Source: Macrostomum lignano
Taxonomy: Eukaryota
Length of the DNA: 64,000 bases
Assembly: GCA_002269645.1 (NCBI GenBank)
Contig: NIVC01001151.1
Coordinates: 186,001 to 250,000 of the forward strand
Direction of reading: 5' to 3'
Below the pieces are notes generated by a model. That model ran no database searches. It was not told the DNA's origin and worked only from the letters and a program-made list of their open reading frames with translations. Position 1 is the first letter of the stretch, and each line of letters starts with the position of its first letter. Positions 1-64,000 of this stretch are shown here, piece after piece. The position numbers and the translations under genes were made by a program.

Positions 1-739
1 CGGAATCGCTTGTCCGCAAAGTGAGGCTGATTCCATGTTCCACTTTAGCGTTGAAGATGGCAGTGCAGAATACCTCACAGCGAGGCGTGACTTCGTGTGG
101 AAGAGTCTGCTGGAGTCGGACTCAGCATGGAAGTTCATGTTCGATCCCGACCGAAAGCTGAATTTCCCATTCCTGCCCGACCACATGAGACACATTAAAC
201 TGGCATTCCCGTGGCGGGTGCCCTACAGGAGCTGCGACTGTGTCTTCATCAACTTTCACGCTCTGTACAAGGCGCTCCAACTCGAGGCGAGGAAGCTGAG
301 CGGAGATGATGAAGGAGTCAACACGTTGCTAGGAGACTTTGGTTCCACCAGACTGGACACTCAGGAGCTGCTGATGATGCTGCATTACTGCAGCGATGAG
401 GCGAAGCTGGTTGAGATCATTCACAGCAACAGACAGATGATTGTGGACACTGGACTGGCTGGGCCCGTGCTGAGGATCCTGGATGAGAGGGTGAGTTCTC
501 GCGATTTCTGTCCTGCTTGACTTTCTCGAATTTCGTCTTGCGCTGAGAAGCCGATGTGAAAATCGAAATTGCAGCCGGCACTGCGCCAGCGATGCGTTCG
601 AGCGACTTGGGCGAAGGTGGAGGAGCTGATCAGCCAGAGAGAGCTCTCATCGGCCGAGGAGCGGCGTCGGGTGGAGCTGAGGATGTGGAGAGCGAGGCAT
701 TTCCTGTGGGAGAAGGAGGGGATCGAGTCTGATGATTGA
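1..739 (+). CDS. 3' end of a second copy of the Mab-21/cGAS-like nucleotidyltransferase gene (partial; exons <1..490 and 575..739)
   Basis: Near-identical to 35545..36283 (offset 35544). Donor AGG|GTGAGT at 490/491, acceptor TTGCAG|CCG at 574/575, phase 0. Last exon PALRQRCVRATWAKVEELISQ...EGIESDD* (TGA 737-739). The tracked ORF tail VSSRDFCPA is probably intronic. Confidence 0.75.
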
Positions 740-1228
740 CAGGTGAGTGACAGAGACTGATGATTGACAGGTGAGTGACTGAGGCTGATGATTGACAGGT
801 GAGTGACTGAGGCTGATGATTGACAGGTGAGAGACTGAGGCTGGTGATTGACAGGTGAGTGACTGAGTCTGATGATTGACAGGTGAGTGACTGAGGCTGA
901 TGATTGACAGGTGAGTGACTGAGGCTGGTGATTGACAGGTGAGTGACTGAGGCTGGTGGTTGACAGGTGAGTGACTGAGGCTGGTGGTTGACAGGTGAGT
1001 GACTGAGGCTGATGATTGACAGGTGAGTGACTGAGTCTGATGATTGACAGGTGAGTGACTGAGGCTGGTGATTGACAGGTGAGTGACTGAGGCTGGTGGT
1101 TGACAGGTGAGTGACTGAGGCTGGTGGTTGACAGGTGAGTGACTGAGGCTGATGATTGACAGGTGAGTGACTGAGGCTGATAAGTGACAGGTGAGTGACT
1201 GAGGCTGATGATTGACAGGTGAGTGACT
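728..1228 (+). repeat. 28-bp minisatellite (GATGATTGACAGGTGAGTGACTGAGGCT), ~18 copies
   Basis: Read directly; the unit contains the last codons, the stop codon and CAG|GTGAGT. Confidence 0.95.
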
Positions 1229-1564
1229 AAGGGAAAGTCTCCAGCCTCCCCATTTCCCATTGCAGGCGCAGCCGCGCCGCAGCTCAAGGATGTCCGGCTT
1301 TGCAGAATTTTTATCGATTTTTGTGCGCCGCGTCTTTTGCCCGTTTTGCCCAGCTGACTGACCCCCAGCTGACTGACCCCGCAGAGGATCCCAGTGCAGC
1401 TTTGAGCCTCAGTGGGGCAGCTGCAGTGCCGCTGAGCTGAAATGCAGTGCAAAATGCAGTGTAAAATGCAGTGCAAAATGCAGTGCAAAATGCAGTGCAA
1501 AATGCAGTGTACCATGGCTCAGGGATAAGATTCTGTGAGCCTCACCTCACCATATGGAGCTTCC

Positions 1565-1866
1565 ATATCCCAGATCCCATATCCCAGATCCTAGATCCCA
1601 GATCCTAGATCCCAGATCCTAGATCCCAGATCGCAAATTCCAGATCCCAAATCCCAGATCCCAAATCCCAGATCCCAAATCCCAGATCCCAAATCCCAGA
1701 TCCCAAATCCCAGATCCCAAATCCCAGATTCCAAATCCCAGATCCTAAATCCCAGATCCCAAATCCCAGATCCCTAATCCCAGATTCCAAATCCCAGATT
1801 CCAAATCCCAGATTCCAAATCCCAGATCCCACATCCCAGATCCCACATCCCAGATCCCATATCCCA
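1565..1866. repeat. ATCCCAG/ATCCCAA 7-14-bp tandem repeat
   Basis: Read directly; paralogous array at ~37140-37335. Confidence 0.9.
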
Positions 1867-2439
1867 GAAGCAGTCAGTTGAAATCCCAGCTTCAGTGCTG
1901 ACGCCCTTCATACCTTCTGTAATGCTGGCTCAGCAGCTCTCAGACTTTATTTTGGTCAGTTCTGCTTTTGCTGACTTGATTTTCCTGTCAATTGCTTCCG
2001 TGCTGTAAATTGCTGCTTTTTTGAGCTGTGCTCAAATTCTTCCTGTTCTCTCATGTGCCGCCGTTTTTAACTGCTTTGTTTTACTTGTCGCAGTGTTTGT
2101 TTAAATGTCCATTTCAAATTTGTTAAAATGCTGTGTCAGGCTCTGCCACTCCCATTGCTACTCAAAGTAGAGCAGGCTGATTCTGTGCTGCCAATGACAG
2201 CTGCTCACGCGATCCTCATTTTACTGATTTCCCTTGGAGCCTCAGAGCTGCTCTGACCTGAGTCTCTGGTGGCTCAGGCATCTCAACTGACCTCAGGCCA
2301 CGGCTGTCAGCATTTCATTGTTTAATGCTGAGCAGCTGGGACTCAGGCCGGGTTCTCCCCAGATCGTCAGGGCTGGTGCAATCCACTGGGGTCCTCGCGA
2401 TTCTTCCCAACGTCTGTCCTTTTGGTTTCTGTGGTGTCC

Positions 2440-2945
2440 TCCCTGATCCCTGTGATCTCCCTGATCCCTGTGTTCTCTCTGATCCCTGAAATCTCCCTGA
2501 TCCCTGTGTTCTCCCTGATCCCTGTGTTCTCCCTGATCCCCGTGATCTCCCTGATCCCTTTGATCTCCCTGATCCCTGTGTTCTCCCTGATCCCTGTGTT
2601 CTCCCTGATCCCTGTGTTCTCCCTGTGTTCTCCCCGATCCCTGTGTTCTCCCTGATCCCTGTGATCTCCCTGATCCCTGTGATCTTCCTGATCCCTGTGT
2701 TCTCCCTGATCCCTGTGTTCTCCCTGTGTTCTCCCTGATCCCTGTGTTCTCCCTGTGTTCTCCCTGATCCCTGTGTTCTCCCGGATCCCTGAAATCTCCC
2801 TGATCCCCGTGTTCTCCCGGATCCCTGAAATCTCCCTGATCCCTGTGTTCTCCCTGATCCCTGTGTTCTCCCTGATCCCTGTGTTCTCCCTGATCCCTGT
2901 GTTCTCCCTGATCCCTGTGTTCTCCCTGATCCCTGTGTTCTCCCT
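2440..2945. repeat. 18-bp minisatellite (CCCTGATCCCTGTGTTCT)
   Basis: Read directly; source of the spurious SLIPVF/GIRENT ORFs. Confidence 0.95.
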
Positions 2946-3210
2946 GACCCTCCTGACAATGCTGTCAGCTGTCCCTGACCCTCCTGACAATGCTGTCAGC
3001 TGTCCCTGACCCTCCTGACAAAGCTGTCAGCTGTTCCTGACCCTCCTGACAATGCTGTCAGCTGTCCCTGACCCTCCTGACAAGGCTGTCAGCTGTCCCT
3101 GACCACCCTGACAATGCTGTCAGCTGTCCCTGACCCTCCTGACAAGGCTGTCAGCTGTCCCTGACCCCCTGACAATGCTGTCAGCTGTCCCTGACCCTCC
3201 TGACAATGCT
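2945..3210. repeat. 30-bp minisatellite (CCTCCTGACAATGCTGTCAGCTGTCCCTGA)
   Basis: Read directly; paralogue at ~40390-40580. Confidence 0.9.
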
Positions 3211-3488
3211 GTTAAGCTGGAGTTTCCATCACGCAGAGCTGCAGTCCGAGCTCCTTGTGAATTCTGTGAGCCAATTGACCTTTTCTCTGCCGTGAGCCAC
3301 CGCTGGTGACAACTGTTGAATTTGTACTTTTAACTTCTCTCTGAGACTTCTCTTAGTCTGCGATGCCCCTCAGTTTTGCTCATTTTGCTCCGCATGGCAA
3401 CCGACTTTATTGCCCCTGGAGACCGTTGTCAAGGCCTGCTGTGTATTTGCTGAGAATTCTATCCGTACCCATAGCCTGCACACCTCAA

Positions 3489-3690
3489 TGCTGACTCACT
3501 GCTGTCAACATTGCTGCCTTGTATGCTTAAAACACCTCAATGCTGACTCACTGCTGTCAACATTGCTGCCTTGTATGCTTAAAACACCTCAATGCTGACT
3601 CACTGCTGTCAACATTGCTGCCTTGTATGCTTAAAACACCTCAATGCTGACTCACTGCTGTCAACATTGCTGCCTTGTATGCCTAAAACA
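3489..3690. repeat. 52-bp tandem repeat, ~4 copies
   Basis: Unit TGCTGACTCACTGCTGTCAACATTGCTGCCTTGTATGCTTAAAACACCTCAA; paralogue at ~40855-41045. Confidence 0.9.
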
Positions 3691-4168
3691 TTTCACTTGT
3701 CACATTTGTCTCCGTGACCAGCATATCAATAAAAGTGGATATTGAAGCCATCTCAGTGTTTCTAAACAAATTTCAATTAACCAAAAGCTGTTCAAGCCTT
3801 AATTTTTTTATTTTTTGTTAAACTTTTAGTAAAAAACAAAAACTCAAACAGCAAGGTGCAAAATAAACCATAAAGATGTCAAATTTAAATGATTGATAAT
3901 TAACATTAATTGGAGAGCAGCTGACAAATCACCGATCAGTTTTCATGGTTTGGAATTTGGAGAATTGAAATAATGACAGTTTTGAGTCCTCAGTCTGAAA
4001 GCTTAAATATTCGATGAAATTCGAAATGGCGCTCAGGTGATACGGATTATTTGTTTAACTAAATCATTTTAACTAATAAAACTACTTGTTTAAATAGTCT
4101 GTCTAATTTCACTACTGCATAAATAGTTTTATTCAGAACTGCAGAAAATAAAAAATATCCACCAACCT

Positions 4169-4406
4169 CAGTGACACCCCAGCTCAGTCAGTGACACCCC
4201 AGCTCAGTCAGTGACACCCCAGCTCAGTCAGTGACACCCCAGCTCAGTCAGTGACACCCCAGCTCAGTCAGTGACACCCCAGCTCAGTCAGTGACACCCC
4301 AGCTCAGTCAGTGACACCCCAGCTCAGTCAGTGACACCCCAGCTCAGTCAGTGACACCCCAGCTCAGTCAGTGACACCCCAGCTCAGTCAGTGGCACCCC
4401 AGCTCA
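4169..4406. repeat. 20-bp minisatellite (CAGTGACACCCCAGCTCAGT)
   Basis: Read directly; the same unit occurs at 6557-6885 and 41523-42062. Confidence 0.95.
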
Positions 4407-4424
4407 GGCTGTCTCTCTACTTTC

Positions 4425-5222
<798 letters not shown>

Positions 5223-5255
5223 GCAGACAGCTAAACCAGCTCCTCCCTTTCCCAG

Positions 5256-6329
5256 GTGAACCCCGGATTCCTCAACATCGATGTTCGCCTATTCGTAGAC
5301 ATCATTCGCGGCGCCGCCGACCTCTACCTGGCGCTGTCGGACCGCACATTCGTGGTGAACAACACCGTAGACGCCAATGGCTTCTGGTCCAATCTGGTCA
5401 GTATCGATTATCAAGCGGCGGCAACGTTGCCAAGGCAACCAGACGGTCGAAGGCGCCGTCGCAGCGTCGTCAGCGACCCGCCAACCCTGTCGGATCGAGT
5501 CCTGGAAGTGAGCGCCAACCCCTACCTGACGTACGTGAGCCTGCCGGTGTCGGGCAGCATCCTGATTGTGAGAAATGCCACCAGGCGCGTCCTCATCACC
5601 ATTCCGTGCCAGAGCTACGAGTTCTCGCTGAACAAATTCTACCTGGTAGTGCAGGGAGTCTCCACAGACGTCAACGTGTCGGGCATTGTGTTCTTCCGTC
5701 AGGACCAGAACCACATCAACCTGCTGGTGTTCTTCTCCATGTTCTTCTCCTGCTTCTTCCTCCTGTTCGGCCTGGTTGTGCTGGCTTGGAAGGCCCGCCA
5801 GGCGCACAGCCGCCGGGTTGCTAGGCAACGCAGGGAACGCGAGCGACAGTCAATGGCGGCAAGGCCGTTCGGTAGGGTGAGACTGATTCTGCCGTGTGCC
5901 ACTACTGACAGTAGCCATGCGGGGCTGGTGAACCCGGTGTGCCTGGAGCCGCTGGTGACCGGAGCTGCTGGCAAAGCTGGCCAGGCCGCAGCCCTGTGCA
6001 CTGTGCTCATCCAGCTGCCCCATCCCCAGCCTGGCGGCTCCTTCTGCCTCGGATCGGCGCTCGTGCTGACGCGAGGTCTGGCTCCGTTTTTGCACGGCAG
6101 AGCGCCGCCGCCTTATCAGCAGCCTCATCATCAGCCTCCGCAGCCTCCGCAGCCTCACCAGCGGCCCGGCCTCCCCCGAGTTGTCATCGCCGACAACGCC
6201 GAAGCTGCCGAGGCCGCCGCCAACGCCGAGATTGTTGTTGAAGATGGCCAGCGCGACGAGGCTGTCGAGCTTGCGACACCAAGCGGCGATGTCCATCGAA
6301 GGGCTGGACAGGCCACATCCAATTGTTGA
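5256..6329 (+). CDS. MEGF8: MEGF8-like (attractin family) terminal exon, copy A: TM helix and cytoplasmic tail
   Basis: Acceptor CTCCCTTTCCCAG|GTG at 5255/5256. [34 protein letters not shown]...MAARPF matches the MEGF8 juxtamembrane/TM motif (QDQAHIDLFVFFSVFFSCFFLFL...MASRPF, from memory). Upstream exons are not in the window. Confidence 0.8.
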
Positions 6330-6556
6330 GAAGACTGAGCTCGAGTTGTGTTTCTTTTCTGACTGTTTTGAGAATCTTGAGAGATGAGCGAAACACTAAA
6401 TCCTAATCCCTAATCCATCATTCCGATCCCGAATCCCATCATCCCAATCCCAAATTCCATCATCCCAATCCCAAATCCCATCATCCTAATCCCAAATCCC
6501 ATCATCCCGATCCCAAATCCCATCATCCCGATCCCAAGTAACACCATCCTGATCCC

Positions 6557-7818
<1,262 letters not shown>

Positions 7819-7851
7819 GCAGACAGCTAAACCAGCTCCTCCCTTTCCCAG

Positions 7852-8925
7852 GTGAACCCCGGCTTCCTCAACATCGACGTTCGCCTATTCGTAGACATCA
7901 TTCGCGGCGCCGCCGACCTCTACCTGGCGCTGTCGGACCGCACATTCGTGGTGAACAACACCGTAGACGCCAATGGCTTCTGGTCCAATCTGGTCAGTAT
8001 CGATTATCAAGCGGCGGCAACGTTGCCAAGGCAACCAGACGGTCGAAGGCGCCGTCGCAGTGTCGTCAGCGACCCGCCGACCCTGTCGGATCGAGTCCTG
8101 GAAGTGAGCGCCAACCCCTACCTGACGTACGTGAGCCTGCCGGTGTCGGGCAGCATCCTGATTGTGAGAAATGCCACCAGGCGCGTCTTCATCACCATTC
8201 CGTGCCAGAGCTACGAGTTCTCGCTGATCAAATTCTACCTGGTAGTGCAGGGAGTCTCCACAGACGTCAACGTGTCGGGCATTGTGTTCTTCCGTCAGGA
8301 CCAGAACCACATCAACCTGCTGGTGTTCTTCTCCATGTTCTTCTCCTGCTTCTTCCTCCTGTTCGGCCTGGTTGTGCTGGCTTGGAAGGCCCGCCAGGCG
8401 CACAGCCGCCGGGTTGCTAGGCAACGCAGGGAACGCGAGCGACAGTCAATGGCGGCAAGGCCGTTCGGTAGGGTGAGACTGATTCTGCCGTGTGCCACTA
8501 CTGACAGTAGCCATGCGGGGCTGGTGAACCCGGTGTGCCTGGAGCCGCTGGTGACCGGAGCTGCTGGCAAAGCTGGCCAGGCCGCAGCCCTGTGCACTGT
8601 GCTCATCCAGCTGCCCCATCCCCAGCCTGGCGGCTCCTTCTGCCTCGGATCGGCGCTCGTGCTGACGCGAGGTCTGGCTCCGTTTTTGCACGGCAGAGCG
8701 CCGCCGCCTTATCAGCAGCCTCATCATCAGCCTCCGCAGCCTCCGCAGCCTCACCAGCGGCCCGGCCTCCCCCGAGTTGTCATCGCCGACAACGCCGAAG
8801 CTGCCGAGGCCGCCGCCAACGCCGAGATTGTTGTTGAAGATGGCCAGCGCGACGAGGCTGTCGAGCTTGCGACACCAAGCGGCGATGTCCATCGAAGGGC
8901 TGGACAGGCCACATCCAATTGTTGA
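7852..8925 (+). CDS. MEGF8: MEGF8-like terminal exon, copy B
   Basis: Same acceptor at 7851/7852; 357-aa frame differing from copy A at VLI>VFI and LNK>LIK, plus a few synonymous changes. Confidence 0.8.
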
Positions 8926-8996
8926 GAAGACTGAGCTCGAGTTGTGTTTCTTTTCTGACTGTTTTGAGAATCTTGAGAGATGAGCGAAACACTAAA

Positions 8997-9413
8997 TCCT
9001 AATCCCTAATCCATCATTCCGATCCCGAATCCCATCATCCCAATCCCAAATTCCATCATCCCAATCCCAAATCCCATCATCCTAATCCCAAATCCCATCA
9101 TCCTAATCCCAAATCCCACCATCCCGATCCCAAATCCCATCATCCCAATCCCAAATCCCATCATCCCGATCCCAAATCCCATCATCCCGATCCCAAGTAA
9201 CACCATCCTGATCCCAAATCCCACCATCCTGATCCCAAATCCCATCATCCCGATCCCAAATCCCACCATCCCGATCCCAAATCCCATCATCCCGATCCCG
9301 AATCCCATCATCCTGATCCCAAATCCCATCATCTCGATCCCAAATCCCACCATCCCGATCCCAAATCCCACCATCCCGATCCCAAATCCCATCATCCCGA
9401 TCCCAAATCCCAT
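8997..9413. repeat. 21-bp ATCCC-rich minisatellite (ATCCCAAATCCCATCATCCCG)
   Basis: Read directly; truncated copy at ~6400-6556. Confidence 0.9.
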
Positions 9414-9810
9414 CAGTCAGGCTATCAAAAGCAAAGCTTTATTTTCACTCAATCGCTCACCCAGTCCAGTCACATTTGCAAAGCAATAAGCCGCTGTAAA
9501 AGCAGTCATATTTTTTAATTTGCCAATTTTGTTAAAGTCTTGTCCTGTCTTTGCTGCAAATCGCTTCGCTCGCTCTGCCGCCGCCCACGCACCGCAATTT
9601 CAAATTTCAACTCAAATTCTAAGAAAACAAAATTCCTCACTTGATGGCCCAAATTTTTTGTTTTGATTGACTTTTGTATATCCTGTGCACCTGCTTGTCT
9701 TTCAAATTTCAAACTCACAATTGAAAGTTGATCTCACGCTATATTTTGATTTGTTATTTGGGCCAAATTCTGCTGTGGCATATCAGCGTGGCGTCTTCTG
9801 CTTTTTGCTT

Positions 9811-11199
9811 TCATCCTGTGTTCTGTCTGAACTGAATCCGCCTGACTGCCTGCTTTCCTGTGTTTTGTCTGAACTGAATCCGCCTGACTGCCTGCTTTCC
9901 TGTGTTTTGTCTGAACTGAATCCACCTGACTGCCTGCTTTCCTGTGTTTTGTCTGAACTGAATCCGCCTGACTACCTGCTTTCCTGTGTTTTGTCTGAAC
10001 TGAATCCACCTGACTGCCTGCTTTCCTGTGTTCTGTCTGAACTGAATCCACCTGACTGCCTGCTTTCCTGTGTTTTGTCTGAACTGAATCCGCCTGACTA
10101 CCTGCTTTCCTGTGTTTTGTCTGAACTGAATCCGCCTGACTGCCTGCTTTCCTGTGTTTTGTCTGAACTGAATCCGCCTGACTGCCTGCTTTCCTGTGTT
10201 TTGTCTGAACTGAATCCACCTGACTGCCTGCTTTCCTGTGTTTTGTCTGAACTGAATCCGCCTGACTACCTGCTTTCCTGTGTTTTGTCTGAACTGAATC
10301 CACCTGACTGCCTGCTTTCCTGTGTTCTGTCTGAACTGAATCCACCTGACTGCCTGCTTTCCTGTGTTTTGTCTGAACTGAATCCGCCTGACTACCTGCT
10401 TTCCTGTGTTTTGTCTGAACTGAATCCACCTGACTGCCTGCTTTCCTGTGTTTTGTCTGAACTGAATCCACCTGACTGCCTGCTTTCCTGTGTTCTGTCT
10501 GAACTGAATCCGCCTGACTGCTTGCTTTCCTGTGTTTTGTCTGAACTGAATCCGCCTGACTGCCTGCTTTCCTGTGTTCTGTCTGAACTGAATCCGCCTG
10601 ACTGCTTGCTTTCCTGTGTTTTGTCTGAACTGAATCCGCCTGACTGCCTGCTTTCCTGTGTTTTGTCTGAACTGAATCCACCTGACTGCCTGCTTTCCTG
10701 TGTTTTGTCTGAACTGAATCCGCCTGACTACCTGCTTTCCTGTGTTTTGTCTGAACTGAATCCACCTGACTGCCTGCTTTCCTGTGTTCTGTCTGAACTG
10801 AATCCACCTGACTGCCTGCTTTCCTGTGTTTTGTCTGAACTGAATCCGCCTGACTACCTGCTTTCCTGTGTTTTGTCTGAACTGAATCCACCTGACTGCC
10901 TGCTTTCCTGTGTTTTGTCTGAACTGAATCCACCTGACTGCCTGCTTTCCTGTGTTCTGTCTGAACTGAATCCGCCTGACTGCTTGCTTTCCTGTGTTTT
11001 GTCTGAACTGAATCCGCCTGACTGCCTGCTTTCCTGTGTTCTGTCTGAACTGAATCCGCCTGACTGCTTGCTTTCCTGTGTTCTGTCTGAACTGAATCCG
11101 CCTGACTGCCTGCTTTCCTGTGTTCTGTCTGAACTGAATCCGCCTGACTGCCTGCTTTCCTGTGTTTTGTCTGAACTGAATCCGCCTGACTGCTTGCTT
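9811..11199. repeat. 42-bp minisatellite, ~33 copies
   Basis: Unit TCCTGTGTTTTGTCTGAACTGAATCCGCCTGACTGCCTGCTT; length about 1390/42. Confidence 0.95.
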
Positions 11200-11477
11200 T
11201 ACTGATCACAAAGCCAGAACTTATAAAATTGCAAAGCAAAACTTGTTATCTCACGATTCAAATATTGCTGCACCGATAATGTCAGACGATTTTTAAGCGG
11301 GGTTTTAAGAGAAATGATTGATACTCGTAATTAGGCTGACAAATATTCTGCAGATCTGAATGGCACAAGCGTGTAAAATCATGTGAAATATGTTAATAAA
11401 TTTATTAACTTTTTATGCTTTTTGTTGCTGATTATAACATTTCTGGCTGTGTTAAGGATTTTGTTTAAGGTATTTGT

Positions 11478-11815
11478 GTTGTTCCAGATCCTTCAGGAAT
11501 AGTTCACAATGGTTCCAGATCCTTCAGGAACAGTTAGAATGGTTCCAGATCCTTCAGGAATAGTTCACAATGGTTCCAGATCCTTCAGGAACAGTTCACA
11601 ATGGTTCCAGATCCTTCAGGAATAGTTCACAATGGTTCCAGATCCTTCAGGAATAGTTCACAATGGTTCCAGATCCTTCAGGAACAGTTCACAATGGTTC
11701 CAGATCCTTCAGGAACAGTTCACAATGGTTCCAGATCCTTCAGGAACAGTTAGAATGGTTCCAAATCCTTTAGGAATAGTTGAGAATGGTTCCACATCCT
11801 TCAGGAATACTTCAG
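11478..11815. repeat. 31-bp minisatellite (GTTCCAGATCCTTCAGGAATAGTTCACAATG)
   Basis: Read directly, upstream of WRAP73. Confidence 0.9.
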
Positions 11816-11871
11816 AATGGATCAGAATGCCACAGCAACCCCCGACCCTTGTTGCAGCCAAACCTCAGCTA

Positions 11872-11885
11872 GTCTCCATGGTAAC
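11872..11885. promoter_or_regulatory. RFX X-box (GTCTCCATGGTAAC)
   Basis: Fits GTHNYY-AT-RRNAAC; lies 31 bp before the ATG of a ciliary/centriolar gene. Confidence 0.65.
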
Positions 11886-11916
11886 AGCGTCATCCTAACC
11901 CCAACCGGCGCATCCG

Positions 11917-13712
11917 ATGAACTTCTCCGAGCTCATTCCTTTCTCAGGCGGCAGTCGCCTGGCCAGCTTCTCCCCAAGCGGATTTTACCTGGCCGAGGCG
12001 GCCCAATTTCGGGCGAACGTCCGCGACAGCAAATCCTTGGAGCTGCTGCAGTCCTTCGCCTGCGCCGATCAGATCACGGATTTGGCCTGGTCGCCTGACA
12101 GCCTGTTTCTGATGTGCGTCATGCGCAAGAGGGCGCTGGTGCAGGTGAGGGACTTTAGTTTTGTGTTATTCGATACATATATATCGGCTGTTTGTTTCAA
12201 AATAATTCACAAAGTTGTTTTCGATACATATCGGCTAATAGCTGCACTATAATGCAGATCTTTTACGGTTACCCAACCTTCACCGCTCGCCTTCCCAGGT
12301 GTGGTCCCTTGAGCACCCGGACTGGGCTTGCAAAATTGACGAAGGCGTCGCCGGTTTGGTCGCCGCCTGCTGGGCGCCGGACAGTCGGCGAGTGCTGACC
12401 ACGGCCGACTTTAATCTGCGGGTGACTGTCTGGTCGCTGACTGACAAGACGGTGGCTTATTTGAAGCACCCGAAGGCCTGCTCGAAGTATATAGCGTTCA
12501 GGTGAGCTCTGGAAAAAATGGCACTCGGGTCCTAAAAATGGCAATCTAGTTCTAAAAATGGCAATCTGGTTCTAAAAATGGCACTCGGGTCCTAAAAATG
12601 GCACTCAGGCCCTAAAAATGGCACTCTGGTTCTAAAAATGGCACTCGGGTTCTAAAAATGGCACTCGGGTTCTAAAAATGCACTCGGGTTCTAAAAATGC
12701 ACTCGGGTTCTAAAAATGGCACTCGGGTCCTAAAAATGGCACTCGGGCCCTTAAAATGGCACTCGGGTTCTAAAATGGCACTCGGGGCCTAAAATAACAC
12801 TCGGGTTTCTACTAAAAACTGGATTGCTGATTTCAGAAGTGGCATCAATGATTTCAGAAATGGCATCACTGATTTCAGAAATGGCATCACTGATTTCAGA
12901 AATGGCATCTCGGATTTCATTCCGCCTTCCCCATCCCCAAATCCCCTCAGCTCGGACGGCTGCCTGCTGGCCCTGGCCGAGCGTCGCGGCCTCAAAGACT
13001 GCGTCTCCGTGTTCAACTGCGGCGGTGACACCGGCTGGCAGCTGGTCGCCCATTTCGATGCCGGCACCGAAGACCTGGACGGCCTGGCCTGGTCGCCTGA
13101 CGCCACTGCTCTGGCCTGCTGGGACGGCTGCCTGCGCAGTCGGGTGGCGATTTTCTCGCCGACAGGTTCGCGATGGTTATGGTGATGTTGATGATGATGA
13201 TGATGATGATGATAATGATGATGATGATGGTGATGATAGTGATGTTGATGATGATGATGATGATAATGATGTTGATGATGGTGATGGAGATGGTGACGAA
13301 GTTGATGGTAATGATGGCGATAATGATGATGATGATTGTGATGATGATGATAATGATGATGCTGATGATGATGATGGTGACGAAGTTGATTGTACTGATG
13401 TCGATAATGATTATGATGATTGTGATGGTGATAATTATGATGGTGATGATGATGATGATAATGATGATGATGATGATTGTGATGGTGATAATGGTGATGA
13501 TAATGATGGTGATTATGGTGATGATGATGATGGTGGTGGTGTCGATAGTGATGATAATGATGGTGATAATGGTGATAATGATGATGATGATAATGATGAT
13601 TTTGATGATAATGATGATGGTTGTGATGATAATGATAATGATGTTGATTATGGTGATGATGATGATGATGGTGGTGTCGATAGTGATGATAATGATGGTG
13701 ATAATGGTGATG

Positions 13713-13744
<32 letters not shown>

Positions 13745-13785
13745 AATGATGATTTTGGTGATGATGATGATAATGATGGTGATGA

Positions 13786-13817
<32 letters not shown>

Positions 13818-13851
13818 TTGATAGTGATGATAATGATGGTGATGATGGTGA

Positions 13852-13883
<32 letters not shown>

Positions 13884-13974
13884 TTGATAGTGATGATAAT
13901 GATGGTGATAATGGTGATGATGATGATGATGATGAGGATGTTGATGAAATAATGATGAAATGATAATGATGGTG

Positions 13975-14024
<50 letters not shown>

Positions 14025-14908
14025 AATGATGGTGATAATGGTGATGCTGATAATGGTGATGCTGATGATGATGGTTTCCATACTTATGCTCAAATTCATT
14101 CCATTTCCATACTTATGCTCAAATTCATCCCATTTCCATACTTATCCTCAAATTCATCCCATCCCCGAACTCACCCCACGCAGGCACACAGCTGCACACA
14201 TTCAGCGCTTACCCCCTGGAGCGCGGCCTGGGCACCAAGTGCGTGGAGTGGTCGCCATCCTCCCAGTTCCTGGCAGTCGGCTGCTACGACGGCTCGCTGC
14301 GGCTGTTGAACAACATCACCTGGGAGCCGCTGGCCGAGATGCGCGGCCAGACCTGCGTGGAGCCGCCGCCATCCTCCTCAGCCTCTTCATCCGGGATCGT
14401 GGCTTATCGAGAAATCGAATCCCCATCCGGTTTGCCCAGATACGAGGCTTCACCACCCGGTGACCCTCCGATCCCCATCCCGGTGGTGAAGCCGGACCCC
14501 AGCAAGCCGAATCCCAAAGTGGGGATCGGAGCAGTGCACTTCTCGCCCTGCTCCCGGTACGTGGCATTTCGCGAGGACAGCCAGCCGGGGGCCCTGTGGC
14601 TGTGGGAGCTCAACAGGTTGAAGCCGAGCGCCCTGCTGCTGCACAGAAATCCCGTCCGATCGTTTGCTTGGGATCCGTCAGCTTTTAATCCTCCCAGACT
14701 GGCCATTGTGACCGGAACTCCGTGTGTGTACATGTGGTCAACCGCTGGCTGCTTGGCCGCTCAGGTGCCGCTCATGGACCGCTGCGGCGCATTCGTAATC
14801 ACCAGCGTCAGCTGGCATCCTGACGGAGACGCCCTGCTGCTCACATCCGATGCCGACGCCTGCGTGTGCTTCCTGGAGTCTGGCGGAGCTGCGGGACAGG
14901 CTGGATGA
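11917..14908 (+). CDS. WRAP73: WD-repeat protein WRAP73/WDR8 (centriolar/ciliogenesis); 4 exons: 11917..12144, 12299..12501, 12951..13165, 14184..14908
   Basis: MNFSE...VQ|[30 protein letters not shown]...; [13 protein letters not shown]; [17 protein letters not shown]; NPKVGIG align with human WRAP73 (from memory). All GT-AG junctions are phase-consistent (0,2,1). Confidence 0.93.
12515..12905. repeat. ~21-bp AAAATGGCACTCGGGTTCTAA array in WRAP73 intron 2
   Basis: Read directly. Confidence 0.85.
13173..14075. repeat. ~900-bp degenerate (GAT/GGT/AAT)n trinucleotide tract in WRAP73 intron 3
   Basis: Lies between the donor at 13166 and the acceptor at 14183. Confidence 0.95.
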
Positions 14909-14913
14909 AGCAA

Positions 14914-15478
14914 CATTGCTGAGCTGTGATTGGCTGATGGCTGAGTGTAGCTTTATTGCATTGCTGAGCTCTGATTGGCTGATGGCTGAGCGTACCTTTA
15001 TTGCATTGCTGAGCTGTGATTGGCTGATGACTGAGTGTAGCTTTATTGTATTGCTGAGCTGTGATTGGCTGATGGCTGAGTGTACCTTTATTGCATTGCT
15101 GAGCTCTGATTGGCTGATGACTGAGTGTAGCTTTATTGCATTGCTGAGCTGTGATTGGCTGATGGCTGAGTGTACCTTTATTGCATTGCTGAGCTGTGAT
15201 TGGCTGATGGCTGAGTGTAGTTTTATTGCATTACTGAGCTGTGATTGGCTGATGGCTGAGTTTAGCTTTATTGCATTGCTGAGCTCTGATTGGCTGATGG
15301 CTGAGTGTAGCTTTATTGCATTGCTGAGTTGTGATTGGCTGATGGCTGAGTCTAGTTTTATTGCATTGCTGAGCTGTGATTGGCTGATGGCTGAGTGTAG
15401 CTTTATTGCTTTGCTGAGCTGTGATTGGCTGATGGCTGAGTGTAGCTTTATTTCATTGCTGAGCTCTGATTGGCTGAT
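14914..15478. repeat. 45-bp minisatellite directly after the WRAP73 stop
   Basis: Unit ATTGCTGAGCTGTGATTGGCTGATGGCTGAGTGTAGCTTTATTGC. Confidence 0.9.
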
Positions 15479-15834
15479 CCACCGCATTACATTGCTGTGT
15501 CACCATTTCAAGGGTCTATTTTTAAAAGTCCTTCCTTCCGAATTCCAGTTACAATTCGATACTCATTAAGCTGCATATTTATAAATAGATGCAGGACATC
15601 TGTAGGTAAACAATTTTTTATTTCTTTTATATTAGGACTGCTTAGTAGGCTGTTTCGCGGTTTTTGTGTTAAATTGATTTCCTTCTTTGTGGCCACTTTG
15701 GTGAAAATCAATATTTTTAAATACGAAATCTGAATGTTTCCAATCAATATTGCATTGCGTTTAAGCGCTCGAGACATAAAATTCTTATAACATGTCCTGT
15801 CTTTAAAGAAATTTTTCAGTTTTTTCAGACTAAG

Positions 15835-16265
15835 AGGTAGAGCAAGAATCAGGAGAGTAGACTGAGAGGTAGAGTGAAAATCAGGAGAGTAGACTGAGAG
15901 GTAGAGCAAGAATCAGGAGAGTAGACTGAGAGGTAGAGTGAGAATCAGGAGAATAGAGTGAGAGGTAGAGTGAGAATCAGGTTGGTAGAGTGAGAGGTAG
16001 AGTGAGAGGTAGAGCCACAATCAGGATGGTAGAGTGAGAGGTAGAGCGAGAATCAGGAAGGTAGAGTGAGAGGTAGAGCGAGAATCAGGAAGGTAGAGTG
16101 AGAAGTAGAGCGAAAATCAGGAAGGTATAGTGAGAGGTAGAGCGAGAATCAGGAAGGTAGAGTGAGAGGTAGAGCCACAATCAGGAAGGTAGAGTGAGAG
16201 GTAGAGCGAGAATCAGGAAGGCAGAGTGAGAGGTAGAGCGAGAGGTAGAGTGAGAGGTAGAGTGA
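15835..16265. repeat. Purine-rich GAGAGGTAGAGTGAGAATCAGGAA-type array
   Basis: Read directly. Confidence 0.85.
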
Positions 16266-16324
16266 GCTCTCCCGTCCCCACCAGCTCAACCCAGTTCATC
16301 TCCTCGCACTTTCAGCCCGTCGCC

Positions 16325-17518
16325 ATGGCAACAACTCTGCAACAGTCTCGCCGCTGCTCCCTCGCCATCACAGTCCCAGACTCCAAGGATGAGGCGGTCT
16401 CTCCTTCATCGCCCTGCAGCATCTGTCGAATTTGTCGCGAGTCCGCGCCAGTGACAAGCTCGGGCACTGGCAGTGACAGTCAGCTGTGCCAGCCGTGCCA
16501 GTGCCGCGGCACCGTGGCTCATGTGCACCCGGCCTGCCTCTCTCGATGGCTCCAACGAAGCGGCTACGACAGGTGCGAGCTGTGCCAGCAGCCGTTCTCC
16601 ATCGGATTGTCTTCATCAAAGCCTCAGCCTCCCAAAGTTGGCGGTTCCTCATCTGCAGTTTGGGGAGTCTCATTGAGACTCTGCTTGGCTGTGCTGGCTC
16701 TCCTGTGCTCAGGCAGGGTCACCAGGCACTTGTTGGGTCACAGCGGCAGTGGGTCTCAGCTGGCATCTGTAAGCCAAGACATCCCACTTGGCTGCGCAGT
16801 CTCCATCATCAACTTGACTCTTATCTGGACATTTGCCAGCCGGTTCCGCATTCCAGCGCCAGTTGCTGAGCTGCTAGGAGTTCTAGTTCCGCTTGAGTCG
16901 GATTGTGATGAAGCTGAGCCAGGAGTCTGCTGGTATGGCAGGCTGCCAAATCGTTTGATTGGCCTGGCTTTGGCGAACTCAATCTCTGTTTTACTTGGTT
17001 GCTATGCCCCTTGGAAACTGTGCGAGTTCCTCATCGGATTGATTGACAGCTCGGCTAGTGATGCTTCATCAACTAGTTGGATTCTGGCACTGCCGCTGCT
17101 GGTGGCCGGTGCTGTTGCCACCGAGCTCTGCTGCGGTTCGAAACTCCGACCGCTGCTGCTGCCGCCTGCGGTTTTCTTTGCCGCGCCGATCTGCTGCGGA
17201 TTAGGGATTAGCAGCGCTGTGAACTACTGGAATCAGGAGGATTATCCCAGTGCAGGGATCGGTCTGGTGAACTGCTGGATCATCGGTGCCGTCTGTCTGT
17301 GCTCAGCTCGGCATCTGCTCGGCTGCTTGACCAACCAGGCTGAAAGCAGGAGCGATCCGGTCTTCTGCTTCTGCTTTTTTGACGCCTTTTTCAGTCTGGC
17401 CGATGCCAGCTGGACTGCGGCGGCTCGGGCCTTGGCTGAGGTGGCGCTTCTCGGAGCCCTTGGGGTGTCCGCCGGAGCACCTGTTGCTTGCCTTCTTGTG
17501 TCCGCTTCTGAGGCCTAG
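16325..17518 (+). CDS. RING-CH (RINGv, MARCH/Doa10-like) membrane E3 ubiquitin ligase, apparently intronless, ~397 aa
   Basis: C4HC3 pattern CRIC...CQCRGT..HVHPACL.RW...CELC followed by several hydrophobic segments; first ATG at 16325. Confidence 0.8.
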   Translation: MATTLQQSRRCSLAITVPDSKDEAVSPSSPCSICRICRESAPVTSSGTGSDSQLCQPCQCRGTVAHVHPACLSRWLQRSGYDRCELCQQPFSIGLSSSKPQPPKVGGSSSAVWGVSLRLCLAVLALLCSGRVTRHLLGHSGSGSQLASVSQDIPLGCAVSIINLTLIWTFASRFRIPAPVAELLGVLVPLESDCDEAEPGVCWYGRLPNRLIGLALANSISVLLGCYAPWKLCEFLIGLIDSSASDASSTSWILALPLLVAGAVATELCCGSKLRPLLLPPAVFFAAPICCGLGISSAVNYWNQEDYPSAGIGLVNCWIIGAVCLCSARHLLGCLTNQAESRSDPVFCFCFFDAFFSLADASWTAAARALAEVALLGALGVSAGAPVACLLVSASEA

Positions 17519-18237
17519 CTGTCTTCTGCTTTTTTATTGCTGCTCTGCTGCTTTTGCTTGACAAGCGGCTTTTTTTATAGTTTTTTGCACTGTCTGCTTG
17601 CTTTGACTCCGTCTGTGAGAACAGACTGCTTATCTCGAATCTCTGTCTATCTGCTCTCTCCCTCTGACTCATCCGCTCTCCCTCTGACTCATCCGCTCTG
17701 CTACTTTCACCCATCCTACCTCTCTGAATATGTGCTTACTATTTTGCCTTTCAATAAAATAGCTCAGAGTGAGTACTTTCATACTCATACGTCAGCTGGC
17801 TGTGTTATCCCAACTCAGCTGACGAGAGCCGGCCATGGACTGTTAATCTTCGTAGTCCATGCAGCTCTGTGCTGTTGCTATTAGTCAGAATAGCTGAAAT
17901 TTAAATTGGAGTTTCTTTTCACCGTGAGCCTAATTGGCACCCAACATTATTCATTCCATCACCTAGCATCTTCCATCAAGGTTTATTTAATCAGCTCTTA
18001 TAAGTTTCTCCATTGCTTACCTAATTCATATCGCACATTTTTATGCTGCATAAATTGAACAGCCATTCCATTTTTCAATGTTTTTTATGTTCAGCATCGT
18101 TTTGCTGTCAGTAGCTTTCAGTAACTCTATGAAGTGCCTCTATGTAATTTCTGAATATATATATAATATAATATAATATAATATATCGTTTGTTGGATAA
18201 TGCCGACTAATGCTGACTTCATGAATTGATTTTTCTT

Positions 18238-18890
18238 CAGGGGTAGCATCAACCTACTGAAGGGTTCTCAGGGGTAGCATGAAGCTACTGAATGGTATTC
18301 ACGGGGTAGCATGAAGCTGCCAAAGGGTTCTCAGGGTAGCATGAACCTACTGAAGGGTTCTCAGGGGTAGCATGAAGCTACTGAAGGGTTCTAAGGGGTA
18401 GCATGAAACTGCCAAAGGGTTCTCAGGGTAGCATGAACCTACTGAAGGGTTCTCAGGGGTAGCATGAAGCTACTGAAGGGTATTCAGGGGTAGCATGAAG
18501 CTACTGAAGGGTCCTCAGGGGTAGCATGAAGCTACTGAAGGGTTCTCAGGGGTAGCATGAAGCTGCTGAGGGGTCCTCAGGGGTAGCATGAAGCTACTGA
18601 AGGGTATTCAGGGGTAGCATGAAGCTGCTGAGGGGTCCTCAGGGGTAGCATGAAGCTACTGAGGGGTCCTCAGGGGTAGCATGAAGCTACTGAAGGGTTC
18701 TAAGGGGTAGCATGAAGCTACTGAAGGGTTCTAAGGGGTAGCATGAAGCTACTGAGGGGTCCTCAGGGGTAGCATGAAGCTACTGAAGGGTTCTAAGGGG
18801 TAGCATGAAGCTTCTGAAGGGTTCTCAGGGTAGCATCAAGCTACTGAAGGGTCTTCAGGGGTAGCATGAAGCTACTGAAGGGTCTTCAGG
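18238..18890. repeat. 31-bp minisatellite (GGGGTAGCATGAAGCTACTGAAGGGTTCTCA)
   Basis: Read directly. Confidence 0.9.
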
Positions 18891-19019
18891 GTTTATTTGG
18901 TTCAGGGGTCTCTGAGTCGCCATCCAACCAACCAAAACTCAGCATCCCAGCCTGTCAATCAAGTTGCAGGTTGCCCCAGCGCCGCAGCCATTGCAGCGGC
19001 ATCCCAGCAGACAGCAGCG

Positions 19020-22000
19020 ATGAACCTGCGGCTGCTTCTAGCGAGATCTCCGTGTCCAGGCTGCTATTATTCCAGATTCGCCATCAGAGTTGGCTCAGCG
19101 GCTGCTGCAGTGCTCTGCCTCTTGTTTATCGGTGAGAAGCTGTGCTGCATCTCTGTCTGGCTCATGCAGATCCATAAAGCTGGTCTGTTGTATCTCAGTC
19201 AGCTGTGTGTACTACAATAGGCCCCTGTTGTATCTATACTGCATATTGCAGTCAGCTCTGTGTGTACTCCAATAAGCCCCTGTTGTATCTATACTGCATA
19301 TTGCAGTCAGCTCTGTGTACTACAATAGGCCCCTGTTGTATCTATACTGCATATTGCAGTCAGCTGTGTGTACTGCAATAGGCCCCTGTTGTATCTATAC
19401 TGCATATTGCAGTCAGCTCTGTGTGTACTACAATAGGCCCCAGTTTTATCTATACTGCATATTGCAGTCAGCTGTGTAAACTACAATAGGCCCCTGTTGT
19501 ATCTATACTGCATATTGCAGTCAGCTCTGTGTGTACTCCAATAAGCCCCTGTTGTATCTATACTGCATATTGCAGTCAGCTGTGTGTACTACAATAGGCC
19601 CCTGTTGTATCTATACTGCATATTGCAGTCAGCTGTGTGTACTGCAATAGGCCTCTGTTGTATCTATACTGCATATTGCAGTCAGCTCTGTGTGTACTAC
19701 AATAGGCCCCTGTTGTATCTATACTGCATATTGCAGTCAGCTCTGTGTGTACTATAATAGGCCCCTGTTGTATCAATACTGCATATTGCAGTCAGCTGTG
19801 TGTGTACTATAATAGGCCCCTGTTGTATCTATACTGCATATTGCAGTCAGCTCTGTGTGTACTATAATAGGCCCCTGTTGTATCAATACTGCATATTGCA
19901 GTCAGCTGTGTGTACTGCAATAGGCCCCTGTTGTATCTATACTGCATATTGCAGTCAGCTGTGTGTACTACAATAGGCCCCTGTTGTATCTATACTGCAT
20001 ATTGCAGTCTGCTGTGTGTACTACAATATGGGTGGCATCTGTGTGTACTACAATAGGCCCCTGTTGTATCCATATTGCATATTGCAGTCAGCTCTGTGTA
20101 CTACAATAGGCCTGCAGCCTACAGCAGCGGCGGAGCTAACAGTTTGAGTTTGCGAGATGACTGCAGCTGTGAAGCTAACTGACCTCAGCTTAACTCTCTG
20201 ATCTTGTAATTGCAGCTGCTGTTTATATGTTTGTCATCAATGACTCACTGCATAGCCGTATGACTCATTTCAAAAACACTTTGAGTCTCACCAATTCAAA
20301 AAATTCACCCAATGACTCTTTGTCAGTTAAGGACCATATGACTCACTCAATGACCATATGACTCACTCAATGACCATATGACTCTTTCAATGACCATATG
20401 ACTCACTCAATGACCATATGACCCACTCAATGACCATATGACCCACTCAATGACCATATGACTCACTCAATGATCATATGACTCACGTAATGCCTATATG
20501 ACTCCTTCAATGACCATATGACTCACTCAATGATCATATGACCCACTCAATGACCATATGACCCACTCAATGATCATATGACTCACTCAATGATCATATG
20601 ACTCACGTAATGACTATATGACTCATTCAATTACCATATGACTCACTCAATGATCATATGACTCATTCAATGACCCAATGACCCATTAAATAACCATGAA
20701 TGACTCACCCAATCATTACATAACTCAATAGCTCGTTAACCCTAGCCATTTGATAACTCACTTGTAAAGTGTATACCAGCTGACGCACCCAATGACTCAC
20801 TCAACTGCTATCTAACTTTCTCAGTGTTTCACTGTCTCTGACTCCCTTCAATGACTTGCTGACCCACTCACTGACTCATCGTGCAACACTCCCCCTCATA
20901 CGCAGCCAACAGCATACTCAGGTCAGCGCTGCAGCCTGCTCAATTGGCAGACAAACTTCAGAATGCCCAATTCGACACGGGCAGCAGAGTCGGTGGCGAC
21001 CGTCTGCCAGCAGTCGGTGGTGGCGCAGACGAGCTGCACAGACTGGCTCAGCACCTGCGGTTGGTGTACACCGTCACGGCTAACACCGATTCGGGGGCGG
21101 CTCGCACTCTGTTGTCATCCGGCTGGGAAATCCGTTTAAAACTCGGCTGGGAGCCGGAATCCGATGGAGAATGTACTTTTCATTGATGCACCCCGTTGTG
21201 CAGCACCAGACGGGTGGCGGCTGCGGCCGGAAGCTGCAGTTTATATTCAAGCACGTCAATGGCTACCTGCACTACCTGGAGCCGACGGGTGAGGCGGCCG
21301 CTGACGGCCTGCCACCTGGGGACGACTGCCTGATTGAGTACACTGGCAATGGCCACATTATTGGCAGGTAAGTGCTTAGAGTAGCTTGAAAAATGGCATC
21401 GAGTTCTGGCCATACTGCTTTACAGTAGAAATGCAAGACAATAGCATCGTATTTTAATATCCTACTTACAGTAGAAATGCAAGACAATAGCATCCTATTT
21501 TAACTATCCTACTCACAGTAGAAATGCAAGACAATAGCATCGTATTTTAATTATCCTACTTACAGTAGAAATGCAAGACAATAGCATCGTATTTTAATAT
21601 CCTACTTACAGTATAAATGCAAGACAATAGCATCCTATTTTAATTATCCTACTCACAGTAGAAATGCAAGACAATAGCATCGTATTTTAATTATCCTACT
21701 TACAGTAGAAATGCAAGACAATAGCATCGTATTTTAATATCCTACTCACAGTAGAAATGCAAGACAATAGCATCGTATTTTAATTATCCTACTTACAGTA
21801 GAAATGCAAGACAATAGCATCGTATTTTAATTATCCTACTTACAGTAGAAATGCAAGACAATAGCATCGTATTTTAATTACCCTACTTGTAGTAAAAATG
21901 CAAGACAATGGCATCGTATTTTAATTATCCTACTTTCAGTAGAAATGCAAGAAAAATCCACAAAATCCGCTCACAGATACGACGCCTTCCCCAACTGGTA

Positions 22001-25000
22001 CCTGGTGCCTCTGATGCCGCCCAGTTTCCAAGACGAGTCGCCGCAGGCGGTTGTTGTCGAATGCACGGCCGGATTGGCCAATCAGTTCGTGGCGCCGCTC
22101 CTCACGCCGGCCCAGTTCAAACGAGGCCAGGCGGACGCGCACTCGCCTTGGACACCGGAGGAGAGAGAGCGGCGAAGGCTGGCCTACCTGGGCGGCAGGT
22201 GAGGCAGTCGGATTGGATGAGAGGCCTGCCGGCTTTGCAGTGGGGCACTGGTTACTCAATTATCCTCGGGTTACTGTGGGATTCGAACCCCGGACGTCCC
22301 GTGGGTTACCTTCGCTTGTCCATGACGGGATCTTTCACCTCCGCTCTCTCACCCTCGACTCTCACCCTCCCTGCTCTCACCCTCCCTGCTCTCACCCTCC
22401 CTGCTCTCTCACCCTCTACTCACCCTCTGCTCTTACCCTCTGCTCTTACTCTCTCTCTACCCAACCTCAAGACTCGGACCCCCAACCGCACGACTCAAAA
22501 CCCCCCACCGAAAGACTCAAACTCCCAACCGCGAGACTCGAACCCCCAACCGCAAGACTCGAACCCCCAACCGCAAGACTCGAACCCCCAACCACAAGAC
22601 TCGAACCCCCAACCACAAGACTCGAACCCCCAACCGCAAGACTCGAATCCCCAACCGCAAGACTCGAACCCCCAACCGCAGGACTCGAACCCCCAACCGC
22701 AAGACAACGAACCCCCAACCGCAAGACTCGAACCTCTAACCGACTCCAGAGAGGCGCCCTCCAAGTCCGCGCCGCCGCCGCGCCTGGTCCCGGCGCCAAT
22801 CCACGTGCAGCCGCTGCCGCCCGGACAGCTCGGGCTGCCCCTGGCCGGACTGCTGCTGGCCGCCAGAATCCGAAGCGAAGTCGGCTGCGACTCGGCCGAG
22901 CTCACCTTGGCCTACCTTGAGGAGCGGAGGAAGGCCCTGTCCCCAGCCTCATCAGCGGCAGCTGAGCCCATAGACATCTCGCTGTGCGCCAGGCCTGAGG
23001 AGGCGGCCCTGACGGCAGCGCTGGCCAGCACAAAGCAGCCGGCTCTGCTCCAGTTTCAGCGCAGGTGGGCCTATCTGCTCAGATTCCACCCGACAAGGCG
23101 GCGACTCGAGCTTCGAGCATTCGCTCCCGAAGGCCTGTTCGCCGCTGCCCAGACTCTGCTGGCCCTGCTGCACGATCCCGGGCCTCCGCTGAGCGTTCGC
23201 TCCGTGCTGGATTATCCGAGATTTGAGTACCGCGGACTCATGCTAGACGTGGCCAGGAACATGCAGCCTCTGCCTGTGCTGCTCAAGATACTTGACGTCA
23301 TGGCCATGTACAAGCTCAACAAACTGCACCTGCACCTGTCCGATGATGAGGGCCTTCGGCTGCCCATCACCGACGCCTTCAAGCTGGCGAGCAGGCGGTG
23401 CCACGACCCCAGCGGGAAGCTGTGCCTGCCGCCTCAGCTGGGATCGCATCCCACCGATGGGAGACCGCCTGGGGTTGGGTACTACAGCTCTACTGAGTAT
23501 GCCCAGCTGCTCAAGTATGCTGCCGACAGGTTCATTGAGGTCATTCCTGAGGTCAGTGCTCTCTGATCCCCATCACTATCCCTCTGATCCCCATCATTTA
23601 TCCCTCTGATCCCCATCACTATCCCTCTGATCCCCATCATCATCCCACTGATCCTCATCATTATCTCACTGATCCCCATCATTATCCCCCTGATCCCCAT
23701 CATTATCCCTCTGATCCCCATCACTATCCCACTGATCCCCATCATCATCCCACTGATCCTCATCATTATCCCACTGATCTTCATCATTATCCCCCTGATC
23801 CCTCACCAACATCATTACACCCTCACCAACCCCACACCCAGCATCCCCATCAATCCCACACCCAGCATCCCCATAAATCCCACACCCAGCATCCCCATCA
23901 ATCCTACACCCAGCATCCCCATAAATCCCACACCCAGCATCCCCATCAACCCCACACCCAGCATCCCCATCAACCCCACACCCAGCATCCCCATCAATCT
24001 CACACCCATCATCCCACACCCATCATCCCACACCCAGCATCCCCATCAATCCCACACCCAGCATCCCCATCAATCCCACACCCAGCATCCCCATCAATCC
24101 CACACCCAGCATCCCATCTCCATCACCAGGTGGACATGCCAGCCCACACCCAGCATCCCATCTCCATCACCAGGTGGACATGCCAGCCCACGCCCACTCG
24201 CTGATCGCAGCCCACCGCCACCGAGCTCAGCTCACGGACCCCGGAGACCCCAGCAGGCCCGTCAGCGTGCAGAACTACTTCAACAACAGCCTGAACCCGT
24301 GCATGCCGGACACCCAGCAGCTGGTGCGCAGAGTGGTGTCTGACCTGGTCCGCCTGCACTCCCTGGCCGGCGTCCCGCTGAGCACCTTCAACTTTGGTGG
24401 CGACGAGCCCCCCGGAGACGCGTGGCAGGCCTCTCCAGCCTGCCAGCGACTGGGCCTGGGCAGCAGGGACTCCATCAACCGGCTGTTCTTGAGAACTGTG
24501 GCAGAGCAGGCCGGCAGGCACGGGCTGTCTCTGATGGGCTGGGAAGACGGCTACGTTGTCAAGGACTCGGACAAGAGGCCGTACAACCTTACTGAAGTTC
24601 TTGCCACTGCGGACCGGCGGCCTAACGGGTCTCTGGTGCTGAGCTGGCTGAACCAGATGGCATGGGGCTCTGGGACCTGGCGTACAAGTTTGCCAATCAG
24701 GGGTACAAAGTGAGTGGCATTTATGTTTGGTGACCGCCCTCCCAGATCCTCAGTTGCTGTGCCAGCATCCCAGATCCTCAGTTGCTGGGCCAGCCTCCCA
24801 GATCCTCAGTTGCTGTGCCAGCATCCCAGATCCTCAGTTGCTGTGCCAGCATCCCAGATCCTCAGTTGCTGGGCCAGCCTCCCAGATCCTCGGTTGCTGG
24901 GCCAGGCGGCCTCCCAGATCCTCGGTTGCTGGGCCAGCATCCCAGATCCTCAGTTGCTGGGCCAGCCTCCCAGACCCTCAGCAAGCCGAAATCCCCAGCT

Positions 25001-27487
25001 CACGATCTCAGCTCACCACCCCTCCGCAGGTGGTGCTGGCGCACGCCACCCACCTGTACCTGGACCACCAGCAGGAGCCGGATCCCGAGGAGCGCGGTCT
25101 CTACTGGGCCACGCGGTTCATCGACCTGCGCAAGGCGTTCTCGTATGACGCGGCCGACATCTACGCCAACATGCGGGAGGACATCATGGGGCAGCCGGTG
25201 AGCGGCCAAGGGACTGGGATTTCGGGACTGGGACTTCAAGACCGGGATTTCGGGACTGGCATTTCAGGACTGGGATTTCGAGACTCACGCCAAGTGCCGC
25301 ACCATCCCAGGTGGACGTGAAGGCCACCTGCTCGCAGCGCGGAGGCTGCGCCAGTCTCCATCAGCCCGGCAACATCATTGGCCTGAGCGGCGCTCTGTGG
25401 GGCGAGACTCTGCAGGCGGAGCAGCTGGCCCTCCCAATGCTGCTGCCGCGGCTGCTGGCTGTGGCCGAGCGGGCCTGGCACCGCGCCAGCTGGGAGGCCG
25501 CCAAGGACCCGCCGGCCCTGAGAGATGCGCTGCTGGCCGCTGACTGGGCCGCCTTCGTTGACGCGGTGAGCAGGCGGGAGCTGTCGCGGCTGTCCCGTCT
25601 GAGGATTCCGTTCAGCCTGCCGCCGCCTGCGGCTCTGCGCAGCCCGGCGTCCGGGAGGGTCCGCCTGAGCCACCAGATGCCGCACAATGTCCGCCTGCTG
25701 TACGCCTTTGCGGGCTCCGGCAGGGGCGAGCATTGGGAGGAGGCGGCGAGGCACGGGGACGAGGTTGCTGTGCCTGATGGAGCAGTGAGGATGCTGCTGA
25801 AGGCTGGGTGAGTGATCAGCTGGTTGCTGTGCCTGATGGAGCAGTGAGGATGCTGCTGAAGGCTGGGTGAGTGATCTGCTGGTTGCTGTGCCTGATGGAG
25901 CGCTGAGGCTGCTGCTGAAGGCTGGGTGAGTGATCTGCTGGTTCCTGTGCCTGATGGAGCAGTGAGGCTGGATGCTGCTGAAGGCTGGGTGAGTGATCTG
26001 CTGGTTCCTGTGCCTGATGGAGCAGTGAGGCTGGATGCTGCTGAAGGCTGGGTGAGTGATCTGCTGGTTGCTGTGTCTGATGGAGCAGTGAGGCTGGATG
26101 CTGCTGAAGGCTGGGTGAGTGATCTGCTGGTTGCTGTGCCTGATGGAGCAGTGAGGATGCTGCTGAAGGCTGGGTGAGTGATCTGCTGGTTGCTATGCCT
26201 GATGGAGCGCTGAGGCTGCTGCTGAAGGCTGGGTGAGTGATCTGCTGGTTCCTGTGCCTGATGGAGCAGTGAGGCTGGATGCTGCTGAAGGCTGGGTGAG
26301 TGATCTGCTGGTTGCTGTGTCTGATGGAGCAGTGAGGCTGGATGCTGCTGAAGTCTGGGTGAGTGATCTGCTGGTTGCTGTGTCTGATGGAGCAGTGAGG
26401 CTGGATGCTGCTGAAGGCTGGGTGAGTGATCTGCTGGTTGCTGTGCCTGATGGAGCGGTGAGGCTGCTGCTGAAGGCTGGGTGAGTGATCTGCTGGTTGC
26501 TGTGTCTGATGGAGCAGTGGGGCTGGGTGAGTGATCTGCTGGTTGCTGTGCCTGATGGAGCAGTGAGGCTGGGTGAGTGATCTGCTGGTTGCTGTGCCTG
26601 ATGGAGCAGTGAGGCTGGGTGAGTGATCTGCTGGTTGCTGTGCCTGATGGAGCAGTGAGGCTGGGTGAGTGATCTGCTGGTTGCTGTGCCTGATGGAGCA
26701 GTGAGGCTGGGTGAGTGATCTGCTGGTTGCTGTGCCTGATGGAGCAGTGAGGCTGGGTGAGTGATCTGCTGGTTGCTGTGCCTGATGGAGCAGTGAGGCT
26801 GGGTGAGTGATCTGCTGGTTGCTGTGCCTGATGGAGCAGTGAGGCTGGGTGAGTGATCTGCTGGTTGCTGTGCCTGATGGAGCAGTGAGGCTGGATGCTG
26901 CTGAAGGCTGGGTGAGTGATCTGCTGGTTGCTGTGTCTGATGGAGCAGTGAGGCTGGATGCTGCTGAAGGCTGGGTGAGTGATCTGCTGGTTGCTGTGCC
27001 TGATGGAGCGCTGAGGCTGCTGCTGAAGGCTGGGTGAGTGATCTGCTGGTTGCTGTGCCTGATAGAGCGGTGATCGATTTCGGTTATCAATTATGGATTT
27101 CGGATATCCATTATCGATTTCGGTCACTAATTATCGATTTTGGTTGACTATTATCGATTTCGGTCATCAATTATTGATTTAGGTTATCAATTATCGATCA
27201 GGATCACTAACGCTCTCTCCCGCTCCCTCCACGCCAGCTTCGGGGACCCCGGCAACCGCCATGAGAGCTACATCGAGAGTCGCACCGTCCAGCTGCCGCT
27301 GACGGCTTCATCAGCCTCCGGCCAGCTTCTCCACGAGCCCGGCCGGCCGCAATCGGCGAATGGCGTCGAAGGGGCGGCCAAGTCGACGGCCCTGCGCTGG
27401 CTGCTGCTGCTGCTGCTGGCAGCGGCTGCTGTGGGCCTCACCTGCCTCGCCTGCTGCTGGGCCAGCCTGCCTCCGAGAGGCTCCTGA
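19020..27487 (+). CDS. Chitobiase-type GH20 beta-N-acetylhexosaminidase; 8 exons: 19020..19131, 20906..21367, 21977..22198, 22750..23551, 24174..24709, 25030..25197, 25311..25807, 27238..27487 (two single-base frameshifts)
   Basis: Motifs WRMYF..HVNGYLHYLEPT, FPNWY, DYPRFEYRGLMLDVARN, KLNKLHLHLSDDEG, IEVIPE|VDMPAH, FGGDE, ERGLYWATR, GALWGE, PRLLAVAERAWH. N-terminal hydrophobic leader and C-terminal hydrophobic tail. With +1 nt at each of two G-runs the exons sum to 3051 nt (1016 aa) and all splice phases agree. Confidence 0.85.
19195..20110. repeat. 53-55-bp minisatellite in hexosaminidase intron 1
   Basis: Unit ACAATAGGCCCCTGTTGTATCTATACTGCATATTGCAGTCAGCT(CT)GTGTGTACT. Confidence 0.9.
20335..20700. 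repeat. 20-bp ATGACTCACTCAATGACCAT array (intron 1)
   Basis: Read directly. Confidence 0.85.
21420..21950. repeat. 46-47-bp minisatellite (intron 2)
   Basis: Unit AGTAGAAATGCAAGACAATAGCATCGTATTTTAATTATCCTACTTAC. Confidence 0.9.
22462..22738 (-). repeat. 21-bp array (CAAGACTCGAACCCCCAACCG), ~13 copies, intron 3
   Basis: Read directly; the minus strand reads GGTTGGGGGTTCGAGTC (tRNA T-arm/B-box-like). Confidence 0.85.
23560..24170. repeat. ATCCC-rich arrays filling intron 4
   Basis: CTGATCCCCATCATTATCCC-type units, then 24-bp CATCCCCATCAATCCCACACCCAG units. Confidence 0.85.
25764..27062 (+). repeat. 46/59/63-bp array made of the exon-7 3' end plus its 5' splice site, ~23 copies
   Basis: Each unit is GTTGCTGTGCCTGATGGAGCAGTGAGG(...)GCTGG|GTGAGTGATCTGCTG; the first unit is coding (VAVPDGAVRMLLKAG). 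Confidence 0.9.
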
Positions 27488-28462
27488 CCTCACCTGACCT
27501 TTGCCTGGCTTTTGTTGGCCTCTGGGGCTCGTCTGTGACCTGGCATGACCTTTGACTGGCGTGACTGACTGACTGATTGGTTGATTGGGCTTGACCTCAT
27601 ATGACCCTTGACTGGCTCATGTTAATTGGGCTTGACCTCATATGACCCTTGACTGGCTCATGTTAATTGGGCTTGATCTCATGACCTTTGACTGGCTCAT
27701 GTTAATTGGGCTTGACCTCATTTGACCTTTGACTCGCTCATGTTGATTCAGCTCTGGAGCTCCCCCTCCACCTCAAATGACCTCTCCCTACCAACAGTAG
27801 TACTTCACATGCGAAGCTCATGATCTGAATTGATCTTGACCTGATTTGACCCTGTCTCTGTCCGACCCCTGACCATCTGTGACCCGCCGCAGCCCCCACA
27901 GTGTATTCGAGACTGCAGCGACATTCCACTGCTTAACTTTGGTTTTTACTCAATATTTCTGCAGAAATGTCGCTTTTGAACCAATGCGACAGGTTTTTAT
28001 CTGTAAAAATTAATTGTGATGCACTTTTTTAGAAATATTTTACTGACCTTATTGATATTATTATTTCAATATTTCAAGCTTCTGTTCAAAGAGCCAGTTA
28101 AAATTATCAATCATATTTATTTCATTCTCTTCGATTGGCTCCATTTCTGCTGAAACAGAAATCATTTCATTCGCTTTTTGTCAGCAATTTCTGCTGTGCA
28201 AAAATTATTTCGGAAGCTAAAATGCGGTACATACTACTGCCTTGTTGTTTTAAATCCGAGTTTCTGACAGTGTTTTTAATTAGTAACTTTTTGTGTGCTT
28301 TTTGTTTAACCTTGCTAATCTCGATAAACAACACCGGAAGATTCAGTGCGCACACATTCAAACAAAATTTTGATTTTTACGAAGTACTTGTAGTTGTAAT
28401 GGATGTCCAAATCCCCAAGGATGTTGAGCTTCTCCATCACACACAAAATATACAGCCTCTCT

Positions 28463-28570
28463 GTTGCTATGGTAACTGAAGCCACAACGAACATAAAATT
28501 TGCTTTTACTGGCTTTGTTAGTCACTTGCTATGGAAGTTACTGATTCAATAGGCTGGTTGCTAAGGTAAC
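28463..28570. promoter_or_regulatory. Cluster of RFX X-box motifs
   Basis: GTTGCTATGGTAAC (28463-28476), degenerate CTTGCTATGGAAGT (28525-28538), GTTGCTAAGGTAAC (28557-28570). Confidence 0.55.
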
Positions 28571-29829
28571 CAATAAAGTGTCTCTGCAGTGCTTCTGGTT
28601 GACTAACTTGAAAGACTTACGACACAAATTTTACCAAAGCTTGCAGTCACACACAAACATGTCGTGCATTGGCGAGATGGGAAGTTTTCAGATTTTTAAC
28701 ACTGAGTGACTGAGTGTCGACTGTCGGGAAATTCTGTCTTAAAATGTTTGTTCTCTGTCGCCCTCGGCTGTTTTTCAGTCCCCTCCCTGAGCCTTGTTTT
28801 GTTTCTCCCTCGCTCTGTACGTACATAGCTAGCGTTCTTCTCTACCCTCAATTATCGATCGGTTAGCACCCCCTCCCCCCAGTCGGCCCTCCTTGGGCTC
28901 TTGCGTGTTGAACCCATTTGATTTCTTATCTCTTCCACTTCCCCTCCCGCCGCCTCTGAAATAAATACAATAATATGCGCTGCACAGAGGTCTGAATCTT
29001 AATTCTGGTCCTTTCCTTTTCTATACTAGCATCTTCAAATCGAGGTAAGATAAGTATCTTAAGATAAGATAAGTATTTAAGATACTTAAGATAAGTAAGA
29101 TTTCACAACAATCGAGATCAACCTCGTTCGCTGCACTATTAAAAAGCTTAGATCGACTAGTTTATCAGCTCATTTTATCTGCATTCGTCTGCTCGTCTTC
29201 GGGGGTCCGCTGAGCTTATTCGCTTCGTCAGCTCTGAGTTTTGGTCATCCATTTTCAGTCTTCTCAGCAGGATATGCGTCTGCTCGGATCTGGTCTCTTC
29301 ATTTGTCTTGTTTCGCTGGATTTCGTGCTGGACGGTCTCTGCTTCTCTTCGTGGTCAAGGCTTCAGACTCCGCGTTCACTCAGGATTCAGCAGGACGGAC
29401 TGGGCAGCAACCTGAAGAAGAAATCGATTCCTCCTAAAGCTAAGTTTTCGTTTGGAGCTGTTTTCATTTTACTGTGCTGTTCAAGTTTCAAATCATTTAT
29501 TGATGCCTTTCTACTCATTGCATGCTAAAACACCCGTATAGATTTTCACTCTGCCATTTTGCTTGCGGGTTCCTCATACAGATAAACTTCCCTTTGCTGT
29601 GCATGGGTCCTATTGCACTCCCCTCTGAACTCTCTATTTCTTGCTGTGTGGTTGCTGCTCGTTGCTGCTCGTTGCTGCTAGGGAATACGAAATCCCGAGT
29701 TTTGCCAATCCCGGGATTGTTGGGATATCCCGGACTTTGCCAATCCCCGGATCCCGGGATTAAAAAAGTTTCCAATCTTTGTTGGTGCAATTTTGGTTTA
29801 CGAAGCAACACCAGCACACAAAAGGCCCG

Positions 29830-32800
29830 ATGGCTGAGGACGCCGAGCTGCAGGCAGCCACCGAGCTGACACGCAGCGGCTGGGACGTCAACGCGACCGA
29901 CTCTGACGGCTGCTCGGCCCTGCACAACGCAGTGCAGCTCGGGAACTGCCGGGCTTCCGAGCGCCTCATCCAAGCAGCTGCTGACGTCGACCTGCAGATC
30001 AGCGCCGGCTCCAGCCCGCTGCACATGGCGGTTCAGCGAGACCATCTCCAGCTGGCGGAGCTGCTGCTGAGGTCGCAGGCCGATCCCAACCTGCTGGCTG
30101 GAGACGGCCAGACGGCCATTCAGATGGCCATCCGAGCTGGCAACGACGACCTGCTGCGGCTGCTGCTGGCGGCCGGTGCTGACGCGAACTGGCCGACCGG
30201 TGAGCCGCCGCTGCTCACCGCCATCTGTCTGGGACGGGCTGAGGCCGCGAGGCTGCTGGTCTCGGCCGGTGCCGACGCGAGCGTCCGAGCCCGGACAGTG
30301 TCCGAGGTCACTGCGCAGGTGCTTCAGACAGAAGAGGCGGAGCAGCTGAAGGAGAGTTTGCCGATGCCTGCGATTCTCGCTGCAGCTAGCCTGGGACAGC
30401 GGGAGATTCTGGTCCACCTGCTGGCATGTGGAGCCGACTGCGACACGAGAGACGGCAAGGGGGCGACCGTTTTGCACCATACGGCTCGCAAGGACGTGGA
30501 GATGCTGGCGATCGCTCTGTCCGTTCAGCAGGAGATCGACTGTCTGAATGACAAAGGCTCATCTGCCCTCCACTTTGCTGAATCGGAAGAAGCAGTAAAT
30601 CAGCTTCTTTTGTTAGGAGCTGACATCGAAAGTAGAAACATCTTCGGCAATTCGCCACTTGTTGTGGATGCCAGCGATGGTTGCCTAAATGTAGTGGCAA
30701 AGCTGATCAACTGTGGAGCAAGCATCGATCTGCAGACCAAGTATGGCTGGTCACCACTGAATGCTGCCGCATTCAATGGCCACTTGGAAGTTGTGGCCAA
30801 GCTGATCGACTGTGGAGCAAGCATCGATCTGCAGAACAATAATGGCTGGTCACCACTGAACAGTGCCGCAGACAAAGGCCACTTGCAATTAGTGGCCAAG
30901 CTGATCGACTGTGGAGCAAGCATCGATCTGCAGAACAATGGGGGCTGGTCACCACTGAACAATGCCGCATATGAAGGCCACTTGGAAGTTGTGGCCAAGC
31001 TGATCGACTGTGGAGCAAGCATCGATCTGCAGCAAAATGATGGCGGGTCACCACTGAATGTTTCCGCACAGAATGGCCACTTGGAAGTAGTGGCCAAGCT
31101 GATCGACTGTGGAGCAAGCATTGATCTGCAGAACAAAAATGGCGACTCACCACTGTACATTTCCGCATTCAATGGTCACTTGCAAGTAGTGGCCAAGCTG
31201 ATCGACTGTGGAGCAAGCATCGATCTGCAGAGCAAGTATGGCTGGTCACCACTGAACATTGCCGCACAGAATGGCCACTTGGAAGTAGTGTCCAAGCTGA
31301 TCGACTGTGGAGCAAGCATCGATCTGCAGCAAAATGATGGCGGGTCACCACTGTACATTGCCGCACAGAATGGCCACTTGGAAGTAGTGTCCAAGCTGAT
31401 CGACTGTGGAGCAAGCATCGATCTGCAGCAAAATGATGGCGTGTCACCACTGAATGTTGCCGCACAGAATGGCCACTTGGAAGTAGTGGCCAAGCTGATC
31501 GACTGTGAAGCAAGCATCAATCTGCAGAAGAAGAATGGCGTGTCACCACTGCTCGTTGCATCCTTTCAAGGTCACTTGGAAGTAGTGTCCAAGCTGATCG
31601 ACTGTGGAGCAAGAATCGATCTGCAGCAAAATGATGCCCGGTCACCACTGTACAGTGCCACATTCAATGGCCACTTGCAAGTTGTGGCCAAGCTGATCGA
31701 CTGTGGAGCAAGAATCGATCTGCAGGACAATGATGGCTGGTCACCACTGTACAGTGCCGCAGAGAAAGACCACTTGCAATTAGTGGCCAAGCTGATCGAC
31801 TGTGGAGCAAGCATCGATCTGCAGAACAAGAATGGCGACTCACCGCTGAATATTGCAGCATTCCAAGGGCACATACAAGTAGTGGCCAAGCTGATCGACT
31901 GTGGAGCAAGCATCAATCTGCAGAACAATAATGGCTGGTCACCACTGAACAGTGCCGCAGACAAAGGCCACTTGCAAGTAGTGGCCAAGCTGATCGACTG
32001 TGGAGCAAGCATCGATCTGCAGCAAAATGATGGCGGGTCACCACTGAATGTTTCCGCACAGAATGGCCACTTGGAAGTAGTGGCCAAGCTGATCGACTGT
32101 GGAGCAAGCATTGATCTGCAGAACAAAAATGGCGACTCACCACTGTACATTTCCGCATTCAATGGTCACTTGCAAGTAGTGGCCAAGCTGATCGACTGTG
32201 GAGCAAGCATCGATCTGCAGAGCAAGTATGGCTGGTCACCACTGAACATTGCCGCACAGAATGGCCACTTGGAAGTAGTGTCCAAGCTGATCGACTGTGG
32301 AGCAAGCATCGATCTGCAGCAAAATGATGGCGGGTCACCACTGTACATTGCCGCACAGAATGGCCACTTGGAAGTAGTGTCCAAGCTGATTGACTGTGGA
32401 GCAAGCATCGATCTGCAGCAAAATGATGGCGTGTCACCACTGAATGTTGCCGCACAGAATGGCCACTTGGAAGTAGTGGCCAAGCTGATCGACTGTGAAG
32501 CAAGCATCAATCTGCAGAAGAAGAATGGCTATTCACCACTGAACATTGCCGCACAGAATGGCCACTTGGAAGTAGTGGCCAAGCTGATCGAATGTGAAGC
32601 GAGTACCGATCTGCAGAACAATGCTGGCTGGTCACCACTTAACAGTGCCGCATTAAATAACCACTTGCTAGTAGTGGCCAAGCTGATCGACTGTGGAGCA
32701 AGCATCGATCTGCAGAACAATAATGGCTGGTCACCACTGAACAGTGCCGCAGACAAAGGCCACTTGCAAGTAGTGGCCAAGCTGATCGACTGTGGAGCAA

Positions 32801-34051
32801 GCATCGATCTGCAGAACAATAATGGCTGGTCACCACTGAACAGTGCCGCAGACAAAGGCCACTTGCAATTAGTGGCCAAGCTGATCGACTGTGGAGCAAG
32901 CATCGATCTGCAGAACAATGATGGCTGGTCACCACTGAATGTTGCCGCACAGAATGGCCACTTGCAAGTAGTGGCCAAGCTGATCGACTGTGGAGCAAGC
33001 ATCGATCTGCAGCAAAATGATGGCTGGTCACCACTGAACATTGCCGCACAGAATGGTCACTTGCAAGTCGTGGCCAAGCTGATCGACTGTGGAGCAAGCA
33101 TCGATCTGCAGAACAAGTATGGCTGGTCACCACTGAACATTGCCGCACAGAATGGCCACTTGCAAGTTGTGGCCAAGCTGATCGACTGTGGAGCAAGCAT
33201 CGATCTACAGAACAATGAAGGCTGGTCACCACTGTACAGTGCCGTAGTAAGAGGTCACTTGCAAGTTGTGGCCAAGCTGATCGACTGTGGAGCAAGCATC
33301 GATCTGCAGAACAATAATGGCAACTCACCACTTAATGCGGCGGCCCAGAAGGGACATTTTGATGTTGCCAATAAGCTTATTTGCTGTGGAGCAAATATGC
33401 ATTTGCAGGATAATTTTGGATTCGCACCACTACACAATGCGGTGCAAGAAGGACACTTGAAAGTGGTGACCATTTTAGTTGAAAGTGGTGCAGGCATTGG
33501 TCTGGAAATTGACAGTTCTGGCGAGTTCATGCCCGAGTCTAAGAATGATTTGTGTTTTCCTGATGCTTCAGCTGAAGCAGCTCTCTCGGTGAACAATCCA
33601 GTGCACCTCGCCGCGGAATTCGACCATCCTGATGTTCTCCAATGTTTAATTAATAATTATAAGAACGTGAATAAACTAAGTCGTGTGACCCCACTGCATG
33701 TTTCTTGCCTGTGCAATCTTGCTTATATTGCGAAGCAGCTGTTGCGTTCCAGAGCTGATGCAGAACTCCGTGATGAAGATGGCTTAACAGCGGCAGACAT
33801 TGCTGCAATTCGTGGCTCACCTGAGCTTTATTCGGTATTTTGCGACTTATCAAATGATGAGAAACCGTCTGAACCTGTATCATTGCTGAATGTGGCTTCT
33901 CAGCAGTTACTGACGCACATTCACCTGGTTTGCTGCTTTGGAAATGCAGAGTTCGTGCAAGGCCTCTGCAGCAAAATGGTCGGAATTCGCGATCCAATTC
34001 GCGTGCCTGTTTTAGACTTCAAGTAAGTTTAGTAACCTACTCCAAACTTAG

Positions 34052-34135
<84 letters not shown>

Positions 34136-36283
34136 CAGTCAGTCAACTTCATTCCCACAGCGAGTCCGAGTTCTCAAAGCGGCTCCACGAGTCCCTCAGC
34201 AGCTCAGGATTCACCCGCATCAACGCGGCTGTTCAGAGCGGCACTGCGGCTGCCTTGGAGAAGATTCTGAGACAGAGTCTGGGCAGCCAATGCTTTTTGG
34301 TCGGCAGCTTCGCCGATGGCTGGGGCAACTGCCTCACAGGAATCTGCGGTCGGACTGATGCGGACTCCGACATGGATGTCACTGAGTTTCAGACGGGATT
34401 GCAGCTGCACATTGCGGGAAGTGGAGTACACGACGAAATGGAGAGAAAAGTAACGTGCAAAGAAGTCGAGTTCAGTGACGGTCACATCAAGCACCAAATA
34501 GACTGTGAGTTCTTGTCTGACTTCATAAAAAGGTACAACTTATGTTAAGTTGTTGATTTAAAAGTTTGCATGCCACTCCCATCCAACTCATTCAACTGCA
34601 GCCTCCAAGCCGAACGTCGCCACCTCTGGCATGACTTTGAGGCCTTCAGTCGACATTGTGAGAGCCATCCCCTGCTGCTTTTATCCTGAATTCGAAATTT
34701 TCCGACCCGGCTACAAGTCGTGCATTCCCGAGGACATTTTATCGGCCATTCGATCTGACACCCAGTGCCACGCGGTCGCGGCAGCTCCTCCAGGTCTCGA
34801 GGGCCAGTGCATGCGATTTAGCACTACACTCATGGAGAGGGCGCTCATGCACAGTCTCACTACACTTCAAGGTCAGCTCTTCGTCATGCTCAAGTACATC
34901 ATCAAACGAGTGATTGTGAAGCGAGTCAAGGGTCTGAAGACCTACCACGCAAAGAACTTGCTCCTCTACATGCTGGACAGGACACCGGATGACGAGTGGC
35001 GACCGCACAATCTGATCAAGCTGGTGAGACAGTCGCTGCAGCTGCTGCTCGACTCTCTCACTGACTCAAACAGCAGTGAGCAGCAGTGCATGCAGCACTT
35101 CTTCATGAGAGACGCCGCCATCTACTTGCGCAAGGACCACGAGGGAAAGACGAAGATCAAAGAAGTTGTGAGTCAAGTGATGGAGGAGCTGCCGCATCTG
35201 ATGTCGGAGTTTGAGCAGACATTGATGAAGAACTCACCGAGTGTGATCGAATTTCACCCGTTTCTCATTATGCCGTTAACTGATGAGCTCAGCATTCCTG
35301 AATCAGACACAGAGTTCGAGTATCACCAGATCTATGATGCAGTGAAGAGAGCTTTAGAGATGCTGAGCAAAGAGATTTCGAGCAGTGATGAAGCGAGTCA
35401 CGTGCAGCAGCTCGGCTCGCTGCTCAATCGGATTCCAGACTGCGCCAGAACTGCCAGAGAGAGTCTGAGAGCTCTGATGGGGCTCAGAGAAGGAAAACCG
35501 ATAGGCTCAGTTGTTGATGCTGCGAGTTCCACCGATGTGAGCAGCGGAATCGCTTGTCCGCAAAGTGAGGCTGATTCCATGTTCCACTTTAGCGTTGAAG
35601 AAGGCAGTGCAGAATACCTCACAGCGAGGCGTGACTTCGTGTGGAAGAGTCTGCTGGAGTCGGACTCAGCATGGAAGTTCATGTTCGATCCCGACCGAAA
35701 GCTGAATTTCCCATTCCTGCCCGACCACATGAGACACATTAAACTGGCATTCCCGTGGCGGGTGCCCTACAGGAGCTGCGACTGTGTCTTCATCAACTTT
35801 CACGCTCTGTACAAGGCGCTCCAACTCGAGGCGAGGAAGCTGAGCGGAGATGATGAAGGAGTCAACACGTTGCTAGGAGACTTTGGTTCCACCAGACTGG
35901 ACACTCAGGAGCTGCTGATGATGCTGCATTACTGCAGCGATGAGGCGAAGCTGGTTGAGATCATTCACAGCAACAGACAGATGATTGTGGACACTGGACT
36001 GGCTGGGCCCGTGCTGAGGATCCTGGATGAGAGGGTGAGTTCTCGCGATTTCTGTCCTGCTTGACTTTCTCGAATTTCGTCTTGCGCTGAGAAGCCGATG
36101 TGAAAATCGAAATTGCAGCCGGCACTGCGCCAGCGATGCGTTCGAGCGACTTGGGCGAAGGTGGAGGAGCTGAGCAGCCAGAGAGAGCTCTCATCGGCCG
36201 AGGAGCGGCTGCGGGTGGAGCTGAGGATGTGGAGAGCGAGGCATTTCCTGTGGGAGAAGGAGGGGATCGAGTCTGATGATTGA
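29830..36283 (+). CDS. Ankyrin-repeat / cGAS-like (Mab-21) nucleotidyltransferase fusion (cGLR-like), ~2044 aa; exons 29830..34022, 34161..34504, 34602..36034, 36119..36283
   Basis: Junctions AA|GTAAGT..CCCACAG|C (phase 2), T|GTGAGT..CTGCAG|CC (phase 1), AGG|GTGAGT..TTGCAG|CCG (phase 0) join three tracked ORFs plus an untracked last exon in frame (6135 nt). NTase motif VGSF..(x20)..DMD, third acid in PSVDIVRAI, Mab-21 C-lobe motifs MRFSTTLMERAL, MLKYIIK, LKTYHAKNLL, CMQHFF. Confidence 0.85.
30646..33417 (+). repeat. Coding array of 28 tandem 99-bp (33-aa) ankyrin units with very high internal identity
   Basis: Units start every 99 bp from 30646; scaffold GHL[EQ]VVAKLIDCGASIDLQ is almost invariant. 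Confidence 0.95.
34050..34135. repeat. (GATA)n microsatellite in intron 1 of the ANK-cGLR gene
   Basis: Read directly. Confidence 0.95.
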
Positions 36284-36661
36284 CAGGTGAGTGACTGAGA
36301 CTGATGATTGACAGGTGAGGGACTGAGGCTGATGATTGACAGGTGAGTGACTGAGGCTGATGATTGACAGGTGAGTGACTGAGGCTGGTGAGTGACTGAG
36401 GCTGGTGAGTGACAGGTGAGTGACTGAGGCTGATGACTGACAGGTGAGTGACTGAGGCTGATGACTGACAGGTGAGTGACTGAGGCTGATAAGTGACAGG
36501 TGAGAGACTGAGGCTGATGATTGACAGATGAGTGAATGAAGCAAATTTTTCAGCCTCCCCATTTCCCATTGCAGGCCCAGCCGCACCGCAGCTCAAGGAT
36601 GTCCGGCTTTGCAGAATTTTCATCGACTTTTGTGCGCCGCGTCTTTTGCCCGTTTTGCCGA

Positions 36662-36970
36662 GCTGACTGACCCTCAGCTGACTGACCCTCAGCTGACTGA
36701 CCCCCAGCTGACTGACCCTCAGCTGACTGACCCCCAGCTGACTGACCCCAAACTGACTGACCCTCAGCTGACTGACCCCCAGCTGACTGACCCCCAGCTG
36801 ACTGACCCCCAGCTGACTGACCCCAGCTGACTGACCCCAGCTGACTGACCTCAGCTGACTGACCCCCAGCTGACTGACCTCAGCCGACTGACCCCCAGCT
36901 GACTGACCTCAGCTGACTGACCCCCAGCTGACTGACCCCCAGCTGACTGGCCTCAGCTGACTGACCCCGC
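36662..36970. repeat. 14-15-bp CTGACTGACCCCCAG array (~21 copies)
   Basis: Only ~2 copies at the paralogous site, 1353-1380. Confidence 0.9.
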
Positions 36971-37829
36971 ACAGGAACGTACTGCATTGCAGCTTTAAGC
37001 CTCAGTGGGGCAGCTGCAGTACCGCTAAGCTGAAATGCAGTGCAAAATGCAGTGTGCCATGGCTCAGCGATAAGATTTTGTGAGCCTCACCACTTGCTGC
37101 AGCTGCCATTCCGCCTCCATGTCTGTCTTGTGAAGGCAGATTCCAAATCCCAGATTCCAAATCCCACATCCCAAATCCCAGATCCCAAATCCTAGATTCC
37201 AAATCCCAGATTCCTAATCCCAGATCCCAAATCCCAGATCCCATATCCCAGACTCCAAATCCCAGATTCCAAATCCCAGATCCCGCATCCCAGATCACAA
37301 ATCCCAGATCGCAAATCCCAGATCCCATATCCCAGAAGCAGTCAGTTGAAATCTCAGCTTCAGTGCTGACGCTACTCATGCCTTCTGTAATGCTGGCTCA
37401 GCAGCTCTCAGACTTTATTTTGGTCAGTTCTGCTTTTGCTGACTTGATTTTCCTGTCAGTTGCTTCCGTGCTGCAAATTGCTGCTTTTTTGAGCTGTGCT
37501 CAAATTCTTCCTGTTCTCTCATGTGCCGCCGTTTTTAACTGTTTTGTTTTACTTGTTTCAGTGTTTGTTTAAATGTCCATTTCAAATTTGTTAAAATGCT
37601 GTGTCAGGCTCTGCCACTCCCATTGCTACTCAAAGTAGAGCAGGCTGATTCTGTGCTCTAGTGGCTCAGGCATCTCAACTGACCTCAGGCCACGGCTGTC
37701 AGCATTTCATTGTTTATTGCTGAGCAGCTGGGACTCAGGCTGGGATCTCCCCAGATCCTCAGGGCTGGTGCAATCCACTGGGGTCCTCGCGATTCTTCCC
37801 AACGTCTGTCTCTTTGGTTTCTGTGGTGT

Positions 37830-40385
37830 TCTCCCTGATCCCTGTGATCTCCCTGATCCCCGTGTTCAGCTCCCTAATCCCTGTGTTCTCCCTTATCCCT
37901 GTGTTCTCCCTGATCCCTGATCCCCGTGTTCAGCTCCCTAATCCCTGTGTTCTCCCAGATCCCTGTGTTCTCCCTGATCCCTGTGATCTCCCTAATCCCT
38001 GTGTTCTCCCTGATCCCTGTGATCTCCCTGATCCCTGTGATCTCCCTGATCCCTGTGTTCTCCCTGATCCCTGTGATATCCCTGATCCCTGTGTTCTCCC
38101 TGATCCCTGTGTTCTCCCTGATCCCTGTGATCTCCCTGATCCCTGTGATCTCCCTGATCCCCGTGTTCTCCCTGATCCCTGTGATATCCCTGATCCCTGT
38201 GTTCTCCCTAATCCCTGTGTTCTCCCTAATCCCTGTGTTCTCCCTGATCCCTGTGTTCTCCCTAATCCCTGTGTTCTCCCTGATCCCTGTGATCTCCCTG
38301 ATCCCCGTGTTCAGCTCCCTAATCCCTGTGTTCTCCCTAATCCCTGTGTTCTCCCTGATCCCTGTGATCTCCCTGATCCCTGTGTTCCCCCTGATCCCTG
38401 TGATATCCCTGATCCCTGTGTTCTCCCTGATCCCTGTGTTCTCCCTGATCCCTGTGATATCCCTGATCCCTGTGTTCTCCCTGATCCTTGTGTTCTCCCT
38501 GATCCCTGTGATCTCCCTGATCCCTGTGTTCTCCCTGATCCCTGTGTTCTCCCTGATCCCTGTGTTCTCCCTGATCCCTGTGATATCCCTGTGTTCTCCC
38601 TGATCCCTGTGATATCCCTGTGTTCTCCCTGATCCCTGTGATATCCCTGTGTTCTCCCTGATCCCTGTGTTCTCCCTAATCCCTGTGTTCTCCCTGATCC
38701 CTGTGATCTCCCTGATCCCTGTGTTCTCCCTGATCCCTGTGTTCTCCCTGATCCCTGTGTTCTCCCTGATCCCTGTGATATCCCTGATCCCTGTGTTCTC
38801 CCTGATCCCTGTGTTTTCCCTGATCCCTGTGTTCTCCCTGATCCCTGTGATATCCCTGATCCCTGTGTTCTCCCTAATCCCTGTGATATCCCTGATCCCT
38901 GTGATATCCCTGATCCCTGTGTTCTCCCTGATCCCTGTGTTCTCCCTGATCCCTGTGTTCTCCCTGATTCCTGCTGTGTTCTCCCTGATCCCTGTGATCT
39001 CCCTGATCCCTGTGTTCTCCCTGATCCCTGTGTTCTCCCTGATCCCTGTGTTCTCCCTGATTCCTGCTGTGTTCTCCCTGATCCCTGTGATATCCCTGAT
39101 CCCTGTGATCTCCCTGATCCCTGTGTTCTCCCTGATCCCTGTGATATCCCTGATCCCTGTGTTCTCCCTAATCCCTGTGATATCCTTGATCCCTGTGATA
39201 TCCCTGATCCCCGTGTTCTCCCGGATCCCTGTGATATCCCTGATCCCTGTGTTCTCCCTAATCCCTGTGTTCTCCCTAATCCCTGTGTTCTCCCTGATCC
39301 CTGTGTTCTCCCTAATCCCTGTGTTCTCCCTGATCCCTGTGATCTCCCTGATCCCCGTGTTCAGCTCCCTAATCCCTGTGTTCTCCCTAATCCCTGTGTT
39401 CTCCCTGATCCCTGTGATCTCCCTGATCCCTGTGTTCCCCCTGATCCCTGTGATATCCCTGATCCCTGTGTTCTCCCTGATCCCTGTGTTCTCCCTGATC
39501 CCTGTGATATCCCTGATCCCTGTGTTCTCCCTGATCCTTGTGTTCTCCCTGATCCCTGTGATCTCCCTGATCCCTGTGTTCTCCCTGATCCCTGTGTTCT
39601 CCCTGATCCCTGTGATATCCCTGTGTTCTCCCTGATCCCTGTGATATCCCTGTGTTCTCCCTGATCCCTGTGATATCCCTGTGTTCTCCCTGATCCCTGT
39701 GTTCTCCCTGATCCCTGTGTTCTCCCTGATCCCTGTGTTCTCCCTAATCCCTGTGTTCTCCCTGATCCCTGTGATCTCCCTGATCCCTGTGTTCTCCCTG
39801 ATCCCTGTGTTCTCCCTGATCCCTGTGTTCTCCCTGATCCCTGTGATATCCCTGATCCCTGTGTTCTCCCTGATCCCTGTGTTTTCCCTGATCCCTGTGT
39901 TCTCCCTGATCCCTGTGATATCCCTGATCCCTGTGTTCTCCCTAATCCCTGTGATATCCCTGATCCCTGTGATATCCCTGATCCCTGTGTTCTCCCTGAT
40001 CCCTGTGTTCTCCCTGATCCCTGTGTTCTCCCTGATTCCTGCTGTGTTCTCCCTGATCCCTGTGATATCCCTGATCCCTGTGATCTCCCTGATCCCTGTG
40101 TTCTCCCTGATCCCTGTGTTCTCCCTGATTCCTGCTGTGTTCTCCCTGATCCCTGTGATATCCCTGATCCCTGTGATCTCCCTGATCCCTGTGTTCTCCC
40201 TGATCCCTGTGATATCCCTGATCCCTGTGTTCTCCCTAATCCCTGTGATATCCTTGATCCCTGTGATATCCCTGATCCCCGTGTTCTCCCGGATCCCTGA
40301 AATCTCCCTGATCCCTGTGTTCTCCCTGATCCCTGAAATCTCCCTGATTGCCGTGTTCTCCCTGATCCCTGTGTTCTCCCTGACC
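37830..40385. repeat. 2.5-kb 18-bp minisatellite (CCCTGATCCCTGTGTTCT)
   Basis: Read directly; source of the 841-aa GIRENT artefact ORF. Confidence 0.95.
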
Positions 40386-41522
40386 CTCCCTCCTGACAAA
40401 GCTGTCAGCTGTTCCTGACCCTCCTGACAATGCTGTCAGCTGTCCCTGACCCTCCTGACAAGGCTGTCAGCTGTCCCTGACCCCCCTGACAATGCTGTCA
40501 GCTGTCCCTGACCCTCCTGACAAGGCTGTCAGCTGTCCCTGTCAATGCTGTCAGCTGTCCCTGACCCATCTGACAATGCTGTTAAGCTGGAGTTTCCATC
40601 ACGCAGAGCTGCAGTCCGAGCTCCTTGTGAATTCTGTGAGCCAATTGACCTTTTCTCTGCCGTGAGCCACGGCTGGTGACAACTGTTGAATTTGTACTTT
40701 TAACTTCTCTCTGAGACTTCTCTGCCTGCGATGCCCCTCAGTTTTGCTCATTTTGCTCCGCATGGCAACCGACTTTATTGTCCCTGGAGACCGTTGTCAA
40801 GGCCTGCTGTGTATTTGCTGAGAATTCTATCCGTACCCATAGCCTGCACACCTCAATGCTGCCAACACTGCTGCCTTGTATGCTTAAAACACCTCAATGC
40901 TGACTCACTGCTGTCAACATTGCTGCCTTGTATGCTTAAAACACCTCAATGCTGACTCACTGCTGTCAACATTGCTGCCTTGTATGCTTAAAACACCTCA
41001 ATGCTGACTCACTGCTGTCAACATTGCTGCCTTGTATGCTTAAAACATTTCACTTGTCACATTTGTCTCCGTGACGGCACATCAATAAAAGTGGATATTG
41101 AAGCCATCTCAGTGTTTATAAACAAATTTCAATTAACCAAAAGCTGTTCAAGCCTTAATTTTTTTATTTTTTGTTAAACTTTTAGTAAACAACAAAAACT
41201 TAAACAGCAAGGTGCAAAATAAACCATAAAGATGTCAAATTTAAATGATTGATAATTAACATTAATTGGAGAGCAGCTGACAAATCACCGATCAGTTTTC
41301 ATGGTTTGGAATTTGGAGAATTGAAATAATGACAGTTTTGAGTCCTCAGTCTGAAAGCTTAAATATTCGATGAAATTCGAAATGGCGCTCAGGTGATACG
41401 GATCAATTGTTTAATTAATTCGTTCTAACTAATAAAACTACTTGATTAATATGCTGTCTAATTTCACTACTGCATAAATAGTTTTATTCAGAACTGCAGA
41501 AAATAAAAAATATCCACCAACC

Positions 41523-42062
41523 TCAGTGACACCCCAGCTCAGTCAGTGACACTCCAGCTCAGTCAGTGACACCCCAGCTCAGTCAGTGACACTCCAGCTC
41601 AGTCAGTGACACCCCAGCTCCGTCAATGACACCCCAGCTCAGTCAGTGACACCCCAGCTCAATCAGTGACACCCCAGCTCAGTCAGTGACACCCCAGCTC
41701 GGTCAGTGACACCCCAGCTCAGTCAGTGACACCCCAGCTCAATGAGTGACACCCCAGCTCAGTCAGTGACACCCCAGCTCGGTCAGTGACACCCCAGCTC
41801 AGTCAGTGACACCCCCGCTCAGCCAGTGACACCCCAGCTCGGTCAGTGACACCCCAGCTCAGTCAGTGACACCCCAGCTCAGTCAGTGACACCCCAGCTC
41901 AGCCAGTGACACCCCAGCTCAGTCAGTGACACCCCAGCTCAGTCAGTGACACCCCAGCTCAGTCAGTGACACCCCAGCTCAGTCAGTGACACCCCCAGTT
42001 CAGTCAGTGACACCCCAGCTCAGTCAGTGACACCCCAGCTCAGTCAGTGACACCCCAGCTCA
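41523..42062. repeat. 20-bp array abutting and including the transketolase stop codon
   Basis: Minus strand: ...GCC TGA GCTGGGGTGTCACTGAC TGA GCTGGGG... Confidence 0.9.
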
Positions 42063-45000
42063 GGCCAGCATCTCCAGCGCCGCCCGCACGATGGCCTCCG
42101 AGTCGATGCCGAACATCGCCAGCAGCTCCTGCGACTTGCCGCTGCGAGGCACCGCGCCCACGGCCAGGCGGCGGACGGGAACTCCGGGCAGAGAGGCCGC
42201 CACCGCCTCGCCCAGGCCGCCCTCGGGGTAGTGGTCCTCCACGGTCAGCACCCGGTTGCCGGTGGCGGCGGCGCTCTGGCGGAGCAGCTCGGCGTCGATG
42301 GGCTTGACGGTGAACGGGTCGACGACTCGGACTGCGATGCCCCTCTTGGCGAGCTGGTCGGCTGCGGCCAGCGCCTCCGTGATGGTGACGCCCGCGCCAA
42401 CGATGGTGAGCTGAAGGAGGAGGGAGATGGTTGGCTCTGCGTGTCTGTCTGTCTGTCTGTCCGTCTGTGTCTGTCTGTCTTAGTGTCTGTTTTAGTGTCT
42501 GTCTGTCTGCCTTTCTGTCTGTCTGTCTGTCTGTCTGTGTGTCTGTGTGTCTGTGTGTCTGTCTGTCTGTGTGTCTGTCTGTCTGACTGTCTGTCTGTCT
42601 CTCTGTCTGTCTGTGTCGGTGTGTCTGTCTGTGTCTGTGTGTCTGTCTGTCTGTCTTAGTGTCTGCCTGCCTGCCTGTCTGTCTGTCTGTCCGTCACCAG
42701 CTCAGCAGCCCCGCAGACCTTATCCGCCTCGGACTGGCGCACCAGATGCCCCTTGCCCACGGCAAAGGCGGTGTCATCTCCGTACAGGACGGGCTGGTTC
42801 GGCCTGCCGGTGCGGATGAAGCAGATGCCGCTGGTGTTGGCCGCCAGCTCCACGGCCCGCTCGGCGCTGACAGCATCAGACGGGTAGAAGACGGTGGAGC
42901 CGGGCAGAGAGCGGAACATGGCGAGGTCCTCCAGGGCCATCTGGCTCGGCCCGTCCTCGCCGATGCTGACGCCGGCGTGGCTGCCAGCGAAGTTCGCGTC
43001 GGTCTGGCTGATGGCCGCCATGCGCAGCTGGTCGAAGGTGCGCGTCAGGAAGGCGGCGAAGGTCGAGACGAAGACGACCCGGCGACGGCGAGCGGCTATG
43101 CCGACGGCGACACCGACCATGTTCTGCTCGGCGATGAAGCACTCGATGAAGCGGTCGGGGAAGGCCTGCGGTTTTTGAGGTGGGGATCAGCATGATCTGG
43201 GGATTTTTATCCCTAAGACTGCGAGTTCTATTAGTGAGGCTTCAGTCTCCCAAATCCCATCAGCTGAGTTTTCAGTCTATCAAATCCCATCAGTGAGGCT
43301 TCAGTCTCCCAAATCCCAAAAGTGAGGCTTCAGTCTCCCAAATCCCATCAGCTGAGTTTTCAGTCTATCAAATCCCATCAGTGAGGCTTCAGTCTCCCAA
43401 ATCCCAAAAGTGAGGCTTCAGTCTCCCGAATCCCATCAGCTGAAGCTTCAGTCTCCCAATCCAATCAGTGAGGCTTCAGTCTCCCAAATCCCATCAGCAG
43501 AGGCTTCAGTCTCCTAAATCCCATCAGCTGAGGTTTCAGTCTCCCAAATCCCATCAGCAGAGGCTTCAGTCTCCCAAATCCCATCAGCTGAGGTTTCAGT
43601 CTCCCAAATCCCATCAGTGAGGCTTCAGTCTCCCAAACCCCATCAGTGAGGCTTCAGTCTCCCAAATCCCATTAACTGAGGCTTCAGTCTCCCAAATCCC
43701 ATCAGCTGAGGCTTCAGTCTTCAAATCCCATCAGTGAGCTCCCAAATCCCATCAGTGAGGCTTCAGTCTCCCAAATCCCATCAGCTGAGGCTTCAGTCTT
43801 CAAATCCCATCAGTGAGCTCCCAAATCCCATCAGTGAGGCTTCAGTCTCCCAAATCCCATCAGTGAGGCTTCAGTCTCCCAAATCCCATCAGTGAGGCTT
43901 TCAGTCTCCCATATCCCAAAAGTGAGGCTTCAGTCAAATCATCAGCAGAGTCTTCAGTCTCCCTAATGCCGCCCCAGCTCACCTGGGCGAACTTCAAGCT
44001 GAAGGTGGAATTCTTGGTGTCGCCGTCCAGAGCCACCACCCGCCGGCTCGCCTCCCCCAGCTTCACCAGCGCGTTGCCGTAGGCCAGGCGGGTCGCCACC
44101 TGCTCGCCCAGCTTGTAGCCGGGAGGCCGCGACAGCCGCAGCGCGGCTTCCTCGCCGCCGGCGTCCAGCGGGGCGGGGGCGGACTCGGTGGGCATCGCCG
44201 GACAGAGGCCAGGGGCCGGGCCGGACAGCGCGTCCCGGATGTTGGCGAGGGCGGAGTCCGTCTTGGCGCCCAGCGGCTTGCCGTGGTAGTCCAGCTGGTC
44301 CTCGACTCCGATGAAGCCCTTACCCTGGGGTGGGATTCAAGTGGGAAATTTATTGGTGGGATTCAAGTGGGATATTTATGGATGGGATTCAAGTGGGATT
44401 CAGGTGCGATTCAGGCGGAATATACCTGCCGCATACCTTGAAGGTCACAGCCACAATGCAGCTGGGCTTGTCCTTAACCCTGGAAGCCTCATCAAAGCCA
44501 GCCACCAGCTGCTCAACGTTGTGCCCGTCAAGCACGATGGCGTGCCAGCCGAAGGCCTCCATGCGGGCTTTGTACACCTCGGCGGAGTGCTGCAGCGGCG
44601 TCGGGTCCGACTGGCCCAGCCGGTTCACGTCCAGGATGGCGACCAGGTTGTCCAGGCGGTAGTGCGCGGCGAAGGCGGCCGCCTCCCAGATGCTGCCCTC
44701 GGCTGATTCACCGTCGCCAATGACGCAGAAGACCCGGTAGCTGAGCTTGTCCATGTGCTTGCCGGCGTGGGCCATGCCCGCCGCGAAGCTCAGGCCCTGC
44801 GGGATGCCGGATATCGATTAGCGATAATGGGCGATACTGATGGATATCGATTAGCGATAATGAGCGATACTGATGGATATCGATTAGCGAAATGGGCGAT
44901 ACTGATGGATATCGATTAGCGATAATGAGCGATATTGATGGATATTGATTAGCGATAATGGCCGATACTGATGGATATCGATTAGCGATAATGGGGGATA

Positions 45001-48000
45001 CTGATGGATATCGATTAGCGATAATGAGCGATACTGATGGATATCGATTAGCGATAATGAGCGATACTGATGGATATCGATATCGATTAGCGTTAATGAG
45101 CGATACTGATGGATATCGATTAGCGATAATGGCCGATACTGATGAATATCGATTAGCGATAATGGCCGATACTGATGAATATCGATTAGCGATAATGGGA
45201 AATAATGACGGGTATCGATTTGCAGTAATTTTTTATACTGATGTATATCGATAAGCAATAATGGACAATACTGATGGATATCGATTAGCGATAATAGCTG
45301 ATACTTGTGGATATGCATTATTGATAATGAAACACTGGCTAATCGATGATTCGATAATGTCGAAAGATTAAATCGAAGATTAAACCACCCACCTGACCAA
45401 GCGATCCAGTGGCCACATCAACAAAGCTCAGTCTCGGAGTTGGATGACCCTCCAAATCGCTGCTAATCTTGCGCAGGTTTAACAGCTCGCTAGCTGGGAA
45501 CAGGCCAGCTTCTGCCCAGGCAGCATAGAGGATTGGAGCAGCATGGCCCTGGATTGTGTGGCAGACAAATGCACAAAAATATGGCCAACACTTATTAGTC
45601 TAATCGGACAAGCCTAAGTAATGACACTTATGTACTAAACCTACCTTGGACAGAATAAACCGATCATTAGTATAGAGTTTTGGCTCCTTCACAGAATACT
45701 TCATGGTGTGGAAGAACAGTACAGACATAATCTCTGCCATTGAAGCGCATGATGTTGGGTGTCTGAAAATAGGAATAATCATAAAATAGAAAGTAAATAA
45801 AATCAAAACAGTCATAATAACTAATAATATTCAAGCAGTGGTAAAAATACTATTAAAAAACTCTTTAACATTCTGTTAAAAGATATATAGGATTTTTAAA
45901 TCACTGATCCATTACTTCTTATTATTGAAAGTACTATTTTGTTAGAGTTCTACTGTAGCTGTAGCTACATGAAATTATGAGTAGATATGGTAATGGGAAC
46001 AAATATTTCATATATATAGTAATATTAGCCACTTAATATCTAAGACTTAAAAGACAGAAGATCATTAGAGCTCTTAATTTCATAGGTGGAATAAAAAATA
46101 AATGAATATTGCTATTTACAAAGCTTTGTCAGGGAATTCCTACAGTTGGAAACTCAAGCAACAAAGATTGTTGCTACTATATATACATAATATAGATAGG
46201 CTAGTAAGGACTAAAGTTAAGATGATTTTTTTTACTTTTAATGCAAAAGAAGCTCTTGGTCTAAAGTTCTTGGGGTTAGAAACTTTGATGCTTGGGCGCA
46301 ACCTAAGGATTCACCTAGCTGTTTCTATTGGCAACAGACACATGAAAGTCACTATTGGACTGAATAGTAGTCATGTGACTGCTCTCAGCCAATAGCGACT
46401 TACATATGTGTGTTGCCAATAGAAATGGCTGAGGACTCCTAAGGTTGCACATGTATGGAAACTTAAGCATCAAAGATATACCATATATATTTGTATAGGA
46501 GGAATGGTTTAAGATAGAGATAAATATAATTCTAGCCATTCTATGGAAAATTATAGGAAAATACTCGTAATTTGTGATACTTATAGGTATAGATTATAGA
46601 TATAGACCATAGTTAAGAATATAGTCATTACTACAGAAAATTCTAGTATATACAAAGTCTTTGATATATTTAGTAAATCATCATGGTACATATTGAGGTC
46701 CTTAGTATAAATGGTAAATAAATTTTGGCAAAGGGCCTATCAAATTAAGCTCATAAAATAGAGCCCAAATAACCTGATATATATAAATGATATATTGTTC
46801 TGCTTATAATCACACCAAGAAACTAGGTTTGGCAAAAGTTATAAAAATTATACCTAGGATAGGACAGAACAATTAAGAAGACAATTAGGGACAATTATGT
46901 AAACTTAAACTTATAAGGCTAAGTCTTTAATTATCTCCTTGCTTGTTTTCTCTTATCCCAAGTCCAATTTTTGTATTTTTTTTACTAAATCTAGCTTTCT
47001 TAGTGTCACTATAAATAATAATATAAAATTTGTTTAGGTTTTAAAAATCTTAAAAGGTCTTAAAAATCTAGAATATTCATAACTAAACAAATAGATACTT
47101 ATTTGTTTAGTATCTCTCACAATTTAATTGTTAAATTAGCAATTTAACTAGACAAATAGCAAAATGGCTATTTGTCTAGTCATTGGTCAAATAACAACTG
47201 CCCATTTATTATTCTAACTTAAATTTTCAAATGTTTAATTTAATTTCTAGATCTATTTTAAATAGTTTTTATTGGTTATATACAAAATAAAAATAAAAAT
47301 AGCTTATACTACTATACTATACTACTGACATCTGGATAGAATCCTTGTTCTTTACAAATAACAAATAGACAGCAAAATAAAGCCTTCATAAAAAAACAAC
47401 AGACATTCCCTCTTAAAAACAAAATATCCCAAGACAGCAAGCATCCTCAGACAGCATTCAAGCATTGATCCCCAAATAGCAAGCATCCCCCAGACTGCAA
47501 GCATCCCCCAGATAGCAAGCATCCCCCCAATAGAAAGCAACCCAAGATAGCAAGCATCCCCCAGATCGCAAGCATCCCCGAGATAGCAAGCATCCCCCAG
47601 ATAGCAATTATTCCCCGAGATCCCAGATAGTAAGCATCCCCCAGATACAGTCATGCACAAAAGTAAGTACACCCCAAGCAAAAATTGAGAAAAACAGTTA
47701 TAATTTCTGAACCGTCAGCTCTATTACGACAAAACTGTATCACAATGATCCTTATTTACTGGCGCTTATTTTGACACATCAAGCTTTGAAAAACTCTTTG
47801 TGGCTAAGGAGCTGTGGCCAAGAATGCTCAAACACACCTGTGCGGGGGTAAGTACACCCTGCCCTTCACTACCAGTATAACCTCCTCTGTGCAAATGCGA
47901 GCCACCACAAGTACATTGCCAGCCGCCTCACTGCCTGTTACATCACCAGCGACTTTAGTCCTGCTCGCCCCTGCCCTCAATCGGCTCAGCTACTGGTTTT

Positions 48001-51000
48001 CATGCTACTATAAAGCTCATGTGCACTGCAGCCGCTTCGTCATTGACTTGATACACGCCAGGACAATGCCAAGAGGCCAGGAGCTGTCAGTTCAGTTAAG
48101 AAATCGCATTGTAGCAGCTCACAATAGTGGCGATGGCTACAAGCGGATATCTGCTGCCTTCAATGTGCATGTATCAACGGTTAGGCACATCATCGCAAAG
48201 TACAAACAGCATGGCACCACAGCATCTCTGCCTCACAGTGGCCGGCTGAGCAAAATTTCAGCTCGCGCGCTGCGCAAACTCACGCAAGAGGTCAGCCAAA
48301 ACCCGAATGCAACATCAGGTGAGCTGCAGCAGATGCTGAATGCAGCTGGCTTATTGCCGCACAGGACTACTGTTCGCCAAGCCCTAAACCGCGTGGGCCT
48401 CCGCAGCTGCATTCCAAGAAAAAAGCCTCTGCTGCAGCAGCAACATCGCGATGCCAGGCTGCAGTTCGCTAATGCGATGCTGAGCAAGCTGGACAGCTAC
48501 TGGCAGTCAGTGCTTTGGACTGATGAAACCAAGATTGAGCTGTTCGGCAGGAATGAGAAACAGTGCGTGTGGCACAAGCCGAACACCTCATTTGAGCAGA
48601 AACACCTGAAGCCGACAGTCAAGCACGGAGGCGGCAGCATCATGCTGTGGGTCTGCTTTGCAGCTGCTGGCACCGGCAGGCTGATGCACATCACCGAGAA
48701 GATGAATTCGGCCGTGTATCAGCAGATCCTTGACGAAAACCTGCAGTCATCAGTGCATGACCTCGGTCTTGGACGAGCTTGGACACTGCAGCAGGACAAT
48801 GACCCCAAGCACACGAGCGCTGCAACTCGGCGATGGCTGCAGCAGAGGCGCATCAAGGTCATGGAGTGGCCAAGCCAGAGCCCTGACCTGAATCCGATCG
48901 AGATGCTGTGGACAGATCTCAAGAAGATGGTTCACGCAAGGAAGCCGAAGAATCTGCGGGAATTGGCCGAATTCTGCATCGAGGAGTGGCGGAAAGTGCC
49001 TGCTGAGAGGTGCGCTGCGCTGGTGAATGGCTACCGCAAGCGGCTCTTGGCTGTGGTGGCTGCACGAGGCGGAGCTACAAAGTATTAAGACAGGGTGTAC
49101 TTACTTTTGCACAGGTGTGTTTGAGCATTTTTGGCCACAGCTCCTTAGCCACAGAGTTTTTCAAAGCTTGATGTGTCAAAATAAGCGCCAGTCAATAAGG
49201 ATCATTGTGATGCAGTTTTGTCGTAATAGAGCTGACGGTTCAGAAATTATAACCGTTTTTCTCAATTTTTGCTTGGGGTGTACTTTTGTGCATGACTATA
49301 GCAAGCATCCCCCAGATAGCAAGCATCCCCCAGATAGCAAGCATCCCCTAGATAGCAAGCATCCCCCAGATAGCAAGCATCCCCCAGATAGCAAGCATCC
49401 CCCAGATCGCAAGCATCCCCCAGATCGCAAGCATCCCCGAGATAGCAAGCATCCCCCAGATAGCAAGCATTCCCCCAGACCCCAGATAGTAAGCATCCCC
49501 CAGATAGCAAGCATCCCCCAGATAGCAAGCATCCCCCAGATAGCAAGCATCCCCTAGATAGCAAGCATCCCCCAGATTGTAAGCATCCCCCAGATAGCAA
49601 GCATCCCCCAGATAGCAAGCATTCCCCCAGGCCAGACCCCAGATAGTAAGCATCCCCCAGATAGCAAGCATCCCCCAGATAGCAAGCATCCCCCAGATAG
49701 CAAGCATCCCCCAGATAGCAAGCATCCCCCAGATTGCAAGCATCCCCCAGATCGTAAGCATCCCCCAGATAGCAAGCATCCCCCAGATAGCAAGCATTCC
49801 CCCAGACCCCAGATAGTAAGCATCCCCCAGATAGCAAGCATCCCCCAGATAGCAAGCATCCCCTAGATAGCAAGCATCCCCCAGATAGCAAGCATCCCCC
49901 AGATAGCAAGCATCCCCCAGATCGCAAGCATCCCCCAGACAGCAAGCAACCCCTGATAGCAAGCATAACCTGGATACAAAGAGACCTTATAGATATCTTG
50001 CAACCCCCTCTCAGATAGCAAGTACTCTCCACCCCCAAGAGCAAGCACCCCCCTGATAGCAAGTATCCATCCTTAAATAGCAAGCATCCACCAGAGAACA
50101 AGTAGCTAGTGCAACAATTTCCTTAGCTTTATAATGGTTCCATTTTGTTTGGCATGCACTTCTTTTTATGTTTGAAATGGTGTCTCTCTTTGTTTAAAAA
50201 TGTGGCTCTTTAATGTTTGACATGGTAGCTCTTCTATGTTTGACATGGTAGCTCTTTAATGTTTGACATGGTGGCTCTTTAATATTCTACATGGTGGCTC
50301 TTTTATGTTCTTCATGGTATAGCTCTTTTATGTTAGACATGGTGGCTCTTTAATGTTCAAAATGGTGGCTCTTTAATATTTGACATAAAGTCACATATAT
50401 GTTTGACATGGTGGCTCCTAAATGTTTGACATGGTGGCTCTTTATGTTTGACATGGTGGCTCTTTATGTTCGACATGGTGAATCTTTTTTGTTCTATATG
50501 GTAACTCTTTTATGTTTGATATGGTGGCTTTTTAATGTCTGACATGTTGGCTTTTTAATGTTCGACATGGTGGCTCTTTAATGTTTGAAATGGTGGCTCT
50601 TTTATGTTTGACATGGTGGCTCTTTAATTTTTGACATGGTGGCTCCTAATTGTTTGACATGGTGGCTCTTTAATGTTCAAAATGGTGGCTCTTTAATGTT
50701 CGAAATGGTGGCTCTTTTATGTTTGACATGGTGGCTCTTTAATGTTTGACATGGTGGGTCTTTTATGTTTGACATGGTGGGTCTTTTATGTTTGACATGG
50801 TGGCTCTTCTATGTTTGACATTGCGCTTCTTTGATGTTTAGCAGTTTTGTTGTGTTTTTAAGGTGTTTTAATAAAAAAATCTTTTTGCACTACTAAGATT
50901 CAAACCCAGGTCGATACATTAGCATTCCAGTCTGTTCGCATCAGGGCTATCTCTTTTCAATTGGAGAACATGAATTGTGGCCCTTATAATTCAATTCTTA

Positions 51001-52812
51001 CAGCAAGTCAATCGGAGTAAAAAGTTATGACATAATCAATTTCTCAGTTAGCCAGTATCAGTCTCACTTCAAGTTAGCAATATGGTTACGCAATTTAAAT
51101 CATGTCGTATGTGCATTTCTTTGGCACTGTTTTCAACTTGTTGCGATGCAATCTTTATCACAATCGGAATTCAGTCAGTCAGTTTCTTCTCTAGCATTCT
51201 TACAATGCATTTCAAGTTGAAAATTTGGCTTGACCTTTGCAAAAAAGCATGTTTTTCAAATATTTAATCCCTTTAACATTGAGCAATTTCTTAGCCAAGA
51301 TGTATGTACTGTCCCAGGAAATTTTCTGATCGAATGGTGCAAGTTTGAAGAAAATCGGTTGAGCCGTTTTTTCTGAAATCTATCGCATAGCTACATACAT
51401 ACATACATACATACATACATACAAACAACTCATTTTTAGGATATAGGATATATAAATAGTACATAGATTTTTCAAAGACTAATAATAAGCCTAGTATTAC
51501 TCTGCAACTTTTTTGACTAAGCATATAGAAAATAGGTAAAAGTCTATAAGAAAAAATAGATAACTACTAATAGAGGTCGGACGGGATCCCAATCCCAATC
51601 CTGAAATCTTGGGATCCCAAAGAAAATTGAATTCTCGCGGGACCAGAATCCCGACCCTAAAAAACTTAAGATTTGGGAACAGGTCTTTTGATTAAAAATT
51701 TACAGAATTAGTGATTACTTGAAGGTATTTTGCTTTAATTTATACTCGTTACATTTTTTACTTTGTTGGTTACACAACTTCATATCAATTTTGTTGTGTT
51801 TTACTTTTTGATCTTGACAATCTTTTCTTAATTTTGTTTAACTTTACATGGACAATACACTAAAAGATCTGATCCCAATTCTCGAATCCCAATCCTGATC
51901 CCAATTCTGAGAAAAAAATTATTCCCAATCCCGATCCTGCCTTGAAGATTTCAAATTCAATCCCGTCCAACCTCTAACTATTAATACTAAAAGAAAAATT
52001 GGTTATAATACTAAAAAACTCTACTTTAAAGCAATTAGTATCAATTAATGATTATTAATAGGCCTTGCCTTGCTAGTGTTTATTTTTATAATTAAAAATT
52101 GTAATAATTTTATTTATACTTGTGCTGTGGCAGCTAGACTGTATGCAATCAGCAGCACTAGTGCATCACACCGGAAAACCCCCCAACCTCTTTCTAGCTG
52201 AGGTGGGGTGGCTGTGCACTAATCTAGCCAGCTTGCTAAGCAAGCTGGGAGGTGGCATAGCCTATCATGCTACACCACCTTTTTGCACTTCTCTAGGCCC
52301 TTCAATCTTGCACTATTGTATAAATATAAATATACCCACAAAGCACAAACTCTTCACTGCCATTCCATCTATTGAAATAAAAGGCCTTCTGCCTCATGCT
52401 ATACTTATAAGTCATATGATAAGGGCATAGGCCAGCAGACCAATGTAAAAACTAATATTGTTAATAGAATTTATTATTAACCTATTAACCTTTTAATAAA
52501 TATGCTCTATTTATTGATATACAACCTTTATACAAAGCTATATAATATTAGTAGCAATGTATTTTAATCAAATGTCAAATAGAAAACTTTTATAAAAAAA
52601 CATATTATCAAATTAATAAGATCAATATTTAGTTTGTTAAATCAAAGCTATTTATAAGCATTAAAATTCATAGCAGAACATTTTTATTATATTCATAGAC
52701 ATAAATCAATATATATTACTCACCCACTATTAGAAGCATTGGTTGCATTGACACTATGAATGCGTAGCCTATTGGCCATAACTTTAAGCTTGTTCACCGT
52801 TTCAGAGTCCAT
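42060..52812 (-). CDS. TKT: Transketolase, 620 aa; 7 exons: 52812..52724, 45762..45645, 45548..45393, 44796..44437, 44324..43983, 43165..42719, 42410..42060
   Basis: [30 protein letters not shown]|[17 protein letters not shown]; [13 protein letters not shown]; VATGSLGQ|GL; [17 protein letters not shown]; [10 protein letters not shown]; [10 protein letters not shown]; [13 protein letters not shown]. Exons sum to 1863 nt with canonical junctions. Confidence 0.95.
43235..43960. repeat. ~29-31-bp CAGTGAGGCTTCAGTCTCCCAAATCCCAT array in TKT intron 5
   Basis: Read directly. Confidence 0.9.
44810..45300. repeat. 33-bp GATATCGATTAGCGATAATGAGCGATACTGATG array in TKT intron 3
   Basis: Read directly. 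Confidence 0.9.
46283..46475. mobile_element. Foldback/palindromic element (MITE-like)
   Basis: Nested inverted arms: CTTTGATGCTT/AAGCATCAAAG, TTTCTATTGGCAACA/TGTTGCCAATAGAAA, AAGTCACTATTGG/CCAATAGCGACTT. Confidence 0.6.
47648..49298 (+). mobile_element. Tc1/mariner DNA transposon (IR/DR type), 1651 bp, ~210-bp TIRs, TA target duplication
   Basis: TA|CAGTCATGCACAAAAG... left end and ...CTTTTGTGCATGACTA|TA right end; TIRs ~47648-47861 and ~49091-49298; inserted in TKT intron 1. Confidence 0.95.
48066..49088 (+). CDS. Tc1 transposase, 340 aa, DD34E
   Basis: ATG at 48066; [32 protein letters not shown] and [12 protein letters not shown], with 34 residues between the second D and the E (hand count). 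Confidence 0.95.
   Translation: MPRGQELSVQLRNRIVAAHNSGDGYKRISAAFNVHVSTVRHIIAKYKQHGTTASLPHSGRLSKISARALRKLTQEVSQNPNATSGELQQMLNAAGLLPHRTTVRQALNRVGLRSCIPRKKPLLQQQHRDARLQFANAMLSKLDSYWQSVLWTDETKIELFGRNEKQCVWHKPNTSFEQKHLKPTVKHGGGSIMLWVCFAAAGTGRLMHITEKMNSAVYQQILDENLQSSVHDLGLGRAWTLQQDNDPKHTSAATRRWLQQRRIKVMEWPSQSPDLNPIEMLWTDLKKMVHARKPKNLRELAEFCIEEWRKVPAERCAALVNGYRKRLLAVVAARGGATKY
50215..50820. repeat. ~23-bp TTTGACATGGTGGCTCTTTAATG array
   Basis: Read directly. Confidence 0.85.
51571..51976. mobile_element. hAT-type MITE, 406 bp
   Basis: 17-bp TIRs TAGAGGTCGGACGGGAT / ATCCCGTCCAACCTCTA (1 mismatch); 8-bp flanks ACTACTAA / ACTATTAA (1 mismatch). Confidence 0.75.
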
Positions 52813-54088
52813 GTTGAGAGTCGAAGAGTAAAAAATAATGTCGAATCTGTACTGCACAGTAAGTAACTAAAGACTGTAAGGTAGGTCGGCCAGTGGATAC
52901 AAGCAGGAGAGTGTTGAGGCAATTGTGGTGGTGGTGCAGTGTGAAGTGTGCCTATATTCGCCAGTCGTGATATAAAACATTGCTAATTGAACGTTATTTT
53001 TTTACTGGGTTGTTTTGTATTTTTATTCAGCTTTTCACTCAACATGTTAATTTTTCTCATAATCCAAAGTTTTCACAGCAAGAATTTTTTTCGTATCGAA
53101 AATATTTTCTTTTTTTTGTTATAATAATTAGAGTTTTTTAGCTCGATATCGATTATCTAATGCAATAAATAGAATATTTACAATTATCGTTAGATGCTTT
53201 ACATTGCCCTCCCTCCGTGCTTAGCCAAAACAATTCTCAGACGATAGTACGCGAACGGCAGCTTGTTTGCTTTTTCAAAAGAATGCAATAACTTAAAAAA
53301 TACATGTACATGATCATTCCAAGAAAGCCTAGCTATCGCTAGAGGTTGCGCCAAAATTCGCTTTGTATTTGAAAAGACTTCCAAAAAGTCGGAATCGATG
53401 CACCTAGTATCAAAGGCTTTTGTATAATTTTGTAATAGCTATAATAGTTTTAAAGGAATTTCGAAACTATCAAACAATCAACAATTTTGTAACAACAAAA
53501 AACATCGTTTTTGCGCTGTCTAAAAAGTGCCAACTAAGAGAGCGCACATCAAGGCTTAGATGCAAAAAAGAGAAAACTTGAGGCGCCCCGCGTTTGCGAG
53601 CAGGCAGTCGGCGAAATACGGAATACAACACGGAATTCACTCTAACTCGCCAAATTCTCGCTATATAAGGATGGTTCCAGCAGCGCCAAAGCAGCGCCTC
53701 CTGCGCTATGGCTGTTGGCTTGATGATTTGGCCAGCGGGTGCAGCAGGATAGGTATAGTTTAGATATACTTATACATCTTTATGTATGCATCTTCAGCAC
53801 AGTGCATTCAAGGGTCTAAGAAAGTTCATAATTTAATTCGAAGTTAAGCAGAAGTCAGTTGAACGAATAACAGAACTAATCGTCAGATTTTTTACTCCTG
53901 TTGCACTATTGAGAATCACAACGTGAAATTTATCTTGGAATTTCTTTAAGCTTCATCAAATCAAGCCGAAATTTTCTCGCGTAGCAGCAACTTGTAGTAG
54001 AAACGCGGTTACCGTCGATCTCACGCGGTATCGACACTTTAAATGTCGAGTTGTCACTGACGACAAAACACATTCCTCCTCCAGTCAA

Positions 54089-57000
54089 TCAGTGGTTTCT
54101 CGGCCGGTGCATGTACTCCTTGAAATCGTACAGGCAGCCGATTGAGTGAAAATAGAAGAACACGTGCAGCGGTAGAGTGACAATGGCCAGAGACAAGTTC
54201 ACTGGATCGTCGTTTCTGTAGCCAAGGATGAGGCTGAACGCGCTACCGTAGATGAACCACTCGGCCGCGTTGCAAATTATCAAAAGCCACGCGCCGATGT
54301 CGGCCAGCCGCGGATGAAGATTGCGAATTCGGCCGGCCAGGATTCGATCAACTAACGACACCTGTGTTGTAGTCATAGAAAACTAAAGCAGCTAGAGGGA
54401 CGCTGCAAATGAGATTTCAACTAGTCCCAAAGTGAAAGCGATGCATCAGAGAGTGGCGTTTTTACAGTCAGATCCGGCGAAATCCCCCGATAAGTGCTGC
54501 TCTGACACATCGCTTTCATTATGGGGCTTTAAGTTGACATAAAACCCCAATTTATCCCATCATATCCTAATTCTGGCAGATAATTCTCGATAATTCTACA
54601 CTCACTGCAATAAAGAAACATTGCAAATACTCGTAGAACTTCTAGCGGTCCTCGGAGCCTGGTTTTGAAGGCGATTAACGAATCGGTGAACATGTTCGAT
54701 TAAGACTGTTTCGAATTAAGACAGAGGGCTATGAGAATCAAATTTAATCCAATATTATTTAGGGACAATTTTAGGGACTATTAAGATTAGGATTTAGGTT
54801 TGGTTAAGTTAGGAAATTAAGAACGTGCAATGTTATCAGAGCGTGGTGGAGTGTTGCAGTTGTGGACAGTTGCACTCCTACAAAAAGACACAAGCTTGAT
54901 GACGGCATTGTAAAGGGCGAGTGCAGGCCGCCCTAAAAGTCTGTTTACACTTTAAGGGGTCAATTGTGTCTTTTATGTGGGCCGGAGTTTCAACTGCATC
55001 CAATACTAAAGATATTTCAGATGACGCACGAGCAGGAAGGTCCGTGGGAATCGGCCAGAATTGCGAGTCTGGGAGCGGCGCATTATCGTTCCATGGGAAC
55101 AGTTTAAAGGGGTTTCGTGGGGGAAAAATTATTATAAATAACGCGACAGTTTAACCTCTTTTTTCACTCCCTTCTCTATCCAATTTACCTGTTTGCTGTT
55201 ATCTTAAATTGTTACCAACCTGCGCGTGCTTATCGCTTCCGCTGACCCGCGTGGATCAAAAGACTGAACACTACCATTACTTATTGATGTCTTCAACCTA
55301 AAATTAGGTTAACTATTTATAAGCTAGGATGCAATAGTTGATAATAATAGAATTGAATTAGCATTAGTTATTAGTTGAATGATAGTGCCTCAGACTTATC
55401 CTATGTGCTTGAAGCTCGCTGAAATAATGCTTATATCATGCATGAAGATGAACAACAAAATATATATTTAAAGCTACCAGATTACTATACTCATTTATTC
55501 AATATTTACTCGCGAATGCATTTGCCTTAGTAAAAATGTTGACCAGCGGAAAGCTGAGAGAGTAGTTATTAATATTTATATGTACGTTTGCGGCCGACTA
55601 AAGAAACTTATAAGGTCATAGGGAGGGCAGCTGCCTCCTGGCACTGAGACCTCCTCCTGAGGGAGGTCACAAAGAGGGTCAGTTGTTTCATGGTAAAAAA
55701 TGGAGATTCATGTGTTGACCTGCGGCGCTAAAACGGAGCCAAGCACCATGCAGAGGCGCCAATGTCTAAAGTGAGTTAGGAAAATGCTTGCACGCCATCC
55801 GAGACTGACTCACCTGCAACACACTCTGTAAAATATTCAGCAGTGAAGTACCGCCTTCGATATATGGCACTCTGAACTGGCCCCCACCTACGACGAAGGC
55901 TCTCCAGAGGCGCTGAATTCTGTACAGCACCACACCGGACAGACCGCACCAGAGCATGACGCTATCCGCAGTGTGTCGGACTTCAGGCCCTCTGTCAGCC
56001 CTCTGAACCTGCACGGAGCAGCATCGATTGACAGCCAACAGAAATAGGCATACTATAATGCCAATAGAATAGAACGGGACTTGTATTCGATTCACTGACG
56101 CATTCCAATCTTCAATGCTTTTTGTGCAGACCATAAAAAATTTGAATATCAGAGTGCCTACAGTGACGCTAATTAGAAACGCAAACATCAGGACCAGTTT
56201 GCAGCTGTATCTTCGAATTTTCTTTAAAAAATGTCCATTTACTTGGTAGTCTTCGCTGATGCTGCGTTTTATCTCGTCAACCGGCCTTCCGGAGAGCTGC
56301 TTTCTTAGAAAAACTTTAACCCAACGGCCGGCGTTTGACATCACAGAGCAGGACAAAATCGCTCCCATGAGGAAGAATTCAGAGAGAAACGGGCCAAGAC
56401 TCTCCACCAGCGATTTTATTACATCCTTGACCGATGCCCGGTGTATTTTCGAGTCTGGGCACCAGTCGGAACGCTTCAAAACGAACACCTCGCCGATTTC
56501 GGATTTGGTGTGAAAGCACCAGCAAGATATATTGGCCGAAATGATCAAACTGAAAGCTAGAAAAGTCTGCTTCAGCTTCCAGAGCAGACAGACTTTGCTG
56601 TGAACGACAAAGAAGCGCACCTGGATCGGTACGAATGCCATTAGTAGGATGCATTTAACGGTTAAAGCGGCCAGAGCCGCTCCCGACGCGTGTCCACCAA
56701 TCAGATGTTCGACAAACTCCAATAAAACGCCGATCAATCCCAGAAACGAAAATACAATGAGTATTAATTCCAAAAATGTCGTAGGATAATTGGCCAAATG
56801 ATGCGGCATCTTCAGACACCAGTGAACTGCTCCGATTTCCGGCAACCTGTTGTTGGGGTCATAGGGATTCACCAGTTCCGCTCGATCAATTGTCTTGTCC
56901 AGTATAACTCGGAACGTCAGGTAGATGAAGGCGCCGATTCCGCCGAGTAACAGAAGACTCTCCATCCACAGGCTGAACATCTCAGCTGTACTCAACGATC

Positions 57001-57268
57001 CGTGGTGACTAGAATTGTCCGACTTCTCGGAGGCGTCTTCGTGCTTGCTGGAATCTTCTTGGGCCTGGTTCAACGATGCGATGACAGACAAAGCAAATGT
57101 GAATAGGATGGTAAAGTAGCCCAGCAGCTTGTACAGCGGTGAGGGGTGCTGGGCGAGAACTGTCACTGGGCTTCTTTGGGCCACGTTGTTGGGTTCTTCT
57201 ATCGCCTCCTGCTGCTCATCGGGGCTGTCAGACGGATTTACGAGTACGAGCGGACGCCGTTCTGGGTC
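54089..57268 (-). CDS. Otopetrin-like proton channel (exons ~57268..55814 and ~54382..54089; 5' exon not located)
   Basis: Multi-TM frame with SLGPFLSEFFLMGAILSCSVMSNAG and terminal LPLHVFFYFHSIGCLYDF, resembling otopetrin motifs (YPFxIEYSL; PLxIFYRFHSxxCL). Donor CAG|GTGAGT at 55814/55813; candidate acceptor CCGCAG|GAC at 57269/57268. Confidence 0.65.
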
Positions 57269-57359
57269 CTGCGGTGCGCGTTGGATGAGTTGGTTTCAGC
57301 GAATGCTTTCAGTTTGAGTAGCTGCTTATAGCAATTGACTAGGGGCGAAGGGGAGGGAG

Positions 57360-57597
57360 CAAGGGGGCTCTGGTTCTGGCGCTTCTGGTGCTGGCGCCTC
57401 TGGTGCTGGCGCCTCTGGTGCTGGCGCCTCTGGTGCTGGCGCCTCTGGTGCTGGCGCCTCTGGTGCTGGCGCCTCTGGTGCTGGCGCCTCTGGTGCTGGC
57501 GCCTCTGGTGCTGGCACCTCTGGTGCTGGCACCTCTGGTGCTGGCGCCTCTGGTGCTGGCGCCTCTGATGCTAGCGCCTCTGGTGCTAGCGCCTCTC
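57360..57597. repeat. 15-bp TCTGGTGCTGGCGCC array
   Basis: Read directly. Confidence 0.9.
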
Positions 57598-58287
57598 AAA
57601 AATAAAATGACGCCTCCACTCCGATAAAACTGCGACTCTAATCAAAACGAAAAAGCATCCCTTTAAATCCTGTGAGCAGCTCTCTGGTTTGTAATCAGTG
57701 CGTTGCGTCAATCTGTAATTCTTCGTATTTTTCATAATACGTAACTTCATCACCATCAAAATCTAAAAAAAACTTCAGATCCGATTGTTAATGAATATTT
57801 GTTTTACTCACGTGGCTGTCGTTCTGCATTTTCTGCTCCTTTCTGCTGCTTTGTGCCCAGGGTTCTCTCCAAGGCTTTCTCTCTGTATAGTGATGAAGCT
57901 TTACTTTTCATTTTGTTGTGAAAATCGTGCCCTTTTTCTCTCTCGCCATACCCCAAGCATCTTAGTCTGCCCCAGTCCTCCAGTTGTCTATAAACGTGCG
58001 TACATTGATCACACCTACCTCCCACCTCACCCAGGGCGTACATTTTCACTTTAATGAGGCACGCATTGAATTATGAGGCATCCCCCCTCCCCCCCGAACG
58101 GTAGTTGGCTAATTTCGAACTCTCTACCTTAACAAATGCGCTGCCCGCGGTAACCTGATTGTGCCCAATTTGTTAGTTTCCTGCTTTTCCCTGCTTCTCC
58201 CTTCGACAGGTCAGGCTGCAGGCGAGCGGTCCTGTGGATGGGCGCACAACAACTGGTGCCAGTGACCAGAATTCCAGATTTCTGGAG

Positions 58288-58790
58288 TAGTGAATTAGTG
58301 AACTAGTGAACTAGTGAATTAGTGAATTAGTGAATTAGTGAGTTAGTGAACTGGTGAATTAGTGAATTAGTGAATTAGTTAACTAGTGAATTGGTGAATT
58401 AGTGAATTAGTGAACTGGTGAATTAGTGAATTAGTGAATTAGTGAATTAGTTAACTAGTGAATTAGCGATCGAATTAGTAAATTAGTGAATTAGTGAATT
58501 AGTGAATTAGTGAATAAGTGAATTAGTGAATTAGTGAATTAGTGAATTAGTGAATTAGTGAATTAGTTAACTAGTGAATTAGTGAATTAGTGATCGAATT
58601 AGTGAATTAGTGAATTAGTGAATTAGTTAACTACTGAATTAGTGAATTAGTGAATTAGTGAATTGGTTAACTAGTGAATTAGTTAACTAGTAAATTATTG
58701 AATAAGTGAATTAGTTAACTAGTAAATTATTGAATTAGTGAATTAGTTACCTAGTGAATTAGTTAACTATTGAATTTGTGAATTTGTGAA
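58288..58790. repeat. 8-bp (AGTGAATT)n satellite
   Basis: Read directly. Confidence 0.95.
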
Positions 58791-58829
58791 TTTGTTAAGC
58801 GCTTATAGCCAATTTAGAAGATCTTATCG

Positions 58830-59900
58830 GTGCTTTGACAGCAAGAATCCAGGAGCAGTTGAACATAGGTCTGCTTGTTTCACGTCTAAAAAGCAAGTAC
58901 GTGCCGACTCAAGATTTTGCTTTGTGGATGCAACAGTTTACCCCGCACTACGCGCTCAAGGACCACTGTACTCGTAGTACTGGCTGCTACAGTGGTCCTT
59001 GACTACGCTTTCCAGCCAGTGCGCCAGACTCTCGCATCGATGAAGCTGAGTCTGAGATGGCAAAAAACCATGGCCACACTGACTCTTTGTCTCGAAAATA
59101 TCGAAACTCGAAACTCTGCTTCTTGAGCAAATTTTTTATTTCTGCAGCGCAATTTTAAATATTGCAATGCAATATTACCAGCGTATATCATAAATAGTTT
59201 CTTAACGGAGGTTGTCAAATTGTCAACCCCACCGCAGGTCATGCCCTGGCAGCAGAGTCAGGAGAGGTGTCCTGATCAGGCTCGAAGCGTAGGTTCTGGT
59301 CTTTCGATGTCCAGGGTCTGAAGTTCCAAAAATTATCTGGCCACCCAGCTTGTTTCAGAAGGTCTGTGAGCTGCATGACGGAGTCGCAGGTGGTCACCTA
59401 TGGATCGAAAAGACCCAGAAGAAGTTGAAGGCCAGGTTCTGGTGGCCTGGAATTTCAAGAAAGATTGCAGGAGGAGTACTGCAGGAGCTGTGTGCACTGT
59501 GCGCGGTAAAAACCAGGCCAGGTAGATCGAGCTCCGCTGCACCCCATTGTGTCAAGAGCATCATTAATTAGACCATCGCTGAAATCGAGGAATTAATTGA
59601 TCTAGGTTCGTTCTGATCATTCAAAGCTCGTTCACTAAGTGGCCAGCTGCCGTGGCGCTTTCAAATCAGCGTGCAAGCACGGTTGTGGCAGAGGCTATTT
59701 GCGACAATTGAATTGCGTAGTTTGGATGCACCAGTACCTGTGATCTCTGGGGCACAGGCTCGCGAAGGCACATTCACATGTAAGACAAAATCTGCCAAAT
59801 TATCAGCGGAAGCAGAAAATCATACGAATCATATACGTAGGAATATAGTACTCTAATATTCACCGGCCCTGTAGCCGAACGAAGCGGCAAACTTTCACAG
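58830..59900 (+). pseudogene. Decayed Ty3/Gypsy pol fragment (RNase H end, integrase H2C2, integrase core)
   Basis: KNHGHTDSLSR (ADALSR-like); LHDGVAGGHLWIEKTQKKLKARFWWPG..C..C..K; degenerate FG.P core with stops and frameshifts. Confidence 0.7.
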
Positions 59901-61519
59901 TTACATTTATATTATATGTAACAATTATATAGTCTTATTTCTGAGACAAGCGCTCCTGAGGAACTGGCTCACAACAATAGCTCGTATTTAAAAAGTTTTT
60001 GAAGTGAAGATTATAAATTTCTTTGAAAAGTTTAGATAATTAATGTTAAAAATGATGTTTCATTTTCTCCAGTGTTATGCAGGTGTTAAAAATATTATCG
60101 ATAAAAGTAATCCTCTGTCAACGATTATTTGAAAAGAGCTTTTTACAGAAGAAATTAATAACTCGTTGAAGTAAAGCATTGTAGTGAAATATATTAGTGT
60201 ACTAAGACTCATAAACTTATTTTGAAAAGGCCCTCATGACCAGTGCAATTATTGTCAGAAACTGCAAGTTAAGCTTAATAACTTGGCCGTGGTCGCAGTT
60301 AGTAACGTAAAGCAGGGGCGTGGATCCAGAAAAAAACTTTGTTAGGGGGCAAATTAAAGGCCGTAAAAAGTATAGGATAATAGACAAAAAAGTCGTCAAA
60401 ACACGGCAAATATATGTGGCAATTTTTTCGCCCCTAGCTGAAGGGTGCATTCCCTGCCACTGTTAACGCAAAGCGGCCGGTAGCTCTGATCATCTGCAAA
60501 CATCGAACGTGGCGGAAAGTGATCGTTTTAACAAACGTTGGAACAAGTACTGTTTATTAGAAAATTACAGATACCTTTCGTACACTGTTAAGTTTTAGAT
60601 GTTATCTTTTTAATTTTACGGCAAAATTAAAAACAATTATTGTGAAGTATACCGTCCTATTTTTATTATCGCGATTGTGTATTATAACTTTGAACTTTAC
60701 TTTGTGCTTACATTTTATTATTGCACGTGAACTTAATGAAAACCAAGAGTCCAAGACACAAAGCAGCATAACACTTTTTGCTCTAAAAATATCTCGTCTG
60801 GCTAGCAATGCAGAAAGAAAAATATATAGAATGCATACTTGAAAAGCAAATTGTAAATTTACCTTGGCCATACGTAAAGTACATACTTTCATATATCATA
60901 GAATAATGGTGAACTACATAATATATCCATAGCTAATTTATGTAAGTTTTGTTAATCCTAGGCCCTAATAACTGGATTAATGGATTAGGAACACAATCTC
61001 TTTGAAATCTTATTTTTCTTAGTAGTTACTATCAATAGTTACTTTGCTCTCAGATTTTTCACATTAAACAATTAATAAAAACAAAAAACCCATCATGATA
61101 CAATTGCGATCGCTTTGCCATTTTTGCTATATCTTTTAGCCCCGAAAAATGTTTTATTTTTCAATAACAAAATTTATGCAAATATAAAAATTAGCAAACT
61201 GTCACTGACTTAGATTTAAAATCTGATGGCTAGATTTGGTCCTACCATTAAAAAGGTATAATTATGTAAAATTTGGATAGTTAAAAAATTTAATATATGT
61301 ATTGCATAGTGTCCCAAAATTACCATATTCTATTGACATTTAATTAAATATTAAAAAATGTTATATTGAATAATAGAATGATAATCTTAAAAGCTGTTAA
61401 AAGCGAACTTCTTTTATTTTTTACAGAAAACTTTTTAAAAATGAAAAATTTGATACCTTTCTAGGAATACAAATCATGTCATTAGTCTCTTAAAATTTCA
61501 GTCCACATTTTTACTGATC

Positions 61520-63059
61520 ATGTGGCTGCCTCTACCAACTCCACTGCTGTTGTATCTTTTATTTGTGTTGGCAACATCTGTGATCTGCGCTACATCATCT
61601 GGAGATCCTTCAATGGCAGGTTGCCCCCAGCCTGGCAGACCTGGCATCCTCAATTCCGGTCAGGTGCGTCATCTGTTCGTCGGCGATCGTCTGATCCTTC
61701 GCTGCTGCCTGTTACGTCGATCGTCCTCGTCGCCAACGACAAGCGGAGTGGCCTGGTTCACACCGACCGGGGTTCGAGTCGGCTACCTGGGAACCAATGC
61801 TCCACAGCAGACGGCCTTCATCCTGTCGGAGACTGACGGCTCTCTGCAGTCGGCTGTGCTGGTGGTGACCAGCGTCGATCGTCGACAGCACGACGGCGAG
61901 TTTGTCTGTCGGGACGCCGACTCGCCGTCGATGTCGGCGGCTTCGGCCGCCTCTGTGCGGGTTGTCGTGCGCGACCGGCTGCAGCTGGAAGCTCCGCCGT
62001 TGCAGTGGCTTCGAGCCGGCTCGCCCGGCCGGCTGCAGTGCTCGGCCAGTGTGTCCGGGGCCAGCCTGGCCTGGTACCGGGGCCGGCAGCGCCTGCGATC
62101 GGAGGGTGAGATTTGGGAAGATGGGGATTTGGGAAGATGGGGATTTGGGAAGATGGGGATTTAGGGATGGGAACACGGGAAAATTGGGATTTTGAGAAAA
62201 GGAATTTGGGAAAATGCTGATTTGGAAAAGTTGAATTGGGAAGAGGAAGATTTGAGAAGATAAGGGTTTGGGAAGATGCGGACTTAAGAAGATGGGGATT
62301 TGGGAAGATAGGGATTATGGAAGATGGAGATTCGGGAAGATAGAGATTTGGGAAAATGAAAAGTTGGAAACAAATTAAAAGGGGAGATTTCAGTAGATGG
62401 GGTTTACCGGTTTGGGGAGACTTGAGGATGTTAGAAATTCGCTATTCGAGATCCGCGGTATAATTATCTCAGATTTGAAGATCAGAGAATCCAGGCACCT
62501 AAAGATCCCCTTCAATCAAACCTCAAGGCGACAGCGGATCGAACGGCGACATTCTACTCGCCAGAGTTCGCCCTAGCGACGCAGGCGCCTACGCTTGCAA
62601 AGGCGAGCTGCAGTCGACTTCCAATAGCGTCGGAGGCAGCATCGACGTGTCTGTAGTGGAAGTTCGAGTCTACCAGCCGCCAGTGATTGTACGCGGCCCG
62701 TCAACTGTCGACAATTCGAAAGCTTTGCAAGGCCGAACTGTCGAGTTCGAATGTCTAGTTGAAGGATTTCCGGCGCCACAGATCTACTGGCTGGTCGATA
62801 ATCGCAGCATCGACGCGAACGACCCAGACACGGCGGCTCGGTTGGGAGCCAGAAGGCTCTGGAGCCGTCAGGAGGCGGAGGGTGGCAGCAACACCAGTCC
62901 CCCGATCCGAATGCGCTCGCTATTGAAGGTATTGGATTTTATGGGCGGCGAAGGCGAGGCTGAAGGAATGCCCAGCGACAGGTGGCGACAGGTGCCGACG
63001 TTCACCTGCGAGGCGGTGCTGTCTGTGCCAGGTGTGGCCATCGAGACGACGAGGAAGAG
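61520..63059 (+). CDS. Immunoglobulin-superfamily cell-surface protein, 5' part (exons 61520..62105 and 62528..63059; continues beyond the window)
   Basis: Signal peptide MWLPLPTPLLLYLLFVLA; Ig motifs LILRCC..W..DGEFVC, LQCS..W..DAGAYAC, VEFECLVEGFPAPQIYW..FTC; phase-1 junction G|GTGAG..CTCAAG|GC. Confidence 0.8.
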
Positions 63060-63112
63060 GTCAGTATTGTGACTTCATGATTCGGGTGATTCCGTAGGTG
63101 ATTTACTTGTAG

Positions 63113-63600
63113 GGTCAGTGATTCACAGGTAGGGTCAGTGATTCACAGGTAGGGTCAGTGATTCACAGGTATGGGTCAGTAATTCACAGGTATGGGTCAG
63201 TAATTCACAGGTATGGGTCAGTGATTCGCAGGTAGGGTCAGTGATCCACAGTTAGAGTCAGTAATTCACAGTTAGGGTCAGTGATTCACAGGTATGGGTC
63301 AGTGATTCACAGGTAGGGTCAGTGATTCACAGGTATGGGTCAGTAATTCACAGGTAGGGTCAGTGATTCGCAGGTAGGGTCAGTGATTCGCAGGTAGGGT
63401 CAGTGATTCACAGGTAGGGTCAGTGATTCACAGGTAGAGTCAGTGATTCACAGGTAGGGTCAGTGATTCACAGGTAGGGTCAGTGATTCACAGGTAGGGT
63501 CAGTGATTCACAGGTATGGGTCAGTGATTCACAGGTAGGGTCAGTGATTCACAGGTAAAGGTCAGTGATTCACAGCTATGGGTCAGTATTTCACTGGTAA
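63113..63600. repeat. 20-bp CAGTGATTCACAGGTAGGGT array in the Ig-gene intron
   Basis: Read directly. Confidence 0.9.
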
Positions 63601-64000
63601 AGGTCAGTGGAATGACAGCTAAAGGTCAGGTAGGGTTTACGGGTAATATGAATTGAGCCCCAAAAAGTACAAAAATCATTAAGTACATTTTAGCTACAAA
63701 CTTATCTATGGATTTTTAAATTAATAATTAATAAACACTAAAAAGAGATGTGCATAGAAGACAGGATTGCAGAGCGGGCGGAGCAGTCTCCAGCGGGAGG
63801 CACTTGTCCATCTGTATCGATTCCCAGGGCAATTCCCGCTTCTGCCTATAAGGAAGTGAATGTTGCGAGAGAAATGGGAAGAGAGAGTATCGAGATGCCC
63901 CATGATTGGGAAAAAGTTCGGAAAAGAGAGAGGAGAGATGAGGTGAAGAGAAGTGAGGCCGGACTTCCCAAAACACTGTCCGCTGGACTTTGGGGAATTG

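What the first reader, a model, noticed from the sequence alone, without database searches (positions are those of the whole stretch)
30646..33417. Natural DARPin-like library: 28 near-identical ankyrin units variable almost only at ligand-contact positions
Seen: the scaffold (SPL, GHL[EQ]VVAKLIDCGASIDLQ) is nearly invariant even at synonymous sites. Variation concentrates in the hairpin (Q-xxx-G-[W/G/D/V/Y/N]) and helix 1 ([N/Y/L]-[A/S/N/V/I]-AA-[F/D/Y/Q/E/L]-[N/K/E/Q]). Known: these are the positions randomised in designed ankyrin repeat proteins, and high-internal-conservation ANK/WD/TPR arrays in fungal NLRs change specificity by repeat shuffling. Inference: a concertedly evolving, reshufflable recognition surface wired to a cGAS-like output, i.e. 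a possibly undescribed variable-receptor system in an invertebrate.
Basis: partly seen in the sequence, partly recalled or inferred. Interest (0 to 1): 0.9.

Follow-up and report, generated by a model that had tools for sequence, protein, structure and literature searches.

The report
Hypervariable ankyrin array on flatworm cGAS-like enzyme
A gene of the flatworm Macrostomum lignano joins 26-28 almost identical ankyrin repeats, which differ mainly at the residues that normally touch ligands, to a cGAS-like signalling enzyme; sister genes show the same pattern, so this looks like a fast-evolving receptor family not yet described in animals.

Summary
Window 30637-33507 carries a gap-free 99-bp (33-aa) ankyrin array inside one 4.2-kb exon: 26 core units plus decaying end units. 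Variation sits at repeat positions 1, 2, 3, 5, 9, 10, 13 and 14 (hairpin tip and helix 1). Non-synonymous change there runs about 2.3 times the array-wide synonymous rate (p about 1e-4), while the scaffold is under purifying selection.

The array is spliced to a Mab21/cGAS-fold nucleotidyltransferase. The GS, DxD and third Asp residues are conserved across the family. The organism is Macrostomum lignano, and the gene belongs to a large lineage-specific ANK-cGLR family (84 clusters at 50% identity).

Li et al. 2023 cloned five family members as cGLRs. None is marked active. I found no paper that mentions the hypervariable arrays.

A paralogous locus gives the cleanest support. Two tandem genes there carry 11 and 16 units. 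Their scaffold is invariant (pS 0.01), and only positions 1, 2, 3, 5, 13 and 14 vary (pN 0.46).

The closest analogue is the highly internally conserved ANK/WD/TPR repeats of fungal NLRs. Ligand, enzyme product, downstream receptor and any immune role are all inferred. The DARPin analogy is only partly exact, and I found no evidence of somatic diversification. Verdict: a new variant of known kinds, of high interest.

The parts
29830..34022 (+). Exon 1 of the ANK-cGLR gene (1397 codons plus 2 bases). It is ankyrin repeat throughout. The ATG is at 29830 and the donor at 34023 (GTAAGT).
   Evidence: ORF 29779-34026; Pfam Ank_2 E = 5e-268; splice model gives a 6135-nt in-frame CDS of 2044 aa.
29830..30636 (+). 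N-terminal divergent ankyrin repeats (about 8), not homogenised.
   Evidence: 33-aa register print-out; Pfam ANK hits.
30637..30735 (+). First, degenerate unit of the array (NIFGNSPLVVDASDGCLNVVAKLINCGASIDLQ).
30736..33309 (+). Core array of 26 units of 99 bp. Consensus NNDGWSPLNIAAQNGHLQVVAKLIDCGASIDLQ. There are 20 distinct DNA units and 18 distinct combinations of hypervariable residues.
30991..31539 (+). First copy of a 549-bp (5.5-unit) block that recurs 990 bp downstream with one mismatch.
   Evidence: Lag-990 exact runs of 410 and 138 bp.
31981..32529 (+). Second copy of the 549-bp intra-array duplication.
33310..33507 (+). Two decaying terminal units of the array.
33508..34022 (+). Further divergent ANK repeats and the linker to the enzyme domain.
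34023..34160 (+). Intron 1 (phase 2, GT..AG), containing a (GATA)21 microsatellite at 34052-34135.
34161..34504 (+). Exon 2, the nucleotidyltransferase core. Gly-Ser is at 34303-34308 and Asp-x-Asp (DMD) at 34369-34377.
   Evidence: Translation. GS and SDxD are at least 90% conserved in 30 family members. The exon 2/3 and 3/4 junctions agree with the public model P0001.
34602..36034 (+). Exon 3. It holds the third catalytic-type Asp (SVDIV, 34652-34654), the Mab-21_C helical domain (about 34880-35125) and a family-specific C-terminal domain (35243-36034).
   Evidence: Pfam PF20266 at 31.9 bits, cut-off 24.1. hhalign to mouse cGAS gives 90% probability. AF2 and Foldseek results.
36119..36283 (+). 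Exon 4, a helical tail. The stop codon TGA lies inside the first unit of a 28-bp minisatellite.
1..738 (+). 3' end (part of exon 3, intron 3, exon 4) of a near-identical tandem copy of the gene. Its array lies off the window. The flanks 1-9400 parallel 35545-43900.
   Evidence: Only 4 nucleotide differences across the stretch up to the stop codon (1-738). Self-BLAST and tblastn.

Best explanation
This is a germline-encoded, rapidly diversifying recognition module fused to a cGAS-like receptor (cGLR) enzyme. It is one member of a large Macrostomum-specific ANK-cGLR family.

Shown:
- One gene (2044 aa) encodes about 38 ankyrin repeats followed by a Mab21/cGAS-fold nucleotidyltransferase. The enzyme keeps the GS, DxD and third-Asp residues and carries a family-specific C-terminal domain.
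- The central 26 repeats have been homogenised or expanded recently by unequal crossing-over or gene conversion. They differ mainly at hairpin-tip and helix-1 positions, which line the concave groove of ankyrin solenoids.
- Amino-acid change at those positions exceeds the synonymous rate.
- Sister genes repeat the pattern and differ in unit number and unit types.

Inferred:
- The groove binds a non-nucleic-acid ligand, probably a protein or peptide of foreign or altered-self origin. The protein is strongly acidic (pI 5.0).
- Binding activates the enzyme, either by relieving autoinhibition or by clustering.
- The enzyme then makes a nucleotide second messenger that triggers a defence response.
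- Repeat shuffling plus diversifying selection supplies new specificities, as in fungal NLRs with highly internally conserved repeats.
For: Array anatomy and position-specific variation.

Selection: by tree-based counts, hypervariable codons show 57 non-synonymous changes on 20.8 sites. That compares with 27 synonymous changes on 22.8 sites array-wide, a ratio of 2.3 (binomial p = 1.5e-4). Scaffold non-synonymous change is 0.53 per site.

Recent intra-array duplication.

Replication in paralogues:
- L001 holds two tandem genes with 11 and 16 units. All 27 scaffold codons are invariant in protein, with one synonymous polymorphism (pS 0.010). Codons 1, 2, 3, 5, 13 and 14 have pN 0.46 with 2-3 nucleotide differences per codon. 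The flanks are 96.6% identical.
- L003 holds a 19-unit array with hypervariable pN 0.305 against rest pS 0.179.
- All six L001 variable positions fall within the nine most variable positions of the window array. By my hypergeometric calculation the chance of that is about 8e-5.

Enzyme: the AF2 model (pLDDT 73) has as top PDB matches oyster Cv-cGLR1, cGAS, MAB21L1 and MB21D2. Mab-21_C scores above Pfam's threshold. hhalign to mouse cGAS gives 90%. GS, SDxD and D are near-invariant in 30 members.

Family size and restriction to M. lignano. Li et al. 2023 treated family members as cGLRs. The NTase core has pI 6.4 and the whole protein 5.0, against pI > 8.5 for nucleic-acid-sensing cGLRs in Li et al..
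Against: - No functional data exist. The five M. lignano enzymes cloned by Li et al. carry no 'active' note in Table S3, and the 15 active enzymes came from other phyla. Catalysis is therefore unproven.
- cGAS and STING are reported lost in the flatworms examined so far (Schistosoma), and no STING or other receptor was looked for in M. lignano.
- Within the hypervariable codons themselves dN/dS is only about 1.2, because synonymous differences are also raised there. Recombination among units can inflate parsimony counts.
- Surface positions of any ankyrin repeat are the least constrained, so part of the pattern is expected without adaptive diversification.
- The exon 1 to exon 2 junction rests on splice consensus, frame and paralogue architecture, not on a transcript.
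- The GS-to-DxD spacing (20 residues) is longer than in cGAS, and that loop is modelled with low confidence.
Confidence: 0.55

Rival explanations
1. Neutral coding minisatellite. A genome that is extremely prone to tandem-repeat expansion amplified a 99-bp in-frame unit. The scaffold looks conserved because the copies are young. The variable positions are simply the structurally unconstrained surface residues of ankyrin repeats, and there is no recognition function.
For: The window carries 110 TRF rows of minisatellites. A 549-bp block was duplicated very recently. dN/dS computed inside the hypervariable codons alone is about 1.2, not far above 1. In-frame amplification keeps the ORF open automatically.
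Against: If the variable sites were neutral, their divergence should equal synonymous divergence. It is 2.3-fold higher in the window (p = 1.5e-4) and about 46-fold higher in L001, with multi-nucleotide codon differences beside an invariant scaffold. The same positions vary in three or four independent arrays. Scaffold dN/dS of 0.5-0.6 shows selection on the protein.
Confidence: 0.12
2. A housekeeping scaffold or adaptor. The long ANK solenoid binds the animal's own proteins, or acts as an elastic or structural element as in ankyrins, NOMPC or TRPA1. Each differing repeat provides a docking site for endogenous partners that regulate a Mab21-type enzyme with a non-immune role, like MAB21L1/2.
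For: Long ANK solenoids commonly bind many self partners. Canonical ankyrins and NOMPC are top sequence matches. Mab21L proteins have developmental roles (Li et al.). The M. lignano enzymes were not reported active with nucleic-acid PAMPs. The neighbouring genes are not immune genes.
Against: Housekeeping adaptors are conserved between paralogues and species. Here the family is lineage-specific, massively expanded (84 clusters) and tandemly duplicated, with unit number and binding-face residues changing between copies that are 97% identical elsewhere. Catalytic residues that Mab21L proteins lack are conserved (Li et al.).
Confidence: 0.18
3. The same receptor architecture, but used for recognition of conspecifics or for reproductive conflict (allorecognition, sperm or seminal-fluid interactions in this hermaphrodite) rather than for pathogen sensing.
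For: The fungal counterparts with identical repeat dynamics (HET-D/E) act in allorecognition (Dyrka 2014). The evolutionary signature seen is equally expected under conspecific conflict.
Against: There is no expression or genetic evidence either way. cGLR enzymes characterised so far act in anti-microbial immunity.
Confidence: 0.1
4. Assembly artefact. The array, its internal block duplication and the tandem gene copy come from mis-assembly of reads or haplotypes.
For: Near-identical repeats and a near-identical tandem copy about 35.5 kb away are typical trouble spots. No public protein model contains this array.
Against: The array has perfect 99-bp periodicity with zero indels and an intact 1415-codon frame, and 20 distinct units among 26. 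Comparable arrays occur in an independent public assembly, GCA_002269645.1, at other family loci. Copy number could still be somewhat off.
Confidence: 0.04

Closest known systems
Highly internally conserved (HIC) ANK/TPR/WD repeat domains of fungal NLR/STAND proteins, e.g. Podospora anserina HET-D/E, the NWD family and Pa_3_8560 (Paoletti 2007; Dyrka et al. 2014, PMC4986451)
   Same: Near-identical tandem repeats. Variation is confined to a few positions on the binding face and is under positive selection. Repeat number and order change between alleles and paralogues, with concerted evolution by recombination. ANK arrays of 7 to more than 16 units are reported.
   Different: The signalling partner here is a Mab21/cGAS-type nucleotidyltransferase, not a NACHT or NB-ARC NTPase. 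No NOD domain is present. The repeats are N-terminal to the enzyme. The host is an animal, where Dyrka et al. found HIC repeats to make up only 0.8% of repeat domains. Identity to consensus in the window array is 83.7%, just under their 85% criterion, whereas the L001 arrays exceed it. Polymorphism among individuals was not tested.
Animal cGAS-like receptors fused to ankyrin repeats (Li et al. 2023, Cell; preprint PMC9980059), e.g. Stylophora pistillata ANK-cGLRs
   Same: An ANK repeat module on the same polypeptide as a cGLR-type NTase. Members of this very M. lignano family (PAA86972, PAA45980, PAA57558, PAA93208, PAA68676) were included in their screen of 140 representative cGLRs as numbers 89-93.
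   Different: That paper says nothing about internal repeat conservation, hypervariable positions or repeat-number change. It states that most platyhelminths lack cGLRs. The M. lignano constructs begin at the enzyme domain, with the ANK part omitted, and none is marked active. The Macrostomum proteins also carry a roughly 300-aa C-terminal domain with no structural match.
Designed ankyrin repeat proteins (DARPin libraries; Binz et al. 2003, cited from my own knowledge)
   Same: An identical 33-aa consensus scaffold with diversity restricted to hairpin and helix-1 surface positions. Positions 2, 3, 5, 13 and 14 are variable in both. The L001 arrays vary at 1, 2, 3, 5, 13 and 14 only.
   Different: This array is natural, with 26-28 units rather than 2-3 internal repeats. 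Position 33 is fixed here, while 1, 9, 10 and 18 vary. The canonical TPLH histidine (position 9) is replaced by N/Y/L. There are no dedicated capping repeats; the array is flanked by divergent natural repeats.
Variable lymphocyte receptors of jawless fish, and other diversified invertebrate receptors (FREPs, Dscam, Sp185/333); cited from my own knowledge
   Same: A solenoid repeat scaffold whose concave face carries the diversity, in a multigene or multi-cassette arrangement.
   Different: VLRs are assembled somatically from LRR cassettes. Here nothing indicates somatic change, the repeats are ANK, and diversity is germline, among repeats and among paralogues.

Membership tests
cGLR / Mab21-superfamily nucleotidyltransferase | cGAS/Mab21 bilobal NTase fold | tested here: met
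   The AF2 model of the 90%-identical paralogue P0002 has pLDDT 73 and pTM 0.75. Its Foldseek PDB top hits are 8gjw Cv-cGLR1, many cGAS entries, MAB21L1 and MB21D2 (E 1e-5 to 5e-4, target TM about 0.5). Pfam Mab-21_C scores 31.9 bits against a cut-off of 24.1. hhalign to mouse cGAS gives 90% over WRLSFS...Mab21_C.
cGLR / Mab21-superfamily nucleotidyltransferase | Catalytic residues present: G[GS], then [DE]x[DE], then a third acidic residue. These are absent in Mab21L1/2. | tested here: met
   The sequence reads GS...DSDMDV...SVDIV. G-S, S-D-x-D and the later D are at least 90% conserved in 30 family members. The spacing between GS and DxD is 20 residues, longer than in cGAS. The Pfam Mab-21 NTase model PF03281 itself does not hit.
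cGLR / Mab21-superfamily nucleotidyltransferase | Ligand-dependent synthesis of a nucleotide second messenger | not testable with these tools
   Five family members were cloned by Li et al. (numbers 89-93), but none is marked among the 15 active enzymes.
cGLR / Mab21-superfamily nucleotidyltransferase | A cognate receptor (STING or other) in the same genome | not tested
   The literature reports STING loss in Schistosoma. M. lignano is absent from Li et al. Table S5.
HIC-repeat recognition domains (fungal NLR type) | High internal conservation of tandem repeats (about 85% or more over at least 100 aa) | tested here: inconclusive
   The window array has mean identity to consensus of 83.7%, pairwise 76.7% and scaffold 89.5%, so it is borderline. 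The L001 arrays match at 91-95% and clearly qualify.
HIC-repeat recognition domains (fungal NLR type) | Hypervariable positions on the binding face with an excess of non-synonymous change | tested here: met
   The mapping to the concave face rests on the known ANK and DARPin structures, not on a structure of this protein.
HIC-repeat recognition domains (fungal NLR type) | Repeat-number or order polymorphism among alleles and paralogues | tested here: inconclusive
   Met for paralogues: 11 versus 16 units in tandem copies whose flanks are 96.6% identical, plus the intra-array block duplication. Alleles and individuals could not be tested, and the array of the upstream tandem copy lies outside the window.
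NLR / STAND receptors | Central NACHT or NB-ARC NTPase domain | tested here: not met
   Pfam finds only ANK families and Mab-21_C in the 2044-aa product. The gene starts directly with ANK repeats, so it is not an NLR.
DARPin-like diversity scheme | Diversity restricted to positions 2, 3, 5, 13, 14 and 33 of the 33-aa module | tested here: inconclusive
   Five of the six positions are among the nine most variable, and the entropy concentration has p = 0.0017. However, position 33 is invariant and 1, 9, 10 and 18 also vary.

The most novel reading that the evidence does not exclude
Macrostomum lignano has built a large germline repertoire of intracellular receptors, comprising dozens of tandemly duplicating ANK-cGLR genes. 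In each, a recombining ankyrin array with hypervariable groove residues sets the specificity for non-nucleic-acid ligands, and a cGAS-like enzyme converts binding into a nucleotide signal. This would be an animal counterpart of the fungal HIC-repeat NLR strategy, and the first case in which a cGLR's specificity is supplied by an appended, fast-evolving repeat module. A more extreme version cannot be excluded from sequence alone: the multi-nucleotide codon differences beside an invariant scaffold might reflect targeted or somatic diversification. I rate that at about 0.03 or less.
Probability: 0.35. Interest if true: 0.85.

Novelty: new variant of a known kind. Interest (0 to 1): 0.72.

Why it matters
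Only a few cGLRs have known ligands, and those are all double-stranded nucleic acids. What the thousands of others sense is an open question. A cGLR family whose specificity appears to lie in an exchangeable, hypervariable ankyrin groove offers a direct handle on non-nucleic-acid sensing. The groove residues predict the binding site, and natural unit variants supply a ready-made specificity series.

The finding would also show that the 'concerted evolution plus diversifying selection' repeat strategy of fungal NLRs arose independently in an animal, on a different signalling chassis. It happened in a phylum thought to have lost most canonical innate sensors. M. lignano is a transgenic, RNAi-tractable laboratory model, so the prediction can be tested.

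There is also a practical point for annotation. Public gene models splice out or miss these arrays. P0015 keeps 3 of 27 units and merges two genes, and no public model contains the window array. The family's true architecture is therefore invisible in protein databases.

Tried and rejected
- Searching the protein database with the whole ANK exon returned only generic ankyrin proteins (48% identity or less) and no model containing this array. It was uninformative for paralogous arrays.
- A profile search of PDB sequences with an alignment that still contained ANK parts was swamped by ankyrins and DARPins. I repeated it with ANK-free members.
- Exact look-ups of P0001 and P0002 in assemblies found nothing. 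As a result, I could not compare the same locus in another assembly or recover the array of the closest paralogue.
I used the 90%-identical P0002 instead.
- Scanning annotated paralogue proteins for HIC arrays found only three. This proved misleading, because gene models splice the arrays out.
- A JGI metagenome scan for a 36-nt scaffold motif gave no hits.
- A four-gamete test between hairpin types and helix types showed no violation. There is therefore no direct proof of recombination within units. The evidence for recombination is the block duplication and the unit-number differences.
- Repeat finder output on the array was redundant.
- The C-terminal 264-aa domain, although confidently modelled, has no PDB fold match, so its role stays unknown.
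- I considered and rejected three readings. It is not an NLR, since there is no NOD domain. It is not a pseudogene, since the 6.1-kb CDS is intact with conserved catalytic residues. It is not a nucleic-acid sensor of the cGAS type, since the pI is acidic.


Full report
**1. What is at the coordinates**

Tandem Repeats Finder reports a single coding-size array at 30691-33336: period 99 bp, 26.7 copies, 87% matches and no indels. The array lies inside a 1415-codon open frame on the + strand, 29779-34026. Pfam identifies this frame as ankyrin repeats throughout (Ank_2 E = 5e-268).

I printed the protein in 33-residue register, with position 1 as the residue after ...DLQ. This numbering coincides with the DARPin module DxxGxTPLHLAAxxGHLEIVEVLLKxGADVNAx. 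In this register the units start at 30637+99k. There are 26 core units (30736-33309), one degenerate unit before them and two decaying ones after them.

**2. Is the variation positional, and more than chance?**

Among the 26 core units there are 20 distinct DNA sequences. Twelve positions never change amino acid: 6-8 (SPL), 16, 20, 22, 23, 24, 26, 28, 32 and 33. Entropy ranks 13 > 3 > 5 > 1 > 10 > 14 > 18 > 9 > 2. Mean pairwise identity is 89.5% over the 25 scaffold positions and 36.7% over positions 1, 2, 3, 5, 9, 10, 13 and 14.

Nei-Gojobori pooling gives dN 0.48 and dS 0.40 for the hypervariable codons, and dN 0.052 and dS 0.087 for the scaffold. The few synonymous sites inside the hypervariable codons make their own dS noisy. 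I therefore also counted changes on a neighbour-joining tree with Fitch reconstruction.

- Hypervariable codons: 57 non-synonymous changes on 20.8 sites (2.75 per site).
- All codons: 27 synonymous changes on 22.8 sites (1.2 per site).
- The ratio is 2.3, with one-sided binomial p = 1.5e-4.
- Scaffold non-synonymous change: 0.53 per site.

A hand count of the minimum number of mutations (distinct alleles minus one, from the table) gives a similar ratio of about 2.2. Recombination among units can inflate the parsimony counts, so I treat the excess as real but moderate.

The six DARPin-randomised positions (2, 3, 5, 13, 14, 33; from my own knowledge of Binz et al. 2003) hold 8.57 of 20.07 bits of entropy (permutation p = 0.0017). 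The match is 5 of 6. Position 33 is an invariant Gln, and positions 1, 9, 10 and 18 vary although DARPin libraries keep them fixed. The scaffold is not 'nearly invariant at synonymous sites' (pS 0.08; 13 of 25 codons are polymorphic at the third position).

**3. Evidence of reshuffling inside the array**

A 549-bp block (30991-31539, 5.5 units) recurs exactly 990 bp downstream (31981-32529) with a single mismatch. This is the signature of a very recent unequal exchange. A four-gamete test between hairpin types and helix types gave no violation, so recombination within units is not demonstrated.

**4. The gene**

Canonical GT-AG introns join four exons in frame into a 6135-nt CDS of 2044 aa:
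- exon 1, 29830-34022
- exon 2, 34161-34504
- exon 3, 34602-36034
- exon 4, 36119-36283

The exon 2/3 and 3/4 junctions agree with the public model P0001 (UniProt A0A1I8IHJ4, 99% identical). The exon 1/2 junction is inferred from splice consensus, reading frame, and full-length paralogues that carry ANK repeats and the enzyme in one protein (P0052, P0010 and others).

**5. Organism and family**

Of the 30 database hits to the C-terminal 647 aa, 26 are named Macrostomum lignano; the other four are unnamed metaclust or JGI metagenome entries. An exhaustive profile search finds 84 clusters (at 50% identity) with E < 1e-30 and 999 with E < 1e-3. All of the strong hits I checked by name are M. lignano. 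The next relatives, at E about 1e-14, are roughly 700-aa Mab-21 proteins, one of them from the clam Mercenaria, with both Pfam Mab-21 domains. This is therefore a large, lineage-specific expansion.

**6. Is the output 'cGAS-like'?**

- Pfam Mab-21_C is above threshold (31.9 bits against 24.1).
- A family profile hits cGAS and a cGLR1 entry in PDB sequences weakly (E about 1e-3).
- hhalign to mouse cGAS (sequence taken from Li et al. Table S3) gives 90% probability over the WRLSFS...Mab21_C region.
- An AlphaFold2 model of the 90%-identical paralogue P0002 has pLDDT 73 and pTM 0.75. Its best PDB matches are oyster Cv-cGLR1 (8gjw), many cGAS structures, MAB21L1 and MB21D2.
- The sequence carries GS (34303-34308), DSDMD (Asp-x-Asp at 34369-34377) and SVDIV (Asp at 34652-34654). 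G-S, S-D-x-D and the later Asp are at least 90% conserved across 30 family members.

These residues are the ones that distinguish active cGLRs from Mab21L1/2. Two caveats apply. The GS-to-DxD spacing is longer than in cGAS, and that loop is modelled with low confidence.

The whole protein is acidic (pI 5.0, NTase core 6.4). Nucleic-acid-sensing cGLRs have pI > 8.5 according to Li et al..

The last roughly 300 residues form a confidently modelled domain (pLDDT 89, pTM 0.88) with no structural match in the PDB (best E = 0.74).

**7. What the literature already knows**

Li et al. 2023 (PMC9980059) report that a minority of cGLRs are fused to ANK or TPR repeats, and that 'most platyhelminthes' have no cGLR apart from Mab21-like proteins. 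Their Table S3 lists five M. lignano proteins, numbers 89-93, which are clearly members of this family; number 91 equals P0018. The constructs start at the enzyme domain, and none carries the note that marks the 15 active enzymes.

Dyrka et al. 2014 (PMC4986451) describe highly internally conserved ANK/TPR/WD repeats in fungal NLRs. Those repeats show repeat-number polymorphism and positive selection on the concave face. The authors found such repeats to be rare in metazoans, at 0.8%.

Full-text searches combining Macrostomum, cGAS/cGLR/Mab21 and ankyrin found no paper describing hypervariable ANK arrays on cGLRs. Wu et al. 2014 report loss of cGAS and STING in Schistosoma.

**8. Replication in paralogous loci (the strongest evidence)**

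Locus L001 comes from the public assembly GCA_002269645.1 (NIVC01001606.1), fetched through paralogue P0015. It contains two tandem genes. The annotated 871-aa model merges them and splices out most repeats.
- Copy A has 11 units and copy B has 16.
- The flanks of the two copies are 96.6% identical.
- Across 25 units, all 27 scaffold codons are invariant in protein and carry a single synonymous polymorphism (pS 0.010).
- Codons 1, 2, 3, 5, 13 and 14 have pN 0.46, with 2-3 nucleotide differences per codon.
- Some unit types, such as the 'AY' helix, occur only in copy B.

All six variable positions fall within the nine most variable positions of the window array. By my hypergeometric calculation the chance of that is about 8e-5.

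Locus L003 holds a further gene with a 19-unit array (84% matches). Position 5 is by far the most variable there, and hypervariable pN is 0.305 against a rest-of-unit pS of 0.179.

Other members (P0052, P0010) have ordinary diverged repeats. The family therefore spans a continuum from freshly homogenised to decayed arrays.

In the window itself, bases 1-738 are the 3' end of a second, near-identical tandem copy (4 nucleotide differences), and its downstream flank is duplicated too. Tandem duplication is a recurring feature of the family.

**9. Interpretation**

The data fit a germline recognition module that evolves by unequal exchange and gene conversion together with diversifying selection on groove residues, fused to a cGLR-type enzyme.

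Shown:
- the anatomy of the array and gene
- the positional excess of amino-acid change
- recent rearrangement
- differences between paralogues
- the enzyme fold and conserved catalytic-type residues

Inferred:
- that the groove binds a ligand, which I propose is a protein or peptide given the acidic protein and the ANK groove
- that binding activates the enzyme
- that a nucleotide messenger and a defence output follow

The main rivals are:
- a neutral coding minisatellite in a genome saturated with tandem repeats (110 TRF rows in this window), contradicted by the pN/pS contrasts
- a self-binding scaffold role
- conspecific recognition rather than pathogen recognition
- mis-assembly, which is unlikely given zero indels, the intact frame and similar arrays in an independent assembly

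**10. Verdict**

The 'DARPin-like library on a cGAS-like output' description is apt as an analogy. Diversifying selection and reshuffling have support from sequence. Function is untested, and part of the 'undescribed' claim falls, because the ANK-cGLR family is already catalogued.

The novelty lies in combining fungal-NLR-type repeat dynamics with a cGLR chassis in an animal. I rate it a new variant of known kinds, interest 0.72.

Noticed in passing
window 35243-36034 (and the equivalent region in all family members): A conserved C-terminal domain of about 264-300 aa follows the Mab21 fold. Its motifs include HPF, RLPDCAR.ARE.LRAL, SRGI.W, DSAWKF and NFDAL. It is modelled with high confidence (pLDDT 89, pTM 0.88) but has no significant structural match in the PDB (best E = 0.74). 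In the profile search, the ~700-aa relatives matched only the NTase/Mab21_C part. It could be an effector, oligomerisation or regulatory domain.
   Followed up: partly
L001 6001-25445 (NCBI GCA_002269645.1 NIVC01001606.1): The public gene model for P0015 (871 aa) merges two tandem ANK-cGLR genes and treats 24 of the 27 repeat units as intron. No public model contains the window's array. Annotation pipelines systematically mishandle these arrays, so database proteins understate the family's architecture.
   Followed up: yes
window 1-9400 versus 35545-43900: A segmental tandem duplication. The 3' end of a near-identical gene copy and about 8 kb of minisatellite-rich downstream flank are repeated about 35.5 kb apart. 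The shared minisatellites (18-mer, 20-mer, CTGT) have very different copy numbers in the two copies; the 18-mer has 30 versus 141 copies.
   Followed up: partly
window 36269-36539 and 725-1232: The gene's stop codon (GAT GAT TGA) lies in the first unit of a 28-bp minisatellite, GAGGCTGATGATTGACAGGTGAGTGACT. Every unit of it contains a GGTGAGT donor-like motif and an in-frame TGA. Its copy number differs between the two gene copies (about 10 versus 18).
   Followed up: no
window, whole: Extreme density of minisatellites, with 110 TRF rows in 64 kb. Many arrays run to 0.3-2.5 kb with periods of 14-63 bp. Some create long spurious ORFs on both strands, e.g. 25361-27127(-).
   Followed up: no
P0203 (L004 10001-18307), P0196, P0186: Some annotated family members carry extra domains: a C-terminal caspase (Peptidase_C14) in P0203, WSC plus RING in P0196, and an AAA_33/zeta-toxin-like kinase in P0186. 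These may be real effector fusions or merged neighbouring genes, as happened with P0015.
   Followed up: partly
P0041 (Aedes aegypti LOC110674132, 1642 aa): An insect protein with a Pfam NACHT hit has a long run of near-identical ANK units (...TAQNEGWTPLHYASYKGLLEVVKVLIDNGANVD...) that differ at a few hairpin and helix-1 positions. This is another animal case of highly internally conserved ANK repeats, here on an NLR-like chassis.
   Followed up: no
window 47814-49088 (+): An intact 424-aa ORF encoding a Tc1/mariner-type transposase (Sleeping Beauty HTH, HTH_Tnp_Tc3_2, DDE_3).
   Followed up: no
window 16226-17518 (+), 21908-23566 (+), 55766-57184 (-): Neighbouring coding pieces: a RING-variant (MARCH-type) domain ORF, a glycosyl hydrolase family 20 exon, and a weak otopetrin-like ORF. 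None is an obvious immune gene.
   Followed up: no
P0019, P0025 (JGI metagenome contigs of about 1.7 kb): Two family members (about 43% identical to the window protein) come from environmental metagenome contigs rather than from the M. lignano genome. This suggests relatives in other, unsampled organisms.
   Followed up: no
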